Assembly: GCF_041248615.1 (NCBI RefSeq)
Contig: NZ_CP158426.1
DNA from: Escherichia coli
GTDB lineage: Bacteria; Pseudomonadota; Gammaproteobacteria; Enterobacterales; Enterobacteriaceae
Length of the DNA stretch: 64,000 nt
Reading direction: 5' to 3' (one strand)
Part shown: positions 1 to 64,000 of the stretch, piece by piece
Numbering within the stretch: position 1 is the first letter of the stretch
Layout: each line of letters opens with the position of its first letter
Notes under the pieces: generated by a model
Told to the model about the DNA's origin: nothing
What the model saw: only the letters and a program-made list of their open reading frames with translations
Database searches by the model: none
Program-made: the position numbers and the translations under genes

Positions 1-883
1 AAATGTCGCCCGTCAGGCACTGAAGGTGGCGACCGGAGAGCGTAATAGTGTTGAGCATCTGAATCGCAGCGATGAGCTGGGGCTGACATTACGCGCGGTA
101 GGGCAGCTTGGCCTGATGTGCCGTTGGCTAATTAACGATGTCTCAAGCCAGGTGTCCAGTGTCAGAAACGGCAGTGAGACGCTGGCGAAAGGCACCGATG
201 AACTGAACGAACATACCCAGCAGACAGTTGATAACGTTCAGCAAACGGTGGCGACCATGAACCAAATGGCGGCGTCGGTGAAACAGAACTCTGCCACGGC
301 GTCGGCTGCCGATAAACTTTCTATCACTGCCAGTAATGCGGCAGTGCAGGGCGGGGAGGCGATGACCACGGTGATCAAGACAATGGACGATATCGCCGAC
401 AGTACCCAGCGCATTGGCACCATTACTTCGCTGATTAACGATATTGCGTTTCAGACCAATATTCTGGCCCTGAATGCGGCGGTGGAAGCGGCGCGTGCCG
501 GCAAACAAGGCAAAGGTTTTGCAGTGGTGGCAGGGGAAGTGCGTCATTTAGCCAGCCGCAGCGCCAATGCTGCCAACGATATTCGCAAGCTGATTGATGC
601 CAGTGCTGATAAGGTGCAATCCGGTTCGCAGCAGGTACATGCAGCCGGACGGACGATGGAAGATATTGTGGCACAGGTGAAAAACGTCACCCAATTGATC
701 GCCCAGATTAGCCATTCAACGCTGGAACAGGCCGATGGGCTTTCCAGCCTGACCCGTGCAGTGGATGAGCTTAACCTCATCACCCAGAAAAATGCCGAGC
801 TGGTGGAAGAGAGTGCGCAGGTGTCGGCGATGGTGAAACACCGCGCCAGCCGACTGGAAGACGCGGTGACGGTGCTGCATTAA
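1..883 (+). CDS. aer: Aerotaxis receptor Aer, C-terminal signalling domain (5' end outside window)
   Basis: ORF 26..883 is open to window start; methyl-accepting chemotaxis signalling domain ([28 protein letters not shown]); K-12 synteny aer-yqjI-yqjH. Confidence 0.8.
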
Positions 884-890
884 TCGATAT

Positions 891-980
891 GCCGGATCCG
901 GTGTTTGATACACGATGCCTGATGCGATGCTGGCGCATCTTATCAGGCCTACGGGGGGGTAGGGTACGCCGCATCCGGCA
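891..980. repeat. REP/BIME-like palindromic units between aer and yqjI
   Basis: gccggatccg ... cgcatcttatcaggcctac ... gccgcatccggc, classic REP-type imperfect palindromes. Confidence 0.55.
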
Positions 981-988
981 ATCGGTGA

Positions 989-1612
989 TTAATCCAGTTG
1001 CGTAATATCAAAAGCGGCGCGGTCGATCACCGCAATGATCTTTTTTATTTGTGCATCAGTGATATCGCTCTGGTTGACGCGTAAATCCAGCACCGCTTTA
1101 AAATTATCCAGTGCCCGCTTCATTTGCGGGTTCTGGCGCAGCGCAGCGCCAACGCAACGCGCTTTGATGCGTTCTTCAATCATCTCTACCTGTTCGCGGT
1201 TTTCTTCCAGCCACTGCGCGCCTTGTTCGGTCAACGCAATCTGCTTCTTACCACCTTCCTCTTCGCGGATGGTAATCAGCGACTGCTCCTGCAGAAAATC
1301 CAGCGTTGGGTAGATGACGCCCGGGCTTGGGGTGTAATTCCCCTGGGTTAGATTCTCAATCGCTTTAATCAATTCGTAACCGTGGCTGTCATCGCGCGAG
1401 AGAATATCCAGAATCACCAGACGTAATTCACCGTGACCAAAGAAACGTTGCCGACGACCGCCGCCGCGACCGTGGCGACCACCGCAGCATTGACCGTGTT
1501 CATGCTGGTGACCGTGTCCGCAGTGCTCATGTTCTGACTTCTCACCTTTGCAGCAGCCTTCATGGCGTGGCTGGCCTTCATGTTTACAACACCCTTCGTG
1601 ATGATGGCTCAT
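989..1612 (-). CDS. yqjI: PadR-family nickel-responsive transcriptional repressor YqjI
   Basis: 207-aa ORF with His/Cys-rich N-terminus (MSHHHEGCCKHEG...) and PadR-like wHTH; divergent from yqjH as in K-12. Confidence 0.9.
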   Translation of the reverse strand: MSHHHEGCCKHEGQPRHEGCCKGEKSEHEHCGHGHQHEHGQCCGGRHGRGGGRRQRFFGHGELRLVILDILSRDDSHGYELIKAIENLTQGNYTPSPGVIYPTLDFLQEQSLITIREEEGGKKQIALTEQGAQWLEENREQVEMIEERIKARCVGAALRQNPQMKRALDNFKAVLDLRVNQSDITDAQIKKIIAVIDRAAFDITQLD

Positions 1613-1632
1613 ATCAGCCTCCTTTTGCTTAA

Positions 1633-1646
1633 TTAGATATATCTAA
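1633..1646. promoter_or_regulatory. Perfect 14-bp palindrome TTAGATATATCTAA next to yqjI start; related motif TAGATATATCTGA at 1853..1865 next to yqjH
   Basis: Palindrome read directly; position between divergent yqjI/yqjH suggests a repressor (YqjI) operator. Confidence 0.35.
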
Positions 1647-1817
1647 TTTATATCTGATATGAGCGCTCTTGCAAGTATAAAAATGATTTTTAAACGTGAA
1701 TGCACCTCACATCCAGGCCGGATAATACGTTCACGCCGCATCCGCCAGCCTTTCTACGACGTTGAATGTCTTCTCATACCTCAGATATATCAGTTCTACA
1801 AATCGCTTGCATTTATC

Positions 1818-1836
1818 ATGATTAACAATCATTATC
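1818..1836. promoter_or_regulatory. Fur-box-like sequence upstream of yqjH
   Basis: ATGATTAACAATCATTATC matches the 19-bp Fur consensus GATAATGATAATCATTATC at about 13/19 positions; yqjH is an iron-regulated ferric reductase gene. Confidence 0.4.
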
Positions 1837-1888
1837 ATTTACGAAATTTATTTAGATATATCTGATTACTATCACGAAGGCGATAACA

Positions 1889-2653
1889 ATGAATAACTCC
1901 CCCCGCTACCCGCAGCGCGTTCGCAATGATCTGCGCTTCCGTGAACTGACTGTGCTACGCGTTGAGCGTATTAGCGCCGGTTTTCAGCGCATTGTCCTTG
2001 GCGGCGAGGCGCTGGACGGTTTTACATCGCGCGGCTTTGACGATCACAGCAAACTCTTCTTTCCTCAATCTGATGCTCACTTTGTGCCGCCAACGGTAAC
2101 GGAAGAGGGTATCGTCTGGCCGGAAGGACCACGCCCACCGTCGCGTGACTATACGCCGCTGTATGACGAACTACGCCATGAACTGGCGATTGATTTCTTT
2201 ATTCACGAAGGTGGCGTCGCCAGCAGCTGGGCAATGCAGGCGCAACCGGGCGATAAACTTACGGTGGCAGGTCCGCGCGGTTCGCTGGTGGTGCCAGAGG
2301 ATTACGCGTATCAGCTGTATGTCTGCGATGAATCCGGAATGCCCGCACTGCGCCGCCGCCTGGAAACGTTGAGCAAACTTGCCGTTAAACCGCAAGTTAG
2401 CGCACTGGTTAGCGTGCGGGATCACGCCTGCCAGGATTATCTCGCGCACCTTGATGGTTTTAATATCGAATGGCTGGCGCATGATGAGCAGGCGGTAGAT
2501 GCGCGTCTGGCGCAGATGCAAATCCCTGCCGATGATTACTTCATCTGGATAACCGGCGAAGGCAAAGTCGTTAAGAATTTAAGCCGCCGCTTTGAAGCGG
2601 AACAGTATGATCCACAGCGGGTACGTGCAGCGGCTTACTGGCACGCAAAGTAA
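1889..2653 (+). CDS. yqjH: Siderophore-interacting ferric reductase YqjH (NfeF)
   Basis: 254-aa ORF; FAD-binding siderophore-interacting protein family; K-12 synteny. Confidence 0.9.
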   Translation: MNNSPRYPQRVRNDLRFRELTVLRVERISAGFQRIVLGGEALDGFTSRGFDDHSKLFFPQSDAHFVPPTVTEEGIVWPEGPRPPSRDYTPLYDELRHELAIDFFIHEGGVASSWAMQAQPGDKLTVAGPRGSLVVPEDYAYQLYVCDESGMPALRRRLETLSKLAVKPQVSALVSVRDHACQDYLAHLDGFNIEWLAHDEQAVDARLAQMQIPADDYFIWITGEGKVVKNLSRRFEAEQYDPQRVRAAAYWHAK

Positions 2654-2660
2654 CTGATAT

Positions 2661-2700
2661 ATAAAAAGAAAAAGGCTGATGATTTCTCGTCAGCCTTTGC
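2661..2700 (-). terminator. Hairpin plus T-run (minus strand) immediately 3' of the tRNA fragment; likely the original ileX terminator, also closing yqjH
   Basis: aaaggctgatga / tcgtcagccttt stem with T-run on the minus strand (A-run 2661..2670 on plus). Confidence 0.5.
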
Positions 2701-2706
2701 TATATC

Positions 2707-2753
2707 TGGTGGCCCCTGCTGGACTTGAACCAGCGACCAAGCGATTATGAGTC
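2707..2753 (-). repeat. attR: displaced 47-nt 3' fragment of tRNA-Ile2 (acceptor/T-arm/anticodon-stem 3' side)
   Basis: Matches 43/47 nt of the intact tRNA at 51123..51169; homology stops abruptly at 2753. Confidence 0.85.
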
Positions 2754-2879
2754 ATGAGGCAAGTTCGTTCTATATTGTTTTTGTTTGTTCGTGATTGCTT
2801 TATTAGTTGTTTGTAATCAATAAATTATGTGATTTTCCCTGTCTCCGCTTGGTTCCGTTTTTTCTTCATTGTACGATCG

Positions 2880-2903
2880 TTACCTGACCCATTACCTGAC
2901 CCA
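2880..2903. repeat. 24-bp direct repeat TTACCTGACCCATTACCTGACCCA (left copy), 47 bp upstream of int
   Basis: Identical 24-mer at 51043..51066; contains an internal tandem of ACCTGACCCA. Confidence 0.8.
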
Positions 2904-2949
2904 AAATCACGAGTTATTCTGATTGTTACTGGTTTAGAAAAGAGGTTCT

Positions 2950-4266
2950 ATGGCCGTCAATCTTACTGAAACAGCCATCCGAGCATTGAAAGCAAAAAAG
3001 ACATCGTTCTATGTCTGGAGCAACAGCTCTCAACGTGGCACTGGACGACTTGGTGTCAAAGTTCAGCCTTCTGGCAGCAAGATTTTCTATTTCCGCTATT
3101 ACGTGGAAAAAGGGAAAAAAGAAAGATTCATTCAATTGGGTATATGGCCTGAGATGAAACTGGCCACAGCGAATGAACTGGCAAAAAAGTATGGTGCCTG
3201 GCTCATTGAAGGAAAGGCTCCCCAGGCAGAACTGGAACGACAACAGTTTGCAGAACAGCAGCGGATACAACTCCATCAATCACAGGGCTCATTTGAAGCA
3301 TTGATTCATGGTTATGTTAACAAAATGAAAATTGATAATAAGAGGACATGGCAGGATGTTCTGAAACGCCTTGAAAATGAATGCTATACAGTGATCCCCC
3401 GTGAAACTAAAGCTAAAGATGTGACTTCCGGACAGATTAAACATATCCTGGCCGGGATCATTCAGCGCGGTGCTGTGGTTCACTCTAACCGGATCCGTTC
3501 TTACCTGATGGCTGCATTTAACTATGGACTGAAAGCAGATAACGATCCGATGAACACAAGTGTAGGGATTACTTTTGGGCTGGAGGCAAATCCGGTGTCA
3601 GTGATACCGAAACAGTCATCTGCTGAAAAAGTCGGTGATACCTGGCTGACACTTGAAGAGTTGCGTTTTCTAATGGAACATTTTGCTGAAGCAACCAACG
3701 TTGGATTATTGATGCAACATTTGATCCGATTCTGTATCTATACCGGAGGGCAACGTCCTTTCGAAATGATCGCCAGTCAGTGGTGTGATGTTGATTTTCA
3801 ACAAAAAACGCTGCTGGTGACTGCTGATGTCTCTAAAAATAAACGAGAGCATTTGATACCGTTGACTGAATCAGCATTACAGGAATTATCCTGTGTGCAG
3901 GAGTTAACAAAAGAAAAATCCAGCCCTTACATTTTTCCACTTTCGACTAATGGTAAGCGTCCGGTTCGTACGGACAGTCTGGCTCGCGCTATCATGTATT
4001 TCCGGGCTTTTAATCCTGACTTTAAAATTTTTACAGCACGTGACTTACGTCGGACCTGTAAAACGTTAATGGGAGAAGCTGGGATCAGTAAGGAAATCCG
4101 CGATCGTATTCAAAATCATGCGTTGAACGATGTCAGTTCAAAACATTATGATCGATACGATTATTTGCCAGAAAAACGCAGAGCACTTGAGATCTGGGAG
4201 GACCGGGTTAATAACTATCAACAGCAAACAGGCAATAATGTTGTCAATCTGTTTGGCAGAAGGTGA
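2950..4266 (+). CDS. P4-like tyrosine integrase (N-terminal arm-binding domain plus C-terminal catalytic domain)
   Basis: 438-aa ORF; N-terminus MAVNLTETAIRALKAKK...; C-terminal R...HxxR...Y catalytic residues (DLRRT, NHAL, SKHYDRYDY). Confidence 0.9.
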   Translation: MAVNLTETAIRALKAKKTSFYVWSNSSQRGTGRLGVKVQPSGSKIFYFRYYVEKGKKERFIQLGIWPEMKLATANELAKKYGAWLIEGKAPQAELERQQFAEQQRIQLHQSQGSFEALIHGYVNKMKIDNKRTWQDVLKRLENECYTVIPRETKAKDVTSGQIKHILAGIIQRGAVVHSNRIRSYLMAAFNYGLKADNDPMNTSVGITFGLEANPVSVIPKQSSAEKVGDTWLTLEELRFLMEHFAEATNVGLLMQHLIRFCIYTGGQRPFEMIASQWCDVDFQQKTLLVTADVSKNKREHLIPLTESALQELSCVQELTKEKSSPYIFPLSTNGKRPVRTDSLARAIMYFRAFNPDFKIFTARDLRRTCKTLMGEAGISKEIRDRIQNHALNDVSSKHYDRYDYLPEKRRALEIWEDRVNNYQQQTGNNVVNLFGRR

Positions 4267-4395
4267 GGGAGTTCCTGGTTGCTGTACGAATTGTGTACAA
4301 TTGATGGGTATTGTTGATGCACTTGGTTCTTGTATTGTTTACTATAATTATTGAGGTAAATTTTCGTGCCGGTATTACTCAGAGGGGATTCAAAA

Positions 4396-4992
4396 ATGGC
4401 TGTAATTCCAATGTCTTACTCCCCTGCTACTGTAGCTCGTCGTTTTTCGATACTGGATGGAGTAACTATTCAGGGCGTGCTTTACCAGATCATCTGGGAT
4501 CCAAAGACTCCGTTTGCTGCGGTAATCGAAGCTGCACCTTCTGTTATTGATGGTGATGTTCGCCATAAGGTTGTTGCCACTCTGGAGCTTCAGCGTCGTC
4601 CCCGGCTTGAAGGCGTGTTTGTCCAGAAATTCTGGGAAGAACAGGATGTTGCTCAGATTGAAGGGATTGTTGTCGATGGCGCTGTACGTGATGTTGGTCT
4701 TGCAACGTTTGTTTATGAAACGATAGTCACAAAAGCGGGCGTTGTACTATTAAGTGATAACGAGCAATATGAAGGAGGTAAAGCTCTCTGGCAGCATATT
4801 GCGCGTCGTTCAACGAATCTGAAGGTGTTTATTTTAGATACTGATTCCGCACGGTATTACCCGTTTGATGGCGAACGGATCAGTTATGACGGGAAAAGCA
4901 TCCCGGAATCAGAAATCTGGAGTGAACATCCTGAGCGAAACAGACACGCTGTCGTTCTTGTGGCTGAATCTGTTAATGGTAAAGCCGCATAA
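4396..4992 (+). CDS. Hypothetical protein (198 aa from ATG 4396; ORF open from 4366)
   Basis: Long ORF with plausible RBS (gagggg) upstream of ATG 4396; no recognisable motif. Confidence 0.45.
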   Translation: MAVIPMSYSPATVARRFSILDGVTIQGVLYQIIWDPKTPFAAVIEAAPSVIDGDVRHKVVATLELQRRPRLEGVFVQKFWEEQDVAQIEGIVVDGAVRDVGLATFVYETIVTKAGVVLLSDNEQYEGGKALWQHIARRSTNLKVFILDTDSARYYPFDGERISYDGKSIPESEIWSEHPERNRHAVVLVAESVNGKAA

Positions 4993-5074
4993 TTTGCTGA
5001 GTGTCTCATTTTTTGAGATCTTGCTGGAAAGTCTCCTTTGGGGATAGCGAACTGCTATCCCCTTTCTCAGTGAG

Positions 5075-6679
5075 TTACTGTTCGACCAGACATTTTCCCC
5101 ATAAAGGTCGTATCGAGTATCTATCTTCGCTATATGGATTTATTTTATTTTTTTCCCTCTGTGCTATCAGCAACGTGTCGATCTCATCCTTAATAATGTG
5201 TTGAACTGCTTGACGGTAACGGTTAAGCGAAGTGTCACTGATATCTTGTGGAAGTTGTAGACTGCCATCTGCCTTGACAAGTTCATTCACACCATCTTTA
5301 ATTCTGCGTCCCTGACCATCAGGTATACCTTCATTCAGATCATAGCCTTTTAGTCCTGCAAGACGAATATTCACGTCAATCTTTTCTGTACGTATCTTTT
5401 TGTTACTTACCAACAGAATTTTATTGGCGTTATACCATTTTTCAAATATTTCCAGTTGTTTCATGATGTTTGTGAAGTTATTCAGTTCGCTCCTGAATTC
5501 AATAGATTTTCTAATTTTACGCTCTTTTGCATCAATGTTTATTCCTGGATAATTTATTTCCATTTTTAACGGTTCTGTGTATGCCTGTTGCAGGCAATCA
5601 GCAAGATTCATTGCTGCATCCTGCAGGGTATTGGTATAAATCAGTTTCAGAAGTTCATCACGCTGTATAGTGATTTGACAATAGTCTTTTTCCCATGCGG
5701 TGGTGTTTTCAATCGTGTCACTTTCATCGGAAATAATTGTTGTGAACTTCCAGGTGTAACGAATAAAATCATTTCCTTTAAAATATTGCACTAATTTATT
5801 TAACCATTCATATATTTCCAGAGCATAAAGTTTAACGTATCCATCATATATTATCTTTGTTGCATTTTTGTTGGCTAGCGAAAACATTTTGTCCACGAAT
5901 TCTGTACGCCCGATTGTTAGCAATTGTTTTCTAAGTTTACTCACATCGTTAGTATCTGGTTTCTCACAATTCCAGGGACTTTTGTATTCATTTTCAAAAG
6001 GAGAAAGCCATTCAGGAATCTCTGTTTCTGAGTGATAGCAGTTGTTAATAGCCAAACCAAGGGTTCTGGCAAGTATCGCTGATTCATCAATTTGATGGTA
6101 TCGGTTCAGTTGTTCCAGTAATTCTTTAGTACATGAGTGCGCAACAGAAAGATCCTGATGGCAATATCCTTGTCGAACCAGAGCGGGAAGTGGTGAGCAA
6201 TGAGCTTTACAATCTGTCAGAATATTGAACAAATCGTTTCTGACGAATTCTTCCATCTCAGGTGTTTTCCAGCCACCACTATTTTGGCCGACAAATTTTG
6301 CTGTTGGTTCCCTGTTCATATCTCCCCAGGTTTTCAGGCTGACGAGTCTGTTATCAAAACCATTGTATAAATGGCACATAACCTGAAAAGCAGCATACAG
6401 ATCTTTAGATAGTGGATTATCGGTCTCACTTATGGAGTAGTTCTCTCTGTTTTTCTCTAAAATACTTTGGAGTTTTGTGTTAGCGCGTAATGCCGAGAGA
6501 ATCCGATGTTGTTCATCAAACCAAGGACGATATTCTGGATCCAGATACAATCTGCGTGCTTTGAAAATGAGTAGAAGCAACTGTTCGGAAACAGCTTCAT
6601 GTATGTGGGGAAACGGCATGGAGGTGCCGGATAAAACACGATAGTACGGGTGGTTTGTTTTTACCTTTTTAGTTACCAT
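5075..6679 (-). CDS. Hypothetical 534-aa protein, AT-rich orphan; candidate accessory or defence gene
   Basis: 1.6-kb uninterrupted ORF in strongly AT-rich DNA, where chance ORFs this long are improbable; no Walker A, HTH or nuclease motif identified by eye. Confidence 0.55.
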   Translation of the reverse strand: MVTKKVKTNHPYYRVLSGTSMPFPHIHEAVSEQLLLLIFKARRLYLDPEYRPWFDEQHRILSALRANTKLQSILEKNRENYSISETDNPLSKDLYAAFQVMCHLYNGFDNRLVSLKTWGDMNREPTAKFVGQNSGGWKTPEMEEFVRNDLFNILTDCKAHCSPLPALVRQGYCHQDLSVAHSCTKELLEQLNRYHQIDESAILARTLGLAINNCYHSETEIPEWLSPFENEYKSPWNCEKPDTNDVSKLRKQLLTIGRTEFVDKMFSLANKNATKIIYDGYVKLYALEIYEWLNKLVQYFKGNDFIRYTWKFTTIISDESDTIENTTAWEKDYCQITIQRDELLKLIYTNTLQDAAMNLADCLQQAYTEPLKMEINYPGINIDAKERKIRKSIEFRSELNNFTNIMKQLEIFEKWYNANKILLVSNKKIRTEKIDVNIRLAGLKGYDLNEGIPDGQGRRIKDGVNELVKADGSLQLPQDISDTSLNRYRQAVQHIIKDEIDTLLIAQREKNKINPYSEDRYSIRPLWGKCLVEQ

Positions 6680-7458
6680 AATGTTAAATTCTTCCGTCTA
6701 TTGCATAGCTGTTTCCAGTAGAGAAACTTGATACAGTCCTTTGTCAGGACATTGATACAGAGTTAACAGCCTCTACGAAATGGGAATCAGTTATGCAGTG
6801 GCATTATACGATGCTGAATCTAATACGATATCCTTAGCGTTTATTCCTGATTTTTTTACGAGCATTCCCTTTTGTTGCATATTGCTCAGGACGCAAATGA
6901 TTTTACGGTTATAGCCCTCTACAGTCACGTCACTTTCATCTGAAAATATGTATCGTTTTCATTCAATTATTATCTTTTGTCTGCACTTTAGCTTTAGAAA
7001 GTTGGCAAAAATCAACTCCCTCTTACAAGTTCTATTATCGCCAGAAGATAATTTTGTGAACTTCGTCACGTTTTCAAACTAATGTTGTGGGGGCTTTTCT
7101 GGGGAGAATTTTTGGTCACTACCCCTCCTCTTGATATCATAGATTATAACAAGATTTTTTTTGTTTTTGTCTGCATAAAATAACCTACGAATATTGTGAT
7201 TTTGATTTTTATTTTGTATACCAAAAAGCATTGTTTAAGTTATTTTTATATTGTGACTTTCTTTGTTGTTATTGTGTTATTAGAAGTCAGTTAATTAAAT
7301 CATTTCTCGCAATTTGATTTCTTGGTTGTGCAAATGTATTGTTTTGCTCGTGAGTTGCTGGTGCTGTTCAACAGCATACCACTACAGATAGATGTAGTGA
7401 TTTGAGCAGCTCACATGCATATACAATCTGAAAATCATGAATATATAAGGAGAGCAAT

Positions 7459-7686
7459 ATGTGGAAGCCGTTAAGAGATGAGAACCGTTTATCAATTTTG
7501 AAGATCTATGGATACACCTGTGACAGACTGGTACGAGAAAAGGAACGCCAGAAAATTACGTCTATTTCTCGTTCACAAGCCTGGAAACTGGAACGTGAAG
7601 GAAAATTCCCGCCACGTAAAACTATTGGAAAGAAATCCTGTGGGTGGTTATTAAGTGATCTATTGTGGTGGATTAGTCAGTATTAA
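7459..7686 (+). CDS. AlpA-family phage regulatory/excisionase-like DNA-binding protein
   Basis: 75 aa; AGGAG RBS; HTH plus EREGKFPPRK..G.....W...L..W motif typical of AlpA/Phage_AlpA. Confidence 0.7.
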   Translation: MWKPLRDENRLSILKIYGYTCDRLVREKERQKITSISRSQAWKLEREGKFPPRKTIGKKSCGWLLSDLLWWISQY

Positions 7687-7748
7687 CCTTATAGTATCAG
7701 AATAATATATATTTCTATATTTTAATTTTATAATTAAAAAGGAGTTTC

Positions 7749-8495
7749 ATGATGAAACGTGTCTCTTTCTCTCTTGCAGAAACATATGAAGCTGATGTAA
7801 TTAAAAAGTATCAGCATTTAAAAAAATGCTCATTTTCAGCAGCGATTAAAGAGTGTTTAAAGCTAGGGGCTCCTGTTTTAAACAGGATAAATGAAAATAT
7901 TGCTGCTATAACTGATATAGAGGATAAGCTACGTCAGTTTTTTAATGAGGAACCATTTGTGCAACGGACAAAGCCTGAAATAACAAAAGGAGAGTTTTTT
8001 CATAGCATTTATAAATCGCATATCAAATATGAATATGATGTTCTCGATAGAAAGATATTTCCTCATGAAAGCACCAGAAATGCTATGGGAGTTGCAGAGA
8101 AAAAGGGAATTAAAGAGAATGCGACCTTAATGCTGGAATATTATAAAGTTGAGAAGGCAATTTGTATTTACACGAACAGAAAAGTTTCCCATACCCTGAA
8201 TCGTGCAGGAGGGTTTTATAAAACCATTCTGATTAAAACCAGTGTTTTTGGGGATTATTTTTTTGACTTTTGCAATTCAGTTTGCCTGCCGATAGATGAG
8301 TTGATTGAGTATGGTACGAAAGAAACAGTGAGGCGACATCAGATTCGTAGTACAGGATTTTGTACTTTTCATATTCCGATTTTTTATATCAATAATAAGG
8401 CTGTAATAGTGCCTGTTCTGAGAACAGAGGAAGTTTCACAAAGTTCCAGAACAGGTGGAGATGTTATTATTATTAACCCATTTGAAGATGAATGA
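7749..8495 (+). CDS. Hypothetical 248-aa protein (possible N-terminal ribbon-helix-helix-like segment)
   Basis: ORF with AAGGAG RBS in AT-rich DNA; N-terminus KRVSFSLAETYEADVIKKY resembles RHH regulators; remainder unassigned. Confidence 0.5.
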   Translation: MMKRVSFSLAETYEADVIKKYQHLKKCSFSAAIKECLKLGAPVLNRINENIAAITDIEDKLRQFFNEEPFVQRTKPEITKGEFFHSIYKSHIKYEYDVLDRKIFPHESTRNAMGVAEKKGIKENATLMLEYYKVEKAICIYTNRKVSHTLNRAGGFYKTILIKTSVFGDYFFDFCNSVCLPIDELIEYGTKETVRRHQIRSTGFCTFHIPIFYINNKAVIVPVLRTEEVSQSSRTGGDVIIINPFEDE

Positions 8496-8716
8496 TTATG
8501 GCCCGCGTAGATTTATTCATAACCCAGAAATCGTGGTGTAAATGATGAACAGAAACCGCTTTCTGAGGTTAAAGAGAGCAATCATTACCCGGGAGTGGCC
8601 AACTCTTTTATCGAGTACTTTTCCGATGTATCTGGAGAGCCTCCCTTAGAAAAGAGTAATGCGACTCAGGAAAAAACAGGTTCAATAATTAATTCATGAC
8701 ACCAGTTTGAGGCATT

Positions 8717-9277
8717 ATGGCGAGTTTTGCATACATAGACTCTGAAAAATGGTCAAAACTTAATCGCTTAAAATCCATGATTCAGAGATATTTTAAAGAA
8801 CCACTATTGCAGTTAACAGGCGAATTGGGTCGCCCGGATTATACTCTGGCAGACAGAAAACGGTTAGTTCGACTCCTGACGCAGGATATGCAAAGGGGTG
8901 ATATTCTGATTACTAAATCGTTAACTTGTTTTGGTAATACGCCGGAAAAAATACAGGAGGTTTTATCTTTAAGTATCAGACAAGGTATTAATATTTGCTT
9001 TTTTACGTCATCAGAGTTGCCGGATGGTGATGATATTCCTGTGGTACTCACCGGGATGATTTTACCTACAGATATTAGAGGAAAAATTCCCGACATCAGT
9101 ATCCGGAAAATTAAAAGAAAACCAGGAAGGAAAGAAGGGAGTATTCATAGTAAAAATATCAGACAGTTGAAATTGCAGGGGTTCAGTCAGTCACAAACAG
9201 CCAGAAAATTAAGCATCAGTTTATCCACTGTAAAAAGACACTGGGATAAAGGTATTGTTGATCTAACTGCAGAGTAA
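8717..9277 (+). CDS. Small serine-recombinase-like protein (resolvase/invertase size and layout, divergent)
   Basis: 186 aa; N-terminal YIDSE segment, central GDILITKSLTCFGNTPEKIQEVLSLSIRQGINICF resembling resolvase core, C-terminal HTH (SQSQTARKLSISLSTVKRHW). Confidence 0.4.
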   Translation: MASFAYIDSEKWSKLNRLKSMIQRYFKEPLLQLTGELGRPDYTLADRKRLVRLLTQDMQRGDILITKSLTCFGNTPEKIQEVLSLSIRQGINICFFTSSELPDGDDIPVVLTGMILPTDIRGKIPDISIRKIKRKPGRKEGSIHSKNIRQLKLQGFSQSQTARKLSISLSTVKRHWDKGIVDLTAE

Positions 9278-9658
9278 CATTTTATAGTCCTTGTAGCTAT
9301 TGGCAATGGAGTTATAAATACATGTGCGTTGGATAGGTAATATATATTATATCTGTGATGTATAGTATATGTGTAATGATGGATATGATGTACTAATAGA
9401 GCTAATGGTATTCTGATACCAAATAATTAGTTGTGTGTAGATCATAACTCTGTTTAATGTTTTAGAACGTTCTAATGTAACTGTGTAACATCATCCTGTT
9501 CTCTAATGTAACAATAGGCAGTAGCGTTTTTCTTAATTGACGCCCAGAGGGTTATATATCCCTCTGGGAACTACTGATACGAATATTAATATCTGCTTCT
9601 GTTGTGTATTGGGTAGGTTAACTATTAGCTTATCTCTGAAAGCAAAAGGAATATTAAC

Positions 9659-10273
9659 ATGATTACGATTGAAACTCTTTACGGTGAATGTCATGAGGCT
9701 CACGGGTTAAAAATAAGAAACCAGGTGAATAACCTCTTCCAGAAACATCCCAGAATAACGGCAATACGGGTGGATCTCCATTATCCTCCCGTGATTGACA
9801 ACGGGGATACCATTACCTGTTTTCCTAACCTGAGTCCCGGAGAGATATCTCGTTTCCGTAACTCGCTGAATGCGAAAATTAATGCAGATCAACACCGTAA
9901 AAAACAACAAGGCAAACGCACCTACGCAACGTCGGTTTGTATTATCTGGGCGAAAGAATATACGCAGTCCTTTAAATGTCATTATCACGTCTGCCTTTTT
10001 TTTAACAAAGACGCCTATTACCACCTGGGAGACTATGAGCGCTCTGACACCCTGAGAGGGTTAATTACCGGAGCCTGGTACAGTGCCTTAGGGTTAGAAC
10101 TGGAAGATCACCAGGGACTAGTTCATTTCCCTGCTAATGGACGTTACATCCTGGATATTAACGATCCTGATTTCCCTGAGCAATATCAGCGCTTATTGGC
10201 ACGTCTGGATTATCTGACGAAGCTCGACACTAAAGCATCAGGCCAGCGTAACTTTGGCTACAGCGGTTTTTGA
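9659..10273 (+). CDS. HUH-motif protein (rolling-circle Rep-like / YagK-YfjJ inovirus-Gp2-like family)
   Basis: 204 aa; HUH-type motif CHYHVCLFF and downstream Y-x-x-K (DYLTK); family assignment from memory only. Confidence 0.45.
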   Translation: MITIETLYGECHEAHGLKIRNQVNNLFQKHPRITAIRVDLHYPPVIDNGDTITCFPNLSPGEISRFRNSLNAKINADQHRKKQQGKRTYATSVCIIWAKEYTQSFKCHYHVCLFFNKDAYYHLGDYERSDTLRGLITGAWYSALGLELEDHQGLVHFPANGRYILDINDPDFPEQYQRLLARLDYLTKLDTKASGQRNFGYSGF

Positions 10274-10300
10274 CCTATTGTAACTGTAAGGTGATTTATT

Positions 10301-10867
10301 ATGTATACAGAATCAAACGTTAAGCTTTCCTGTAACGCCCTCTGGCAAAAGTATGTCCTTGCAACTCTGTATCGGGCTGCAGCTACACATCCTAAAATTA
10401 AATTATTACAATTTAAATTAATACCTTGCCCAGGTATGAACAAGGCAATTCCCTCTCTGATGGCTGATTTTACTGGTGAACTGCATAGACTAATTTCTGA
10501 ATATTTGCAGTGCAAGCGACGTAAAGATAAATCTGTTGAGCCCGCCCCTTTATATTATCTCTGGAGTAGGGAAGCTGTGGCTAACGATACCACTCCTTAT
10601 CTTATGGTACTGCTACTTAATAACGATGTCTGGTGTAAGAGTCGTGAGGTGGTGGCTCTCAGAAATCTGATTGAGCAGGCGTGGGGAAAAGTATTGGGTG
10701 AAGATAACTCCATTACACATCTGGTTGTGTATCCTGAAGTGCTGTCGTTGGTATTTGATGCAGCTAACACATACAACGCTGAGCCTGGTGTACTGGAACA
10801 GACGGCCCAGGCTTACATTGAATCGCATGGTGCCATTGAACGTCATCTTGGGTGTAGTGACTTTTAA
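10301..10867 (+). CDS. Hypothetical 188-aa protein, probably co-transcribed with the HUH gene
   Basis: ORF 27 bp downstream of the previous gene with RBS taaggtga. Confidence 0.45.
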   Translation: MYTESNVKLSCNALWQKYVLATLYRAAATHPKIKLLQFKLIPCPGMNKAIPSLMADFTGELHRLISEYLQCKRRKDKSVEPAPLYYLWSREAVANDTTPYLMVLLLNNDVWCKSREVVALRNLIEQAWGKVLGEDNSITHLVVYPEVLSLVFDAANTYNAEPGVLEQTAQAYIESHGAIERHLGCSDF

Positions 10868-10977
10868 CGACGTCAGGTGATGCATAAGGGCCTTTCGCTG
10901 AGAGGCCCTGTTTACACAATTAAATAAGTCGAGCCCGACCAGCAATTTTGACGTTGACGGCAGGATTATTGAGGGGC

Positions 10978-11062
10978 AATCAATGTGTTCTTCGGCAGCG
11001 ATTACGGTAGTGAACGGACCTGCTGTCTGAATGGTATCGATCCGCAAGCGTATCTGCGCCAT
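10978..11062 (+). mobile_element. IS66-family transposase (TnpC) 3' remnant, truncated by IS2
   Basis: In-frame translation FFGSDYGSERTCCLNGIDPQAYLRH resembles the conserved IS66 TnpC C-terminal region; ends at the IS2 boundary. Confidence 0.35.
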
Positions 11063-12151
11063 TGGATTTGCCCCTATATTTCCAGACACCTGTTATCACT
11101 TAACCCATTACTGGCCCGCTGCCGTAGATATTCCCGTGGCGAGCGATAACCCAGTGCACTATGCGGATGCCATTCGTTATAATGCTCGAACGCCTCTGCA
11201 AGGTTCTTTGCTGCCGTTAACCCGTCTGGTTTGGGCATGATACTGATGTAATCACGCTTTATCGTTTTCACGAAGCTCTCTGCTATGCCGTTACTCTCCG
11301 GACTCCGCACCGCCGTGTTCTTCGGTTCAAGTCCCAGCATCCGGGCGAACTGGCGTGTTTCATTAGCCCGGTAGCATGAACCATTATCCGTCAGCCACTC
11401 CACTGGAGATGTCGGAAGCTCGCTGCCGAAGCGGCGTTCCACCGCTCCCAGCATGACGTCCTGTACTGTTTCACTGTCGAAGCCGCCCGTAGTGACCGCC
11501 CAGTGCAGTGCCTCACGGTCACAGCAGTCCAGCGCGAACGTGACCCCCAGTTTTTCTCCGTTATCACAGCGGAACTCGAACCCGTCAGAGCACCATCGTT
11601 GATTGCTTTCTTTCACGGCCACTTTGCCAGTATGTGCCCGTTTCGATGGCGGTACAGCGGTTTTTCGCTCAAGCAACAGCGCATTCTGGCGCATGATCCG
11701 GTAAACACGTTTGGCATTGATAGCAGGCATACCATCAAGTTCGGCCTGTCTGCGAAGCAGCGCCCATACCCGACGATAACCATACGTGGGCAGCTCTCCG
11801 ATAACATGGTGTATACGGAGAAGCACATCCGTATCATCTGAGTGACGGCTGCGGCGACCATCTTTCCAGTCATCGGTTCGTCTGAGAATGACGTGCAACT
11901 GCGCACGCGACACCCGGAGACAACGGCTGACTAAGCTTACTCCCCATCCCCGGGCAACAAGGGAGACCGTCATTCCCGGTTCAAAGCTCTGCTGAACAAT
12001 AGCGATCTTTTCCTGTGTAGTACGCCGTCTGCGTTTCTCCGGCCCTAAGACATCAATCATCTGTTCTCCAATGACTAGTCTAGAAACTAGTATTAAGACT
12101 ATCACTTATTTAAGTGATATTGATTGTCTGGAGATTCAGGGGGCCAGTCTA
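11063..12151 (-). mobile_element. IS2 deletion derivative (about 1.09 kb instead of 1.33 kb)
   Basis: IS2 terminal sequences at both ends (revcomp TAGACTGGCCCCCTGAATCTCCAGACA at 12122..12151; TGGATTTGCCCCTATATTTCCAGACA at 11063); internal deletion of about 240 bp. Confidence 0.85.
11074..12105 (-). CDS. IS2 transposase, in-frame InsC(N-terminal 36 aa)-InsD fusion created by the internal deletion
   Basis: 343-aa ORF: [36 protein letters not shown] joined directly to [18 protein letters not shown]... (InsD). Confidence 0.7.
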
Positions 12152-12485
12152 TATATCAATTAATCATTAGTTTAAAAGCTTGTTCAACTGCATACATCAT
12201 TAGCGTTTAAGCCAGTGAACAGGAAGTTTACTGGCTTAATTACAGTAATATAGTGTATCGCTATGCTCACTGAGTCTTAGATCTCCACCGTCGGTCTAAT
12301 ATTCGCACTCCTGCTAACAACCGGTAATCAAATCGTCCTCCGGTATTGAAAGTTAATACACAAATCAGGATGATGGAGGCTCATACTGGTACAGCGCGAC
12401 CACTTATGCAGGCGTCTCTGTCAGGTTTGTTGCCCGGATCACCCGCATCAGGGACAGGGCTGTTCAGTTATCCGCAGGAGAAAAT

Positions 12486-13496
12486 ATGTCACTCAAGGCT
12501 ATCGCCGCCGAACTCGGGATCTCTGTCACCACAGTCAGCCGGGCGCTTGGCGGATTTTCGGACGTTTCCGCTTCGACCCGTGCACGTGTAGAAGCGGAAG
12601 CTCGGCGTCGTGGTTATCGCCCGAATACCCTGGCAAGACGTCTCAAAACCGGTAAAACCGATGCGGTCGGCCTGGTCTTCCCTGAACATGCTGTACTGTT
12701 CAGCAGTAGTGTGTTTGTGGATATGGTCAGTTGTATCAGCCGGGAACTGGCCCGCCATGATATTGACTTACTGCTGATAGCCGATGATGAACGGGCTGAC
12801 AGCCACAGCTATATGCGTCTGGTCGAAAGCCGCCGGGTTGATGCCCTTATCGTGGCGCACACGATGGATAATGACCCGCGTCTTACACACCTGCAGGAGG
12901 CCGGTATTCCGTTTCTGGCACTCGGTCAGGTGCCGTCCGGTCTTCCCTGTGCCTGGTTTGACTTTGATAACCATGCAGGAACCTGGCAGGCCACACAGCA
13001 CCTGATTGCCCTGGGCCATCAGCGAATTGCCCTGCTGAGTGAGGACAACTCCCGTGCCTATGTCACTGCACGACGTCAGGGATGGCGCGATGCCCTGAGT
13101 GAACATGGTCTGCCTGAGACCTGGCTACGCCGGGTCTCTCCCACCCGACGCTCAGGTTTCCAGGCAGTGACTGAGTTAATGTCACTTCCGCTTCCCCCGA
13201 CGGCCATTATTACCGACAGTGACCTGATCGGTGATGGCGCGGCCATGTCGCTGCAGTTATCCGGTCATCTGTCCGGAGAGGATGCCGTCTCTCTTGTGGT
13301 TTATGATGGTCTGCCGCAGGACAGTATTATTGAACAGGATGTGGCTGCAGTTCTTCAGTCAACACGACATCGCGTCGGTCGTCAGATTGCCGACATGATA
13401 CGCCAGCTGGTCACGAATGTTTCACCTGAAATGCTACAAGTACTCTGGCAGCCGGAATTTCATCCTGGCAAGACAACGCTTGCTCCCTCCGCCTGA
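12486..13496 (+). CDS. rafR: LacI-family repressor of the raffinose operon
   Basis: 336 aa; N-terminal HTH MSLKAIAAELGISVTTVSRAL; immediately upstream of alpha-galactosidase/permease/invertase genes. Confidence 0.8.
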   Translation: MSLKAIAAELGISVTTVSRALGGFSDVSASTRARVEAEARRRGYRPNTLARRLKTGKTDAVGLVFPEHAVLFSSSVFVDMVSCISRELARHDIDLLLIADDERADSHSYMRLVESRRVDALIVAHTMDNDPRLTHLQEAGIPFLALGQVPSGLPCAWFDFDNHAGTWQATQHLIALGHQRIALLSEDNSRAYVTARRQGWRDALSEHGLPETWLRRVSPTRRSGFQAVTELMSLPLPPTAIITDSDLIGDGAAMSLQLSGHLSGEDAVSLVVYDGLPQDSIIEQDVAAVLQSTRHRVGRQIADMIRQLVTNVSPEMLQVLWQPEFHPGKTTLAPSA

Positions 13497-13518
13497 TTTT
13501 TAATCCCGCTCACAAATT

Positions 13519-13551
13519 CGAATCGTTTCGGTTGCTATCCGAAACGATTCG
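13519..13551. promoter_or_regulatory. Paired operator-like inverted repeat upstream of rafA (CGAATCGTTTCGG - 7 bp - CCGAAACGATTCG)
   Basis: Perfect 13-bp inverted repeat; each arm is itself a near-palindrome of LacI-family operator type. Confidence 0.45.
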
Positions 13552-13589
13552 GATCAACAGTAAGGCATACCCGAAAACGGAGATGTCTT

Positions 13590-15716
13590 ATGGAACCGAT
13601 GTACCGCAGGCTGACCAGTCCCCACTCAGACCTGATTATTAAAACCCACCCGTATGCAGAGATTGTCTGGTGGGGATCCACCCTGAAACACTTTTCACCG
13701 GATGACTGTATCAGCCTGGAAAGGCCGGTTGCGAATGGTCGTCTGGATACCGACACCCCACTGACGCTGATGGCCGAAAACGGCGCGGGACTTTTTGGCT
13801 CGCCGGGGCTGGAGGGACACCGCAACGGGCTGGATGCGTCCCCTGTGTTCCGTACCATCAGCGTGGTACAGGCCGGAGAATCACTCACCCTGACCAGTGA
13901 GGATGCAGTGGCGGGTCTGCGCATGGTCAGTGAACTGGTGCTGACATCGTCCGGTGTGCTGAAGATGCGTCATGCCCTGACGAACCTCCGTGAAGGGGAC
14001 TGGCAGGTGAACCGCTTCGCCATCACGCTCCCTGTGGCTGAAAGGGCAGAGGAAGTCATGGCCTTCCACGGACGCTGGACTCGTGAGTTTCAGCCGCACA
14101 GGGTCCGTCTCACACATGACGGTTTTGTGCTGGAGAACCGCCGGGGCCGCACGTCCCATGAGCATTTTCCGGCACTGATTGCCGGTGCCCCCGGTTTCTC
14201 AGAACAGCAGGGCGAGGTGTGGGCCGTACATCTGGGCTGGAGTGGCAACCATCGCATGAAATGTGAGGTCAAAACTGACGGACGGCGTTACCTCCAGGCG
14301 GAAGCACTGTGGATGCCCGGAGAAAAAGCCCTGAAGAAGGATGAGACCGTGTACACGCCGTGGCTGTACGCCAGCTATTCCCCGGAGGGGCTCAATGGTA
14401 TGAGTCAGCAGTACCACCGTTTTCTGCGCGATGAAATCATCCGTTTTCCTGAGCAGAAACCCCGTCCGGTGCACCTCAATACCTGGGAAGGTATTTATTT
14501 TGACCACGACCCGAACTACATCATGCAGATGGCCGGACGTGCGGCAGCGCTTGGCGTTGAACGTTTCATTATCGACGACGGCTGGTTTAAGGGACGCAAT
14601 GATGACCATGCGGCTCTGGGCGACTGGTATCTGGATGAACAGAAGTATCCGGACGGACTGATGCCGGTGATTAACCATGTGAAATCACTCGGCATGGAGT
14701 TCGGTATCTGGGTGGAACCGGAAATGATTAACCCGGACTCTGACCTCTTTCGCCGCCATCCTGACTGGGTACTGTCAATGCCGGGGTACACACAACCAAC
14801 CGGGAGACATCAGTATGTTCTCAACCTGAACATTCCTGAGGCCTTTGCTTACATTTATGAACGCTGTTTATGGCTGCTGGGCGAACACCCAGTTGACTAT
14901 GTGAAATGGGACATGAACCGCGAGCTGGTCCAGGCCGGGCATGAAGGTCGGGCGGCGGCGGACGCGCAGACCCGTCAGTTTTACCGGCTGCTGGATCTCC
15001 TGCGCGAACGTTTTCCCCGTGTTGAGTTTGAGTCCTGCGCTTCCGGCGGTGGACGTATCGACTTTGAGGTTCTGACCCGCACGCACCGCTTCTGGGCTTC
15101 TGACAACAATGACGCCCTGGAGCGCTGCACCATACAGCGTGGCATGAGTTACTTTTTCCCGCCGGAGGTTATGGGGGCACACATCGGTCATCATCGCTGC
15201 CATGCCACCTTCCGGCAGCACAGCATTGCCTTTCGCGGTCTGACGGCCCTGTTCGGTCATATGGGACTGGAGCTGGATCCGGTAACGGCCGGAGAAGAGG
15301 AATCCGCCGGTTACCGCCGCTATGCCTCGCTCTACAAAGAATGGCGGCAGCTTATCCACACGGGCACCCTATGGCGGGTGGATATGCCGGATGCGGCGAC
15401 ACAGGTGCAGGGGGTGGTCAGCCCGGATCAGTCGCAGGCGCTCTTCCTGGTGAGCCAGCTTGCCATGCCGGATCACACCCTGCCGGGTGCTCTACGTTTT
15501 CCGGGGCTGGCACCACAGGCCCGTTACCGGCTTCGTGTTGTTGACCATCCGGATATTCAGCTGGTCGGTGAAGGCGGGCATACCATGCGCAGGCTGCCCG
15601 GCTGGATGAACCAGACCTCCGACATCAGTGGGGAATGGCTGGCGCAGGCCGGTATTCAGCTTCCCGTACTGGATCCGGAAAGCGCCATGCTGATTGCCCT
15701 TGAACGTTTGGCATAA
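13590..15716 (+). CDS. rafA: Alpha-galactosidase (GH36)
   Basis: 708 aa; GH36 melibiase-type catalytic region (DDGWF...WVEPEM); raf operon context. Confidence 0.85.
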   Translation: MEPMYRRLTSPHSDLIIKTHPYAEIVWWGSTLKHFSPDDCISLERPVANGRLDTDTPLTLMAENGAGLFGSPGLEGHRNGLDASPVFRTISVVQAGESLTLTSEDAVAGLRMVSELVLTSSGVLKMRHALTNLREGDWQVNRFAITLPVAERAEEVMAFHGRWTREFQPHRVRLTHDGFVLENRRGRTSHEHFPALIAGAPGFSEQQGEVWAVHLGWSGNHRMKCEVKTDGRRYLQAEALWMPGEKALKKDETVYTPWLYASYSPEGLNGMSQQYHRFLRDEIIRFPEQKPRPVHLNTWEGIYFDHDPNYIMQMAGRAAALGVERFIIDDGWFKGRNDDHAALGDWYLDEQKYPDGLMPVINHVKSLGMEFGIWVEPEMINPDSDLFRRHPDWVLSMPGYTQPTGRHQYVLNLNIPEAFAYIYERCLWLLGEHPVDYVKWDMNRELVQAGHEGRAAADAQTRQFYRLLDLLRERFPRVEFESCASGGGRIDFEVLTRTHRFWASDNNDALERCTIQRGMSYFFPPEVMGAHIGHHRCHATFRQHSIAFRGLTALFGHMGLELDPVTAGEEESAGYRRYASLYKEWRQLIHTGTLWRVDMPDAATQVQGVVSPDQSQALFLVSQLAMPDHTLPGALRFPGLAPQARYRLRVVDHPDIQLVGEGGHTMRRLPGWMNQTSDISGEWLAQAGIQLPVLDPESAMLIALERLA

Positions 15717-15755
15717 AAGGACCGGAGCCGGTCACGGCTCCCTGCACTCAGTCCC

Positions 15756-17048
15756 GTGAGGATAACAATAATGAATACTGTCAGTACTCATAAAAACCCC
15801 GATTTCTGGATATTTGGTCTGTTCTTTTTTCTCTACTTTTTCATCATGGCAACCTGTTTCCCGTTTCTGCCCGTCTGGCTGTCAGACATTGTGGGGCTGA
15901 GTAAAACGGATACCGGGATTGTTTTTTCATGCCTCTCCCTGTTTGCCATCAGCTTCCAGCCGCTGCTGGGGGTCATCTCAGACCGTCTTGGCCTGAAAAA
16001 ACACCTGATGTGGATCATCAGCCTGCTGCTGGTCCTGTTTGCACCGTTCTTTCTGTACGTTTTTGCGCCGCTGCTGCGGTTCAACATCTGGGCCGGAGCA
16101 CTGAGCGGCGGGATTTTTATCGGCTTCGTTTTTTCTGCGGGAGCCGGTGCCATCGAAGCCTATATTGAACGTGTCAGCCGCAGCAGCGGATTTGAATACG
16201 GTAAGGCCCGGATGTTCGGCTGTCTGGGCTGGGCGCTGTGTGCCACCACGGCAGGGCTGCTTTTCAACGTGGATCCGTCCCTGGTATTCTGGATGGGGTC
16301 CGGCTGCGCATTGCTGCTGGTCCTTCTGGTGGCGCTGGCGCGTCCCGGAACCAGTCAGACAGCGATGGTCATGAATGCGCTGGGTGCCAACTCGCCCGTG
16401 ATTTCCGCCGGAATGGTGTTCAGTCTGTTTCGTATGCGTCAGATGTGGATGTTCGTGCTTTACATGATTGGGGTGGCCTGCGTCTATGACGTGTTTGACC
16501 AGCAGTTTGCCACGTTCTTCCGTGCATTTTTTGACACGCCGCAGGCGGGGATCCGGGCATTTGGTTTTGCCACCACGGCTGGCGAGATTTGCAATGCCAT
16601 CATCATGTTCTGCTCCCCCTGGATAATCAACCGCATTGGTGCCAAAAACACACTGCTTGTCGCGGGTCTGATTATGACCATCCGCATCACAGGGTCGGCC
16701 TTTGCCACCACGGCTACTGAAGTGGTGATCCTGAAAATGCTGCATGCCCTTGAAGTCCCATTCCTGCTGGTTGGTGCGTTCAAGTATATCACCGGCGTGT
16801 TTGATACCCGGCTGTCGGCCACCATTTATCTGATTGGCTTTCAGTTCTCCAAACAACTGGCGGCGATATTCCTCTCAACCTTTGCAGGTCACCTGTATGA
16901 CCGCATGGGGTTCCAGAACACCTATCTGGTTCTGGGCGGTATTGTCCTTGCGGTCACCGTGTTATCGGCTTTCACCCTGAGCAGTACCCGTAAAACGGCT
17001 GCCCCGTCAGCAGAAACCGCTACAGCACAGACGGAGGTTCGCTTATGA
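15756..17048 (+). CDS. rafB: Raffinose permease, LacY-family oligosaccharide:H+ symporter (true start possibly ATG 15771)
   Basis: 430 aa, LacY-like (FWIFGLFFFLYFFIMATCFPFLPVWL...). Confidence 0.85.
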   Translation: MRITIMNTVSTHKNPDFWIFGLFFFLYFFIMATCFPFLPVWLSDIVGLSKTDTGIVFSCLSLFAISFQPLLGVISDRLGLKKHLMWIISLLLVLFAPFFLYVFAPLLRFNIWAGALSGGIFIGFVFSAGAGAIEAYIERVSRSSGFEYGKARMFGCLGWALCATTAGLLFNVDPSLVFWMGSGCALLLVLLVALARPGTSQTAMVMNALGANSPVISAGMVFSLFRMRQMWMFVLYMIGVACVYDVFDQQFATFFRAFFDTPQAGIRAFGFATTAGEICNAIIMFCSPWIINRIGAKNTLLVAGLIMTIRITGSAFATTATEVVILKMLHALEVPFLLVGAFKYITGVFDTRLSATIYLIGFQFSKQLAAIFLSTFAGHLYDRMGFQNTYLVLGGIVLAVTVLSAFTLSSTRKTAAPSAETATAQTEVRL

Positions 17049-18475
17049 AACAGCGTCTTGCCTCTGCACAGGTTGCACTTGATACACTCCGCGCCCGTCG
17101 TGGTGATACCTGGTACCCGGTTTTTCATCTGGCTCCACCTGCCGGATGGATGAATGATCCGAACGGGCTTATTTATTTCAGCGGTCGCTATCACGCATTC
17201 TTTCAGCACCATCCGGCAAGTGAACATCAGGGGCCGATGCACTGGGGACATGCCACCAGTCCGGACATGCTGCACTGGCAGCATGAGCCGGTTGCGCTGG
17301 CACCCGGTGATGAATATGACCGGGATGGCTGTTTTTCCGGCAGCGCAGTGGACGACAACGGCGTGCTGTCGCTTATCTACACCGGTCATCTCTGTCTGGA
17401 GGATCGGGGGGATGACAGCATCATCCGCGAAGTCCAGTGTCTGGCAACCAGCCGTGACGGCATTCACTTTGAGAAACAGGGCTGCGTGCTGACGCCACCG
17501 GAAGGCATCATGCATTTCCGTGACCCGAAGGTCTGGCGGGAAGGGGGATACTGGTGGATGGTTATCGGCGCGCGGGATACCTCTGACACCGGTCAGGTGC
17601 TGCTGTATCGCGGCACATCCCTGCGGGACTGGCGCCAGGAACGGGTTCTAGCGCAGTCGGCAGCCGGAGAAAGCTATATGTGGGAATGTCCGGACTTTTT
17701 CCGCTGTGGCGACCATCACTGGCTGATGTTCTCCCCGCAGGGGATGACGCCCGGCGGATACCGGTTCCGCAACCGCTTTCAGAGCGGAGTTTTACCGGGT
17801 CACTGGCAGCCGGGGGCCGCCTTTGCCCTGAGCGGGGCATTTGAAGAACTGGATCACGGTCATGATTTTTATGCCCCGCAGTCCCTGGTCGCGGAGGACG
17901 GACGGCGCATCATCATGGCCTGGATGAATATGTGGGACTCCCCGATGCCTACAAAGCGTGAGGCCTGGGCCGGATGTCTGACCCTGCCGAGGGAACTTTT
18001 TGAACGCCATGGTCGTCTGTGTCAGCGTCCGGTTCGCGAAGCCGAATCCCTTCGCGGGACGTGCCAGCCGTTACACCCTGTAAGGCTCAGTGGCACGCAG
18101 TTGCTGGCTGAGGACGCACAGGCCGTGGAACTGGTGCTGACGTGGCATACCCTCGACAGTCAGGCAGAGCATTACGGCATCCACCTGGGAGACGGGCTCC
18201 GGCTGTATGTGGATAACCAGGCAGGACGGCTGGTGCTTTGGCGTCACTACCCGGATGAGGGGCTGGACGGTTACCGCAGTATCGCGCTGCCTGGCGCAGA
18301 ATATCTGACGCTACGGGTTTTCCTGGACCGTTCATCGGTGGAAGTGTTCGTTAACGATGGCGATGCCACCCTGTCCAGCCGTATTTACCCGCAGCCCGGA
18401 ACCCGCCGGTTGTCGCTATATGCAGCTCACGGCGAGGCTGTGCTGACGGACGGCTCACTGTGGACGCTGGCCTGA
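17045..18475 (+). CDS. rafD: Sucrose/raffinose hydrolase (GH32 invertase)
   Basis: 476 aa; GH32 N-terminal motif WMNDPNGL; overlaps rafB stop by 4 bp. Confidence 0.85.
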   Translation: MKQRLASAQVALDTLRARRGDTWYPVFHLAPPAGWMNDPNGLIYFSGRYHAFFQHHPASEHQGPMHWGHATSPDMLHWQHEPVALAPGDEYDRDGCFSGSAVDDNGVLSLIYTGHLCLEDRGDDSIIREVQCLATSRDGIHFEKQGCVLTPPEGIMHFRDPKVWREGGYWWMVIGARDTSDTGQVLLYRGTSLRDWRQERVLAQSAAGESYMWECPDFFRCGDHHWLMFSPQGMTPGGYRFRNRFQSGVLPGHWQPGAAFALSGAFEELDHGHDFYAPQSLVAEDGRRIIMAWMNMWDSPMPTKREAWAGCLTLPRELFERHGRLCQRPVREAESLRGTCQPLHPVRLSGTQLLAEDAQAVELVLTWHTLDSQAEHYGIHLGDGLRLYVDNQAGRLVLWRHYPDEGLDGYRSIALPGAEYLTLRVFLDRSSVEVFVNDGDATLSSRIYPQPGTRRLSLYAAHGEAVLTDGSLWTLA

Positions 18476-18486
18476 AATAATTCCAC

Positions 18487-18512
18487 TGCCGTCGGTGACG
18501 GCAGTACTTTCG
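18487..18512 (+). terminator. Hairpin downstream of rafD
   Basis: ctgccgtc ggtg acggcag followed by a T-containing tract. Confidence 0.4.
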
Positions 18513-18523
18513 GTTCACCCGTA

Positions 18524-19054
18524 ATGAAGGAAAGCACAATGGGATTACTGGGCAGGATTAAACAACTGATAAGTGAAAATGAGAAACCGGCGGAAGTCAC
18601 CCGCGTGATGGCACCGCTGTCCGGTGAAATTGTCCCTCTGGACACGGTTCCGGATGCTGTGTTTGCCGGGAAAATAGTGGGGGATGGTATTGCTATCCGT
18701 CCTTCCGGCGGCGATACCTTGATGGCTCCTGTCAGCGGCACTATCGGTAAAATACTGGAGACAAACCACGCGTTTTCCATCCGCACCGACAGTGGCACTG
18801 AACTGTTCGTGCACTTCGGTATTAACACAGTTGACCTCAGGGGAGAGGGTTTCCGGCGTATTGCCCAGGAAGGCCAGCTGATCAGCACCGGTGACCCCGT
18901 CATCGGGTTTGACCTTGCGTTACTTCAGCAGAAAGCACAGTCCACGCTGACACCGGTGATTGTGGCGGACTCTGACCGTGTCCAGGAGATAACCCTGTTC
19001 TCCGGCCCGGTCATCGCCGGAGAAACACCGGTTTTTGATATCAGCAGCCAGTAA
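18524..19054 (+). CDS. PTS EIIA-Glc (Crr-like) domain protein
   Basis: 176 aa with EIIA-Glc-type sequence (DAVFAGKIVGDGIAI...FVHFGINTVDL). Confidence 0.6.
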   Translation: MKESTMGLLGRIKQLISENEKPAEVTRVMAPLSGEIVPLDTVPDAVFAGKIVGDGIAIRPSGGDTLMAPVSGTIGKILETNHAFSIRTDSGTELFVHFGINTVDLRGEGFRRIAQEGQLISTGDPVIGFDLALLQQKAQSTLTPVIVADSDRVQEITLFSGPVIAGETPVFDISSQ

Positions 19055-19324
19055 GCGCCATGAGTGACAATATCGCCAGCGGGCAGCTGGTATCAGGGAA
19101 AGCCGCACATCTGGCCTGGTGCGGGCTGGTAGCCCTGCATCTGGCCCGCCGGGATGGCCGGATTGCGTCAAAAATCCAGGAAAACCTGTTTCTAAACCGC
19201 TGGCGGAGCACAGCACTGAAACAGCACCGTTTTCCCCGCACATATCAGAGCCCTGCAGAGTGAAAGCGGGGCGAAAGATATCCGCAGCAGGCTGGAGTAT
19301 CTGTGGCAGGCCTGCTCTGGTGAT

Positions 19325-19636
19325 GTGTCGGTACAGACTGACCTGTTCCGCCTGACATTCGCCCTGGAAACCATCAGGGAGCAGGGCTGGTGCTGGCGGA
19401 TACTGAGCGACCGGAAATGGGAGGGGCGTAATGTCGTGGTTCCGAACGGGGATGCCGGCAGCTTTTATCTTTCCCGCTCACGTCTTGAGGCGGCATTTGA
19501 TTATCAGGGGAGGTTGCTGCATCCCCTGACCGGCGATGTGTCTGCCCTCGCTGCCCTGCTCCGGAATGCGGGTTGGTATCCAATTCCAGCCGGAACCACG
19601 GATATGGCGATGTTTGAGCTGTCTGTCATCCGCTGA
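19325..19636 (+). CDS. Hypothetical 103-aa protein
   Basis: ORF only; no motif recognised. Confidence 0.3.
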   Translation: MSVQTDLFRLTFALETIREQGWCWRILSDRKWEGRNVVVPNGDAGSFYLSRSRLEAAFDYQGRLLHPLTGDVSALAALLRNAGWYPIPAGTTDMAMFELSVIR

Positions 19637-19665
19637 ATATGACTGATGAAAATCATGGAGTATGA

Positions 19666-20592
19666 ATGAGTACAGTAAAAGTATGGGGTCTCGGTGATGC
19701 CGTGGTGGATTTATTACCGGAGAAGCCGGGCACGCTGTTGCAGTGCCCTGGTGGTGCGCCTGCCAATGTTGCCGTGGGCGTGGCCCGACTGGGGGGCCTG
19801 AGCGGGTTTGTCGGGTGTGTGGGGGATGACCCTTTCGGGCGTTTTATGCGCAAAACCCTGGCTGATGAGGGTGTGGACACGGCGTATATGCATACCGACC
19901 CTCTGTACCGGACTTCCACAGTGGTGGTGTCGCTGGTGCCGGGTGGTGAACGAACCTTCACATTTATGGTGCGCCCTTCGGCAGACCTTTTCCTTACCCC
20001 TGATGATTTACCGCCCTTTCGTGCCGGTGAATGGCTGCATACCTGCTCCAATGCCCTGAGTGCAGAGCCCTGCCGCAGCGCCACGTTTCAGGCCATGGAG
20101 AACATCCGGCAGGCTGGCGGCAGGGTCAGCTTTGACCCCAACATCCGGACTGACCTGTGGCAGAGCACATCGCAACTGCGTGAGTGTCTGCACCGGGCGC
20201 TCATGCTGGCGGATGTGGCAAAGGTATCGGAAGAGGAACTGTTCTTTATCAGCGGTGAACAGGATGTCCGGAAGGGAACCGATGTTCTGGCATCACATTA
20301 TCCCCTGGCACTGCTGCTGGTAACCCAAGGAAAGGATGGCGTGATGGCTCGCTGGCAGGGAAAAAACCTGTACTTCCCGGCAACACCGGTGGTGAGTGTG
20401 GACACGACCGGTGCCGGTGACGCCTTCGTGGCAGGTCTGCTGGCAGCGCTGGCGGCAGAGGGGATGCCCTCCGGTGAGCAGGCACTCGCATCCGTCATCG
20501 AACAGGCCCAGCGCTGTGGTGCGCTTGCCACGACAGCAAAAGGTGCCATGACAGCGTTACCCCGTCGCCAGGATTTACTGAAACACCCCTGA
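19666..20592 (+). CDS. Fructokinase (PfkB/ribokinase family, ScrK/CscK-like)
   Basis: 308 aa; N-terminal VWGLGDAVVDLLPE and C-terminal DTTGAGDAF PfkB signature. Confidence 0.8.
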   Translation: MSTVKVWGLGDAVVDLLPEKPGTLLQCPGGAPANVAVGVARLGGLSGFVGCVGDDPFGRFMRKTLADEGVDTAYMHTDPLYRTSTVVVSLVPGGERTFTFMVRPSADLFLTPDDLPPFRAGEWLHTCSNALSAEPCRSATFQAMENIRQAGGRVSFDPNIRTDLWQSTSQLRECLHRALMLADVAKVSEEELFFISGEQDVRKGTDVLASHYPLALLLVTQGKDGVMARWQGKNLYFPATPVVSVDTTGAGDAFVAGLLAALAAEGMPSGEQALASVIEQAQRCGALATTAKGAMTALPRRQDLLKHP

Positions 20593-20640
20593 CCGTTTCC
20601 TGCCCGTAACCGTTGTGCACGTCATTTTTGTTGCGGGTGA

Positions 20641-22188
<1,548 letters not shown>

Positions 22189-22193
22189 ACACT

Positions 22194-22219
22194 AACGCTC
22201 CCGGTGTACCGGGAGCGTT
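22194..22219 (+). terminator. Perfect hairpin 6 bp after the glycoporin stop
   Basis: aacgctcccgg tgta ccgggagcgtt. Confidence 0.4.
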
Positions 22220-22424
22220 GCCGGTCATTGTCCCGTAAATGAAAGCGTTGTTCATCAATAGGAATTTAAACCCCAAAAAGATTAAAAAAACACCTGAAAA
22301 AGGGCGCTTTCTCAGCATCGTCACACATGCCATAACTTCGACGTCATCAATTAAATGGACTTCATTGATTGATACCGGGTATCGTGACGGGAGCCTGTTT
22401 AGGATTCTGTGTAAATGCCTTTTC

Positions 22425-23204
22425 TCAGAAGTGACCGTCCAGGCGGTCACCGAACTCGATAATAAAGCGGCTCATTGCCATTCGCCAGTCCTTCAACGGC
22501 ATCGTCCATTTCTGGGACGCAGACTGGATTGCCAGCCACACCACTTTTTTCACCGAGTCGTCTGTCGGGAACACTTTACGCTTTTTGATCGCATGGCGGA
22601 TCACGCTGTTTAGCGACTCGATGGCATTCGTCGTATAGATCACTTTGCGGATGTCCGTTGGATAAGCGAAGAACGTGGCAAGATTCGGCCAGTTAGCCTG
22701 CCAGCTTCGGCTTATCTGAGGATAGCGACTGTCCCAGGCCGCAGCGAACGCTTCCAGTGCCTGCTGACCTGCCTCTTCCGTGGGAGCTTGATAAATCGCT
22801 TTCAGGTCGCGAGTGACGGCCTTGTAGTCCTTCCATGACACGAAGCGCAGGCTGTTGCGCACCATATGCACGATGCATAACTGGATGCGGGCCTTCGGAT
22901 ATACTGTGTTGATGGCATCCGGGAAGCCTTTCAGGCCATCCACACAGGCGATGAGGATATCGTTCAGACCGCGGTTTTTCAGTTCAGTCAGCACATTGAG
23001 CCAGAACTTCGCCCCTTCATTTTCGGCCAGCCACATACCCAGCAGTTCCTTCTGACCTTCGATATTGATGCCCAGTGCCAGGAACACCGATTTGTTGATG
23101 ACGCGACTGTCCTGCCGAACTTTCAGGACGATACAGTCAAGATAAACAATGGGGTAAACAGCATCCAGTGGTCTGTTTTGCCATTCTACAACCTGCTCCA
23201 TCAC
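22425..23204 (-). pseudogene. IS256-family transposase, N-terminally truncated (about 140 aa missing) by insertion of the IS629-like element
   Basis: 259-aa ORF matching the C-terminal two thirds of IS256-family transposases; upstream end abuts the IS629-like inverted repeat at about 23218. Confidence 0.7.
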
Positions 23205-23271
23205 GGCATCGGTGACCTGAGCCGCCCCGGGAATCCTGGAGACTAAACTCCCTGAGAAAGAGGTAAACAGA

Positions 23272-23598
23272 ATGACTAAAAATACTCGTTTTTCCCCCGA
23301 AGTCCGTCAGAGGGCGATTCGTATGGTTCTGGAAAGTCAGGGCGAATATGACTCACAGTGGGCGGCAATTTGTTCCATTGCCCCAAAGATTGGCTGTACA
23401 CCGGAGACTCTGCGTGTCTGGGTGCGCCAGCATGAGCGGGATACCGGAGGCGGTGATGGCGGGCTCACCACCGCTGAACGTCAGCGTCTGAAAGAGCTGG
23501 AACGTGAAAATCGTGAACTGCGCCGCAGTAACGATATCCTTCGCCAGGCTTCCGCTTATTTTGCGAAGGTGGAGTTCGACCGCCTCTGGAAAAAGTGA
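23272..23598 (+). CDS. IS629-like OrfA (HTH transposase subunit)
   Basis: 108 aa [21 protein letters not shown]...; leucine-zipper region; overlaps orfB in the -1 frame. Confidence 0.8.
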
Positions 23599-24012
23599 TG
23601 CCACTGCTGGATAAGCTGCGTAAGCTGTACGGGGTCGGACCGGTATGCAGTGAACTACATATTGCCCCGTCAACGTATTACCACTGTCAGCAACAGCGAC
23701 ATCATCCTGATAAACGCAGTGCCCGTGCGCAGCGCGATGACTGGCTGAAGAAAGAGATACTGCGCGTATACGATGGGAATCATCAGGTATACGGTGTGCG
23801 TAAAGTCTGGCGTCAGTTGTTACGGGAAGGAATCAGGGTAGCCAGATGTACAGTGGCGCGCCTCATGGCGGTTATGGGACTTGCCGGTGTTCTCCGGGGT
23901 AAAAAGGTCCGCACTACCGTCAGCCGGAAAGCCGTTGCCGCAGGCGACCGCGTAAACCGTCAGTTTGTGGCAGAACGTCCTGACCAGTTGTGGGTGGCTG
24001 ATTTTACTTACG
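23595..24012 (+). pseudogene. IS629-like OrfB, interrupted after ...QLWVADFTY by a group II intron
   Basis: Transposase homology ends at 24012; intron consensus GTGTG follows at 24013. Confidence 0.7.
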
Positions 24013-26769
<2,757 letters not shown>

Positions 26770-26837
26770 GTGGGTGGTGGTGTTAAGAGCATGCGGTCTG
26801 CGTAAGAGAAAGGGGTGAGCATTTTACGCTGCTGTTG

Positions 26838-26940
26838 CTGCCGGATGCGGCTCGCGCCTTATCCGGCCTATAAATGAGCGTGAAACGCAGGCCTACAAAT
26901 GAGTGTGAAATGTAGGCCTGATAAGCGAAGCGCCATCAGG
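26838..26940. repeat. Cluster of REP-like palindromic units
   Basis: gccggatgcggctcgcgccttatccggcctat and gcaggcctacaaatgagtgtgaaatgtaggcctgataagcgaagcgccatcagg. Confidence 0.6.
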
Positions 26941-27142
26941 AATAAGTGCCAGGTATTACACGCGGAAGTAGCGTGGTGGAATCAACGCGGAAAAGGCGTC
27001 GAACTTCTTCACCATCTTTTTCCAGAACAACATAACAACAATCCTCGATTTGAAACATCGGCGCTATTTTAGTCAGCGCCGACAAATCGTAAAGCCTGTC
27101 GCCTTGTTCCGTTTCTGGGGTGGTATAAACCTTTTTGGTCAC
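26936..27142 (-). CDS. Possible small protein (68 aa) downstream of the lactate permease gene
   Basis: ORF only; hydrophilic composition; could be non-coding. Confidence 0.25.
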   Translation of the reverse strand: MTKKVYTTPETEQGDRLYDLSALTKIAPMFQIEDCCYVVLEKDGEEVRRLFRVDSTTLLPRVIPGTYS

Positions 27143-27190
27143 TGTGTCGTCAAATACGATTGCCGCGAATTTGACGGGGTTGACAATGGC

Positions 27191-28744
27191 TTACGCCATA
27201 AACCAGTAATAAAAGAGACCGACTTTCAGGCCAAGGATCACAATGTAGGCACAGCAGTATTTCATGGTGCCAGACATGATCTGATTGGCCTGACCGTCCA
27301 TTTTGGTGGCAGAAACCGCGATGGCGATGCTTTGCGGCGAAATCATTTTGCCCCCCGTAGCGCCAGAGGTATTGGCCGCCGCCAGCCAGTTGGGATCGAT
27401 ATGTAACTTGCTGGCAGCTATGGTTTGCAGCTTGCCAAACAGAATGTTCGAGTTGGTATCGCTGCCGGTAACGAACGTGCCCAGCGCGCCAATCACCGGG
27501 GCGAGGAAGACGTACGAGCTGCCGGTCAGATCGACAATCGACTGCGCCAGTGTGGAGATAATCCCGCTGAGATCCATCACCGTGGCCAGCGCGACGATCG
27601 CCATAATTGCCACGATAGAGTTTTTAAGCTGGAAAATCGTTTTGATAAATACTTCCAGCATCCCGCGTGCGGACGCTCCCTGAATAAAACCGCCGATAAT
27701 GGTCGCAAAGATAATCAGCATCCCTGGTGTGGTCACCCATTCAACTTTCAGTGCCATCGTTTTGCCGTCAGCCAACGTGAAATGCAGCACCGAAGCCAGT
27801 TGGGATGCCGCGCCTTTTATTGTCGGAAACAGCGGCGAACACAGCAGGATAAACACAAAAATAAACAGATAGATAGAGCCCACGCGGAACAACACTTTTG
27901 CCGAGCGCGGCGTGGTTTCGCGGGTATGGCTGACCTCAATGCGCCACTCTGGATCGGTTTTCCCTTTGCGCAGGCGACTGACCATCGCCACGGCAAACAG
28001 GCTGACCAGGCTACCGGCAAAAGCGGGTAATTCCGCGCCAAGATGGATGGCGACAAAATATTGCGGAATCAGCGTGGAAATGCCGCAAATCAACGTGATC
28101 AGAAATACGCCGCGAATGGCTTTCAGGCCACCGCCAATAATGCAGACAATCACAAACGGCAGCAGGATATTAAACAGCGCGAGCTGCAAAATAATGGTTC
28201 CGCCTAAGGTATAAACCGGCAGATTAACCTGCTCTGCCAGAATAGAAACCGGGATCCCAACCGCGCCAAATGCGGTCGGAACGGTATTTGCTACGAGGGA
28301 AGCAATCGCCGCCTTCAACGGGTTGAATCCCAGCGCAATGAGAATACCGATCGGAATAGCGACCGCCGTGCCATAGCCCGCAGCGGCTTCAAGAAATCCA
28401 CCAAAACACCATGAAATCAGCAGCACCTGAATACGCTTATCTTCGCTAATGCTGGCGAGAATATCGCGCAGAATATCCAGCGCTTTGGTCGCCTGCATGA
28501 CGTTATAACTGAAGATAGCGCCGAGGATAACAATTACGATCGGCCATAGTCCCTTCAGTGCACCATAGCCTATCGCGGCTTTCAAATTTTGTACGGGCAT
28601 TTCCCAGAATATTGCCGATAGTGCAGCGGTGAATACCAAAGAGATCAGTACGGAATAATGGATGGGCATTTTTAATTTCAGTATTAAAAATACCATCAGC
28701 AGCAAAGGAGAGAGTGCCAGAGCAAACATTAAATATTCGTGCAT
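27191..28744 (-). CDS. Lactate permease (LctP family)
   Basis: 517-aa polytopic membrane protein with LctP-family conserved segments; divergent from the dld-like gene. Confidence 0.8.
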   Translation of the reverse strand: MHEYLMFALALSPLLLMVFLILKLKMPIHYSVLISLVFTAALSAIFWEMPVQNLKAAIGYGALKGLWPIVIVILGAIFSYNVMQATKALDILRDILASISEDKRIQVLLISWCFGGFLEAAAGYGTAVAIPIGILIALGFNPLKAAIASLVANTVPTAFGAVGIPVSILAEQVNLPVYTLGGTIILQLALFNILLPFVIVCIIGGGLKAIRGVFLITLICGISTLIPQYFVAIHLGAELPAFAGSLVSLFAVAMVSRLRKGKTDPEWRIEVSHTRETTPRSAKVLFRVGSIYLFIFVFILLCSPLFPTIKGAASQLASVLHFTLADGKTMALKVEWVTTPGMLIIFATIIGGFIQGASARGMLEVFIKTIFQLKNSIVAIMAIVALATVMDLSGIISTLAQSIVDLTGSSYVFLAPVIGALGTFVTGSDTNSNILFGKLQTIAASKLHIDPNWLAAANTSGATGGKMISPQSIAIAVSATKMDGQANQIMSGTMKYCCAYIVILGLKVGLFYYWFMA

Positions 28745-29174
28745 TACAATTCCCGATTTACTTTTTTAGACTGAGCTATATTTATGGGGAAGGAAGCTAC
28801 CTGAATAATAAAATAAAAAATGCTAACTGAATCGCTTCAGTGAAATAAAGTTATAAAGGTTAATAATTGTATAAATAATGTTATTTTTTTATTAAATATG
28901 AATAACCACTAAATATTACAACACCCATTAGAGTTAATCATTAATAGGTATGGGATGATCTTTGCAATAAATAAGTGTTTTGGCATCCCCTCAAAGGGCG
29001 AGGTATGAATTATATGGCGGTGGTAATTTCATTAAAAAATGTGAGCGGTACCGAAAGAAATAAAATGGGGTATTGCATGTGGATATTGATTGAGGGAATA
29101 TTCTGCTTTGTCATACAAATGAACTTATAGCCATTTTCACTGGCCCTGATATAAGGAGCGGAGAGCCGCCCTCC

Positions 29175-30872
29175 ATGAAACATACTGATAATAAGACCTT
29201 TTTGACGACTCTTACCCAATTGGTTGGCCCTGCTCATATCCTCACCGAACCGTCAAAAACTGCGTGTTACCGTAAGGGATTCCGCTCGGGTCAGGGTGAT
29301 GCTCTGGCGGTGGTTATCCCCGGCTCTTTGCTTGAACTCTGGAAAGTCCTCAGCGCCTGCGTTGAGGCTGATAAAATAATCCTGATGCAGGCGTCGAACA
29401 CAGGCCTGACCGAGGGTTCGACGCCAAATGGTAATGACTACGACCGCGAGATCGTCATTATCAGCACGCTGCGGCTGGACAGTCTGCATGTGCTGGATGA
29501 GGGCAAGCAGGTGCTGGCTTATCCGGGCACCACGCTGTACTCGCTGGAAAGGGCGCTGAAGCCGTTTGGCCGTGAGCCGCATTCGGTGATCGGCTCTTCG
29601 TGCATCGGCGCGTCGGTTATCGGCGGTATCTGTAATAACTCGGGCGGTTCTCTGGTCCAGCGAGGCCCGGCTTACACCGAGATGTCGCTGTTTGCCCGCA
29701 TTGATGAACAGGGACGCTTGCAGCTGGTCAATCACCTTGGCATTGAGCTAGGTCAGACGCCAGAGCAAATCCTTGCCCGGCTGGATAACAATGTGATTGA
29801 AGCCGCGCTCGTCAACCATGACGGACGTCACGCGCACGATCACGACTATGTTAGCCGCGTGCGGGACATCAATGCCGACACGCCAGCACGTTACAACGCT
29901 GACCCGGATCGCCTGTTTGAATCCTCTGGCTGCGCGGGCAAGTTAGCGGTGTTTGCCGTACGTCTGGATACCTTTGAAGCCGAGAAGAACCAGCAGGTCT
30001 TTTATATCGGTACCAATCAGACTGATGTCCTGACTGAGATTCGCCGCCACATCCTGGCGAATTTTACAAACCTGCCGGTTGCTGGGGAGTATATGCACCG
30101 CGATATCTATGATATTGCAGAGAAATACAGCAAAGATACCTTCCTGATGATCGACAAACTTGGCACGGACAAAATGCCGTTCTTCTTCAACCTGAAGGGG
30201 CGTACCGAGGCCATACTTGAGAAGGTGAAGATCTTTCGCCCGCACTTTACTGACCGCGCGATGCAGGCTTTTAGCCATCTGTTCCCGAGCCATCTCCCGG
30301 CGCGGATGAAGACCTGGCGCGATAACTATGAACACCATCTGATGTTGAAAATGTCCGGCGAGGGTGTGGCCGAAGCCCAGGCATGGTTAACGGACTATTT
30401 TAAATCGGCCGAGGGCGCGTTCTTTACCTGTACCGCGGAAGAGGGCAGTAAGGCGTTTCTGCATCGTTTTGCCGCCGCGGGTGCTGCCATTCGTTATCAG
30501 GCCGTTCATTCTGACGAGGTTGAGGATATTCTCGCGCTGGATATTGCATTACGCCGCAATGATACCGAATGGTATGAGTATTTACCTGCGGAAATTGACA
30601 GTCAGTTGGTGCATAAACTCTATTACGGCCATTTTATGTGCCATGTATTCCATCAGGATTATATCGTTAAAAAAGGCGTAGATGCCCACGCGTTAAAAGA
30701 ACAGATGCTGGAATTACTGCGCCAACGCGGAGCGCAATATCCGGCGGAACACAATGTCGGCCATCTGTATAAAGCGCCGGAAAATTTGGCACGTTTTTAT
30801 CAGGAAAATGATCCGACCAACACTATGAATCCAGGTATTGGTAAAACCAGCAAACATAAAAACTGGGCATGA
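29175..30872 (+). CDS. dld: FAD-dependent, quinone-linked D-lactate dehydrogenase (Dld-like)
   Basis: 565 aa, collinear with E. coli Dld (DNK.FL..L..LVG..H.LT.P.KTA.YRKGFRSGQGDALAVV...). Confidence 0.85.
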   Translation: MKHTDNKTFLTTLTQLVGPAHILTEPSKTACYRKGFRSGQGDALAVVIPGSLLELWKVLSACVEADKIILMQASNTGLTEGSTPNGNDYDREIVIISTLRLDSLHVLDEGKQVLAYPGTTLYSLERALKPFGREPHSVIGSSCIGASVIGGICNNSGGSLVQRGPAYTEMSLFARIDEQGRLQLVNHLGIELGQTPEQILARLDNNVIEAALVNHDGRHAHDHDYVSRVRDINADTPARYNADPDRLFESSGCAGKLAVFAVRLDTFEAEKNQQVFYIGTNQTDVLTEIRRHILANFTNLPVAGEYMHRDIYDIAEKYSKDTFLMIDKLGTDKMPFFFNLKGRTEAILEKVKIFRPHFTDRAMQAFSHLFPSHLPARMKTWRDNYEHHLMLKMSGEGVAEAQAWLTDYFKSAEGAFFTCTAEEGSKAFLHRFAAAGAAIRYQAVHSDEVEDILALDIALRRNDTEWYEYLPAEIDSQLVHKLYYGHFMCHVFHQDYIVKKGVDAHALKEQMLELLRQRGAQYPAEHNVGHLYKAPENLARFYQENDPTNTMNPGIGKTSKHKNWA

Positions 30873-30946
30873 AATACGAATGAACATTTGTTTGATATCG
30901 CGATATCAAGCGCAATAAACAGAAATGAAGCAATGGAGTAGTTATT

Positions 30947-31666
30947 GTGAATGTAAATTTCTTTGTCACCTGTATTGGTGACGCACTGAAATCACGGATG
31001 GCACGAGACTCCGTATTGCTGCTGGAAAAACTGGGTTGTCGCGTTAATTTCCCCGAGAAGCAAGGGTGTTGCGGTCAGCCAGCCATCAACAGCGGTTACA
31101 TCAAAGAGGCGATCCCCGGGATGAAAAACCTGATCGCCGCGCTGGAAGACAACGACGATCCGATTATCTCCCCGGCGGGCTCCTGCACCTACGCGGTTAA
31201 AAGCTACCCGACGTATCTGGCCGATGAACCGGAATGGGCGCTGCGTGCTGAGAAAGTTTCCGCGCGTATGCAGGATCTCACCTCCTTTATCGTCAACAAA
31301 CTGGGTGTGGTGGACGTTGGTGCCAGCCTGCAGGGCCGCGCTGTGTATCATCCTTCCTGTAGCCTGACCCGCAAACTGGGAGTGAAGGAAGAGCCGCTTA
31401 CGCTGCTGAAAAACGTGCGCGGACTGGAGCTGTTGACGTTTGCCGATCAGGATACCTGTTGCGGCTTTGGCGGGACGTTCTCGGTCAAGATGGCCGAGAT
31501 ATCCGGTGAGATGGTGAAAGAGAAAGTATTACATCTGATGGACGCAAAGCCGGAATTTTTGATTGGCGCAGACGTTAGCTGCCTGCTGAACATTGGCGGT
31601 CGACTGCAACGGGAAGGCCAGCCGGTCAAAGTGATGCATATTGCTGAAGTGCTGATGAGCCGCTGA
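30947..31666 (+). CDS. lutA: Lactate utilisation protein A (YkgE-like; CCG-domain Fe-S oxidoreductase subunit)
   Basis: 239 aa with two cysteine-rich CCG motifs; collinear with K-12 YkgE. Confidence 0.85.
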   Translation: MNVNFFVTCIGDALKSRMARDSVLLLEKLGCRVNFPEKQGCCGQPAINSGYIKEAIPGMKNLIAALEDNDDPIISPAGSCTYAVKSYPTYLADEPEWALRAEKVSARMQDLTSFIVNKLGVVDVGASLQGRAVYHPSCSLTRKLGVKEEPLTLLKNVRGLELLTFADQDTCCGFGGTFSVKMAEISGEMVKEKVLHLMDAKPEFLIGADVSCLLNIGGRLQREGQPVKVMHIAEVLMSR

Positions 31667-31676
31667 GGGGAAAGAG

Positions 31677-33104
31677 ATGTCGATAAAAACCAGCGATGTA
31701 GAATTTAAACTGCGTATTCGTCAGCAGATAGAAGATCCGATTATGCGCAAAGCCGTGGCTAATGCGCAGGAGCGTATCGGCGCGAATCGGCAAAAAATGG
31801 TCGATGAGTTAGGCCACTGGGAAGAATGGCGCGATCGTGCCAGCCAGATCCGCGATCACGTTCTGAGCAACCTCGACGCTTACCTGTACCAACTCTCCGA
31901 GAAAGTGACGGAAAACGGCGGACACGTCTATTTCGCCAAAACCAAAGAAGATGCCACTCGCTACATTTTGCAGGTCGCGCAGAGTAAAAATGCGCAGAAG
32001 GTGGTGAAGTCCAAGTCGATGGTGACCGAAGAAATCGGCGTCAACCATGTGTTGCAGGATGCCGGAATCCAGGTGATCGAAACCGATCTCGGGGAATATA
32101 TCCTGCAGTTGGATCAGGATCCGCCTTCGCACGTCGTGGTTCCGGCGATTCATAAAGATCGCTACCAGATCCGCCGCGTGCTGAACGAACGTCTGGGGTA
32201 CGACGGCCCGGAAACCCCGGAAGCTATGACCTTGTTCATTCGTCAGAAGATCCGCGAGGATTTCCTCAGTGCCGAAATCGGTATTACTGGCTGTAACTTT
32301 GCCGTGGCGGAAACCGGCTCGGTGTGTCTGGTGACCAACGAAGGCAACGCGCGCATGTGCACCACGCTACCGAAAACGCACATTGCGGTGATGGGCATGG
32401 AGCGTATCGCGCCGACCTTTGCCGAGGTGGATGTGCTGATTACCATGCTGGCGCGCAGCGCCGTGGGCGCACGTCTGACGGGCTACAACACCTGGCTGAC
32501 CGGCCCGCGTGATGCGGACAACGTTGACGGACCGGAAGAGTTCCATCTGGTGATTGTCGATAACGGTCGCTCGCAGGTGCTGGGCTCAGAGTTTCGCGAT
32601 GTGCTGCGCTGCATCCGCTGCGGAGCCTGTATGAACACCTGTCCGGCGTACCGCCACATCGGCGGGCACGGCTATGGCTCTATCTATCCCGGCCCTATCG
32701 GCGCGGTGATTTCTCCGCTGCTCGGCGGCTATAAAGATTTTAAAGACCTGCCGTACGCCTGTTCTTTGTGCACGGCTTGTGACAGCGTCTGCCCGGTGCG
32801 TATTCCGTTGTCAAAACTGATCCTGCGTCATCGCCGGGTGATGGCCGAGGAGGGCATTACGCCGAAAGCCGAGCGACGGGCGATCAAGATGTTCGCCTAT
32901 GCCAATAGCCATCCGGGGCTGTGGAAAGTCGGGATGATGGCGGGCGCGCATGCGGCGAGCTGGTTTATCAATGGCGGCAAAACCCCGCTCAAGATTGGCG
33001 CGATTGGTGACTGGATGGAGGCGCGCGATCTGCCTGATGCTGACGGCGAGAGCTTCCGCAGCTGGTTTAAGAAACATCAGGCGCAGGAGAAAAAGAATGG
33101 ATAA
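31677..33104 (+). CDS. lutB: Lactate utilisation protein B (YkgF-like; 4Fe-4S ferredoxin-type with LUD domain)
   Basis: 475 aa; CxxCxxCxxxCP motifs (CIRCGACMNTCP, CSLCTACDSVCP). Confidence 0.85.
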   Translation: MSIKTSDVEFKLRIRQQIEDPIMRKAVANAQERIGANRQKMVDELGHWEEWRDRASQIRDHVLSNLDAYLYQLSEKVTENGGHVYFAKTKEDATRYILQVAQSKNAQKVVKSKSMVTEEIGVNHVLQDAGIQVIETDLGEYILQLDQDPPSHVVVPAIHKDRYQIRRVLNERLGYDGPETPEAMTLFIRQKIREDFLSAEIGITGCNFAVAETGSVCLVTNEGNARMCTTLPKTHIAVMGMERIAPTFAEVDVLITMLARSAVGARLTGYNTWLTGPRDADNVDGPEEFHLVIVDNGRSQVLGSEFRDVLRCIRCGACMNTCPAYRHIGGHGYGSIYPGPIGAVISPLLGGYKDFKDLPYACSLCTACDSVCPVRIPLSKLILRHRRVMAEEGITPKAERRAIKMFAYANSHPGLWKVGMMAGAHAASWFINGGKTPLKIGAIGDWMEARDLPDADGESFRSWFKKHQAQEKKNG

Positions 33105-33792
33105 CCGTACCGCGTTTTTAAACACCATCGCCCAGGCGCTGGGTCGCCCGCTGCGCTTCGAACCGCAAGCGGATGCCGCACCGGTTAACAACTATGCCAA
33201 CGAGCGCCTGACCGAGCTTAGCCCCGAGCAGCGCTGCTCTGCGTTTATCCAGTTTGCCAGCGAAGTGATGCTGGCCCGCTGCGAACTGACCAGCGAGGAC
33301 CAGGCCGCAGACGCGGCACTGCGCCTGTGCGAAGAATTGGGTCAGCAGCCGGTGGTGCTGAGCGGCGACAGCCGGCTGGTGGAGCTGGGCATCACCGAAC
33401 GCTTGCAGCAGGAATGCAACGCCGTGGTCTGGGATCCGGCGCGTGGTAGCGAAAATATTACCCAGGCCGAGCAGGCGAAAGTCGGCGTGGTGTATGCCGA
33501 ATATGGCCTGACCGAGTCCGGCGGCGTGGTGCTGTTTTCCGCACCGGAGCGCGGGCGCTCCCTGAGCCTGTTGCCGGAGTCCTCTATTTTCGTGCTGCGT
33601 AAAAGCACCATCCTGCCGCGCGTGGCGCAGCTGGCAGAAAAACTGCATCAGAAAGCACAGGCCGGTGAGCGTATGCCATCGTGCATTAATATCATCAGTG
33701 GACCCAGCTCGACGGCGGATATTGAGCTTATCAAGGTGGTTGGGGTGCATGGTCCGGTGAAGGCGGTATATCTGATTATTGAGGATTGTTGA
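33097..33792 (+). CDS. lutC: Lactate utilisation protein C (YkgG-like; LUD domain); ORF-track start 32950 is an upstream extension
   Basis: ATG at 33097 preceded by aggagaaaaag RBS and overlapping lutB stop; product MDNRTAFLNTIAQALG... Confidence 0.8.
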   Translation: MDNRTAFLNTIAQALGRPLRFEPQADAAPVNNYANERLTELSPEQRCSAFIQFASEVMLARCELTSEDQAADAALRLCEELGQQPVVLSGDSRLVELGITERLQQECNAVVWDPARGSENITQAEQAKVGVVYAEYGLTESGGVVLFSAPERGRSLSLLPESSIFVLRKSTILPRVAQLAEKLHQKAQAGERMPSCINIISGPSSTADIELIKVVGVHGPVKAVYLIIEDC

Positions 33793-33841
33793 GGCAGGAT
33801 GGAAAACCGCTCTGGCGCTGTGGGCCAGAGCGGTATCAACG

Positions 33842-34300
33842 TTATGCAATCATGCTGATGATCAACACGATTATCAGGCCAACCACGGAGTTTACCAGCT
33901 CCAGCAGACCCCAGGTTTTCAGCGTATCCTTCACCGACAGATCAAAGTAGCCTTTGAACAGCCAGAACGAAGCATCGTTGATATGGGTCAGCGTGTTGGA
34001 GCCAGCCGCTGTTGCCAGCACCAGCAACGCCGGGTCGACGCCCACCAGTTGACCGGTTGCCGGGTCGAGGATTGCTGCGCTAATAATCCTCGCCGCCGTC
34101 ATGGCTGAGACCACGCCCTGACCCGTTGCCAGACGGATCAGCACGGTTATCAACCACGCCATGATGTAGGGAGAAATATTGCCGTGTGACATCAGCATGC
34201 CGATGGTATCGCCGATGCCGGTATCGATAATGGTTTGCTTCAGTACGCCGCCTGCCACTGACTGCCGGAGCAGGGACTGCGCTGACTCTGTAAATCCGCC
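33842..34300 (-). pseudogene. GntP-family permease, C-terminal remnant only (about 150 aa)
   Basis: GntP-like C-terminal segments (IDTGIGD...[22 protein letters not shown]...); homology lost upstream of about 34300; the ORF continues spuriously into IS5. Confidence 0.5.
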
Positions 34301-34436
34301 GCTCTGTACGTTGGGATTGTTAATCCGAGTAACTAAGTAACACGCTATACCTTGACTCCTTATGCTTACATGCTTGCACATCGTTACGGCACAAAATTCA
34401 ACTGTGGCAAAGCAAGTGCGCTGTTGCGTTCTCTTG

Positions 34437-35632
<1,196 letters not shown>

Positions 35633-38600
35633 CTAAATCTTTCCACCCACCCCCTTAAATTTTTCAATAAATGCGCTAATTTTTTGAAAAACAGTCTGTT
35701 TTTTCGTTTTATATTGCGGATTTAAAGGACTGAGTCTGGGCAGTGTCTCGTTTAATTCCGTGCCATTTTCGGTGGCGTATTCGCGTTTTAAAGATGTGCG
35801 AATATAGCGTTTCGCCGCCTCTTCATTGAGATTTTCTTCTTTGATCAAGGCTTCTGCTTCACGTTGCTGTTCGCGTTGAGCAAACGTAAAGAATGCGTCA
35901 ATGATGCTGGCTTTGTCCGGTAAATCATCCAGGTTCGTTTGCTGAATAAAATCGACCACCAGGCCCTCTTTAGCACGGTTCCCCAGGCTTGAACGAATTA
36001 AGCGTTTGACCTCTTCGATCATTTCGCTCTTACCTTTGTTTTGTCTGTTGTGCTCGAAAATCAGACCAAGGATATAATCCAGGTTTATTTCCTGAGATTT
36101 CAGCAAATCGACCTCAAAAACTACGTCATCCCAGTCAGTGGTTGATTTCTCTTTTTTCTCAGCTTCTTTCTCACGGCGCTGCCAGTCGCGAATATCGTTA
36201 TAGGCAGAACGATAATCCTGAATCTTGCGATCAGCAGGGAGACGAATTGTTTGCAATTCAGCGAGCTTTTCATCATCCACATAATGTTCTGCTTTGAATT
36301 TTTCTACTGCAACAGGATCGCTAAGATCGATTTGTTGCAGGGCTTTCAGCGTGGCAAATTCATCATAGTTTTGCAGGATGTTCTCGGCACGCAGGTATTC
36401 ACCAAACAGTTTAACGAAGTCTTTCTTCTCTTTTTCACTTTCAATACTGGCAGGGTCAGGGAACCGTTGTTCCAGTTCTGCAACTACTGCCATAAAGCCG
36501 CGCTTAGCTTCACCAGTAGCAGCATCAGTAAAGCCTTCCATATACTCTGCATAACTCTTTTCTAACACTACATTTTTGGTGTTTTTGTCACCAAACAGCG
36601 TTATGGCATCGATGGTTGAGCGTTCCAGATCGCGGAAAGTGACGATATTACCGAAGGTTTTAGTTGCATCATAAATACGGTTGGTGCGGGAAAATGCCTG
36701 CATCAGGCCGTGAAAACGCAAGTTTTTATCGACGAATAGCGTGTTCAATGTTGGAGCATCGAAACCGGTTAAAAACATCCCCACGACAATTAACAGATCG
36801 ATATCCTGATTTTTAACCCGTTGGGCTAAATCACGATAGTAGTTCTGAAAACCCTTACTGTCGGTGCTGAAGTTAGTTTTAAAATAGCTGTTATACTCAC
36901 GAATTGCAGCGTCAAGAAACTCTTTAGCACTGCTGTCCATTGCGCTGGTATCAAAAGTTTCATCGGATATTTCACCAATCGCATTTTGTTCTTCATTAGC
37001 GGCAAAGGAGAAGATTGTCGCAACACGCAGTGGTTTACAGGTAGTAGATTTATTAGCGGCTTCCTCTTGTAACCGTTTAAACGTCGCGTAATAGGCTTTC
37101 GCGGCATCCACGCTGCTTACTGCCAGCATGGCATTAAAACCTTTGGAGCCAGGGAAAGTACGGTGGGTTTTCTGGCGGAAATTATTCAGAATATATTGCG
37201 TGATTTCCTGAATACGCATGGGATGAAGAAACGCCTGCTGATTTTCAGCCGCACTTAGTTTTTTCTCGTCAGTTTCTGTCTCTAAAGACTTAAACTGTGG
37301 TCGCACATCGTTGTAGTCCACCTTGAATTTGAGCACTTTTTCGTCACGAATCGCATCGGTAATTACATACGAATGCAATTCACGACCAAATACGCTGGCG
37401 GTTGTTTCTGAGCCTAAGGCGTTTTCCGGGAAAATAGGGGTGCCGGTAAAACCAAACTGATAATAGCGTTTGAATTTCTTCTTCAGGTTTTTCTGCGCTT
37501 CTCCAAACTGGCTGCGGTGGCATTCATCAAATATAAACACCACTTGCTGATTATATACAGGCAGGTCGCTTTCTGCTTTCATCAGGTTATTGAGTTTCTG
37601 AATAGTAGTGACGATAATTTTGTTATCGTCCTTATCCAGATTTCGTTTAAGGCCTGCGGTATTTTCCGAGCCGTTGACGCTGTCTGGCGAAAAACGCTGA
37701 TATTCCTTCATGGTCTGGTAATCGAGGTCTTTCCTGTCGACCACAAAGAAGACTTTATCAATAAAGTCCAGCTCTGTTGCCAGACGCGCGGCTTTAAAGC
37801 TGGTGAGGGTTTTACCAGAACCGGTAGTGTGCCAGATATACCCACCGCTTTCCGGTTTTGACCAGTTCTTCGCTGTAAAGGAACTCTTAATTTTCCACAG
37901 AATGCGCTCGGTGGCGGCAATCTGGTACGGTCGCATCACCAGTAGCGTCTGACTACTGTCAAAAACGCTGTAGTTCACCAGAACATTCAGCAGAGTATGT
38001 TTCTGGAAAAAGGTAGCGGTAAAGTCTTTGAGGTCTTTAATCAGCGTGTTGTCTGATTTCGCCCAGTTCATGGTGAAGTCAAAACTGTTTTTATCGCGCT
38101 TTGTTGTGTTGGCAAAATAACGGGTATCGGTGCCGTTAGAAATGACAAACAGTTGCAGATACTTAAACAGAGAATTTTCGCTGTTAAAACTCTCTTTGCT
38201 GTAACGGTGTATCTGGTTGAACGCTTCACGAATCGCCACGCCGCGCTTTTTCAGTTCGATTTGCACCAGCGGCAAGCCATTAACCAGGATCGTGACGTCA
38301 TAACGGTTAGCGTGAGAGCCTGCCTGTTCAAACTGCTGGATAATCTGCACTTTATTGCGCATGAGATTCTTTTTATCTATCAAATAGATGTTCTCAAGAC
38401 GCCCGTCGTCAAAAATAAAGTCGCAGATGTAGTCGATATGAATTTTACGGGTTTTATCCAGGATGCCATCGCTCGGATTATCCAGAAACTGCTCCGTGAA
38501 ACGCCGCCACTCGCTGTCATTAAACACCACACCATTGAGGTTCTGAAGCTGTTCCCGAACGTTGGCCAGCATCGCTGACTGTGATTTTACGGGTATAAAT

Positions 38601-38749
38601 TCATAGCCCTGATTCCGCAGGTCCTGAATCAGTTCACGTTCCAGGTCCGATTCGCTCTGGTAGCTGTCGCCTGTTTGCTCAGCTTTGATGTACTTATCAA
38701 GAACGATAAAGTTATTGGATTCAGCAATGGTGTGTGTTTGATGAGTCAT
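35633..38749 (-). CDS. hsdR: Type I restriction enzyme R subunit (EcoR124-like, Type IC)
   Basis: 1038 aa; Walker A TTGSGKT, DECH box ([10 protein letters not shown]), helicase motifs; same length as EcoR124I HsdR (from memory). Confidence 0.9.
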
Positions 38750-38870
38750 AGCGCATCCTTTGTGCCGTCTGGCAAGGGTCGGAAGGGAGTTAATGGTGAC
38801 TTCCGGCGTGTAAAAAATAGTCTATATACAGACCGGATGTTAAGGTGATCCGGTCTGTAATAATGGTCAA

Positions 38871-40064
38871 TTAATTACTGACAGTTTCAGGTTTCGGGAA
38901 ACTGAACAGTAAATCACGGTAGTACTCGTATTGTTTCTGGCGTAACTCGATTTCACGCGGGAGACCTTCGGTGATGGAGTTGGTCAGGGTGTCGAATTTA
39001 TCGAGAATAGATACAATTCGTTTTTGTTCAGCTATGCATGGAATTGGGATTCGGAACTGTCTAAGATTTGTCAGATTGAGCATTCCATAGTTACGCATTT
39101 CAGATTTAAGTGTATTGTATAAATTTGTCAAGAAATAGAATATGAATTTATCAGTAATAATATTTTCTTTAGTGGACTTTATGCTGGCTATATTTTGATT
39201 GGTTGTTGCTTCAAACTCAAGAAATGCAGTTTTAAATATAGTTGCACCAACAAGTGCGATTAAAGTGGTATTCTTAGGAAGAAGTTTTGCAGTGGATTTT
39301 TTTAATCCTAGCTCGCTTATAAAATCTTTCGCAAAATAAACAGATTCATTATTACATGATTCCGATTTTAACCATGGAATTGACCCATTATCCCAGTATT
39401 CTGCTTTAGATTTTGAGGGGGTTCCTCCAGCGCAAATATGAAATAACTCTTCATTTCCCAAAGTTGTCCAATTAACCTCACCCTCTTTAAAACTCAACAA
39501 CTGGTCGCGATAGTAGTTGTACTGTTTTTTACGCATGTTAAGCTCAGCGGTAAGCTCAGCGGTAAGTGCAGTAAATTTATCCAGAATCCGAACGATTTCA
39601 GACTGGATGGCAAGGGACTTTTCCGGGTTGTCCGGACTAGGAATGGGAACTTTAAATCCTTCCAGCATGGGTTTTCTTATCGAAATGGCGGTAGCACCCA
39701 CACTTTTTGTCAAGATGTACTGCTTAAAGCTAGATGACATGAAGTAATACAAAAACTTCGTGTCTACGGCATTAGTTGTGATACGAATTCTATACGCCCT
39801 TTGATGTAGAGCATATTTCCCCTCAACATAGTGAAATATGTCGCCAATTCCACCTTCACCAGGAATGACTATTGCTACCTCATCAAATTCAAAGGTATCT
39901 GACTTCAAGATATTCTTTGAGCGAACATAGAATGGATAAATTCCATTTTCGCTTTCATCCTGACGATTTGAACTTCCAGTACCGATATCTGCCATAGAAC
40001 CCAATGTTACCCACTCAACCTCAACCCCATCCAACAGTTTTTCCAGATAGCTCAGCTCGCTCAT
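38871..40064 (-). CDS. hsdS: Type I restriction-modification specificity subunit (Type IC; two target-recognition domains with a TAEL-repeat central region)
   Basis: 397 aa; conserved N-terminus [18 protein letters not shown] and central ...[33 protein letters not shown]; second conserved repeat ...[16 protein letters not shown]... Confidence 0.85.
39541..39564. repeat. 12-bp tandem repeat x2 (agctcagcggta) inside hsdS, encoding TAEL-TAEL
   Basis: Two perfect adjacent 12-bp units followed by a diverged third unit (agtgcagtaaat). Confidence 0.85.
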
Positions 40065-41617
40065 TTCTGCACCTCGCAGCCTTCAATTTCAGCCACAATC
40101 GCATCAATATCTTTGCGCAACTGGTCGATTTTGCTGACCGTGGTTTTCAGTTCAGCATTCAGCTCATCGATATCGATAATTTCGCGGTTATCTTTCGCTT
40201 CCACATAGCTGCTCACCGACAGGTTATAGTCATTCGCGACAACGGCTTCGAACGCGACAGATTTTGCCAGATGAGCAACATCTTCCTTGCTGGCAAATAC
40301 CTGCATAATCTGTTCGATATGGGCATCGGTCAGGATATTGTTGTTAGTCTCTTTTTTGAACAGTTCGCTGGCGTCAATAAACTGAACTTTGGTATCCGTT
40401 TTATGTTTAGACAGCACCAGAATATTTACGGCAATGGTGGTGCCAAAGAACAGGTTCGGTGCGAGTGAAATCACGGTTTCGACATAGTTATTGTCGACCA
40501 GATACTGACGGATTTTCTGCTCTGCGCCGCCACGGTAAAAAATACCCGGGAAGCAGACAATCGCAGCACGACCTTTGGCCGAAAGATAGTTCAGCGCATG
40601 TAGTACAAACGCAAAGTCAGCTTTGGATTTGGGGGCCAGAACGCCAGCCGGGGCAAAACGTTCATCGTTAATCAGCGTCGGGTCATCGCTGCCAATCCAT
40701 TTCACCGAATACGGTGGGTTAGATACGATGGCGTCAAACGGTTTTTCATCTCTGAAGTGCGGCTCAGTCAGTGTATTACCCAGCTTGATATCAAACTTGT
40801 CGTAGTTGATATTGTGCAAAAACATGTTCATACGCGCCAGGTTATAGGTCGTATGGTTGATTTCCTGACCGAAAAAGCCTTCTTCGATGATATGGTTATC
40901 AAACTGTTTTTTCGCCTGCAACAACAGTGAGCCGGAACCCGCTGCCGGGTCGTAGATTTTGTTAACGCTGGTCTGCCCGTGCATAGCCAGTTGTGCAATC
41001 AGCCTGGAGACGTGCTGCGGTGTAAAGAACTCACCGCCTGACTTACCGGCATTTGCGGCATAGTTAGAAATCAGGAACTCATAGGCATCGCCGAACAGGT
41101 CAATCTGATGTTCGTTAAAGTCGCCAAGCTTTAACCCTTCAACCCCTTTCAGAACCGCAGCCAGGCGGGCATTTTTATCCTTAACGGTGTTACCCAGGCG
41201 GTTACTGGTGGTATCGAAATCAGCAAACAAACCTTTGATGTCTGCTTCTGAAGGGTAGCCGTAAGCAGAACTTTCGATAGCAACGAAGATGCTGTTTAAA
41301 TCTGCATTCAGTCTGTCATTGGTATTTGCTTTCGCAGCTACGTTGCAGAAAAGCTGACTGGGGTAGATGAAGTAGCCTTTGGTTCTGATGGCATCGTCTT
41401 TAATGTCATCAGTAATTACGCTGTCATCCAGTTTCGCATAACAGATACTGTCATCACCGGCTTCAATATAACTGGAAAAATTTTCGCTGATAAAACGGTA
41501 GAAAAGTGCGCCCAGAACGTATTGCTTAAAATCCCATCCGTCAACAGAACCTCTGACATCATTGGCAATTTGCCATATCTGGCGGTGCAGTTCTGCTCGT
41601 TGTTGAATACTTGTCAT
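40061..41617 (-). CDS. hsdM: Type I restriction-modification N6-adenine DNA methyltransferase subunit
   Basis: 518 aa; motif [11 protein letters not shown], motif IV NPPY (SNPPYSVKW); stop overlaps hsdS start. Confidence 0.9.
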
Positions 41618-41880
41618 TTTTAATCCATTTTCCTGGTTTGGACCTGAATCATTGAGGGCAATTCTACAGCAATCTTGTGGTTCAGGCAGCCCCGGAGTAA
41701 GTCGGTGTACATTGTGAGATACCTGGGGTATTCACGACAAGGAGGAGGAACGGAATATTGCCTTTCCTTTGCAGTGCACCAGGTGCATTCTAAATAATTT
41801 CAGACAGATATTATCTCCGTGAATCCCCCGCCACCTTTCCGGTGCGCGGGGTTTTGTCTTTTTTCACCGGGAATACATGT

Positions 41881-42753
41881 ATGAATCCGTCTGATGCCAT
41901 TGAGGCAATTGAAAAACCACTTTCTTCCCTGCCTTACTCACTTTCCCGTCACATCCTGGAACATCTGCGCAAACTCACCAGCCACGAACCCGTGATTGGC
42001 ATTATGGGGAAAAGCGGGGCCGGTAAATCCTCACTCTGTAATGCACTGTTTCAGGGGGAGGTCACCCCGGTCAGTGATGTTCACGCCGGCACCCGGGAAG
42101 CGCAGCGCTTCCGTCTGAGTGGCCATGGTCACAGCATGGTTATCACTGACCTGCCCGGGGTGGGCGAGAGCCGGGACAGGGATGCAGAGTATGAAGCCCT
42201 GTACCGTGACATTCTGCCTGAACTTGACCTGGTACTGTGGCTGATTAAAGCCGATGACCGTGCCCTGTCTGTGGATGAGTATTTCTGGCGACACATCCTG
42301 CACCGGGGACATCAGCGGGTACTGTTTGTGGTGACGCAGGCCGATAAAACGGAGCCCTGCCATGAATGGGATATGGCCGGTATTCAGCCTTCTCCCGCAC
42401 AGGCACAGAACATTCGCGAAAAAACGGAGGCGGTATTCCGTCTGTTCCGGCCCGTACATCCGGTTGTGGCCGTATCGGCCCGCACCGGCTGGGAACTGGA
42501 TACGCTGGTCAGTGCGCTCATGACAGCACTTCCCGACCATGCCGCCAGTCCCCTGATGACCCGCCTGCAGGACGAGCTGTGCACGGAATCTGTCCGGGGG
42601 CAGGCCCGTGAACAGTTTACCGGTGCGGTGGACCGGATATTTGACACGGCGGAGAGCGTCTGTGTTGCCTCTGTGGCTCGTACGGTTCTGCGTGCCGTCC
42701 GTGACACGGTGGTCTCTGTTGCCCGCGCTGTATGGAACTGGATTTTCTTCTGA
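41881..42753 (+). CDS. YeeP/YkfA/YfjP-like GTPase (ORF open from 41842)
   Basis: G1 motif GIMGKSGAGKSS, G3 DLPG; conserved position immediately upstream of antigen 43 as in CP4-type prophages. Confidence 0.7.
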   Translation: MNPSDAIEAIEKPLSSLPYSLSRHILEHLRKLTSHEPVIGIMGKSGAGKSSLCNALFQGEVTPVSDVHAGTREAQRFRLSGHGHSMVITDLPGVGESRDRDAEYEALYRDILPELDLVLWLIKADDRALSVDEYFWRHILHRGHQRVLFVVTQADKTEPCHEWDMAGIQPSPAQAQNIREKTEAVFRLFRPVHPVVAVSARTGWELDTLVSALMTALPDHAASPLMTRLQDELCTESVRGQAREQFTGAVDRIFDTAESVCVASVARTVLRAVRDTVVSVARAVWNWIFF

Positions 42754-42871
42754 ACACTCTGCCAGGGGAAATGCCTGATTACATTGCGTTAACCAACTGA
42801 AAACATGACACAAACACCTCATACCCACCTCTTTCTCTTGCGTGACTGCCTTGCTGTTAATAGAATAAAAC

Positions 42872-42907
42872 GATCGATAAAACAGGTATCGATCGTTGTA
42901 ATCGATC
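42872..42907. promoter_or_regulatory. Three GATC sites in the agn43 regulatory region (Dam/OxyR phase-variation switch)
   Basis: GATC at 42872, 42891 and 42904 within aacGATCgataaaacaggtatcGATCgttgtaatcGATCgtt, about 220 bp upstream of the antigen 43 start. Confidence 0.6.
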
Positions 42908-43124
42908 GTTTATGGTGGTTAATGGTCTGCGAAAAGGCAGCTGAATCTCTTCATCATGCAGAACGGAATTGCACACAACGGACTGATACTTCTCTGGCGG
43001 ATGAGAGAGGGGAAGCATTTATGTCCGGGAAAAACCACTTTATCTGACCATGCTGTTTTGTACCTGCCGGTATCCACATTTGTGGGTACCGGCTTTTTTA
43101 TTCACCCTCTGTAAGGAAAAGCTG

Positions 43125-45971
43125 ATGAAACGACATCTGAACACCAGCTACAGGCTGGTATGGAATCACATTACGGGCACCCTGGTGGTGGCTTCCGAAC
43201 TGGCCCGCTCACGGGGAAAACGCGCCGGTGTGGCGGTTGCGCTGTCTCTTGCTGCTGTCACGCCAGTCCCGGCACTGGCTGCTGACACGGTTGTAGAGGC
43301 GGGAGAAACCGTGAACGGCGGAACACTGACAAATCATGACAACCAGATTGTCTTCGGTACGACCAACGGAATGACCATCAGTACCGGGCTGGAGTATGGG
43401 ACGGATAACGAGGCCAATACCGGCGGACAATGGATACAAAATGGCGGTATCGCCAACAACACTACTGTCACCGGTGGTGGTCTTCAGAGAGTGAATGCCG
43501 GAGGAAGCGTTTCAGACACGGTTATCAGTGCCGGAGGCGGACAGAGCCTTCAGGGGCAGGCAGTGAACACCACTCTGAACGGCGGTGAGCAGTGGGTACA
43601 TGAAGGCGGGATTGCAACGGGTACCGTCATTAATGAGAAGGGCTGGCAGGCCGTCAAATCCGGCGCAATGGCAACCGACACGGTTGTGAATACCGGCGCG
43701 GAAGGGGGACCGGATGCAGAAAATGGTGATACCGGGCAGTTTGTTCGCGGAAATGCCGTACGTACCACTATCAATGAAAATGGTCGTCAGATTGTGGCTG
43801 CTGAAGGAACAGCAAATACCACTGTGGTTTATGCCGGCGGCGACCAGACTGTACATGGTCACGCACTGGATACTACGCTGAATGGGGGGTACCAGTATGT
43901 GCACAACGGCGGTACGGCGTCTGACACTGTTGTAAACAGTGACGGCTGGCAGATTATCAAGGAAGGTGGTCTGGCGGATTTCACCACCGTTAACCAGAAA
44001 GGCAAACTGCAGGTGAACGCCGGTGGTACCGCCACACATGTCACCCTGAAACAGGGTGGAGCACTGGTCACCAGTACTGCGGCAACGGTTCTTGGCAGCA
44101 ACCGTCTGGGCAATTTCACGGTGGAAAACGGTAAGGCTGACGGCGTTGTTCTGGAGTCCGGCGGTCGCCTGGATGTACTGGAAGGCCATTCAGCGCAGAA
44201 AACACGGGTGGATGACGGCGGAACCCTGGCAGTGTCTGCCGGTGGTAAGGCAACAGGTGTCACCATGACATCCGGTGGTGCCCTGATTGCAGACAGTGGT
44301 GCCACTGTTGAGGGGACCAATGCCAGCGGTAAGTTCAGTATTGATGGCATATCCGGTCAGGCCAGCGGCCTGCTGCTGGAAAATGGCGGCAGCTTTACGG
44401 TTAATGCCGGGGGACAGGCCAGCAACACCACTGTCGGACATCGTGGAACACTGATGCTGGCTGCCGGGGGAAGTCTGAGTGGCAGAACACAGCTCAGTAA
44501 AGGCGCCAGCATGGTACTGAATGGTGATGTGGTCAGTACCGGCGATATTGTTAACGCAGGGGAGATTTACTTTGACAATCAGACAACACCGGATGCCGCG
44601 CTGAGCCGTGCTGTTGCAAAAGGCGACTCCCCGGTAACGTTCCATAAACTGACCACCAGTAACCTCACCGGTCAGGGGGGCACCATCAATATGCGTGTTC
44701 GCCTTGATGGCAGCAATGCCTCTGACCAGCTGGTGATTAATGGTGGCCAGGCAACCGGCAAAACCTGGCTTGCGTTCACAAATGTCGGAAACAGTAACCT
44801 CGGGGTGGCAACCTCCGGACAGGGTATCCGGGTTGTGGATGCACAGAATGGTGCCACCACAGAAGAAGGTGCGTTTGCCCTGAGTCGCCCGCTTCAGGCC
44901 GGTGCCTTTAACTACACCCTGAACCGTGACAGCGATGAAGACTGGTACCTGCGCAGTGAAAATGCTTATCGTGCTGAAGTCCCCCTGTATGCCTCCATGC
45001 TGACACAGGCAATGGACTATGACCGGATTCTGGCAGGCTCCCGCAGCCATCAGACCGGTGTAAACGGTGAAAATAACAGCGTCCGTCTCAGCATTCAGGG
45101 CGGTCATCTCGGTCACGATAACAACGGCGGTATTGCCCGTGGGGCCACGCCGGAAAGCAGCGGCAGCTATGGCTTCGTCCGTCTGGAGAGTGACCTGCTG
45201 AGAACAGAGGTTGCCGGTATGTCTGTGACCGCAGGGGTATATGGTGCTGCTGGCCATTCTTCCGTTGATGTTAAGGATGATGACGGCTCCCGCGCCGGCA
45301 CGGTCCGGGATGATGCCGGCAGCCTGGGCGGATATCTGAATCTGGTACACACGTCCTCCGGCCTGTGGGCTGACATTGTGGCACAGGGAACCCGCCACAG
45401 CATGAAAGCGTCATCGGACAATAACGACTTCCGCGCCCGGGGCTGGGGCTGGCTGGGCTCACTGGAAACCGGTCTGCCCTTCAGTATCACTGACAACCTG
45501 ATGCTGGAACCACAACTGCAGTATACCTGGCAGGGACTCTCCCTGGATGACGGCCAGGATAACGCCGGTTATGTGAAGTTCGGGCATGGCAGTGCACAAC
45601 ATGTGCGTGCCGGTTTCCGTCTGGGCAGCCACAACGATATGAGCTTTGGTGAAGGCACCTCATCCCGTGACACCCTGCGCGACAGTGCAAAACACAGTGT
45701 GAGTGAACTGCCGGTAAACTGGTGGGTACAGCCTTCTGTTATCCGCACCTTCAGCTCCCGGGGTGACATGAGCATGGGTACAGCTGAAGCCGGCAGTAAC
45801 ATGACGTTCTCACCGTCACAGAATGGCACGTCACTGGACCTGCAGGCCGGACTGGAAGCCCGTGTCCGGGAAAATATCACTCTGGGCGTTCAGGCCGGTT
45901 ATGCCCACAGTGTCAGCGGCAACAGCTCTGAAGGCTATAACGGTCAGGCCACGCTGAATGTGACTTTCTGA
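43125..45971 (+). CDS. flu: Antigen 43 self-associating autotransporter adhesin
   Basis: 948-aa product from ATG 43125; extended signal peptide MKRHLNTSYRLVWNHITGTLVVASELARS..., repetitive beta-helix passenger, C-terminal beta-barrel ending ...TLNVTF. Confidence 0.85.
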   Translation: MKRHLNTSYRLVWNHITGTLVVASELARSRGKRAGVAVALSLAAVTPVPALAADTVVEAGETVNGGTLTNHDNQIVFGTTNGMTISTGLEYGTDNEANTGGQWIQNGGIANNTTVTGGGLQRVNAGGSVSDTVISAGGGQSLQGQAVNTTLNGGEQWVHEGGIATGTVINEKGWQAVKSGAMATDTVVNTGAEGGPDAENGDTGQFVRGNAVRTTINENGRQIVAAEGTANTTVVYAGGDQTVHGHALDTTLNGGYQYVHNGGTASDTVVNSDGWQIIKEGGLADFTTVNQKGKLQVNAGGTATHVTLKQGGALVTSTAATVLGSNRLGNFTVENGKADGVVLESGGRLDVLEGHSAQKTRVDDGGTLAVSAGGKATGVTMTSGGALIADSGATVEGTNASGKFSIDGISGQASGLLLENGGSFTVNAGGQASNTTVGHRGTLMLAAGGSLSGRTQLSKGASMVLNGDVVSTGDIVNAGEIYFDNQTTPDAALSRAVAKGDSPVTFHKLTTSNLTGQGGTINMRVRLDGSNASDQLVINGGQATGKTWLAFTNVGNSNLGVATSGQGIRVVDAQNGATTEEGAFALSRPLQAGAFNYTLNRDSDEDWYLRSENAYRAEVPLYASMLTQAMDYDRILAGSRSHQTGVNGENNSVRLSIQGGHLGHDNNGGIARGATPESSGSYGFVRLESDLLRTEVAGMSVTAGVYGAAGHSSVDVKDDDGSRAGTVRDDAGSLGGYLNLVHTSSGLWADIVAQGTRHSMKASSDNNDFRARGWGWLGSLETGLPFSITDNLMLEPQLQYTWQGLSLDDGQDNAGYVKFGHGSAQHVRAGFRLGSHNDMSFGEGTSSRDTLRDSAKHSVSELPVNWWVQPSVIRTFSSRGDMSMGTAEAGSNMTFSPSQNGTSLDLQAGLEARVRENITLGVQAGYAHSVSGNSSEGYNGQATLNVTF

Positions 45972-45994
45972 TAATCAGGTCACTCCCCTTCAGG

Positions 45995-46021
45995 CCCCGG
46001 TCATAATGACCGGGGCTTTTT
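45995..46021 (+). terminator. Rho-independent terminator after flu
   Basis: ccccggtcat a atgaccgggg followed by cttttt. Confidence 0.55.
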
Positions 46022-46297
46022 ACTTTCAGGGAGCAACAGATATGCCGGGTTGTACATCACGTTTATTGCCGAAGGCTCTTTTGCTGCCAAATGGCATCTG
46101 AATCGTTCACAATTTGGCCGGTTATTGCCCGATCCCGATGGGGTTATTGGGTGATCTCCTTCCATAAAAATACGCAGCTCGCCAGTGAAGGGCTTCTCAG
46201 ACAATAAACGTCATTCATTTCGTCCATCAGGCCGCGTCTTCTCCGGGAGACGCGGCTTTTTCATTTACACCGCTAACTCATTCATAAGGAATAAATC

Positions 46298-47116
46298 ATG
46301 CGATTAGCCAGTCGTTTTGGTTATGCGAACCAGATACGCCGTGACCGCCCCTTAACCCGTGAAGAACTGATGCAGGTCGTCCCCAGCGTATTCGGGGAAG
46401 AGAAACACACATCCAGAAGCGAGAACTATACCTGGATCCCCACCATCACCGTGCTGGAAAGCCTGCAGCGGGAAGGCTTCCAGCCATTCTTCGCCTGCCA
46501 GACCCGCGTGCGCGACCCGGGCCGCCGGGGATACACCAAACACATGCTGCGTCTGCGCCGTGACGGGGAGATAAACGGACAACATGTCCCTGAAATCATC
46601 CTGCTGAACTCCCATGACGGTACCTCCAGCTACCAGATGCTGCCGGGTTACTTCAGGTTCGTCTGCCAGAACGGATGCGTCTGTGGTCAGTCTCTGGGGG
46701 AAGTGCGTGTTCCACACCGGGGAGACGTAGTGGAGAAAGTTATCGAAGGGGCTTACGAGGTGGTGGGGGTTTTTGACCGGATTGAGGAGAAGCGTGATGC
46801 CATGCAGTCGCTGGTCCTGCCGCCACCGGCACGCCAGGCGCTGGCACAGGCGGCACTGACTTACCGTTATGGTGACGAACATCAGCCCGTCACCACTGCT
46901 GACATTCTGACACCGCGACGCCGGGAGGATTACGGTAAGGACCTGTGGAGTGCTTATCAGACCATCCAGGAGAATATGCTGAAAGGCGGGATTTCCGGTC
47001 GCAGTGCCAGAGGAAAACGTATCCATACCCGTGCCATTCACAGCATCGACACGGACATTAAGCTCAATCGCGCATTGTGGGTGATGGCAGAAACACTGCT
47101 GAAGAGTATGCGCTGA
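46298..47116 (+). CDS. DUF932-type protein (YfjQ/YafZ-like)
   Basis: 272 aa; family and position typical of CP4-type prophage ends (assignment from memory). Confidence 0.55.
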   Translation: MRLASRFGYANQIRRDRPLTREELMQVVPSVFGEEKHTSRSENYTWIPTITVLESLQREGFQPFFACQTRVRDPGRRGYTKHMLRLRRDGEINGQHVPEIILLNSHDGTSSYQMLPGYFRFVCQNGCVCGQSLGEVRVPHRGDVVEKVIEGAYEVVGVFDRIEEKRDAMQSLVLPPPARQALAQAALTYRYGDEHQPVTTADILTPRRREDYGKDLWSAYQTIQENMLKGGISGRSARGKRIHTRAIHSIDTDIKLNRALWVMAETLLKSMR

Positions 47117-47206
47117 TGCCTTTTCCCTGAAAGCGCAGTTCTGACTCATGTCCGTCCCTGCCCCGCGACTTCTTCCCTTCATTTACTTTTTATAAGGAAT
47201 AATCTC

Positions 47207-47692
47207 ATGACAACCGTTTTGCATAATTCCACCACATCTTCTGTTTCCGTAACCGCTGTATCAGAGAATAACCCGACTCAACTGGTTGCCACCCTCGTCC
47301 CTGATGAACAGCGCATCAGCTTCTGGCCGCAGCATTTTGGCCTCATTCCACAGTGGGTGACCCTGGAGCCCCGTGTCTTCGGCTGGATGGACCGTCTGTG
47401 CGAAGACTACTGCGGTGGTATCTGGAATCTGTACACCCTGAACAACGGCGGGGCATTTATGGCCCCCGAACCGGATGACGATGATGACGAAACATGGGTA
47501 CTGTTCAGTGCCATGAACGGTAACCGCGCTGAAATGAGCCCGGAAGCTGCCGGTATTGCCGCCTGTCTGATGACGTACAGCCATCATGCCTGTCGTACGG
47601 AGTGTTATGCCATGACGGTCCATTATTACCGTCTGCGGGATTACGCCCTGCAGCATCCGGAATGCAGCGCCATTATGCGTATCATCGACTGA
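47207..47692 (+). CDS. Putative antirestriction protein (YfjX/YafX-like)
   Basis: 161 aa; acidic stretch EPDDDDDE; conserved position upstream of radC-like gene. Confidence 0.5.
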   Translation: MTTVLHNSTTSSVSVTAVSENNPTQLVATLVPDEQRISFWPQHFGLIPQWVTLEPRVFGWMDRLCEDYCGGIWNLYTLNNGGAFMAPEPDDDDDETWVLFSAMNGNRAEMSPEAAGIAACLMTYSHHACRTECYAMTVHYYRLRDYALQHPECSAIMRIID

Positions 47693-48184
47693 ATGGAGAG
47701 AAGCATAATGCAACAGCTTTCCTTTCTGCCCGGAGAGATGACGCCTGGCGAGCGCAGCCTCATTCAGCGGGCCCTGAAAACCCTGGACCGCCATCTTCAT
47801 GAACCCGGCGTGGCCTTCACCTCCACGCATGCGGCACGGGAGTGGCTGATTCTGAACATGGCGGGACTGGAGCGGGAAGAGTTCCGGGTGCTGTATCTGA
47901 ACAACCAGAATCAGCTGATTGCCGATGAAACCCTCTTCACCGGCACCATCAACCGCACGGAAGTCCATCCCCGTGAAGTGATTAAACGCGCCCTGTATCA
48001 CAATGCCGCTGCTGTGGTGCTGGCACACAATCACCCGTCCGGTGAAGTCACACCCAGCAAGGCAGACCGCCTTATCACGGAACGTCTGGTACAGGCACTG
48101 GCCCTGGTGGATATCCGGGTACCGGACCATCTGATAGTTGGTGGCAACCAGGTTTTCTCCTTTGCGGAACACGGTCTGCTTTAA
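47693..48184 (+). CDS. RadC-like JAB/MPN-domain protein (YeeS/YkfG/YfjY-like)
   Basis: JAB motif HNHPSGEVTPSKAD. Confidence 0.75.
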   Translation: MERSIMQQLSFLPGEMTPGERSLIQRALKTLDRHLHEPGVAFTSTHAAREWLILNMAGLEREEFRVLYLNNQNQLIADETLFTGTINRTEVHPREVIKRALYHNAAAVVLAHNHPSGEVTPSKADRLITERLVQALALVDIRVPDHLIVGGNQVFSFAEHGLL

Positions 48185-48252
48185 CCCGTCACCGTTACAA
48201 CCACATCACACCTGTTTTCACTTTTATCTTCTGTCTTCAGAGGTATCCCACT

Positions 48253-48474
48253 ATGAAAATCATCACCCGTGGCGAAGCCATGCGTATTCATCAACAACAT
48301 CCTGCATCCCGTCTTTTCCCGTTCTGTACCGGCAAATACCGCTGGCACGGCAGCACTGAAGCGTATACCGGTCGTGAAGTGCAGGATATTCCCGGTGTGC
48401 TGGCCGTGTTTGCTGAACGCCGTAAGGACAGTTTTGGCCCATATGTCCGGTTGATGAGCGTCACCCTGAACTGA
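48253..48474 (+). CDS. DUF987-type small protein (YeeT/YkfH-like)
   Basis: 73 aa; conserved position between radC-like and antitoxin genes. Confidence 0.5.
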   Translation: MKIITRGEAMRIHQQHPASRLFPFCTGKYRWHGSTEAYTGREVQDIPGVLAVFAERRKDSFGPYVRLMSVTLN

Positions 48475-48553
48475 GTCTGGAAGGGCATTCAGATGAGCAG
48501 AATTATCGCCACCACCGGACCATTCTTAACCGATTTTCTGTGAGGACTTTATC

Positions 48554-48922
48554 GTGTCAGACACACTGCCCGGGACAACGCATCCCGACAACAACAACGA
48601 CCGCCCCTGGTGGGGGCTGCCCTGCACCGTGACGCCCTGTTTCGGGGCACGTCTGGTGCAGGAGGGTAACCGGTTGCATTACCTTACAGACCGCGCCGGT
48701 ATCAGAGGGCGGTTCAGCGATGCGGATGCGAACCATCTGGACCAGGCCTTTCCGCTGCTGATGAAACAACTGGAACTCATGCTCACCAGCAGTGAACTGA
48801 ATCCCCACCGTCAGAATACCGTCACGCTGTATGTTAAAGGGCTGACCTGCCATGCGGACACCCTCGGCAGCTGTGGTTACGTTTATCTGGCTGTTTATCC
48901 GACGCCCGAAATGAAAAATTAA
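48554..48922 (+). CDS. cbeA: CbeA/YeeU-family type IV antitoxin
   Basis: 122 aa; gene pair arrangement with downstream CbtA-like toxin. Confidence 0.7.
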
Positions 48923-49011
48923 CTCTCCAGAATAGCCTTCTGCTACGGCCTGGTGCTTTCACCACGCCACTTTTCCATTTTTCATCTCTGCATATCAGGA
49001 AAATCTTCAGT

Positions 49012-49395
49012 ATGAAAACATTACCTGTATTACCCGGGCAGGCGGCCAGTTCACGCCCGTCTCCGGTTGAAATCTGGCAGACACTGCTCACCCGACTGCT
49101 GGACCAGCACTACGGCCTTACGCTGAATGACACACCGTTCGCCGATGAACGTGTGATTGAGCAGCATATTGAAGCTGGCATTTCACTGTGTGATGCGGTG
49201 AACTTTCTCGTTGAAAAATACGCACTGGTACGTACCGACCAGCCGGGATTCAGCGCCTGTACCCGCTCTCAGTTAATAAACAGTATTGATATTCTCCGGG
49301 CTCGCCGGGCAACCGGCCTGATGACCCGCGACAATTACAGAACGGTAAATAACATTACCCTGGGTAAGCATCAGGAGTCGAAACGATGCAACTGA
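49012..49395 (+). CDS. cbtA: CbtA/YeeV-family toxin (cytoskeleton-binding toxin)
   Basis: 127 aa [43 protein letters not shown]... Confidence 0.7.
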
Positions 49396-49874
49396 CCCTG
49401 ACACTGGAAGCCGACAGCGTTAACGTACAGGCACTGAATATGGGGCGAATTGTCGTTGACATTGATGGTGTTAATCTCGCTGAACTGATTAACATGATCT
49501 GCGATAACGGCTACTCCCTTCGTGTTGTTGATGAATCTGACCGGACCTCAGCAGACTGCACGCCACCATTTGCTGCCCTTACCGGCATACGCTGCAGTAC
49601 CGCACATATCACGGAAACGGACAACACCTGGCTGTACTCGCTGTCGCATCAGACGAATGACACCGGCGAATCAGAATGGATTCATTTTACAGGCAGAGGG
49701 TATCTGTTACGTACCGATGCTTTGTCGTATCCGGTGCTACACCTTAAACGTCTGGGCCTGTCAAAAACCTTCCGCCGTCTGGTTGTCACTCTCATCCGGC
49801 GTTATGGCGTCAGTCTTATTCATCTGGATGCCAGCGCCGGGTGTCTGCCGGATTTACCCACTTTCGACTGGTAA
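49386..49874 (+). CDS. YeeW-like hypothetical protein, overlapping the toxin gene 3' end
   Basis: 162-aa ORF starting 10 bp before the cbtA stop. Confidence 0.4.
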
Positions 49875-49885
49875 CCAGAAACAAC

Positions 49886-50083
49886 ATGAAATCATTAACC
49901 ACGGAAACAGCGCTGGATATTCTGATTGCGTGGCTGCAGGACAATATCGACTGTGAATCCGGAATTATCTTTGACAACGATGAGGATAAAACGGATTCGA
50001 CAGCCCTGTTGTCCTGTATTGAACAGGCCAGGGAGGATATCCGTACCCTGCGCCAACTGCAGCTTCAGCCCCCGAACCGGTGA
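49886..50083 (+). CDS. Small hypothetical protein (DUF957-like); ORF open from 49841
   Basis: ATG at 49886 gives MKSLTTETALDILIAWLQDNID... Confidence 0.4.
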   Translation: MKSLTTETALDILIAWLQDNIDCESGIIFDNDEDKTDSTALLSCIEQAREDIRTLRQLQLQPPNR

Positions 50084-50179
50084 GTTTCACTCATCATCTC
50101 ACTCACCAGACTTCATTCCACTGACGCCAGCCTGAACAGGGCTGGCGTTTTCATTTATCTGCAAAAAGGAATATCGATT

Positions 50180-51025
50180 ATGTCTGATATCACAGCCTCC
50201 CGTCCGGAAGTAGTCAACGGGCATACGGACGTTATCTGCTCAACCAGTATCCGCCACATTCTGGCTGTACGAAAAAGTACACTGCTGCAAATCAACACAC
50301 TTATCCGGCAACTGGCTGAAATCTCAGCAATGACAGAAAGTATTGGCGGTAAAACCGCACTGGACTGGGCGATGAAACAGGATTTTCGCTGTGGCTGCTG
50401 GCTCATGGAGAAACCTGAAACGGCAATGAAAGCCATCACACACAATCTCGATCGTGAAATCTGGCGTGACTTGATGCAACGTTCCGGGATGCTTTCCTTA
50501 ATGGATGCACAGGCCCGTGAGACATGGTACCGGTCACTGGAGTACGATAATTTTCCGGAAATCAGCGAAGCGAACATCCTGAGCACATTTGAACAACTGC
50601 ACCAGAATAAGGATGAGGTGTTTGAGCGAGGGGTGATCAACGTCTTCAGAGGGCTGAACTGGAATTACAAAACCAATTGCCCCTGTAAATTTGGCAGTAA
50701 AATTATCGTCAACAATCTGGTGAGATGGGACCGGTGGGGATTTCATCTTATCACCGGACAACAGGCTGACCGACTCGCCGATCTGGAAAGAATGTTGCAC
50801 CTGTTCAGCGGTAAACCAATCCCCGACAATCGGGAAAACATCACTATTCGTCTGGATGAGCACATTCAGTCTGTTCAGGGTAAAGAGAGCTATGAAGATG
50901 AGATGTTCAGCATCAGATACTTTAAGAAGGGCTCCGCGCATATCACATTCAGAAAACCAGAACTGGTTGATCGGCTAAATGACATCATTGCAAAGCGTTA
51001 TCCGGGACAATTATCAGCCATCTGA
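50180..51025 (+). CDS. Hypothetical 281-aa protein at the tRNA-proximal end of the island
   Basis: ORF only; last gene before the reconstituted tRNA. Confidence 0.5.
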   Translation: MSDITASRPEVVNGHTDVICSTSIRHILAVRKSTLLQINTLIRQLAEISAMTESIGGKTALDWAMKQDFRCGCWLMEKPETAMKAITHNLDREIWRDLMQRSGMLSLMDAQARETWYRSLEYDNFPEISEANILSTFEQLHQNKDEVFERGVINVFRGLNWNYKTNCPCKFGSKIIVNNLVRWDRWGFHLITGQQADRLADLERMLHLFSGKPIPDNRENITIRLDEHIQSVQGKESYEDEMFSIRYFKKGSAHITFRKPELVDRLNDIIAKRYPGQLSAI

Positions 51026-51042
51026 GTCAGATGGAAAAAAGC

Positions 51043-51066
51043 TTACCTGACCCATTACCTGACCCA
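51043..51066. repeat. 24-bp direct repeat TTACCTGACCCATTACCTGACCCA (right copy), 57 bp from the tRNA 3' end
   Basis: Identical to 2880..2903. Confidence 0.8.
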
Positions 51067-51070
51067 ATTC

Positions 51071-51113
51071 AAAGGAAAAAGAAAAAGGGTTAGCTGGTTT
51101 ATTAGCTAACCCT
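51071..51113 (-). terminator. Island-borne rho-independent terminator directly downstream of the reconstituted tRNA
   Basis: Minus strand: stem agctaaccct / agggttagct followed by tttttcttttt. Confidence 0.55.
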
Positions 51114-51122
51114 TTGTTGTGT

Positions 51123-51198
51123 ATGGTGGCCCCTGTTGGGTTTGAACCAACGACCAAGCGATTATGAGTCGCCTGCTCTAACCACTGAGCTAAGGGGC
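51123..51198 (-). tRNA. ileX: tRNA-Ile2 (anticodon CAU, lysidine-modified), attL side of the island
   Basis: 76-nt cloverleaf GGCCCCTTAGCTCAGTGGTTAGAGCAGGCGACTCATAATCGCTTGGTCGTTGGTTCAAACCCAACAGGGGCCACCA with encoded CCA; K-12 position between mug and yqjH. Confidence 0.9.
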
Positions 51199-51323
51199 CA
51201 TGGTAGCGGATTATAAAGTAACTCCGTGTCGCAATCCAGCCATTACCGCGCGCCTGCTGTTTTTATAAACAATGTATTTTCAATCCGTTATACTTTTCCT
51301 GGTGATGTTAGAAAGGAGTAAAT

Positions 51324-51830
51324 ATGGTTGAGGATATTTTGGCCCCAGGGCTACGGGTCGTGTTTTGCGGTATCAACCCTGGGCTTTCATCCGCCGGAAC
51401 GGGTTTTCCCTTTGCTCATCCGGCAAATCGCTTCTGGAAGGTGATATATCAGGCCGGGTTTACCGACCGTCAGTTGAAGCCGCAGGAGGCACAGCATCTG
51501 CTGGATTATCGTTGTGGCGTCACCAAACTGGTAGACCGTCCAACGGTGCAAGCCAATGAAGTTTCAAAGCAAGAACTACACGCAGGCGGGCGTAAGCTGA
51601 TTGAAAAAATTGAAGATTATCAGCCGCAGGCGTTGGCGATTCTGGGCAAACAAGCATATGAACAGGGATTCAGCCAGCGCGGTGCACAGTGGGGGAAACA
51701 AACTCTCACCATTGGTTCGACGCAGATTTGGGTGCTGCCAAATCCCAGCGGTTTAAGTCGCGTTTCACTGGATAAACTGGTTGAAGCGTATCGCGAGCTG
51801 GACCAGGCGCTGGTAGTGCGTGGGCGATAA
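51324..51830 (+). CDS. mug: G/U mismatch-specific DNA glycosylase
   Basis: 168 aa [38 protein letters not shown]... Confidence 0.9.
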
Positions 51831-51832
51831 AA

Positions 51833-51857
51833 AACGCCACCGAAAAGGTGGCGTTTG
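51833..51857. terminator. Bidirectional terminator between convergent mug and rpoD
   Basis: aacgccacc gaaaa ggtggcgtt; T-run on the rpoD strand. Confidence 0.55.
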
Positions 51858-51900
51858 TGCAGAGGGACTAGTGCCGGGTGCGGCGTAACGCCTCTACCGA

Positions 51901-53742
51901 TTAATCGTCCAGGAAGCTACGCAGCACTTCAGAACGGCTCGGGTGACGCAGTTTGCGCAGCGCCTTCGCTTCGATCTGACGGATACGTTCGCGGGTAACG
52001 TCGAACTGTTTACCCACTTCTTCCAGCGTGTGGTCGGTGTTCATATCGATACCGAAGCGCATACGCAGAACTTTCGCTTCACGCGCGGTCAGGCCAGCCA
52101 GCACGTCGTGCGTTGCCGCACGCAGGCTTTCGGTGGTCGCAGAATCCAGCGGCAGCTCGAGGGTGGTATCCTCGATGAAATCCCCCAGATGCGAATCTTC
52201 ATCATCACCGATCGGCGTTTCCATGGAGATTGGCTCTTTGGCGATCTTCAGCACTTTGCGGATCTTGTCTTCCGGCATCAGCATACGTTCAGCCAGTTCT
52301 TCCGGCGTCGGTTCACGGCCCATCTCTTGCAGCATCTGGCGAGAAATACGGTTGAGTTTGTTGATAGTCTCAATCATATGCACCGGAATACGGATGGTGC
52401 GCGCCTGATCCGCGATAGAACGGGTGATCGCCTGACGGATCCACCAGGTTGCGTAGGTGGAGAACTTGTAACCACGGCGGTATTCGAATTTATCAACCGC
52501 TTTCATCAGGCCGATGTTACCTTCCTGAATCAGGTCAAGGAACTGCAAGCCACGGTTGGTGTATTTCTTGGCGATAGAAATAACCAGACGTAAGTTCGCT
52601 TCAACCATCTCTTTCTTCGCACGGCGGGCTTTTGCTTCACCGATGGACATACGACGGTTGATATCTTTAACCTGCTCGATGGTCAGGCCGGTTTCTTCTT
52701 CAATCTGCTGCAGTTTCTGCAGGGCGCGATGCACTTCTTCAGAGACATCGTGCAGTTTTTCCGACCACGGCTTGTTCATTGCAATTGCCGCGTTGAACCA
52801 GGTATCGCTGGTTTCGTTGCCGGTAAACAGGGTAATGAAGTTTTTCTTCGGCATTTTGCACTGCTCAACGCAGAGCTTCATGATCAGACGTTCTTGCGTA
52901 CGAACGCGGTCCATCATGACGCGCATGCTGTTGACCAGGTAGTCAAACTGCTTCGGCACCAGGCGGAACTGTTTGAATACTTCAGACAGTTTCAGGATCT
53001 CTTCCTGAGCGGCAGCGTGACTGCGACCTTTCGCTTTGATGGTGTCACGCGTTACAACGTACTGAGCGCGCAGTTCCGCAAATTTTTCACGAGCCAGTTC
53101 CGGGTCGATGCTGTTGTCATCATCGGCGCTGTCGTCATCGCCATCTTCTTCGTCTTCATCTTCGTCATCGTCCAGATCTTCCTGGGAAAGCTCAGAACCG
53201 ACGTGAGTGGCGGTAGGTGCCAGATCTTCTTCTGCGTTCGGGTCAACAAAGCCGGTGATCAGATCGGACAGACGCGCTTCTTCTGCTTCAACACGATCGT
53301 ACTGTTCCAGCAGATAGGTGATCGCTTCCGGATATTCAGCAACGGAGCATTGAACCTGGTTGATCCCGTCTTCAATACGCTTAGCGATGTCAATTTCGCC
53401 TTCGCGGGTCAACAGTTCAACGGTGCCCATTTCACGCATGTACATGCGTACCGGGTCAGTCGTGCGCCCGATTTCAGATTCCACGCTGGAAAGCACCTGC
53501 GCGGCGGCTTCGGCAGCATCTTCGTCCGCGGTGTTTTCAGCCAGCATCAGATCATCGGCATCCGGTGCTTCTTCCATCACCTGAATGCCCATGTCGTTGA
53601 TCATTTGGATGATGTCTTCGATCTGATCTGAATCGACGATATCTTCCGGCAGATGGTCATTGACCTCGGCATAGGTCAGATAGCCTTGCTCCTTACCACG
53701 GGTGACAAGAAGTTTCAGCTGTGACTGCGGGTTTTGCTCCAT
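51901..53742 (-). CDS. rpoD: RNA polymerase sigma-70 factor
   Basis: 613 aa with acidic region and regions 1-4. Confidence 0.95.
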
Positions 53743-53936
53743 AAGACGGTATCCACACTTATTTCATGAGGTTGGTGTTGGGCGATTGACCCGATGTCCT
53801 TCAGCCGTTAACGCTGAAATCCAACGGTTGTTTACCGCCAACGATAATTACGAGGGCGTACTTATATATTTGCCGCTGCCTCTCAGTGCGGCTGTCGGGG
53901 GCTTCCCGATCGCTCTTCGGCACTTAAGCCGTTAAA

Positions 53937-55682
53937 TCACTTTTTCGCCAGCTCCTGGTTTAATGTCCAGAGCTCCAGGCGTTCTTCGTTGCTTAAACCA
54001 TGCGTGCGCTCACGAGCGATTAACTCTTCCTGGCGCAGTTCAAGCAGCGAATCAAACATATGGTTGAGTGAGTCGGTGAAGGTTTGCTCAGCAATATTCT
54101 TATCTGCTATATCGTCCCACATCGACAGTTTTTCAAGGGTGGCAGCATTATTTGTACCACGATAGTGCTCTAAAAGTTGCCCGGTGGTCAGACCTGGCTG
54201 AGAGAGACAAGTGTTGACCAGTTCTCTGAATAAGCCAAGTCCAGGGAGCTTATTTTCATCCAGATTCTCAAGCGGCGGGACCAACGTCGCTAATTCTGGA
54301 TTTTGCACCAGCAACCCTATAAGTATACGCATGGTCGTGCGTTTTAGCTGCGGAACAGGGCGAGAAACGCCGCTCTCTGCCGCTTTTGGCATTAATCGTT
54401 CAAGCTGGCTGTCATCAAGTATGCCTAATTTGTTGCCTAATTCCTGACGAAGATATATTCGCAGCGTTTCGCCCGGCACTTGCGATATTAATGGCAGTGC
54501 CAGCGTACTCAAACGTGCGCGCCCGTCAGGGGTACTCAGATCAACTTGCGGCATCAGACTGTTAAACAGAAATGCGGAGAGTGGCATCGCCTGCTCCATC
54601 CGCGCTTCAAACGCTTCTTTACCTTCTTTTCGTACCAGCGTGTCAGGGTCTTCGCCATCAGGCAAAAACATAAAGCGTAGCTGACGACCGTCTGTCATGT
54701 AAGGCAGCGCCGTTTCCAGCGCTCGCCAGGCGGCATCGCGGCCTGCACGGTCGCCGTCATAACAGCAAATGACATTGTTGGTCGCGCGGAACAACAGTTG
54801 TATGTGATCGGCGGTGGTTGACGTACCTAACGACGCAACGGCGTAATTAATGCCGTATTGCGCCAGCGCCACCACGTCCATATAGCCTTCGACCACAAGC
54901 AGACGATTGGGTTCAGCGTTATCCTGCTGCGCTTCATAAAGACCGTAAAGCTGGCGGCCTTTATGGAAAATGTCCGTTTCCGGCGAGTTCAGGTATTTGG
55001 GTGTATCGTTGCCCAGCACACGCCCGCCAAAACCAATCACCCGACCGCGTTTATCGCGAATGGGGAACATCACCCGCTCGCGGAAACGATCGTAACTGCG
55101 TCCCTGATCGTTAGTGACCAACATCCCCGCATCAATCAATGACTGGCGATTTTCTGGATTGCCGCCAAACCGCTTCAGGACGTTGTCCCAGCCAGGGGGG
55201 GCAAAACCAATCGCAAAGCGGGCGATAACCTCGTGGCTTAATCCGCGTTTTTCCAGATACTGGCGCGCAGACGTGGCAACAGGTTGCTGTAAAGATTGTT
55301 GGTAAAACGTATTCAGACCGTCCATCAACTGATAAAGCGTTTGCCGCTGATGGCGCTCGATCTGGCTGGGGCCGCTGCCTGCTTCAAATGGCACTTCAAG
55401 ATTGTGCATTGCTGCCAGCTCTTCGACCGTTTCGACGAACTCGAGCTTGTCGTAGTTCATCAGGAAGTCGATCGCGTTGCCGTGCGCGCCACATCCAAAG
55501 CAGTGGTAAAACTGTTTCTCACCGTTAACGGTGAATGATGGGGTTTTCTCGTTGTGGAATGGACAACACGCGTGGAAATTCTTGCCCTGCTTTTTCAGCT
55601 TCACACGGGCATCGATCAGATCGACGATGTCAGTGCGTGCCAGCAGATCATTAATGAATACGCGTGGGATTCGTCCAGCCAT
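53937..55682 (-). CDS. dnaG: DNA primase
   Basis: 581 aa; zinc-binding CPFHNEKTPSF and TOPRIM domain. Confidence 0.95.
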   Translation of the reverse strand: MAGRIPRVFINDLLARTDIVDLIDARVKLKKQGKNFHACCPFHNEKTPSFTVNGEKQFYHCFGCGAHGNAIDFLMNYDKLEFVETVEELAAMHNLEVPFEAGSGPSQIERHQRQTLYQLMDGLNTFYQQSLQQPVATSARQYLEKRGLSHEVIARFAIGFAPPGWDNVLKRFGGNPENRQSLIDAGMLVTNDQGRSYDRFRERVMFPIRDKRGRVIGFGGRVLGNDTPKYLNSPETDIFHKGRQLYGLYEAQQDNAEPNRLLVVEGYMDVVALAQYGINYAVASLGTSTTADHIQLLFRATNNVICCYDGDRAGRDAAWRALETALPYMTDGRQLRFMFLPDGEDPDTLVRKEGKEAFEARMEQAMPLSAFLFNSLMPQVDLSTPDGRARLSTLALPLISQVPGETLRIYLRQELGNKLGILDDSQLERLMPKAAESGVSRPVPQLKRTTMRILIGLLVQNPELATLVPPLENLDENKLPGLGLFRELVNTCLSQPGLTTGQLLEHYRGTNNAATLEKLSMWDDIADKNIAEQTFTDSLNHMFDSLLELRQEELIARERTHGLSNEERLELWTLNQELAKK

Positions 55683-55792
55683 AGGCCCCGATTTTTAGCA
55701 ATTCATAAACGAAAATAAGCCGCGCATTCCTTTCGGAAGCACGGCCTTACAACTACAACTCGGTCTGATCGGAGAGCAACGCTCTCGGGGAA

Positions 55793-56047
<255 letters not shown>

Positions 56048-56245
56048 TCAACGCCAGCTTATTTCAAAATGGTGCGGAATTTTACTGCAATTGCTGCTGC
56101 TTTGTAAAGCACCGCGGCCTTTTTTGAAAGGGACTTTTATAAGGGTGAGGAGTATACACGAGGCTTTCTCCAGGGGCGAACAAAGTTTTACATCAACCCG
56201 CATTGGTCCTACACTGCGCGGTAATAAAGCGAGGTAAAACAAGTC

Positions 56246-57259
56246 ATGCGTGTACTGGGTATTGAAACTTCCTGCGATGAAACCGGCATCGCCATTTACG
56301 ACGATGAAAAAGGTTTGTTAGCCAACCAATTGTATAGTCAGGTGAAATTGCACGCTGACTACGGCGGCGTAGTGCCTGAGCTGGCCTCCCGCGATCATGT
56401 GCGTAAAACCGTACCGTTGATCCAGGCGGCGCTAAAGGAGTCTGGTTTAACGGCAAAAGACATTGATGCTGTGGCCTATACCGCAGGCCCTGGATTAGTC
56501 GGCGCGCTGCTGGTTGGCGCGACCGTGGGGCGTTCTCTGGCGTTTGCCTGGGGCGTTCCGGCGATCCCGGTACACCATATGGAAGGGCATCTGTTAGCGC
56601 CGATGCTGGAAGATAACCCACCGGAATTTCCGTTTGTCGCGCTACTGGTTTCCGGCGGTCATACGCAGTTAATCAGCGTCACTGGCATTGGTCAGTATGA
56701 GCTGCTCGGCGAGTCTATTGATGATGCCGCCGGGGAAGCGTTTGACAAAACCGCGAAGCTGCTGGGGCTGGATTATCCGGGCGGGCCGTTACTGTCGAAA
56801 ATGGCGGCTCAGGGTACAGCCGGACGCTTTGTCTTCCCGCGCCCGATGACCGACCGTCCGGGGCTGGATTTCAGCTTCTCTGGTCTGAAAACCTTCGCGG
56901 CAAATACCATTCGTGACAACGGCACCGACGACCAGACGCGTGCTGATATCGCCCGCGCCTTTGAAGATGCGGTGGTCGATACGTTGATGATTAAGTGTAA
57001 GCGAGCGCTGGATCAGACGGGCTTTAAGCGACTGGTAATGGCAGGCGGCGTGAGTGCTAACCGCACGTTACGGGCGAAGCTGGCTGAAATGATGAAAAAA
57101 CGCCGTGGCGAAGTGTTCTACGCGCGTCCGGAATTTTGTACTGATAACGGCGCGATGATCGCCTATGCCGGAATGGTGCGGTTTAAAGCAGGCGCGACGG
57201 CGGATCTCGGCGTTAGCGTGCGTCCGCGCTGGCCGCTGGCGGAGTTACCGGCTGCGTAA
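56246..57259 (+). CDS. tsaD: tRNA N6-adenosine threonylcarbamoyltransferase
   Basis: 337 aa [21 protein letters not shown]... Confidence 0.9.
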
Positions 57260-57301
57260 AACTATTGGGTGCCGGAGAGTCACTTCCGGCACCGTCCTCA
57301 C

Positions 57302-58765
57302 TTAAAGCAACACCACGGGCATCCACAGTAAGCCGGTAATCACCAGCAATACGAGGAATATCAGCCCAAAAATCGCCCCCAGTCGCCAGTAATCCGCCGT
57401 TGGCAGATAACCACTGCCGTAGTAAATCGGACTGGGGCCGGTGGCGTATGGTGTAAGAATGCTCCCCAGACCAATTGCCGCACCAACCATCAGGCAGAAC
57501 ACCGGCAGCGGGATTTCCGGCATCGCCAGCGCAGCGGCAATCATCATCGGTGCGAGGGCGGAGGTATACGCCGTGGCGCTGGCAAAGAAGTAGCGCAGCA
57601 GATAAAAGACCACAATCAACGCCACCATCACCATCGTTGGCGAATAACCGTTTAAGCTGCCTGCTAACAGTTTGCCAAACCAGCTAATAAAACCGGTGTT
57701 GTTGAGTCCGGTAGCGAGGGTGATAAGCGAGGCCAGCCAGAAGAAAACGTTCCACGCCGCTTTATTACTGACAATGTCGTCCCAACTGATAATGCGCAGA
57801 AGCAGCATCAGTGCCACCACGCTGTAACCGACCATCGCGGCATCGATATAATCACCGCCGAAAATCCACAGCACCAGTGCGCCTACCATCAGCCCCAGCA
57901 TCCGTTTTTCACGAGAACAGAGCGGGCCCATTGCCTGCAGTTCCGTCTCTGCCCAGCGCGGCACCTGATCACCAGACTTCAGTACCGGCGGGTACAGCAC
58001 GTAAGCCAGCCAGGGAACCAGCAGAACCAGTAAAATACTGAGCGGCAACATCCCGAGGAACCAGTCGCCCCAGCTCAGCGTGGCGTGAGATGCGCTTTTC
58101 ATCAGTCCAATTAACAGCAAATTTGGAGCCATCGCCGTCAGGAAAATGGCGCTGGTCACGCAGTCGGCAATAATCCCCATCCACATGATGTACGAGCCAA
58201 TGCTGCGCGAACTGCTGTCGTTTGGTTGTGATTGATAGAGCGGTGGCAGGTTACGGATGATGGGATAGATAATCCCCGCACCGCGCGCCGAGTTGGACGG
58301 TGTTACAGGTGCGAGGATCAGCTCGGAGAACATCACCGCATAGCCGAGAAACAGCGTACGATGCCCCATCTTTTTCACCAGAATCAGCGCGATACGTCGC
58401 CCCAGCCCGGTTTTTTCATAGCCTGTGCCAAACATAAAGGCGGCGAAAATCAGCCAGATAACCGAATTAGAAAAACCAGAAACCGCCCAGGAGAGGGATT
58501 TGGCGGTGAACTTAAAACCTGGCTGGGCGAGCTGCTCCGGGCTAAACAGCAGCCACGGCGAGAGAATGGCGATAATGGAGATACCCACCATCGCCACCAC
58601 GGCACCCGGCACGGGTTCGAGGATCAGTCCAACGATCACGCCAGTAAAAACGGTAAAGTAGAGCCAGGTATGACTCTCCAGCCCTGCGGGAACCGGAATT
58701 AGAGCAATAATGGCGATGACCGCCAGCGGCGCAAGGTATCGCCACCATTCAGTGGAAGGTTTCAT
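57302..58765 (-). CDS. ttdT: L-tartrate/succinate antiporter
   Basis: 487-aa membrane transporter; ttd operon context. Confidence 0.85.
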   Translation of the reverse strand: MKPSTEWWRYLAPLAVIAIIALIPVPAGLESHTWLYFTVFTGVIVGLILEPVPGAVVAMVGISIIAILSPWLLFSPEQLAQPGFKFTAKSLSWAVSGFSNSVIWLIFAAFMFGTGYEKTGLGRRIALILVKKMGHRTLFLGYAVMFSELILAPVTPSNSARGAGIIYPIIRNLPPLYQSQPNDSSSRSIGSYIMWMGIIADCVTSAIFLTAMAPNLLLIGLMKSASHATLSWGDWFLGMLPLSILLVLLVPWLAYVLYPPVLKSGDQVPRWAETELQAMGPLCSREKRMLGLMVGALVLWIFGGDYIDAAMVGYSVVALMLLLRIISWDDIVSNKAAWNVFFWLASLITLATGLNNTGFISWFGKLLAGSLNGYSPTMVMVALIVVFYLLRYFFASATAYTSALAPMMIAAALAMPEIPLPVFCLMVGAAIGLGSILTPYATGPSPIYYGSGYLPTADYWRLGAIFGLIFLVLLVITGLLWMPVVLL

Positions 58766-58813
58766 CGTGTTATGCCTGCGAAAAAGGAGAGGGGGTGAGC
58801 CTCTCCGGGAGGG

Positions 58814-59419
58814 TTATTTGATGTAGTGGACGTGCTCGCAAATCTCTTCCACGATGGGATCGCGGCGTTCGGCGAACAGCTTTTTGTTTTCGGCTATCAG
58901 GTTGTTGCCGTGGGTATCAATAGAGACAATCAGCGGACCGAACTCTTTGACCCGGCAGACCCACAGCGACTCCGGCATCCCGAGTTCTGTCCAGTGCACC
59001 TCTTCAATCTCTTCCACCTGGGTTGCCGCCAGTACTGCGCAGCCTGCCGGGAAAATCACATGCAGCGCCTTGAATTTCTGGCAGCCTTCTTCGGTCAGCG
59101 GCCCCATTCCGCCTTTGCCGACCACCAGTTTCACGCCGGTCTGTTCGATAAATTCACGTTCAAAACTTTCCATACGCATACTGGTTGTCGGGCCGACGGA
59201 TACCATCTCCCATTTGTCGCCGTTTTTGCGCACGATGGGGCCAGCGTGGAAAATCGCTTTGCCGTTGAGATCGTAAGGGATCGGACGTTTGAGTTCGATC
59301 AAGCGACGGTGGCAAACGTCACGGCAGGTCACCAGCGTACCGGTCAGGTAGATCACATCGCCGACGCGAATATCTTGCAGATCTTCAGCTTTGATCGGGG
59401 TTGTCAGGATCTTTTTCAT
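58814..59419 (-). CDS. ttdB: L(+)-tartrate dehydratase beta subunit
   Basis: 201 aa; fumarase-type hydrolyase beta domain. Confidence 0.85.
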
Positions 59420-60327
59420 AACGCGCTCCGGGTGTGAGACAGATTTTCAAAGGAGAGATCGGCATGAACCAGCAGTGTGCCGCGACGATGCGCCCAGCAG
59501 CCTGTAGAAACAGCAACGCCGATGGTTGACGGATGGCGGGCGGCAGATTCGATATGCACGCCCATCACTGAACTGTTGCCAGTCAGCCCTTGTGGACCAA
59601 TCCCCAGACGGTTGAGTCCTTCTTCCAGGCGTACTTCCAGCTCTGCCGCTTTTGGATTTGGATGGCGGCTGCCAATCGGGCGCAAAATGGCTTTTCGCGA
59701 GAGCACGGCGGCGGTTTCCACCGAGGTGGCGATGCCCACGCCCACCAGTACCGGTGGACAGGCGTTTACGGCGAGGGTGGAGATATTTTCGAAGACGAAT
59801 TTCACTACGCCTTCGTAGCCTTCCGACGGCATTAACACTTTCGAGCGGCCTGGTAGCGTGCAGCCGCCGCCTGCCATGTAAACTTCGATTTCCGCATCGT
59901 CATTGTCGGGGATGATGTCCCAGGTGACCCACGGTACGCCGCTACCGGTATTTTTGCCGGTATTTACTTCGTCAAAAATTTCTACCGCATTGTGACGCAG
60001 TGGCGCTTTGACGGTTGCCTCTTCCACGGCTTGTTTGAGTATGCTTTGCAGCTCGCCAAGCAGTGGGAAGCGGGAACCGACTTTAACGAAGAACATAATC
60101 TCCCCGGTGTCCTGACAGGCAGGACGATTCAGGTCAATCGCTTTTTGCATGTTGTCGAACATCGTATGGTAGATAATTTTCCCCATCGACGACGTTTCGG
60201 CATCCTTTAGCTGTTTTAGTTTATCCACCACGTCATCAGGCATTCGGGTAGAAATCATGGCGGTAAAGTTAGCGACAATCTCCGTCAACTTATTCACTGC
60301 CTGTTGCTTATTACTTTCGCTCATCAT
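59416..60327 (-). CDS. ttdA: L(+)-tartrate dehydratase alpha subunit (start at MMSESNKQQ; ORF track extends 18 codons upstream)
   Basis: 303 aa; overlaps ttdB start. Confidence 0.85.
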
Positions 60328-60533
60328 GGCAACTCCAGTTTCTTTATTTGTCTGGAAAAATTCACCGCAACAAACTACCACTAAAAATGTGGTTTTATAT
60401 TTTTTGCCACCGTGAATATGTAATTAACAGTTCGTGAATCAACGCGAAAATAAGAATGAATATTGCGCCAGAGCAGGGAATGGCAATGTTTTGCGAAATA
60501 CACTGCGCTTATCACAACTGCGGATAATTAACG

Positions 60534-61466
60534 ATGCTGAATAGCTGGCCTTTAGCCAAAGACTTGCAGGTACTGGTAGAAATCGTCCACAGCGGGAGTT
60601 TTAGTGCTGCAGCGGCGACGCTTGGGCAAACGCCTGCATTTGTCACCAAGCGGATCCAAATCCTTGAAAATACGCTGGCAACAACGCTGTTGAACCGCTC
60701 CGCCCGCGGCGTGGCGCTGACTGAAAGTGGCCAACGTTGTTACGAGCATGCGCTGGAAATCCTCACCCAATATCAGCGACTGGTCGATGACGTCACGCAA
60801 ATCAAAACGCGCCCGGAGGGGATGATTCGTATTGGCTGTAGTTTTGGTTTTGGGCGCAGCCATATTGCGCCAGCTATTACCGAACTGATGCGCAATTATC
60901 CTGAGTTACAGGTGCATTTTGAATTGTTCGATCGGCAAATTGATTTAGTGCAGGATAATATTGATCTGGATATTCGGATTAATGACGAAATTCCTGATTA
61001 TTATATTGCGCATCTGTTAACGAAAAATAAACGAATATTATGCGCAGCACCTGAGTATCTGCAAAAATATCCGCAGCCACAATCCTTACAGGAATTAAGT
61101 CGTCATGATTGTCTGGTGACCAAAGAGCGCGATATGACCCACGGAATATGGGAGTTGGGGAACGGTCAGGAGAAAAAATCGGTGAAGGTAAGCGGGCACC
61201 TTTCCTCCAATAGCGGTGAGATTGTGCTGCAATGGGCGCTGGAAGGAAAAGGAATTATGCTGCGTTCTGAGTGGGATGTTTTACCGTTTCTGGAGAGTGG
61301 CAAACTGGTGCGAGTATTGCCGGAGTATGCACAAAGCGCCAATATCTGGGCTGTTTACCGGGAGCCGCTCTATCGCAGCATGAAATTACGTGTCTGCGTG
61401 GAATTTCTGGCGGCATGGTGCCAGCAACGGCTGGGCAAGCCCGACGAAGGCTATCAGGTTATGTAG
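60534..61466 (+). CDS. ttdR: LysR-family activator of the ttd operon
   Basis: 310 aa; LysR HTH plus substrate-binding domain; divergent from ttdA. Confidence 0.85.
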
Positions 61467-61478
61467 ATCCACCAGAAA

Positions 61479-62096
61479 TCACTCGGGATCCTTTTCGCGC
61501 TTTCTTTTGAATTTCGTCCAGATTTTTGTCTCCTGACGACGCCACAGACGCTGGATGTTGTCATGATGACGCAGCAGGATCAGGCAAGAGAGCATCGAAA
61601 CCGGGAAGGTGAATTGTGGCTTAAACCACCAGACATAAAACGGAGCAATCAGTGCGCTTACAATCGCTCCCAGCGACGAGTATCCGCTCAATAGCACGGT
61701 CAGTAACCAGGTTCCCGCCATTACTCCGGTGAGATCCCAGCCAATTGGTGCGATGGCACCAAAAGCGGTAGCAACGCCTTTTCCTCCTTTAAAACCGAAG
61801 AAAACGGGCCAGATGTGTCCAAGGCAGGCGGCGATGGCAATTAAGCCTAGCCAGAAGGGGCTGACACCTAATTCATACGCACCCCAGACGGGCAACATTC
61901 CTTTCAGAACGTCGAAAATCAGTACTGCTACGGCTGCTCCCTTGCCACCGATACGTAACACATTGGTTGCGCCTGGATTGCCGGAGCCGCTGGTTCGCGG
62001 ATCGGGCAGCCCACACAAGCGGCAAACCAGAATGGCACTGGAAATGGAGCCGCAGAGGTACGCGATGAGGATCATTCCAGGCGCGATTGCACTCAT
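61479..62096 (-). CDS. plsY: Glycerol-3-phosphate acyltransferase PlsY
   Basis: 205-aa membrane protein [26 protein letters not shown]... Confidence 0.9.
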
Positions 62097-62200
62097 AAGC
62101 TGTTCCGTTTTGAAAATTCGTGTTCAACGATGAATCTGTGGATAATACGCACATTTCGCCGGAAGTGGTATCCGGTTAGCCAAAAAGCAGGCAGGACGTG

Positions 62201-62569
62201 ATGGATATTGTATTTATAGAGCAACTTTCGGTAATCACCACCATTGGTGTTTACGACTGGGAACAGACCATCGAACAGAAGTTAGTGTTCGATATCGAAA
62301 TGGCGTGGGATAACCGTAAAGCGGCGAAAAGTGATAATGTGGCGGATTGCCTCAGTTACGCTGACATTGCAGAAACGGTAGTCAGCCACGTCGAGGGGGC
62401 GCGTTTTGCGCTGGTGGAACGTGTGGCGGAAGAGGTGGCGGAGCTGCTGTTAGCACGCTTCAACTCGCCGTGGGTGCGTATCAAACTCAGCAAGCCAGGC
62501 GCAGTGGCGCGGGCGGCGAATGTTGGCGTCATCATTGAGCGTGGCAATAATCTGAAAGAAAATAATTAA
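62201..62569 (+). CDS. folB: Dihydroneopterin aldolase
   Basis: 122 aa MDIVFIEQLSVITTIGVYDWEQT... Confidence 0.9.
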   Translation: MDIVFIEQLSVITTIGVYDWEQTIEQKLVFDIEMAWDNRKAAKSDNVADCLSYADIAETVVSHVEGARFALVERVAEEVAELLLARFNSPWVRIKLSKPGAVARAANVGVIIERGNNLKENN

Positions 62570-62659
62570 TTTTACAGCTGTTAAACCAAACGGTTATAAC
62601 CTGGTCATACTGCAGTAGTTCGGACAAGCGTTACATTTTTATAATTTAGGGGTTTATTG

Positions 62660-63481
62660 ATGAGCGATATGCACTCGCTGCTGATAGCGGCAATATTGGG
62701 TGTGGTCGAAGGATTGACAGAATTTCTGCCGGTATCCAGCACGGGCCATATGATTATTGTCGGTCACTTGTTGGGGTTTGAGGGCGACACGGCGAAAACC
62801 TTTGAAGTCGTGATCCAGTTAGGATCAATTCTGGCAGTGGTTGTCATGTTCTGGCGACGTCTGTTTGGCCTTATTGGTATTCACTTTGGTCGCCCGTTGC
62901 AGCACGAAGGAGAAAGCAAAGGCCGTTTAACGCTGATCCACATTCTGCTTGGCATGATCCCAGCGGTAGTACTGGGGCTATTGTTCCACGACACGATTAA
63001 ATCATTGTTTAACCCGATAAATGTGATGTATGCACTGGTCGTTGGCGGTCTGTTGCTGATTGCCGCTGAATGCCTGAAGCCGAAAGAGCCGCGTGCGCCG
63101 GGTCTTGATGATATGACCTATCGTCAGGCGTTTATGATTGGCTGTTTCCAGTGTCTGGCGCTGTGGCCGGGTTTCTCCCGTTCCGGGGCGACCATTTCAG
63201 GTGGGATGCTGATGGGGGTGAGCCGTTACGCTGCTTCCGAGTTTTCGTTCCTGCTGGCGGTGCCGATGATGATGGGCGCAACGGCGCTCGATCTCTACAA
63301 AAGCTGGGGCTTCCTGACAACCGGCGATATCCCGATGTTTGCCGTTGGGTTTATCACCGCTTTTGTGGTGGCGCTGATAGCGATTAAAACCTTCCTGCAA
63401 TTGATTAAGCGCATTTCGTTTATCCCGTTTGCCATTTATCGCTTTATTGTGGCGGCTGCGGTGTATGTCGTGTTCTTTTGA
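62660..63481 (+). CDS. bacA: Undecaprenyl-diphosphate phosphatase
   Basis: 273 aa [30 protein letters not shown]... Confidence 0.9.
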
Positions 63482-63561
63482 TTGAGGAATAGTGTCGGAT
63501 ATGACGCTTGTGCGTCTTATCCGACCTGGCCGGTGTTTGCAATAAATTGAAATTCAAGTGC

Positions 63562-64000
63562 TTAATCAGGCTTTGGACAACGTTGTTCCTTCCAGCTGGC
63601 TACCGCCGCAATCCGCCGTCGGGTCAGCTCCTCGCGAATCTCCGCACCTTTAAATCCCGCTTCAACGACGGCTTTTGTCGGCACTGACTGTGCCACTTCC
63701 CAGGCTTCGCGCAACCAGCGGCCTTGCGGGTAGTCCGCTGATTCAAAACCGGTTCTGCCGCGCACATCAGCCTCGCTGGTCAGCGCCAGTTGCTCGACAC
63801 GCTGCGGTTTACGCCAGGCGTCGATGGAATCAAACAATTTGACGATGGTTTTTGGGTTCAGCATTGGGAAGGTGTGGATGAGATCGTGAAACTCAGCCAC
63901 CAGTCTGGCTAAATCGCGAATTTCATTTGGCACGCGCAGACGCTGACAGAGTTGTTCCACTAACTTAACACCCGCCGGGCCATGACCATGATGACGCGGC
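63562..64000 (-). CDS. cca: CCA tRNA nucleotidyltransferase, C-terminal part (5' end beyond window)
   Basis: Frame open to window end; C-terminal HD-domain region of Cca; K-12 synteny. Confidence 0.8.

Follow-up and report, generated by a model that had tools for sequence, protein, structure and literature searches.

A complete integrase-distal arm carrying an intact CbeA/CbtA toxin-antitoxin pair in an Escherichia coli island inserted in ileX

Overview of the block

Within the stretch of DNA analysed here (hereafter the window; 64,000 nt of E. coli contig NZ_CP158426.1), an ORF check of positions 46298-51025 recovered nine intact, co-directional genes on the + strand, and the same nine genes are present in the RefSeq annotation of the identical chromosome NZ_LT599825.1. 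[quoted passage not shown] The gene order is DUF932, ArdB-type antirestriction, RadC/JAB, DUF987, CbeA, CbtA, DUF5983, DUF957 and DUF4942, followed by tRNA-Ile(CAU) ileX (Table 1), and it is shared by the K-12 elements CP4-6, CP4-44 and CP4-57, whose toxin-antitoxin pairs are located near attachment sites of P4-like elements (PMC5371832). The initial annotation, which had read these ORFs as a CP4-type terminal module with a CbeA/CbtA pair next to the tRNA, was thus correct as to position, strand and order.

[quoted passage not shown] Upon entry, ArdB would block Type I restriction, as experiments have demonstrated for close relatives, and DUF932, RadC/JAB and DUF4942 may have an establishment role, given the occurrence of their families in plasmid leading regions. 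By analogy with the 96% identical K-12 protein, CbtA would bind FtsZ and MreB, and division and elongation would stop; CbeA, 88.5% identical to its K-12 counterpart, would counteract CbtA without binding it. DUF987, DUF5983 and DUF957 may be small conserved partners of the pair.

The block is a known and nearly universal feature of E. coli, and its order has already been described in the SRL island (see below); many E. coli islands are well known to carry it on the side away from the integrase, and its presence here is ordinary. What is new lies in the detail: two of its families appear typical of plasmid leading regions, DUF4942 has no solved structural relative, and no phage carrier was found among the records searched.

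The island and its ends

The island to which the block belongs measures 48.4 kb, from about 2754 to about 51150, encodes a P4-type integrase and has ileX as its insertion site; the block makes up the arm farther from the integrase. The tRNA, which lies 98 bp past the last block gene, is called tRNA-Ile by RefSeq, and its synteny with mug and rpoD identifies it as ileX. Its positions 30-76 (51124-51170) are island-derived and make up one copy of the att repeat; the hybrid gene differs from K-12 ileX at four tRNA positions (50, 59, 60 and 64), of which 50 and 64 are paired in the T stem and compensate each other. Beyond the other repeat copy, at the integrase end, lies a near-identical native flank towards nfeF, with one mismatch in the terminator stem. 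The island terminator substitutes for the native ileX terminator, now found at the other island end at about 2665-2700. The island would have carried in its own tRNA 3' part and its own terminator and, because it supplied both, the intact tRNA now stands directly beside the final gene of the module, whereas the native 3' part adjoins the integrase. In sampled genomes without the island, nfeF directly adjoins the tRNA; occupied island junctions were found in 347 and 362 of 5426 genomes.

The 12-mer TTACCTGACCCA occurs four times in the window (chance expectation 0.27), exclusively as the two tandem pairs listed in Table 1, which are candidate arm-type sites of the integrase. The integrase itself matches the Pfam profiles Arm-DNA-bind_3, Phage_integrase and Phage_int_M, the last one (E 6.8e-5, 23.5 bits) below its gathering score of 27. 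Having both att and arm-type repeats as well as an intact integrase, the island appears to be capable of excision. It also encodes its own Type I system, as had been annotated, with hsdRSM at 35633-41617 in RefSeq, right beside the block.

Table 1. Features of the block, its upstream neighbours and the island ends (window positions)
Feature	Position	Strand	Evidence or remark
Displaced native ileX 3' part (47 nt), integrase-end att repeat	2707..2753	-	identical to K-12 ileX positions 30-76
TTACCTGACCCA, two tandem copies	2880..2903	+	46 bp upstream of integrase start codon
Tyrosine integrase (438 aa), far end from intact tRNA	2950..4266	+	Pfam; RefSeq agrees
GTPase, YeeP/YkfA/YfjP family	41881..42753	+	RefSeq; Pfam MMR_HSR1
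IsrC-like small RNA (Rfam IS102), upstream of Ag43	42870..43106	+	71.8 bits vs gathering score 46
Ag43/Cah autotransporter adhesin	43125..45971	+	Pfam ESPR, AIDA, AC_1, Autotransporter; RefSeq
DUF932 protein (272 aa), YafZ/YfjQ family	46298..47116	+	Pfam PF06067, E 4e-51
ArdB/KlcA-type antirestriction protein (161 aa)	47207..47692	+	Pfam PF03230 (Antirestrict), E 5e-37
RadC-like JAB-domain protein (158 aa, RefSeq start)	47708..48184	+	Pfam PF04002, E 8e-46
DUF987 protein (73 aa), YeeT family	48253..48474	+	Pfam PF06174, E 2e-39
CbeA (YeeU) type IV antitoxin (122 aa)	48554..48922	+	Pfam PF06154 (CbeA_antitoxin), E 5e-52
cbeA-cbtA spacer, 89 nt	48923..49011	+	between the two genes
CbtA (YeeV) toxin (127 aa), intact	49012..49395	+	Pfam PF06755 (CbtA_toxin), E 4e-59
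DUF5983 protein (162 aa)	49386..49874	+	Pfam PF25638, PF19419; N-/C-terminal domains E 1e-31, 1e-20
Small protein (65 aa), 'DUF957'	49886..50083	+	RefSeq name, WP_000839263.1
Terminator-like hairpin between DUF957 and DUF4942	50123..50149	+	11-bp stem, 7 G-C pairs, then T run
DUF4942 protein (281 aa), island's last gene	50180..51025	+	Pfam PF13708, E 8e-69
TTACCTGACCCA, two tandem copies, right end	51043..51066	+	candidate integrase arm-type sites
Hairpin terminator, island-supplied	51084..51115	.	serves hybrid tRNA (- strand) and DUF4942 (+ strand)
tRNA-Ile(CAU) ileX	51124..51199	-	ARAGORN + Rfam, 72 bits

Gene content and comparison with other islands

All ORFs from DUF932 through CbtA gave full-length Pfam matches. 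For the RadC-like gene an alternative ATG at 47693 is also open, and the DUF5983 gene starts within cbtA, sharing its last 10 nt. Downstream of the toxin there are indeed, as reported, three small or unknown genes: DUF5983, the 65-aa 'DUF957' protein, which carries this name in RefSeq and found no match in the Pfam profile search, and the 281-aa terminal ORF, which the suggested homology search assigned to DUF4942. The left boundary drawn at DUF932 was arbitrary, however, in that the conserved block starts at the GTPase gene in all three K-12 elements. In CP4-6 and CP4-57 the GTPase gene immediately precedes DUF932, and in the window the IsrC-like RNA and Ag43 are inserted between the two, as in CP4-44, where isrC occupies the equivalent position between yeeP and flu.

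At the sequence level, the closest known arrangement is the right arm of CP4-44 (yeeP-isrC-flu-yeeR-yeeS-yeeT-cbeA-cbtA-yeeW). The nucleotide identity is 96% for the GTPase gene (to the yeeP pseudogene), 86-89% for the Ag43 gene (to flu) and 92% from yeeS to yeeW, with 98% and 97% protein identity for YeeS and YeeT, and the cbeA-cbtA spacer is of about the same length. The DUF5983 protein is 71% identical over 55 aa to the 64-aa YeeW, of which it is the full-length form. CP4-44 differs, on the other hand, in having yeeR in place of DUF932 and ArdB, a truncated yeeW and no DUF4942, and it lacks an integrase and is unable to excise (PMC5371832), whereas the window element is complete, with an integrase and both att sites. 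In overall layout the island resembles CP4-6 (thrW - ykfI ... intF), with the intact tRNA beside the toxin end, the integrase at the far end, and the order DUF932 ... ArdB-RadC-DUF987-antitoxin-toxin. However, the target tRNA is different, the CP4-6 proteins are only 59-83% identical, five additional genes separate DUF932 from ArdB, the antitoxin-toxin spacer measures 20 nt (PMC5371832), and no intact gene lies beyond the toxin, ykfN being a pseudogene. The DUF932 protein is 75-76% identical to K-12 YafZ and YfjQ.

The same nine-gene order is found, according to a published table, in orf48-orf56 of the Shigella flexneri SRL pathogenicity island (PMC6980539), a different island with different cargo; the likeness is one of tabulated gene order. 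That table includes YeeW/L0008, DUF957/L0009 and DUF4942/L0010, citing the homologous EHEC ORFs L0007-L0010, and the 65-aa protein corresponds to its orf55/L0009.

The toxin-antitoxin pair and the antirestriction protein

The toxin covers positions 1-112 of the 112-position PF06755 profile and is identical to K-12 CbtA at 119 of 124 residues, the differences being five substitutions and three additional C-terminal residues. In CbtA, MreB is no longer bound after the R15C change, nor FtsZ after F65S (PMC5624674). Since both R15 and F65 are retained, the possibility raised in the initial annotation, that the toxin might carry disabling changes, falls away. Relative to the K-12 genes, dN/dS is 0.08 for the toxin and 0.41 for cbeA. 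The cbeA-cbtA spacer folds more stably than shuffled sequence (z -3.9), and that of CP4-44 is likewise unusually long at 88 nt (PMC5371832).

The antirestriction protein is related to PDB 2wj9 (E 1.2e-98) and to KlcA 2kmg (E 2e-20). ArdB proteins of a CFT073 island, CP4-6 and CP4-57 inhibit all four Type I families in vivo (PMC2836571), which supports the antirestriction activity proposed for this gene, but not the proposal that it counters incoming restriction systems: ArdB-type proteins protect the island's own DNA entering a new host. The RadC-like protein is 98% identical to K-12 YeeS and 78% to YfjY/LfgB. LfgB, annotated in K-12 as 'CP4-57 prophage protease', is reported to cleave the antitoxin MqsA (PMC10846083); this, the only activity published for any RadC paralogue of the module, does not fit an establishment role. 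As for DUF4942, the AlphaFold model is confident (pLDDT 89.6, pTM 0.81), no PDB relative was found by sequence or profile search and no solved structural relative for the model. Long DUF4942 relatives bear a C-terminal methyltransferase domain.

Relatives in conjugative plasmids and alternative explanations

At least 5000 plasmids, including 4446 conjugative ones (89% among the matches listed), carry homologues of the DUF932 protein (62-64% identity); for DUF4942 the number is 4348, of which 3999 (92%) are conjugative. By contrast, CbtA was found on only 66 plasmids (52% conjugative), and plasmids seldom carry CbeA, DUF987 or full-length DUF5983 either. On an IncFIA plasmid no other annotated leading-region gene stands between DUF932 and traM; on an IncI-type plasmid DUF4942 is the co-directional leading-region gene nearest nikA/oriT, with a small opposite-strand mobC between them, and the IncL/M leading region contains it together with ssb, an antirestriction protein and a JAB protein whose gene matches at 73% nucleotide identity over 198 bp. 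Judging from these homologues, the DUF932 and DUF4942 families appear to be typical of leading regions, beside oriT in the IncF and IncI examples examined. The island shares with IncF, IncI and IncL/M leading regions DUF932, DUF4942 (33-38%), ArdB/KlcA-type antirestriction and a JAB protein, and in both the genes are co-directional with a toxin-antitoxin system among them (hok or pndC on the plasmids). It could be, then, that the arm is itself a conjugative leading region, that is, that a helper plasmid or ICE mobilises the island from an unrecognised oriT so that the arm enters first, and DUF4942, DUF932, ArdB and RadC/JAB are expressed early and defeat recipient defences. The module genes all face the island end, just as plasmid leading genes face oriT, the block was found in no real phage among the records searched, and a 2026 preprint describes many islands, E. 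coli TAI islands among them, that have just an oriT and no relaxase, with defence and anti-defence genes near the oriT (10.64898/2026.01.13.699239). However, comparison of the window with the oriT regions of the IncI, IncF and IncL/M examples gave no similarity beyond chance words, the island annotation holds no oriT, relaxase, ssb or psiB, the intergenic spacers of the block contain no long Frpo-like hairpin, and ArdB would be equally useful after transduction or transformation. As no oriT was found, we entertain this role tentatively, as a conjecture.

The position of an intact, conserved pair at the end of a seemingly excisable island could alternatively mean that CbeA/CbtA serves mainly in post-segregational killing and thereby stabilises the island, as toxin-antitoxin pairs do in other integrative elements, e.g. 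MosAT in SXT (reviewed in PMC5371832). This is rather doubtful: CbeA does not bind the toxin, any one of CbeA, YafW and YfjZ neutralises the whole set of three paralogous toxins, deletion of the antitoxin genes was possible and the operon is not autoregulated (PMC5371832), and no report of differential CbeA stability was found in the literature examined. Moreover, parts of the block match at four places in this chromosome and at a median of four per E. coli genome, so that losing one island would leave antitoxins behind. A stress or phage-defence module, in which CbtA released on stress or infection halts growth to the benefit of the host or aborts the infection, seems distinctly unlikely. [quoted passage not shown] Finally, that the block is inert debris of a P4-like prophage, retained by hitch-hiking alone, is hardly credible and is disfavoured. 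The K-12 copies are indeed annotated as cryptic prophages and partly decayed (yeeW truncated, ykfN, ykfK and ykfL pseudogenes, DUF4942 lost from all three), but here all nine genes are intact and, from dN/dS values of 0.05-0.23 in most comparisons across deep paralogues (DUF932 0.07-0.12; DUF987 0.05), appear to be under purifying selection, and matches to the block, frequently multiple copies, turn up in 5425 of the 5426 complete E. coli genomes. No real phage among 50,697 phage records carries it; one unannotated 3.2-kb record labelled phage holds 65% of the block, and four phages share a 200-bp stretch.

A conserved nine-gene module at the integrase-distal end of the island

The nine genes of the block, namely those for DUF932, ArdB, RadC/JAB, DUF987, CbeA, CbtA, DUF5983, DUF957 and DUF4942, are all intact ORFs on the + strand. 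Full-length Pfam matches, well over threshold, were obtained for DUF932, Antirestrict, RadC, DUF987, CbeA_antitoxin, CbtA_toxin, DUF5983 (two domains) and DUF4942; the 65-aa ORF is without a Pfam match and is DUF957 by its RefSeq name, and an NCBIfam search of the block proteins named RadC alone. At rounded identity, the queried region (46000-51300) is 100% identical to seven complete genomes, NZ_LT599825.1 among them, and the RefSeq annotation of the identical genome NZ_LT599825.1 lists exactly the same nine genes. The CP4-type order DUF932 ... ArdB - RadC - DUF987 - antitoxin - toxin is found at the integrase-distal end of the island. The initial annotation had read these genes as a CP4-type terminal module next to a tRNA gene; the intact ORFs, the Pfam domains, the RefSeq gene list and the adjacent tRNA all agree with that observation, and the identification is correct, as gene order, integrase and the tRNA 3′ part repeated at both ends fit it.

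Parts of the block are matched in 5425 of the 5426 complete E. coli genomes, the median genome having four such places, and 3573 genomes have one place that spans 80% or more of the block. Against deep paralogues the block genes give dN/dS values of 0.05-0.23, that is, they are under purifying selection, which argues against inert debris. An Rfam scan of 41500-51500 returned just the tRNA and the IsrC/IS102 RNA, with no hit inside the nine-gene block, and no promoter-like site on the + strand of the block came out of a promoter scan, whose total was not above that of shuffled sequence. None of the nine proteins matched the PADLOC defence-system models. The block is an ordinary, already known feature, nearly universal in E. 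coli islands, and its significance as it stands is small, since it has long been known and both the toxin-antitoxin pair and ArdB were characterised before. What is added here is the exact anatomy of the island, an intact toxin, a negative result for the DUF4942 fold, and the tie of four module families to conjugative leading regions.

Among the K-12 elements, CP4-6 has the same layout: thrW comes first, ykfI and the other module genes follow, and intF is at the far end. By protein, the closest relative is CP4-44 (119/124 identical residues for CbtA, 88.5% identity for CbeA, 98% for YeeS and 97% for YeeT), whereas the CP4-6 and CP4-57 proteins are 59-83% identical to those of the block. At the DNA level the likeness to CP4-44 starts in the GTPase gene (yeeP, 96%), continues through Ag43 (86-89%), upstream of which an IsrC-like RNA lies here as in K-12, and resumes from yeeS to yeeW (92%). 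CP4-44, however, carries yeeR in place of DUF932 and ArdB, and its yeeW is truncated; furthermore, DUF4942 is missing from all three K-12 copies, so that no K-12 copy is as complete as the version in the window. The order of all nine genes had been described before, as the same series (YfjQ, YfjX/KlcA, YeeS, YeeT, YeeU, YeeV/L0007, YeeW/L0008, DUF957/L0009, DUF4942/L0010) is tabulated for the Shigella SRL island (PMC6980539).

Two neighbouring features were noted in passing. The GTPase with which the conserved block starts gave weak PADLOC matches to LeoA (E 3e-7) and LeoBC (E 5e-4) and also weakly matches dynamin-family Pfam models. The 326-bp spacer between Ag43 and DUF932 contains two strong terminator-like hairpins separated by about 210 bp, of which the second immediately precedes the start of DUF932.

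Coordinates of the island ends, the terminal module and other island features (positions in the window)
Feature	Coordinates	Strand	Remarks
Displaced ileX 3′ part	2707-2753		47-nt repeat (ileX positions 30-76), beside nfeF
TTACCTGACCCA tandem pair, integrase end	2880-2903		12-mer, two copies
Island integrase	2950-4266		Tyrosine; Arm-DNA-bind_3 and Phage_integrase (Pfam); at displaced-fragment end
YagK/YfjJ-domain proteins	9659-10867		Two, adjacent
Metabolic cargo	12486-22188 and 27191-33792		Carbohydrate and lactate clusters
Group II intron reverse transcriptase/maturase (ltrA)	24684-26192		In disrupted IS3-family element
ISKpn26	34505-35485		
hsdRSM	35633-41617		Type I system of the island
GTPase	41881-42753		
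Ag43-DUF932 spacer	45972-46297		
First spacer hairpin	45992-46018	+	Terminator-like
Second spacer hairpin	46229-46258	+	Terminator-like
Nine-gene block	46298-51025	+	DUF932 to DUF4942
cbeA	48554-48922	+	89 nt upstream of cbtA
Part of DUF4942 gene shared with phages	50422-50624		Mid-gene, about 200 bp
TTACCTGACCCA tandem pair, module end	51043-51066		12-mer, two copies
ileX 3′ part, second repeat copy	51124-51170		47-nt repeat
ileX, tRNA-Ile(CAU)	51124-51199	-	Sole tRNA of the window

Island ends and replacement of the ileX 3′ part

The ileX gene lies 98 bp beyond the last gene of the block, and its neighbours mug and rpoD are those of K-12. In K-12 nfeF directly follows ileX, whereas here 48.4 kb lie in between. 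The 3′ part of ileX is repeated at both ends of this element, and the module occupies the end with the intact tRNA, the integrase, a tyrosine recombinase with a P4-type arm-binding domain, the other. The repeat copy beside nfeF is identical to K-12 ileX and is followed by a near-native terminator and flank with one stem mismatch. The intact tRNA, in contrast, differs from K-12 ileX at positions 50, 59, 60 and 64, the first and last of which form a compensatory pair change in the T stem (C50-G64 to T50-A64), and the hairpin terminator that follows it differs from the native one. It follows that the element brought a new ileX 3′ part and displaced the old one; the crossover lay within the 20 nt common to both copies. 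Island strains therefore express a slightly different tRNA-Ile(CAU).

The four copies of the 12-mer TTACCTGACCCA stand as tandem pairs at the two island ends and occur nowhere else in the 64 kb, for which 0.27 matches are expected by chance. On excision to a circle, one pair would come to lie roughly 100-130 bp from the core on either side, as arm-type sites do, which makes them candidate arm-type binding sites of the island integrase; the ends of K-12 CP4-6 showed no similar cluster. The two island junctions occur in 347 and 362 of the 5426 complete genomes, and in the sampled genomes without the island the tRNA and nfeF are directly adjacent. The island is therefore polymorphic, with about 6.5% of complete E. 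coli genomes carrying it; it is cleanly delimited and looks able to excise.

The CbtA/CbeA pair and the antirestriction gene

CbtA matches PF06755 over all profile positions (1-112 of 112; E 4e-59) and CbeA, encoded upstream on the same strand, matches PF06154 (E 5e-52); the 89-nt cbeA-cbtA spacer agrees with that of CP4-44, given as 88 nt (PMC5371832). CbtA blocks division and elongation by separate contacts with FtsZ and MreB (PMC5624674). F65S removes the former contact and R15C the latter, and toxicity is lost in the double mutant alone (PMC5624674). In an alignment to K-12 CbtA both R15 and F65 are kept, the only changes being I24T, S27T, Y120H, P121Q and A123S, plus three added C-terminal residues. 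Disabling changes in the toxin, which the initial annotation had named as the outcome that would speak against it, were thus looked for and not found, and the toxin is intact. That the toxin is toxic, and that the antitoxin rescues without binding it, has been shown for the K-12 paralogues alone (PMC5624674, PMC5371832), and by its sequence the pair in the window is assigned to the same CbtA/CbeA type IV system. Relative to the close CP4-44 copy, dN/dS is much higher for the antitoxin (0.41) than for the toxin (0.08), which suggests that the CbeA protein changes faster than CbtA.

The functional reading in the initial annotation is borne out in part. A role of the pair in stabilising the island, as had been proposed, is possible but unsupported. 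Wen et al. found that any one of the antitoxins YafW, YfjZ and CbeA neutralises each of the three toxins, that the antitoxin genes can be deleted, and that the operon is without autoregulation (PMC5371832). Since four places on the chromosome of this strain match the module, loss of the island would probably leave neutralising antitoxins behind.

The antirestriction protein (PF03230, Antirestrict, E 5e-37) is related to PDB 2wj9 (E 1.2e-98) and to KlcA (2kmg, E 2e-20), which places it by homology in the ArdB/KlcA family. ArdB of a CFT073 pathogenicity island and its counterparts in CP4-6 (YafX) and CP4-57 (YfjX) all inhibit the four Type I families in vivo (PMC2836571). The earlier suggestion that the gene counters incoming restriction systems therefore holds as regards an antirestriction role, relatives being active on Type I enzymes, but not as regards what is protected, because ArdB-type proteins shield the incoming element itself. 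The island also has its own hsdRSM genes, so unregulated ArdB could in principle blunt its own restriction enzyme. As for the adjacent RadC/JAB protein, its CP4-57 paralogue is nowadays annotated as protease LfgB (PMC10846083).

The terminal DUF4942 protein

A homology search with the 281-aa terminal ORF, for which the initial annotation had called, identified it as a DUF4942 protein (PF13708). It has 2191 relatives among 1.84 billion cluster representatives, and no relative in the PDB was found by sequence or profile search. In an alignment of 98 diverse full-length relatives W95, D201, H254 and N267 are invariant. The model built from the alignment (pLDDT 89.6, pTM 0.81) consists of a long helical part, then a small beta sheet, and ends in a helix. 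In it H254 is on a beta strand and N267 in the next helix, an arrangement that may resemble the motif of small metal-binding nucleases.

Some databases apply the name 'restriction methylase' to DUF4942 proteins, which was rejected for the protein in the window. A Rossmann-fold SAM-binding domain was sought in it and none was found, PF13708 being the sole match and the confident, helical model having no methyltransferase likeness. In longer relatives (467-559 aa) a separate methyltransferase domain is added C-terminally, and the best of four matches in a library of predicted viral structures is a 531-aa methyltransferase fusion named 'Type I restriction enzyme' (the remaining three are unnamed). 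The methyltransferase domain is therefore an add-on of the longer relatives and the stand-alone DUF4942 here is not a methyltransferase. Four E. coli phages (e.g. ON470608.1) share the middle of the DUF4942 gene at 75-76% identity.

Prophage remnant or leading region

The K-12 elements with this module are labelled cryptic prophages. The island annotation holds no phage structural or lysis genes, and none of 50,697 phage records has the whole block, the nearest being one 3.2-kb unannotated phage-labelled fragment with 65% of it; with no such genes and no real phage carrying the block, the island does not qualify as a prophage. For DUF4942, 4348 plasmid records have a homologue (33-38% identity), and 3999 of these plasmids are predicted to be conjugative; DUF932 homologues (62-64% identity) occur on at least 5000 plasmids, with 4446 conjugative among the matches listed. 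On an IncI-type plasmid DUF4942 follows ardA, psiB, psiA and ssb and is the co-directional leading-region gene closest to nikA/oriT, with a small opposite-strand mobC intervening; the leading region of an IncL/M plasmid includes it as well, together with ssb and genes for a JAB and an antirestriction protein; and on an IncFIA plasmid DUF932 is the final annotated leading-region gene ahead of traM. Block and leading regions thus have DUF932, DUF4942, ArdB and the JAB protein in common, in a co-directional cluster. With four of nine families being those of conjugative-plasmid leading regions, the label 'prophage' is clearly misleading for the block. CbtA is found on just 66 plasmids (34 conjugative) and full-length DUF5983 on 39, so the arm is a mosaic of plasmid-type establishment genes and an island-specific toxin-antitoxin cassette. 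One plasmid record, NZ_MG591698.1 (354 kb), matches at 100%, and it was rejected as evidence of plasmid carriage: in its stretch 89561-118403 the island end is followed by mug, rpoD, dnaG and rpsU, so the record looks chromosomal and is apparently a mislabelled segment. ISApl1 and mcr-1.1 are also present in this record, a few kilobases upstream of its GTPase gene and, it appears, inside the same ileX island.

A further-reaching possibility is that what is labelled a 'cryptic prophage' arm serves as the leading region of an island that has no relaxase and is mobilised by conjugation, with an unrecognised oriT close to the attP junction or to the end of the island. A 2026 preprint describes many relaxase-free islands with oriT alone and with defence and anti-defence genes clustered nearby, E. 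coli TAI islands included (10.64898/2026.01.13.699239). The orientation of the genes can be compared as well: leading genes of plasmids point to oriT, and the block genes, all co-directional, point to the island end. If true, this reading would explain why nearly every E. coli has several copies of the block and phages have none; and as the oriT-proximal gene is DUF4942 in IncI plasmids and DUF932 in IncF plasmids, a recipient would receive these two among the earliest genes. Against it, the whole window had only chance words of 11-21 nt in common with three plasmid oriT regions (IncI, IncF and IncL/M, one plasmid of each); no Frpo-like single-strand promoter was seen when the template strand of every spacer was folded as DNA, which gave ordinary terminator hairpins only; and relaxase, ssb and psiB are absent from the island annotation. 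On these grounds the leading-region reading stands as a hypothesis, which we consider rather improbable, at one chance in four or slightly more. The link to leading regions nevertheless offers a testable route to how such islands spread, and DUF932 and DUF4942, being very common and oriT-adjacent in plasmids, are good targets for work on plasmid establishment, the more so as DUF4942 matched no known fold.

Other island cargo

One of the two YagK/YfjJ-domain proteins is named 'inovirus Gp2 family' in RefSeq and has a weak, below-threshold Pfam match to REP_ORF2-G2P (E 2.6e-4), which hints that it may be a nicking or rolling-circle initiator-like protein of the island. The ltrA gene, inside its disrupted IS3-family element, has a truncated IS1414 as neighbour (RefSeq), and ISKpn26 adjoins a truncated GntP-family permease gene and hsdR. 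The metabolic cargo comprises a carbohydrate cluster (alpha-galactosidase, MFS transporter, GH32 hydrolase, PTS IIA, kinase and porin) and a lactate cluster with L-lactate permease, D-lactate dehydrogenase and LutABC-like genes.

Follow-up and report, generated by a model that had tools for sequence, protein, structure and literature searches.

Organization of the ileX locus

We analysed a 64,000-nucleotide stretch of the chromosome of E. coli NRZ14408, referred to here as the window (Table 1). ARAGORN reported a single tRNA in it, on the minus strand and with the anticodon CAT. The initial annotation had placed ileX at 51123-51198 and was correct about the gene, although its coordinates were one base off. 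PGAP labels the gene tRNA-Ile and ARAGORN calls it Met; the right label in an annotation is tRNA-Ile2. The Rfam tRNA model gave a score of 72.0 bits, compared to a gathering score of 29. The gene mug is the neighbour on one side, and in island-free strains nfeF is the neighbour on the other. In the window, a genomic island begins at the 3′ end of ileX, and a 47-nt copy of the 3′ half of the tRNA lies at the far end of this island. The copy should not be named a gene in annotation.

Table 1. Features of the ileX locus and its island; coordinates are those of the window, except in the first line
Feature	Coordinates	Strand	Evidence or remark
Window	E. coli NRZ14408 chromosome NZ_LT599825.1, 768001-832000
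Intact ileX, tRNA-Ile2, anticodon CAU	51124-51199	-	ARAGORN, Rfam, PGAP, empty-site alignments
Native part of ileX, positions 1-29	51171-51199	-	Alignments with empty sites
attL identity block, tRNA positions 30-76, island allele at 50, 59, 60 and 64	51124-51170	-
Island-supplied hairpin and U-run, predicted intrinsic terminator after ileX	51076-51115	-
Two tandem TTACCTGACCCA repeats, P′ arm (GGGTCAGGTAA on the tRNA strand)	51043-51066	+
Genomic island, 48.4 kb	2754-51123	.	PGAP; precise empty sites
AlpA-family small DNA-binding protein, candidate excisionase	7459-7686	+	Pfam Phage_AlpA, E 2.5e-14
Tyrosine integrase with arm-binding domain	2950-4266	+	Reads away from displaced fragment
Two tandem TTACCTGACCCA repeats, P arm	2880-2903	+	47 bp upstream of integrase start codon
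Displaced native ileX 3′ fragment, positions 30-76, K-12 allele	2707-2753	-
Original ileX terminator, still beside fragment and nfeF	2663-2698	-	Hairpin 2671-2698

According to PGAP, the island carries genes for an integrase, AlpA, raffinose/sucrose and lactate catabolism, type I restriction-modification and Ag43. It also holds insertion sequences, a group II intron, a CbtA/YeeU toxin-antitoxin and a DUF4942 gene that ends at 51025. The hypothetical proteins of the island had no family match in Pfam or NCBIfam. The integrase and AlpA genes look intact. Pfam assigned Arm-DNA-bind_3, Phage_integrase and Phage_int_M to the integrase, the last with 23.5 bits, which is under Pfam's 27-bit cut-off. 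NCBIfam matches of the integrase were all far under their curated cut-offs, as for PRK09692 (72 bits against 434). Within the island, ltrA, encoding the reverse transcriptase/maturase of the group II intron (24684-26192), sits between two pieces of IS3-family transposase pseudogenes (23272-26761), and an IS1414 remnant is found just upstream of that region.

Both ends of the island, and no other part of the window, contain tandem repeats with the 12-nt unit TTACCTGACCCA. Four exact copies of TTACCTGACCC occur there as two tandem pairs, and 0 of 100 shuffles reached 5 matches for this island-end repeat. The pair on the P′ arm is located 57 bp beyond the 3′ end of ileX. The TTACCTGACCCA pairs, one per arm, make good candidates for arm-type sites of the integrase.

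Two copies of the ileX 3′ half

The fragment and tRNA positions 30-76 of the gene, numbered here by our own count along the 76-nt sequence, align in the same orientation with 43 of 47 bases matching. The tRNA-strand sequence is ...GGTCGTTGGTTCAAACCCAACAGGGGCCACCA in the gene and ...GGTCGCTGGTTCAAGTCCAGCAGGGGCCACCA in the fragment. Going from the fragment, which has the K-12 allele, to the gene, the four differences are C50>U, G59>A, U60>C and G64>A. Positions 50 and 64 form the second pair of the T-stem, which the fragment has as C-G and the gene as U-A. Positions 59 and 60 fall in the T-loop, where they are unconserved and lie outside the conserved contacts between the D-loop and the T-loop. 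This bears out what the initial annotation had reported: 4 differences in 47 positions, two of them a compensatory T-stem pair and two in the T-loop. The longest perfect identity between the copies is 20 nt (positions 30-49), and the identity block as a whole has its first bases, G30-A31, in the anticodon stem. The repeat is not a product of chance, as it extends over 47 nt with 43 matches, flanks an island with an integrase, and has precise empty sites elsewhere.

Such empty sites were seen in K-12 and in strain Z1323HEC0423, in both of which nfeF, the terminator, ileX and mug follow one another with nothing between. Their ileX is complete, has the T-arm of the fragment (GCTGG / TTCAAGT / CCAGC), and runs directly into the same nfeF-side terminator and then nfeF. 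All 47 positions of the fragment are identical to the functional ileX of K-12. Since island-free E. coli thus combine the fragment-type T-arm with the same terminator, we infer that the fragment is native and that the 3′ half of the gene in the window came from the island. The initial annotation had taken the fragment for the K-12-type native end and the 3′ half of the intact tRNA for an island-derived one, and both proposals agree with the empty sites and with the contiguity of the variant arm and the island trailer. In Z1323HEC0423, a NADAR-family gene (L001:3808-4371), lacking in both the window and K-12, was found between mug and rpoD.

The 5′ flank of ileX aligned identically to that of K-12, hence the promoter side of the gene is native. 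By alignment, ileX is island-derived from somewhere within positions 30-49 through position 76. None of the four differences occurs before position 50, and the gene has the island version at each; the crossover would thus fall on the 5′ side of that position, inside the identical 20-nt segment 30-49. Taking these observations together with the comparisons below, we consider it very probable that the 48.4-kb island, which has a P4-type integrase, entered ileX and supplied the 3′ half and the terminator from its own attachment site.

The variant allele in other Enterobacterales

To follow the allele of the window's gene, referred to as the variant, one genome per species was scanned for exact matches to 45 nt of its 3′ half. 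We found 71 loci in other Enterobacterales, in Kluyvera, Kosakonia, Pluralibacter, Edwardsiella, Dickeya, Serratia, Lonsdalea, Atlantibacter, Pseudocitrobacter, Citrobacter and other genera. In 54 of 73 occurrences the entire 76-nt tRNA was identical to the ileX of the window, and nearly all of the remaining occurrences were displaced fragments adjoining other islands. At many loci of other genera the 76-nt gene had a trailer unlike that of this island family, and the gene in those genera is therefore independent of this island. As far as these genomes show, the island allele (U50-A64, A59, C60) is the allele of many other Enterobacterales, while the E. coli allele is C50-G64, G59, U60. The initial annotation had described the T-arm changes as compensatory; the pair is real, but it is evidently an allele of other genera inherited with the island and not a change that evolved in ileX after insertion.

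The island family itself could also be traced outside E. coli. Integrases 85-87% identical to that of the window adjoin displaced tRNA-Ile2 fragments in Kluyvera ascorbata, Enterobacter sp. Bisph1 and Escherichia sp. ESNIH1, at about 200 bp from the fragment and in divergent orientation, as in the window. The start of the identity block seen in the window, at the boundary ...ATGA/CTCATAA, was also found in fragments of other genera that adjoin this integrase family (L008, L028, L053). Intact tRNA-Ile2 genes of Enterobacter, Kluyvera, Kosakonia, Citrobacter and "Erwinia" mediterraneensis are followed by trailers with one and the same layout, consisting of a hairpin, a T-run, about 15 nt and then GGGTCAGGTAA, usually twice. 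Among the seven family trailers aligned, at least one repeat copy occurred at the same position in all seven and a tandem pair in five. From the matching integrases, fragments and trailers, the same island family can be said to reside in those genera.

In other Enterobacterales, several different trailer types follow tRNA-Ile2; each type has a hairpin and a repeated motif peculiar to it (e.g. AGGATACCTATAGGATACC, CCGGGGATATGCCGGGGATAT and GTGGCGATNAAATGGCG; L008-L078). Several integrase families appear to target the tRNA-Ile2 gene.

Distribution of the two alleles in E. coli

In a set of 5426 complete E. coli genomes, the exact variant tRNA was present in 345. The K-12 allele is 94.7% identical to the tRNA of the window, and 4951 of 5510 matching records fell in the band of 90-95% identity. 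Mutation after integration, either by decay of the fragment or by drift of the gene with a compensating change, could be another origin of the four differences: a displaced fragment is unselected, and the terminator next to it does have a strain-specific SNP at 2680. However, the fragment equals a functional K-12 gene at 47 of 47 positions, the four-change combination of the gene recurs exactly in the 71 loci of other genera, and the same four changes co-occur in all 345 E. coli genomes. We therefore regard post-integration mutation as exceedingly improbable.

The island trailer adjoins ileX in 474 genomes. Set against the 345 with the variant tRNA, this leaves roughly 130 genomes with the island, nearly the same trailer and a K-12-type T-arm, a figure that is approximate as it presumes that the 345 genomes lie inside the 474. 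Examples are the ST131 strain 4993 (L006:2989-3145) and ZJ3920 (L079). ZJ3920 has an integrase identical to that of the window at 435 of 438 residues, yet its arm is of the K-12 type. One island family can thus be found with either arm, which shows that the T-arm allele is not fixed and can switch. Gene conversion or recombination between repeats must, to judge from these pairings, also occur in the island family.

An island-free counterpart was found in MS20654 (NZ_CP082083.1, L005:3067-3142), whose ileX has the four variant T-arm bases beside the native terminator and nfeF. The initial annotation had proposed alignment with island-free ileX and had named the arm GTTGG...CCAAC in such relatives as the sign of a foreign fragment; among the 5426 genomes, MS20654 was the only island-free one with this arm. 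Its locus looks like the scar of an island loss that took a route other than faithful integrase excision; the routes it suggests are a recombination inside the final 12 nt of the repeat or a conversion of one repeat by the other. As a separate observation, the island-free ileX of BS-01 (L007:3067-3142) has U60C alone and is intermediate between the K-12 and variant alleles.

To look at the other end of the island, we built a synthetic junction query in which the native terminator is joined to a variant-type fragment and then to island sequence of the integrase side. No exact match to the variant-type displaced fragment was obtained in the 331 genomes that span this junction, and the top full-length matches were at 97.5%, equal to 4 mismatches, i.e. 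a K-12-type fragment. The same search yielded no variant-type fragment that could be the intermediate behind the MS20654 scar. This result weighs on the opposite assignment of the two copies, according to which the lineage was natively variant-armed, like MS20654, and the K-12-type fragment was brought in by the island. MS20654 itself, with its variant arm next to the native terminator, speaks for that assignment, as do the related islands that have a K-12-type arm in attL. Against it, the fragment in the window directly adjoins the native terminator and nfeF just as in the empty sites, integration at the anticodon loop leaves the host 3′ half exactly where the fragment lies, the best junction matches are K-12-type, and the variant arm passes directly into the island trailer, its companion in other genera too. 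A foreign fragment is accordingly very unlikely.

The swapping of alleles within the island family, together with the island-free scar, also gives some ground for supposing that it was not the integrase crossover but homologous recombination or gene conversion that gave the ileX of the window its variant arm, for instance through imported DNA or an exchange between repeats. Yet the variant arm is found together with the island trailer, and the island family has this allele in other genera, which the integrase route explains with no extra step. The longest perfect identity between the copies, 20 nt, falls short of the length that RecA needs in E. coli to recombine efficiently, and would make a poor RecA substrate. 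We consider such an arrival highly improbable, and retain integration of the island through its own attachment site as the explanation of the chimeric gene.

Terminators on the two sides of the island

The original hairpin and T-run terminator, which the initial annotation had left with the fragment, was indeed found there; an A-run (2663-2673) precedes the hairpin on the plus strand and is a U-run on the tRNA strand. At 2680 the window has T where K-12 has C. On the tRNA strand this creates a C.A mismatch, and on the nfeF strand a G.U pair; the predicted fold is -16.9 kcal/mol compared to -22.7 kcal/mol for the K-12 version. A terminator pattern scan at the fragment end returned nothing, presumably because the T at 2680 breaks a pair; repeat finding and folding do show the hairpin. 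This T was absent from the top-ranked island-bearing genomes of the integrase-side junction search.

After the rebuilt gene, a different hairpin had been proposed at 51071-51113. A hairpin is present there, although that position was approximate: we located it at 51084-51115, with a 12-bp stem and a loop of 8, beginning 8 nt past CCA. The tRNA strand continues with TTTTTCTTTTT after the hairpin, the U-run being UUUUUCUUUUU, and the fold has -17.4 kcal/mol with a z of -5.2. Transcription of the tRNA probably terminates at this island hairpin.

The hairpin is different in that it comes from the island side, yet it is not unlike the native one in the family as a whole. A hairpin and T-run were present in all seven family trailers aligned, which come from six other genera, and on this conservation the hairpin is to be seen as a conserved module of the attachment site of the island family. 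E. coli and Kluyvera have the loop GAGAAATC in their native ileX terminators, and it recurs in 6 of the 7 family trailers, that of the window being the exception. The flanks CAAAGG...CCTTTTTCTTTTT are in turn common to the island trailer of the window and the native E. coli terminator. The common loop and flanks suggest that the attachment site may once have captured the 3′ end of ileX along with its terminator.

Predicted function of the rebuilt tRNA

The sequences GGCCCCU...AGGGGCC and the anticodon stem are the same in the rebuilt gene and in K-12 ileX, and all four changes lie in the T-arm. Rfam scored the two genes at 72.0 and 73.1 bits, respectively. In RNAfold the T-arm folded in both alleles, with an overall energy of -33.5 kcal/mol for the variant against -36.5 kcal/mol, about 3 kcal/mol weaker. 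Since RNAfold gave a non-canonical D-arm for both alleles, it was used for the T-arm and the overall energy only, and tRNA-likeness was judged by the Rfam covariance model.

The identity set of IleRS comprises the anticodon loop, A73, C4:G69, U12:A23 and C29:G41, and the four T-arm changes presumably fall outside it. TilS of E. coli is reported to use as identity elements the anticodon stem and two pairs, C4:G69 and C5:G68 (PMC11947777), all of which the rebuilt ileX retains. As the rebuilt gene equals the tRNA-Ile2 of many other genera, lysidine formation at position 34 and isoleucine charging are probably normal, and it should be fully functional.

In three variant-bearing E. coli among the matches listed, the tRNA query found one genomic place each. 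The argument that ileX is the sole copy, and hence functional, can be made for some variant-bearing genomes such as these three, but was ruled out for the window strain by ileY, which is also present in its genome outside the window (L080:35796-35871, annotated near gabD) with a K-12-type T-arm. The presence of ileY means that function of the chimeric ileX is not forced in NRZ14408. Compared to K-12 ileX, ileY has C6U/G67A, a compensatory pair in the acceptor stem, and G28A and U43C in the anticodon stem, the latter two leaving an apparent A28.C42 apposition. Sequences about 85% identical to ileX were also found at 88 places on E. coli plasmids, and the one we examined (NZ_CP183151.1, 98014-98089) is annotated as tRNA-Ile.

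AUA codons are slightly more frequent in the island (7.0 vs 4.8 per 1000 codons); the effect is weak, and AUA enrichment was dropped as an argument. There is a slim chance that the T-arm mismatches lower homologous loss of the island in comparison with the roughly 130 perfect-repeat islands, or that the altered arm or terminator shifts the supply of tRNA-Ile2 for AUA-rich island genes.

Discussion

The arrangement of the locus can be accounted for by a single site-specific event. A P4-type tyrosine integrase would have inserted the island into ileX by a crossover centred on the anticodon loop. Williams reportedly set out, in 2002, a sublocation scheme for tRNA attachment sites, and the crossover would correspond to the class 'A' sublocation. 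The attachment site of the island would have brought its own tRNA-Ile2 positions 30-76 and a downstream hairpin terminator. On the attL side, the product would consist of the native promoter, positions 1-29, the identical positions 30-49 with the crossover among them, the island-supplied 3′ remainder and the island terminator; on the attR side, the host 3′ half and the native terminator would have been left beside nfeF.

Genomic islands are known to restore the tRNA gene that they split out of their own sequence (Islander, PMC4383910). Islander-type islands have an intact tRNA, a displaced 3′ fragment, an island-supplied 3′ half and a terminal tyrosine integrase, and the same was found here. 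The identity block of the window, which extends from the anticodon stem, is in keeping with the anticodon-centred class of attachment sites known from them (PMC4383910). Nothing essential differs in the present island, apart from an island segment that is off the host sequence at 4 of 47 positions. This segment is the allele of other genera, and for this reason the rebuilt ileX is visibly chimeric. The tRNA-Ile2 genes of Kluyvera, Kosakonia, Serratia, Edwardsiella and Dickeya have the same 76 nt; only the copy in the window was assembled by integration. The case is one of ordinary attL/attR biology, already known in kind.

The CP4-type islands of K-12 (CP4-6 at thrW and CP4-57 at ssrA) share with this island a P4-type integrase, AlpA, Ag43, DUF932, an antirestriction gene, a RadC-like JAB gene, YeeU/CbtA and the DUF4942 end module. 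The CP4-6 integrase also lies at the end away from the intact tRNA, as in the window. Unlike the CP4-type islands, the present one targets ileX, and its cargo is sugar and lactate catabolism and type I restriction. ileX is a known integration hot spot in E. coli, used by the LAA pathogenicity island (PMC7545054) and by integrative elements of O145:H28 (PMC7067040). The LAA island has the same target, but the determinants listed for it differ from the cargo of the window (PMC7545054).

The four mismatches are informative in several ways. They place the crossover 5′ of position 50, and they mark the allele of the attachment site, which is common across other Enterobacterales but seldom found at ileX in E. 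coli without the island. They also form a natural tag for later events at this locus, namely the swapping of alleles within the island family and the island-free scar strain.
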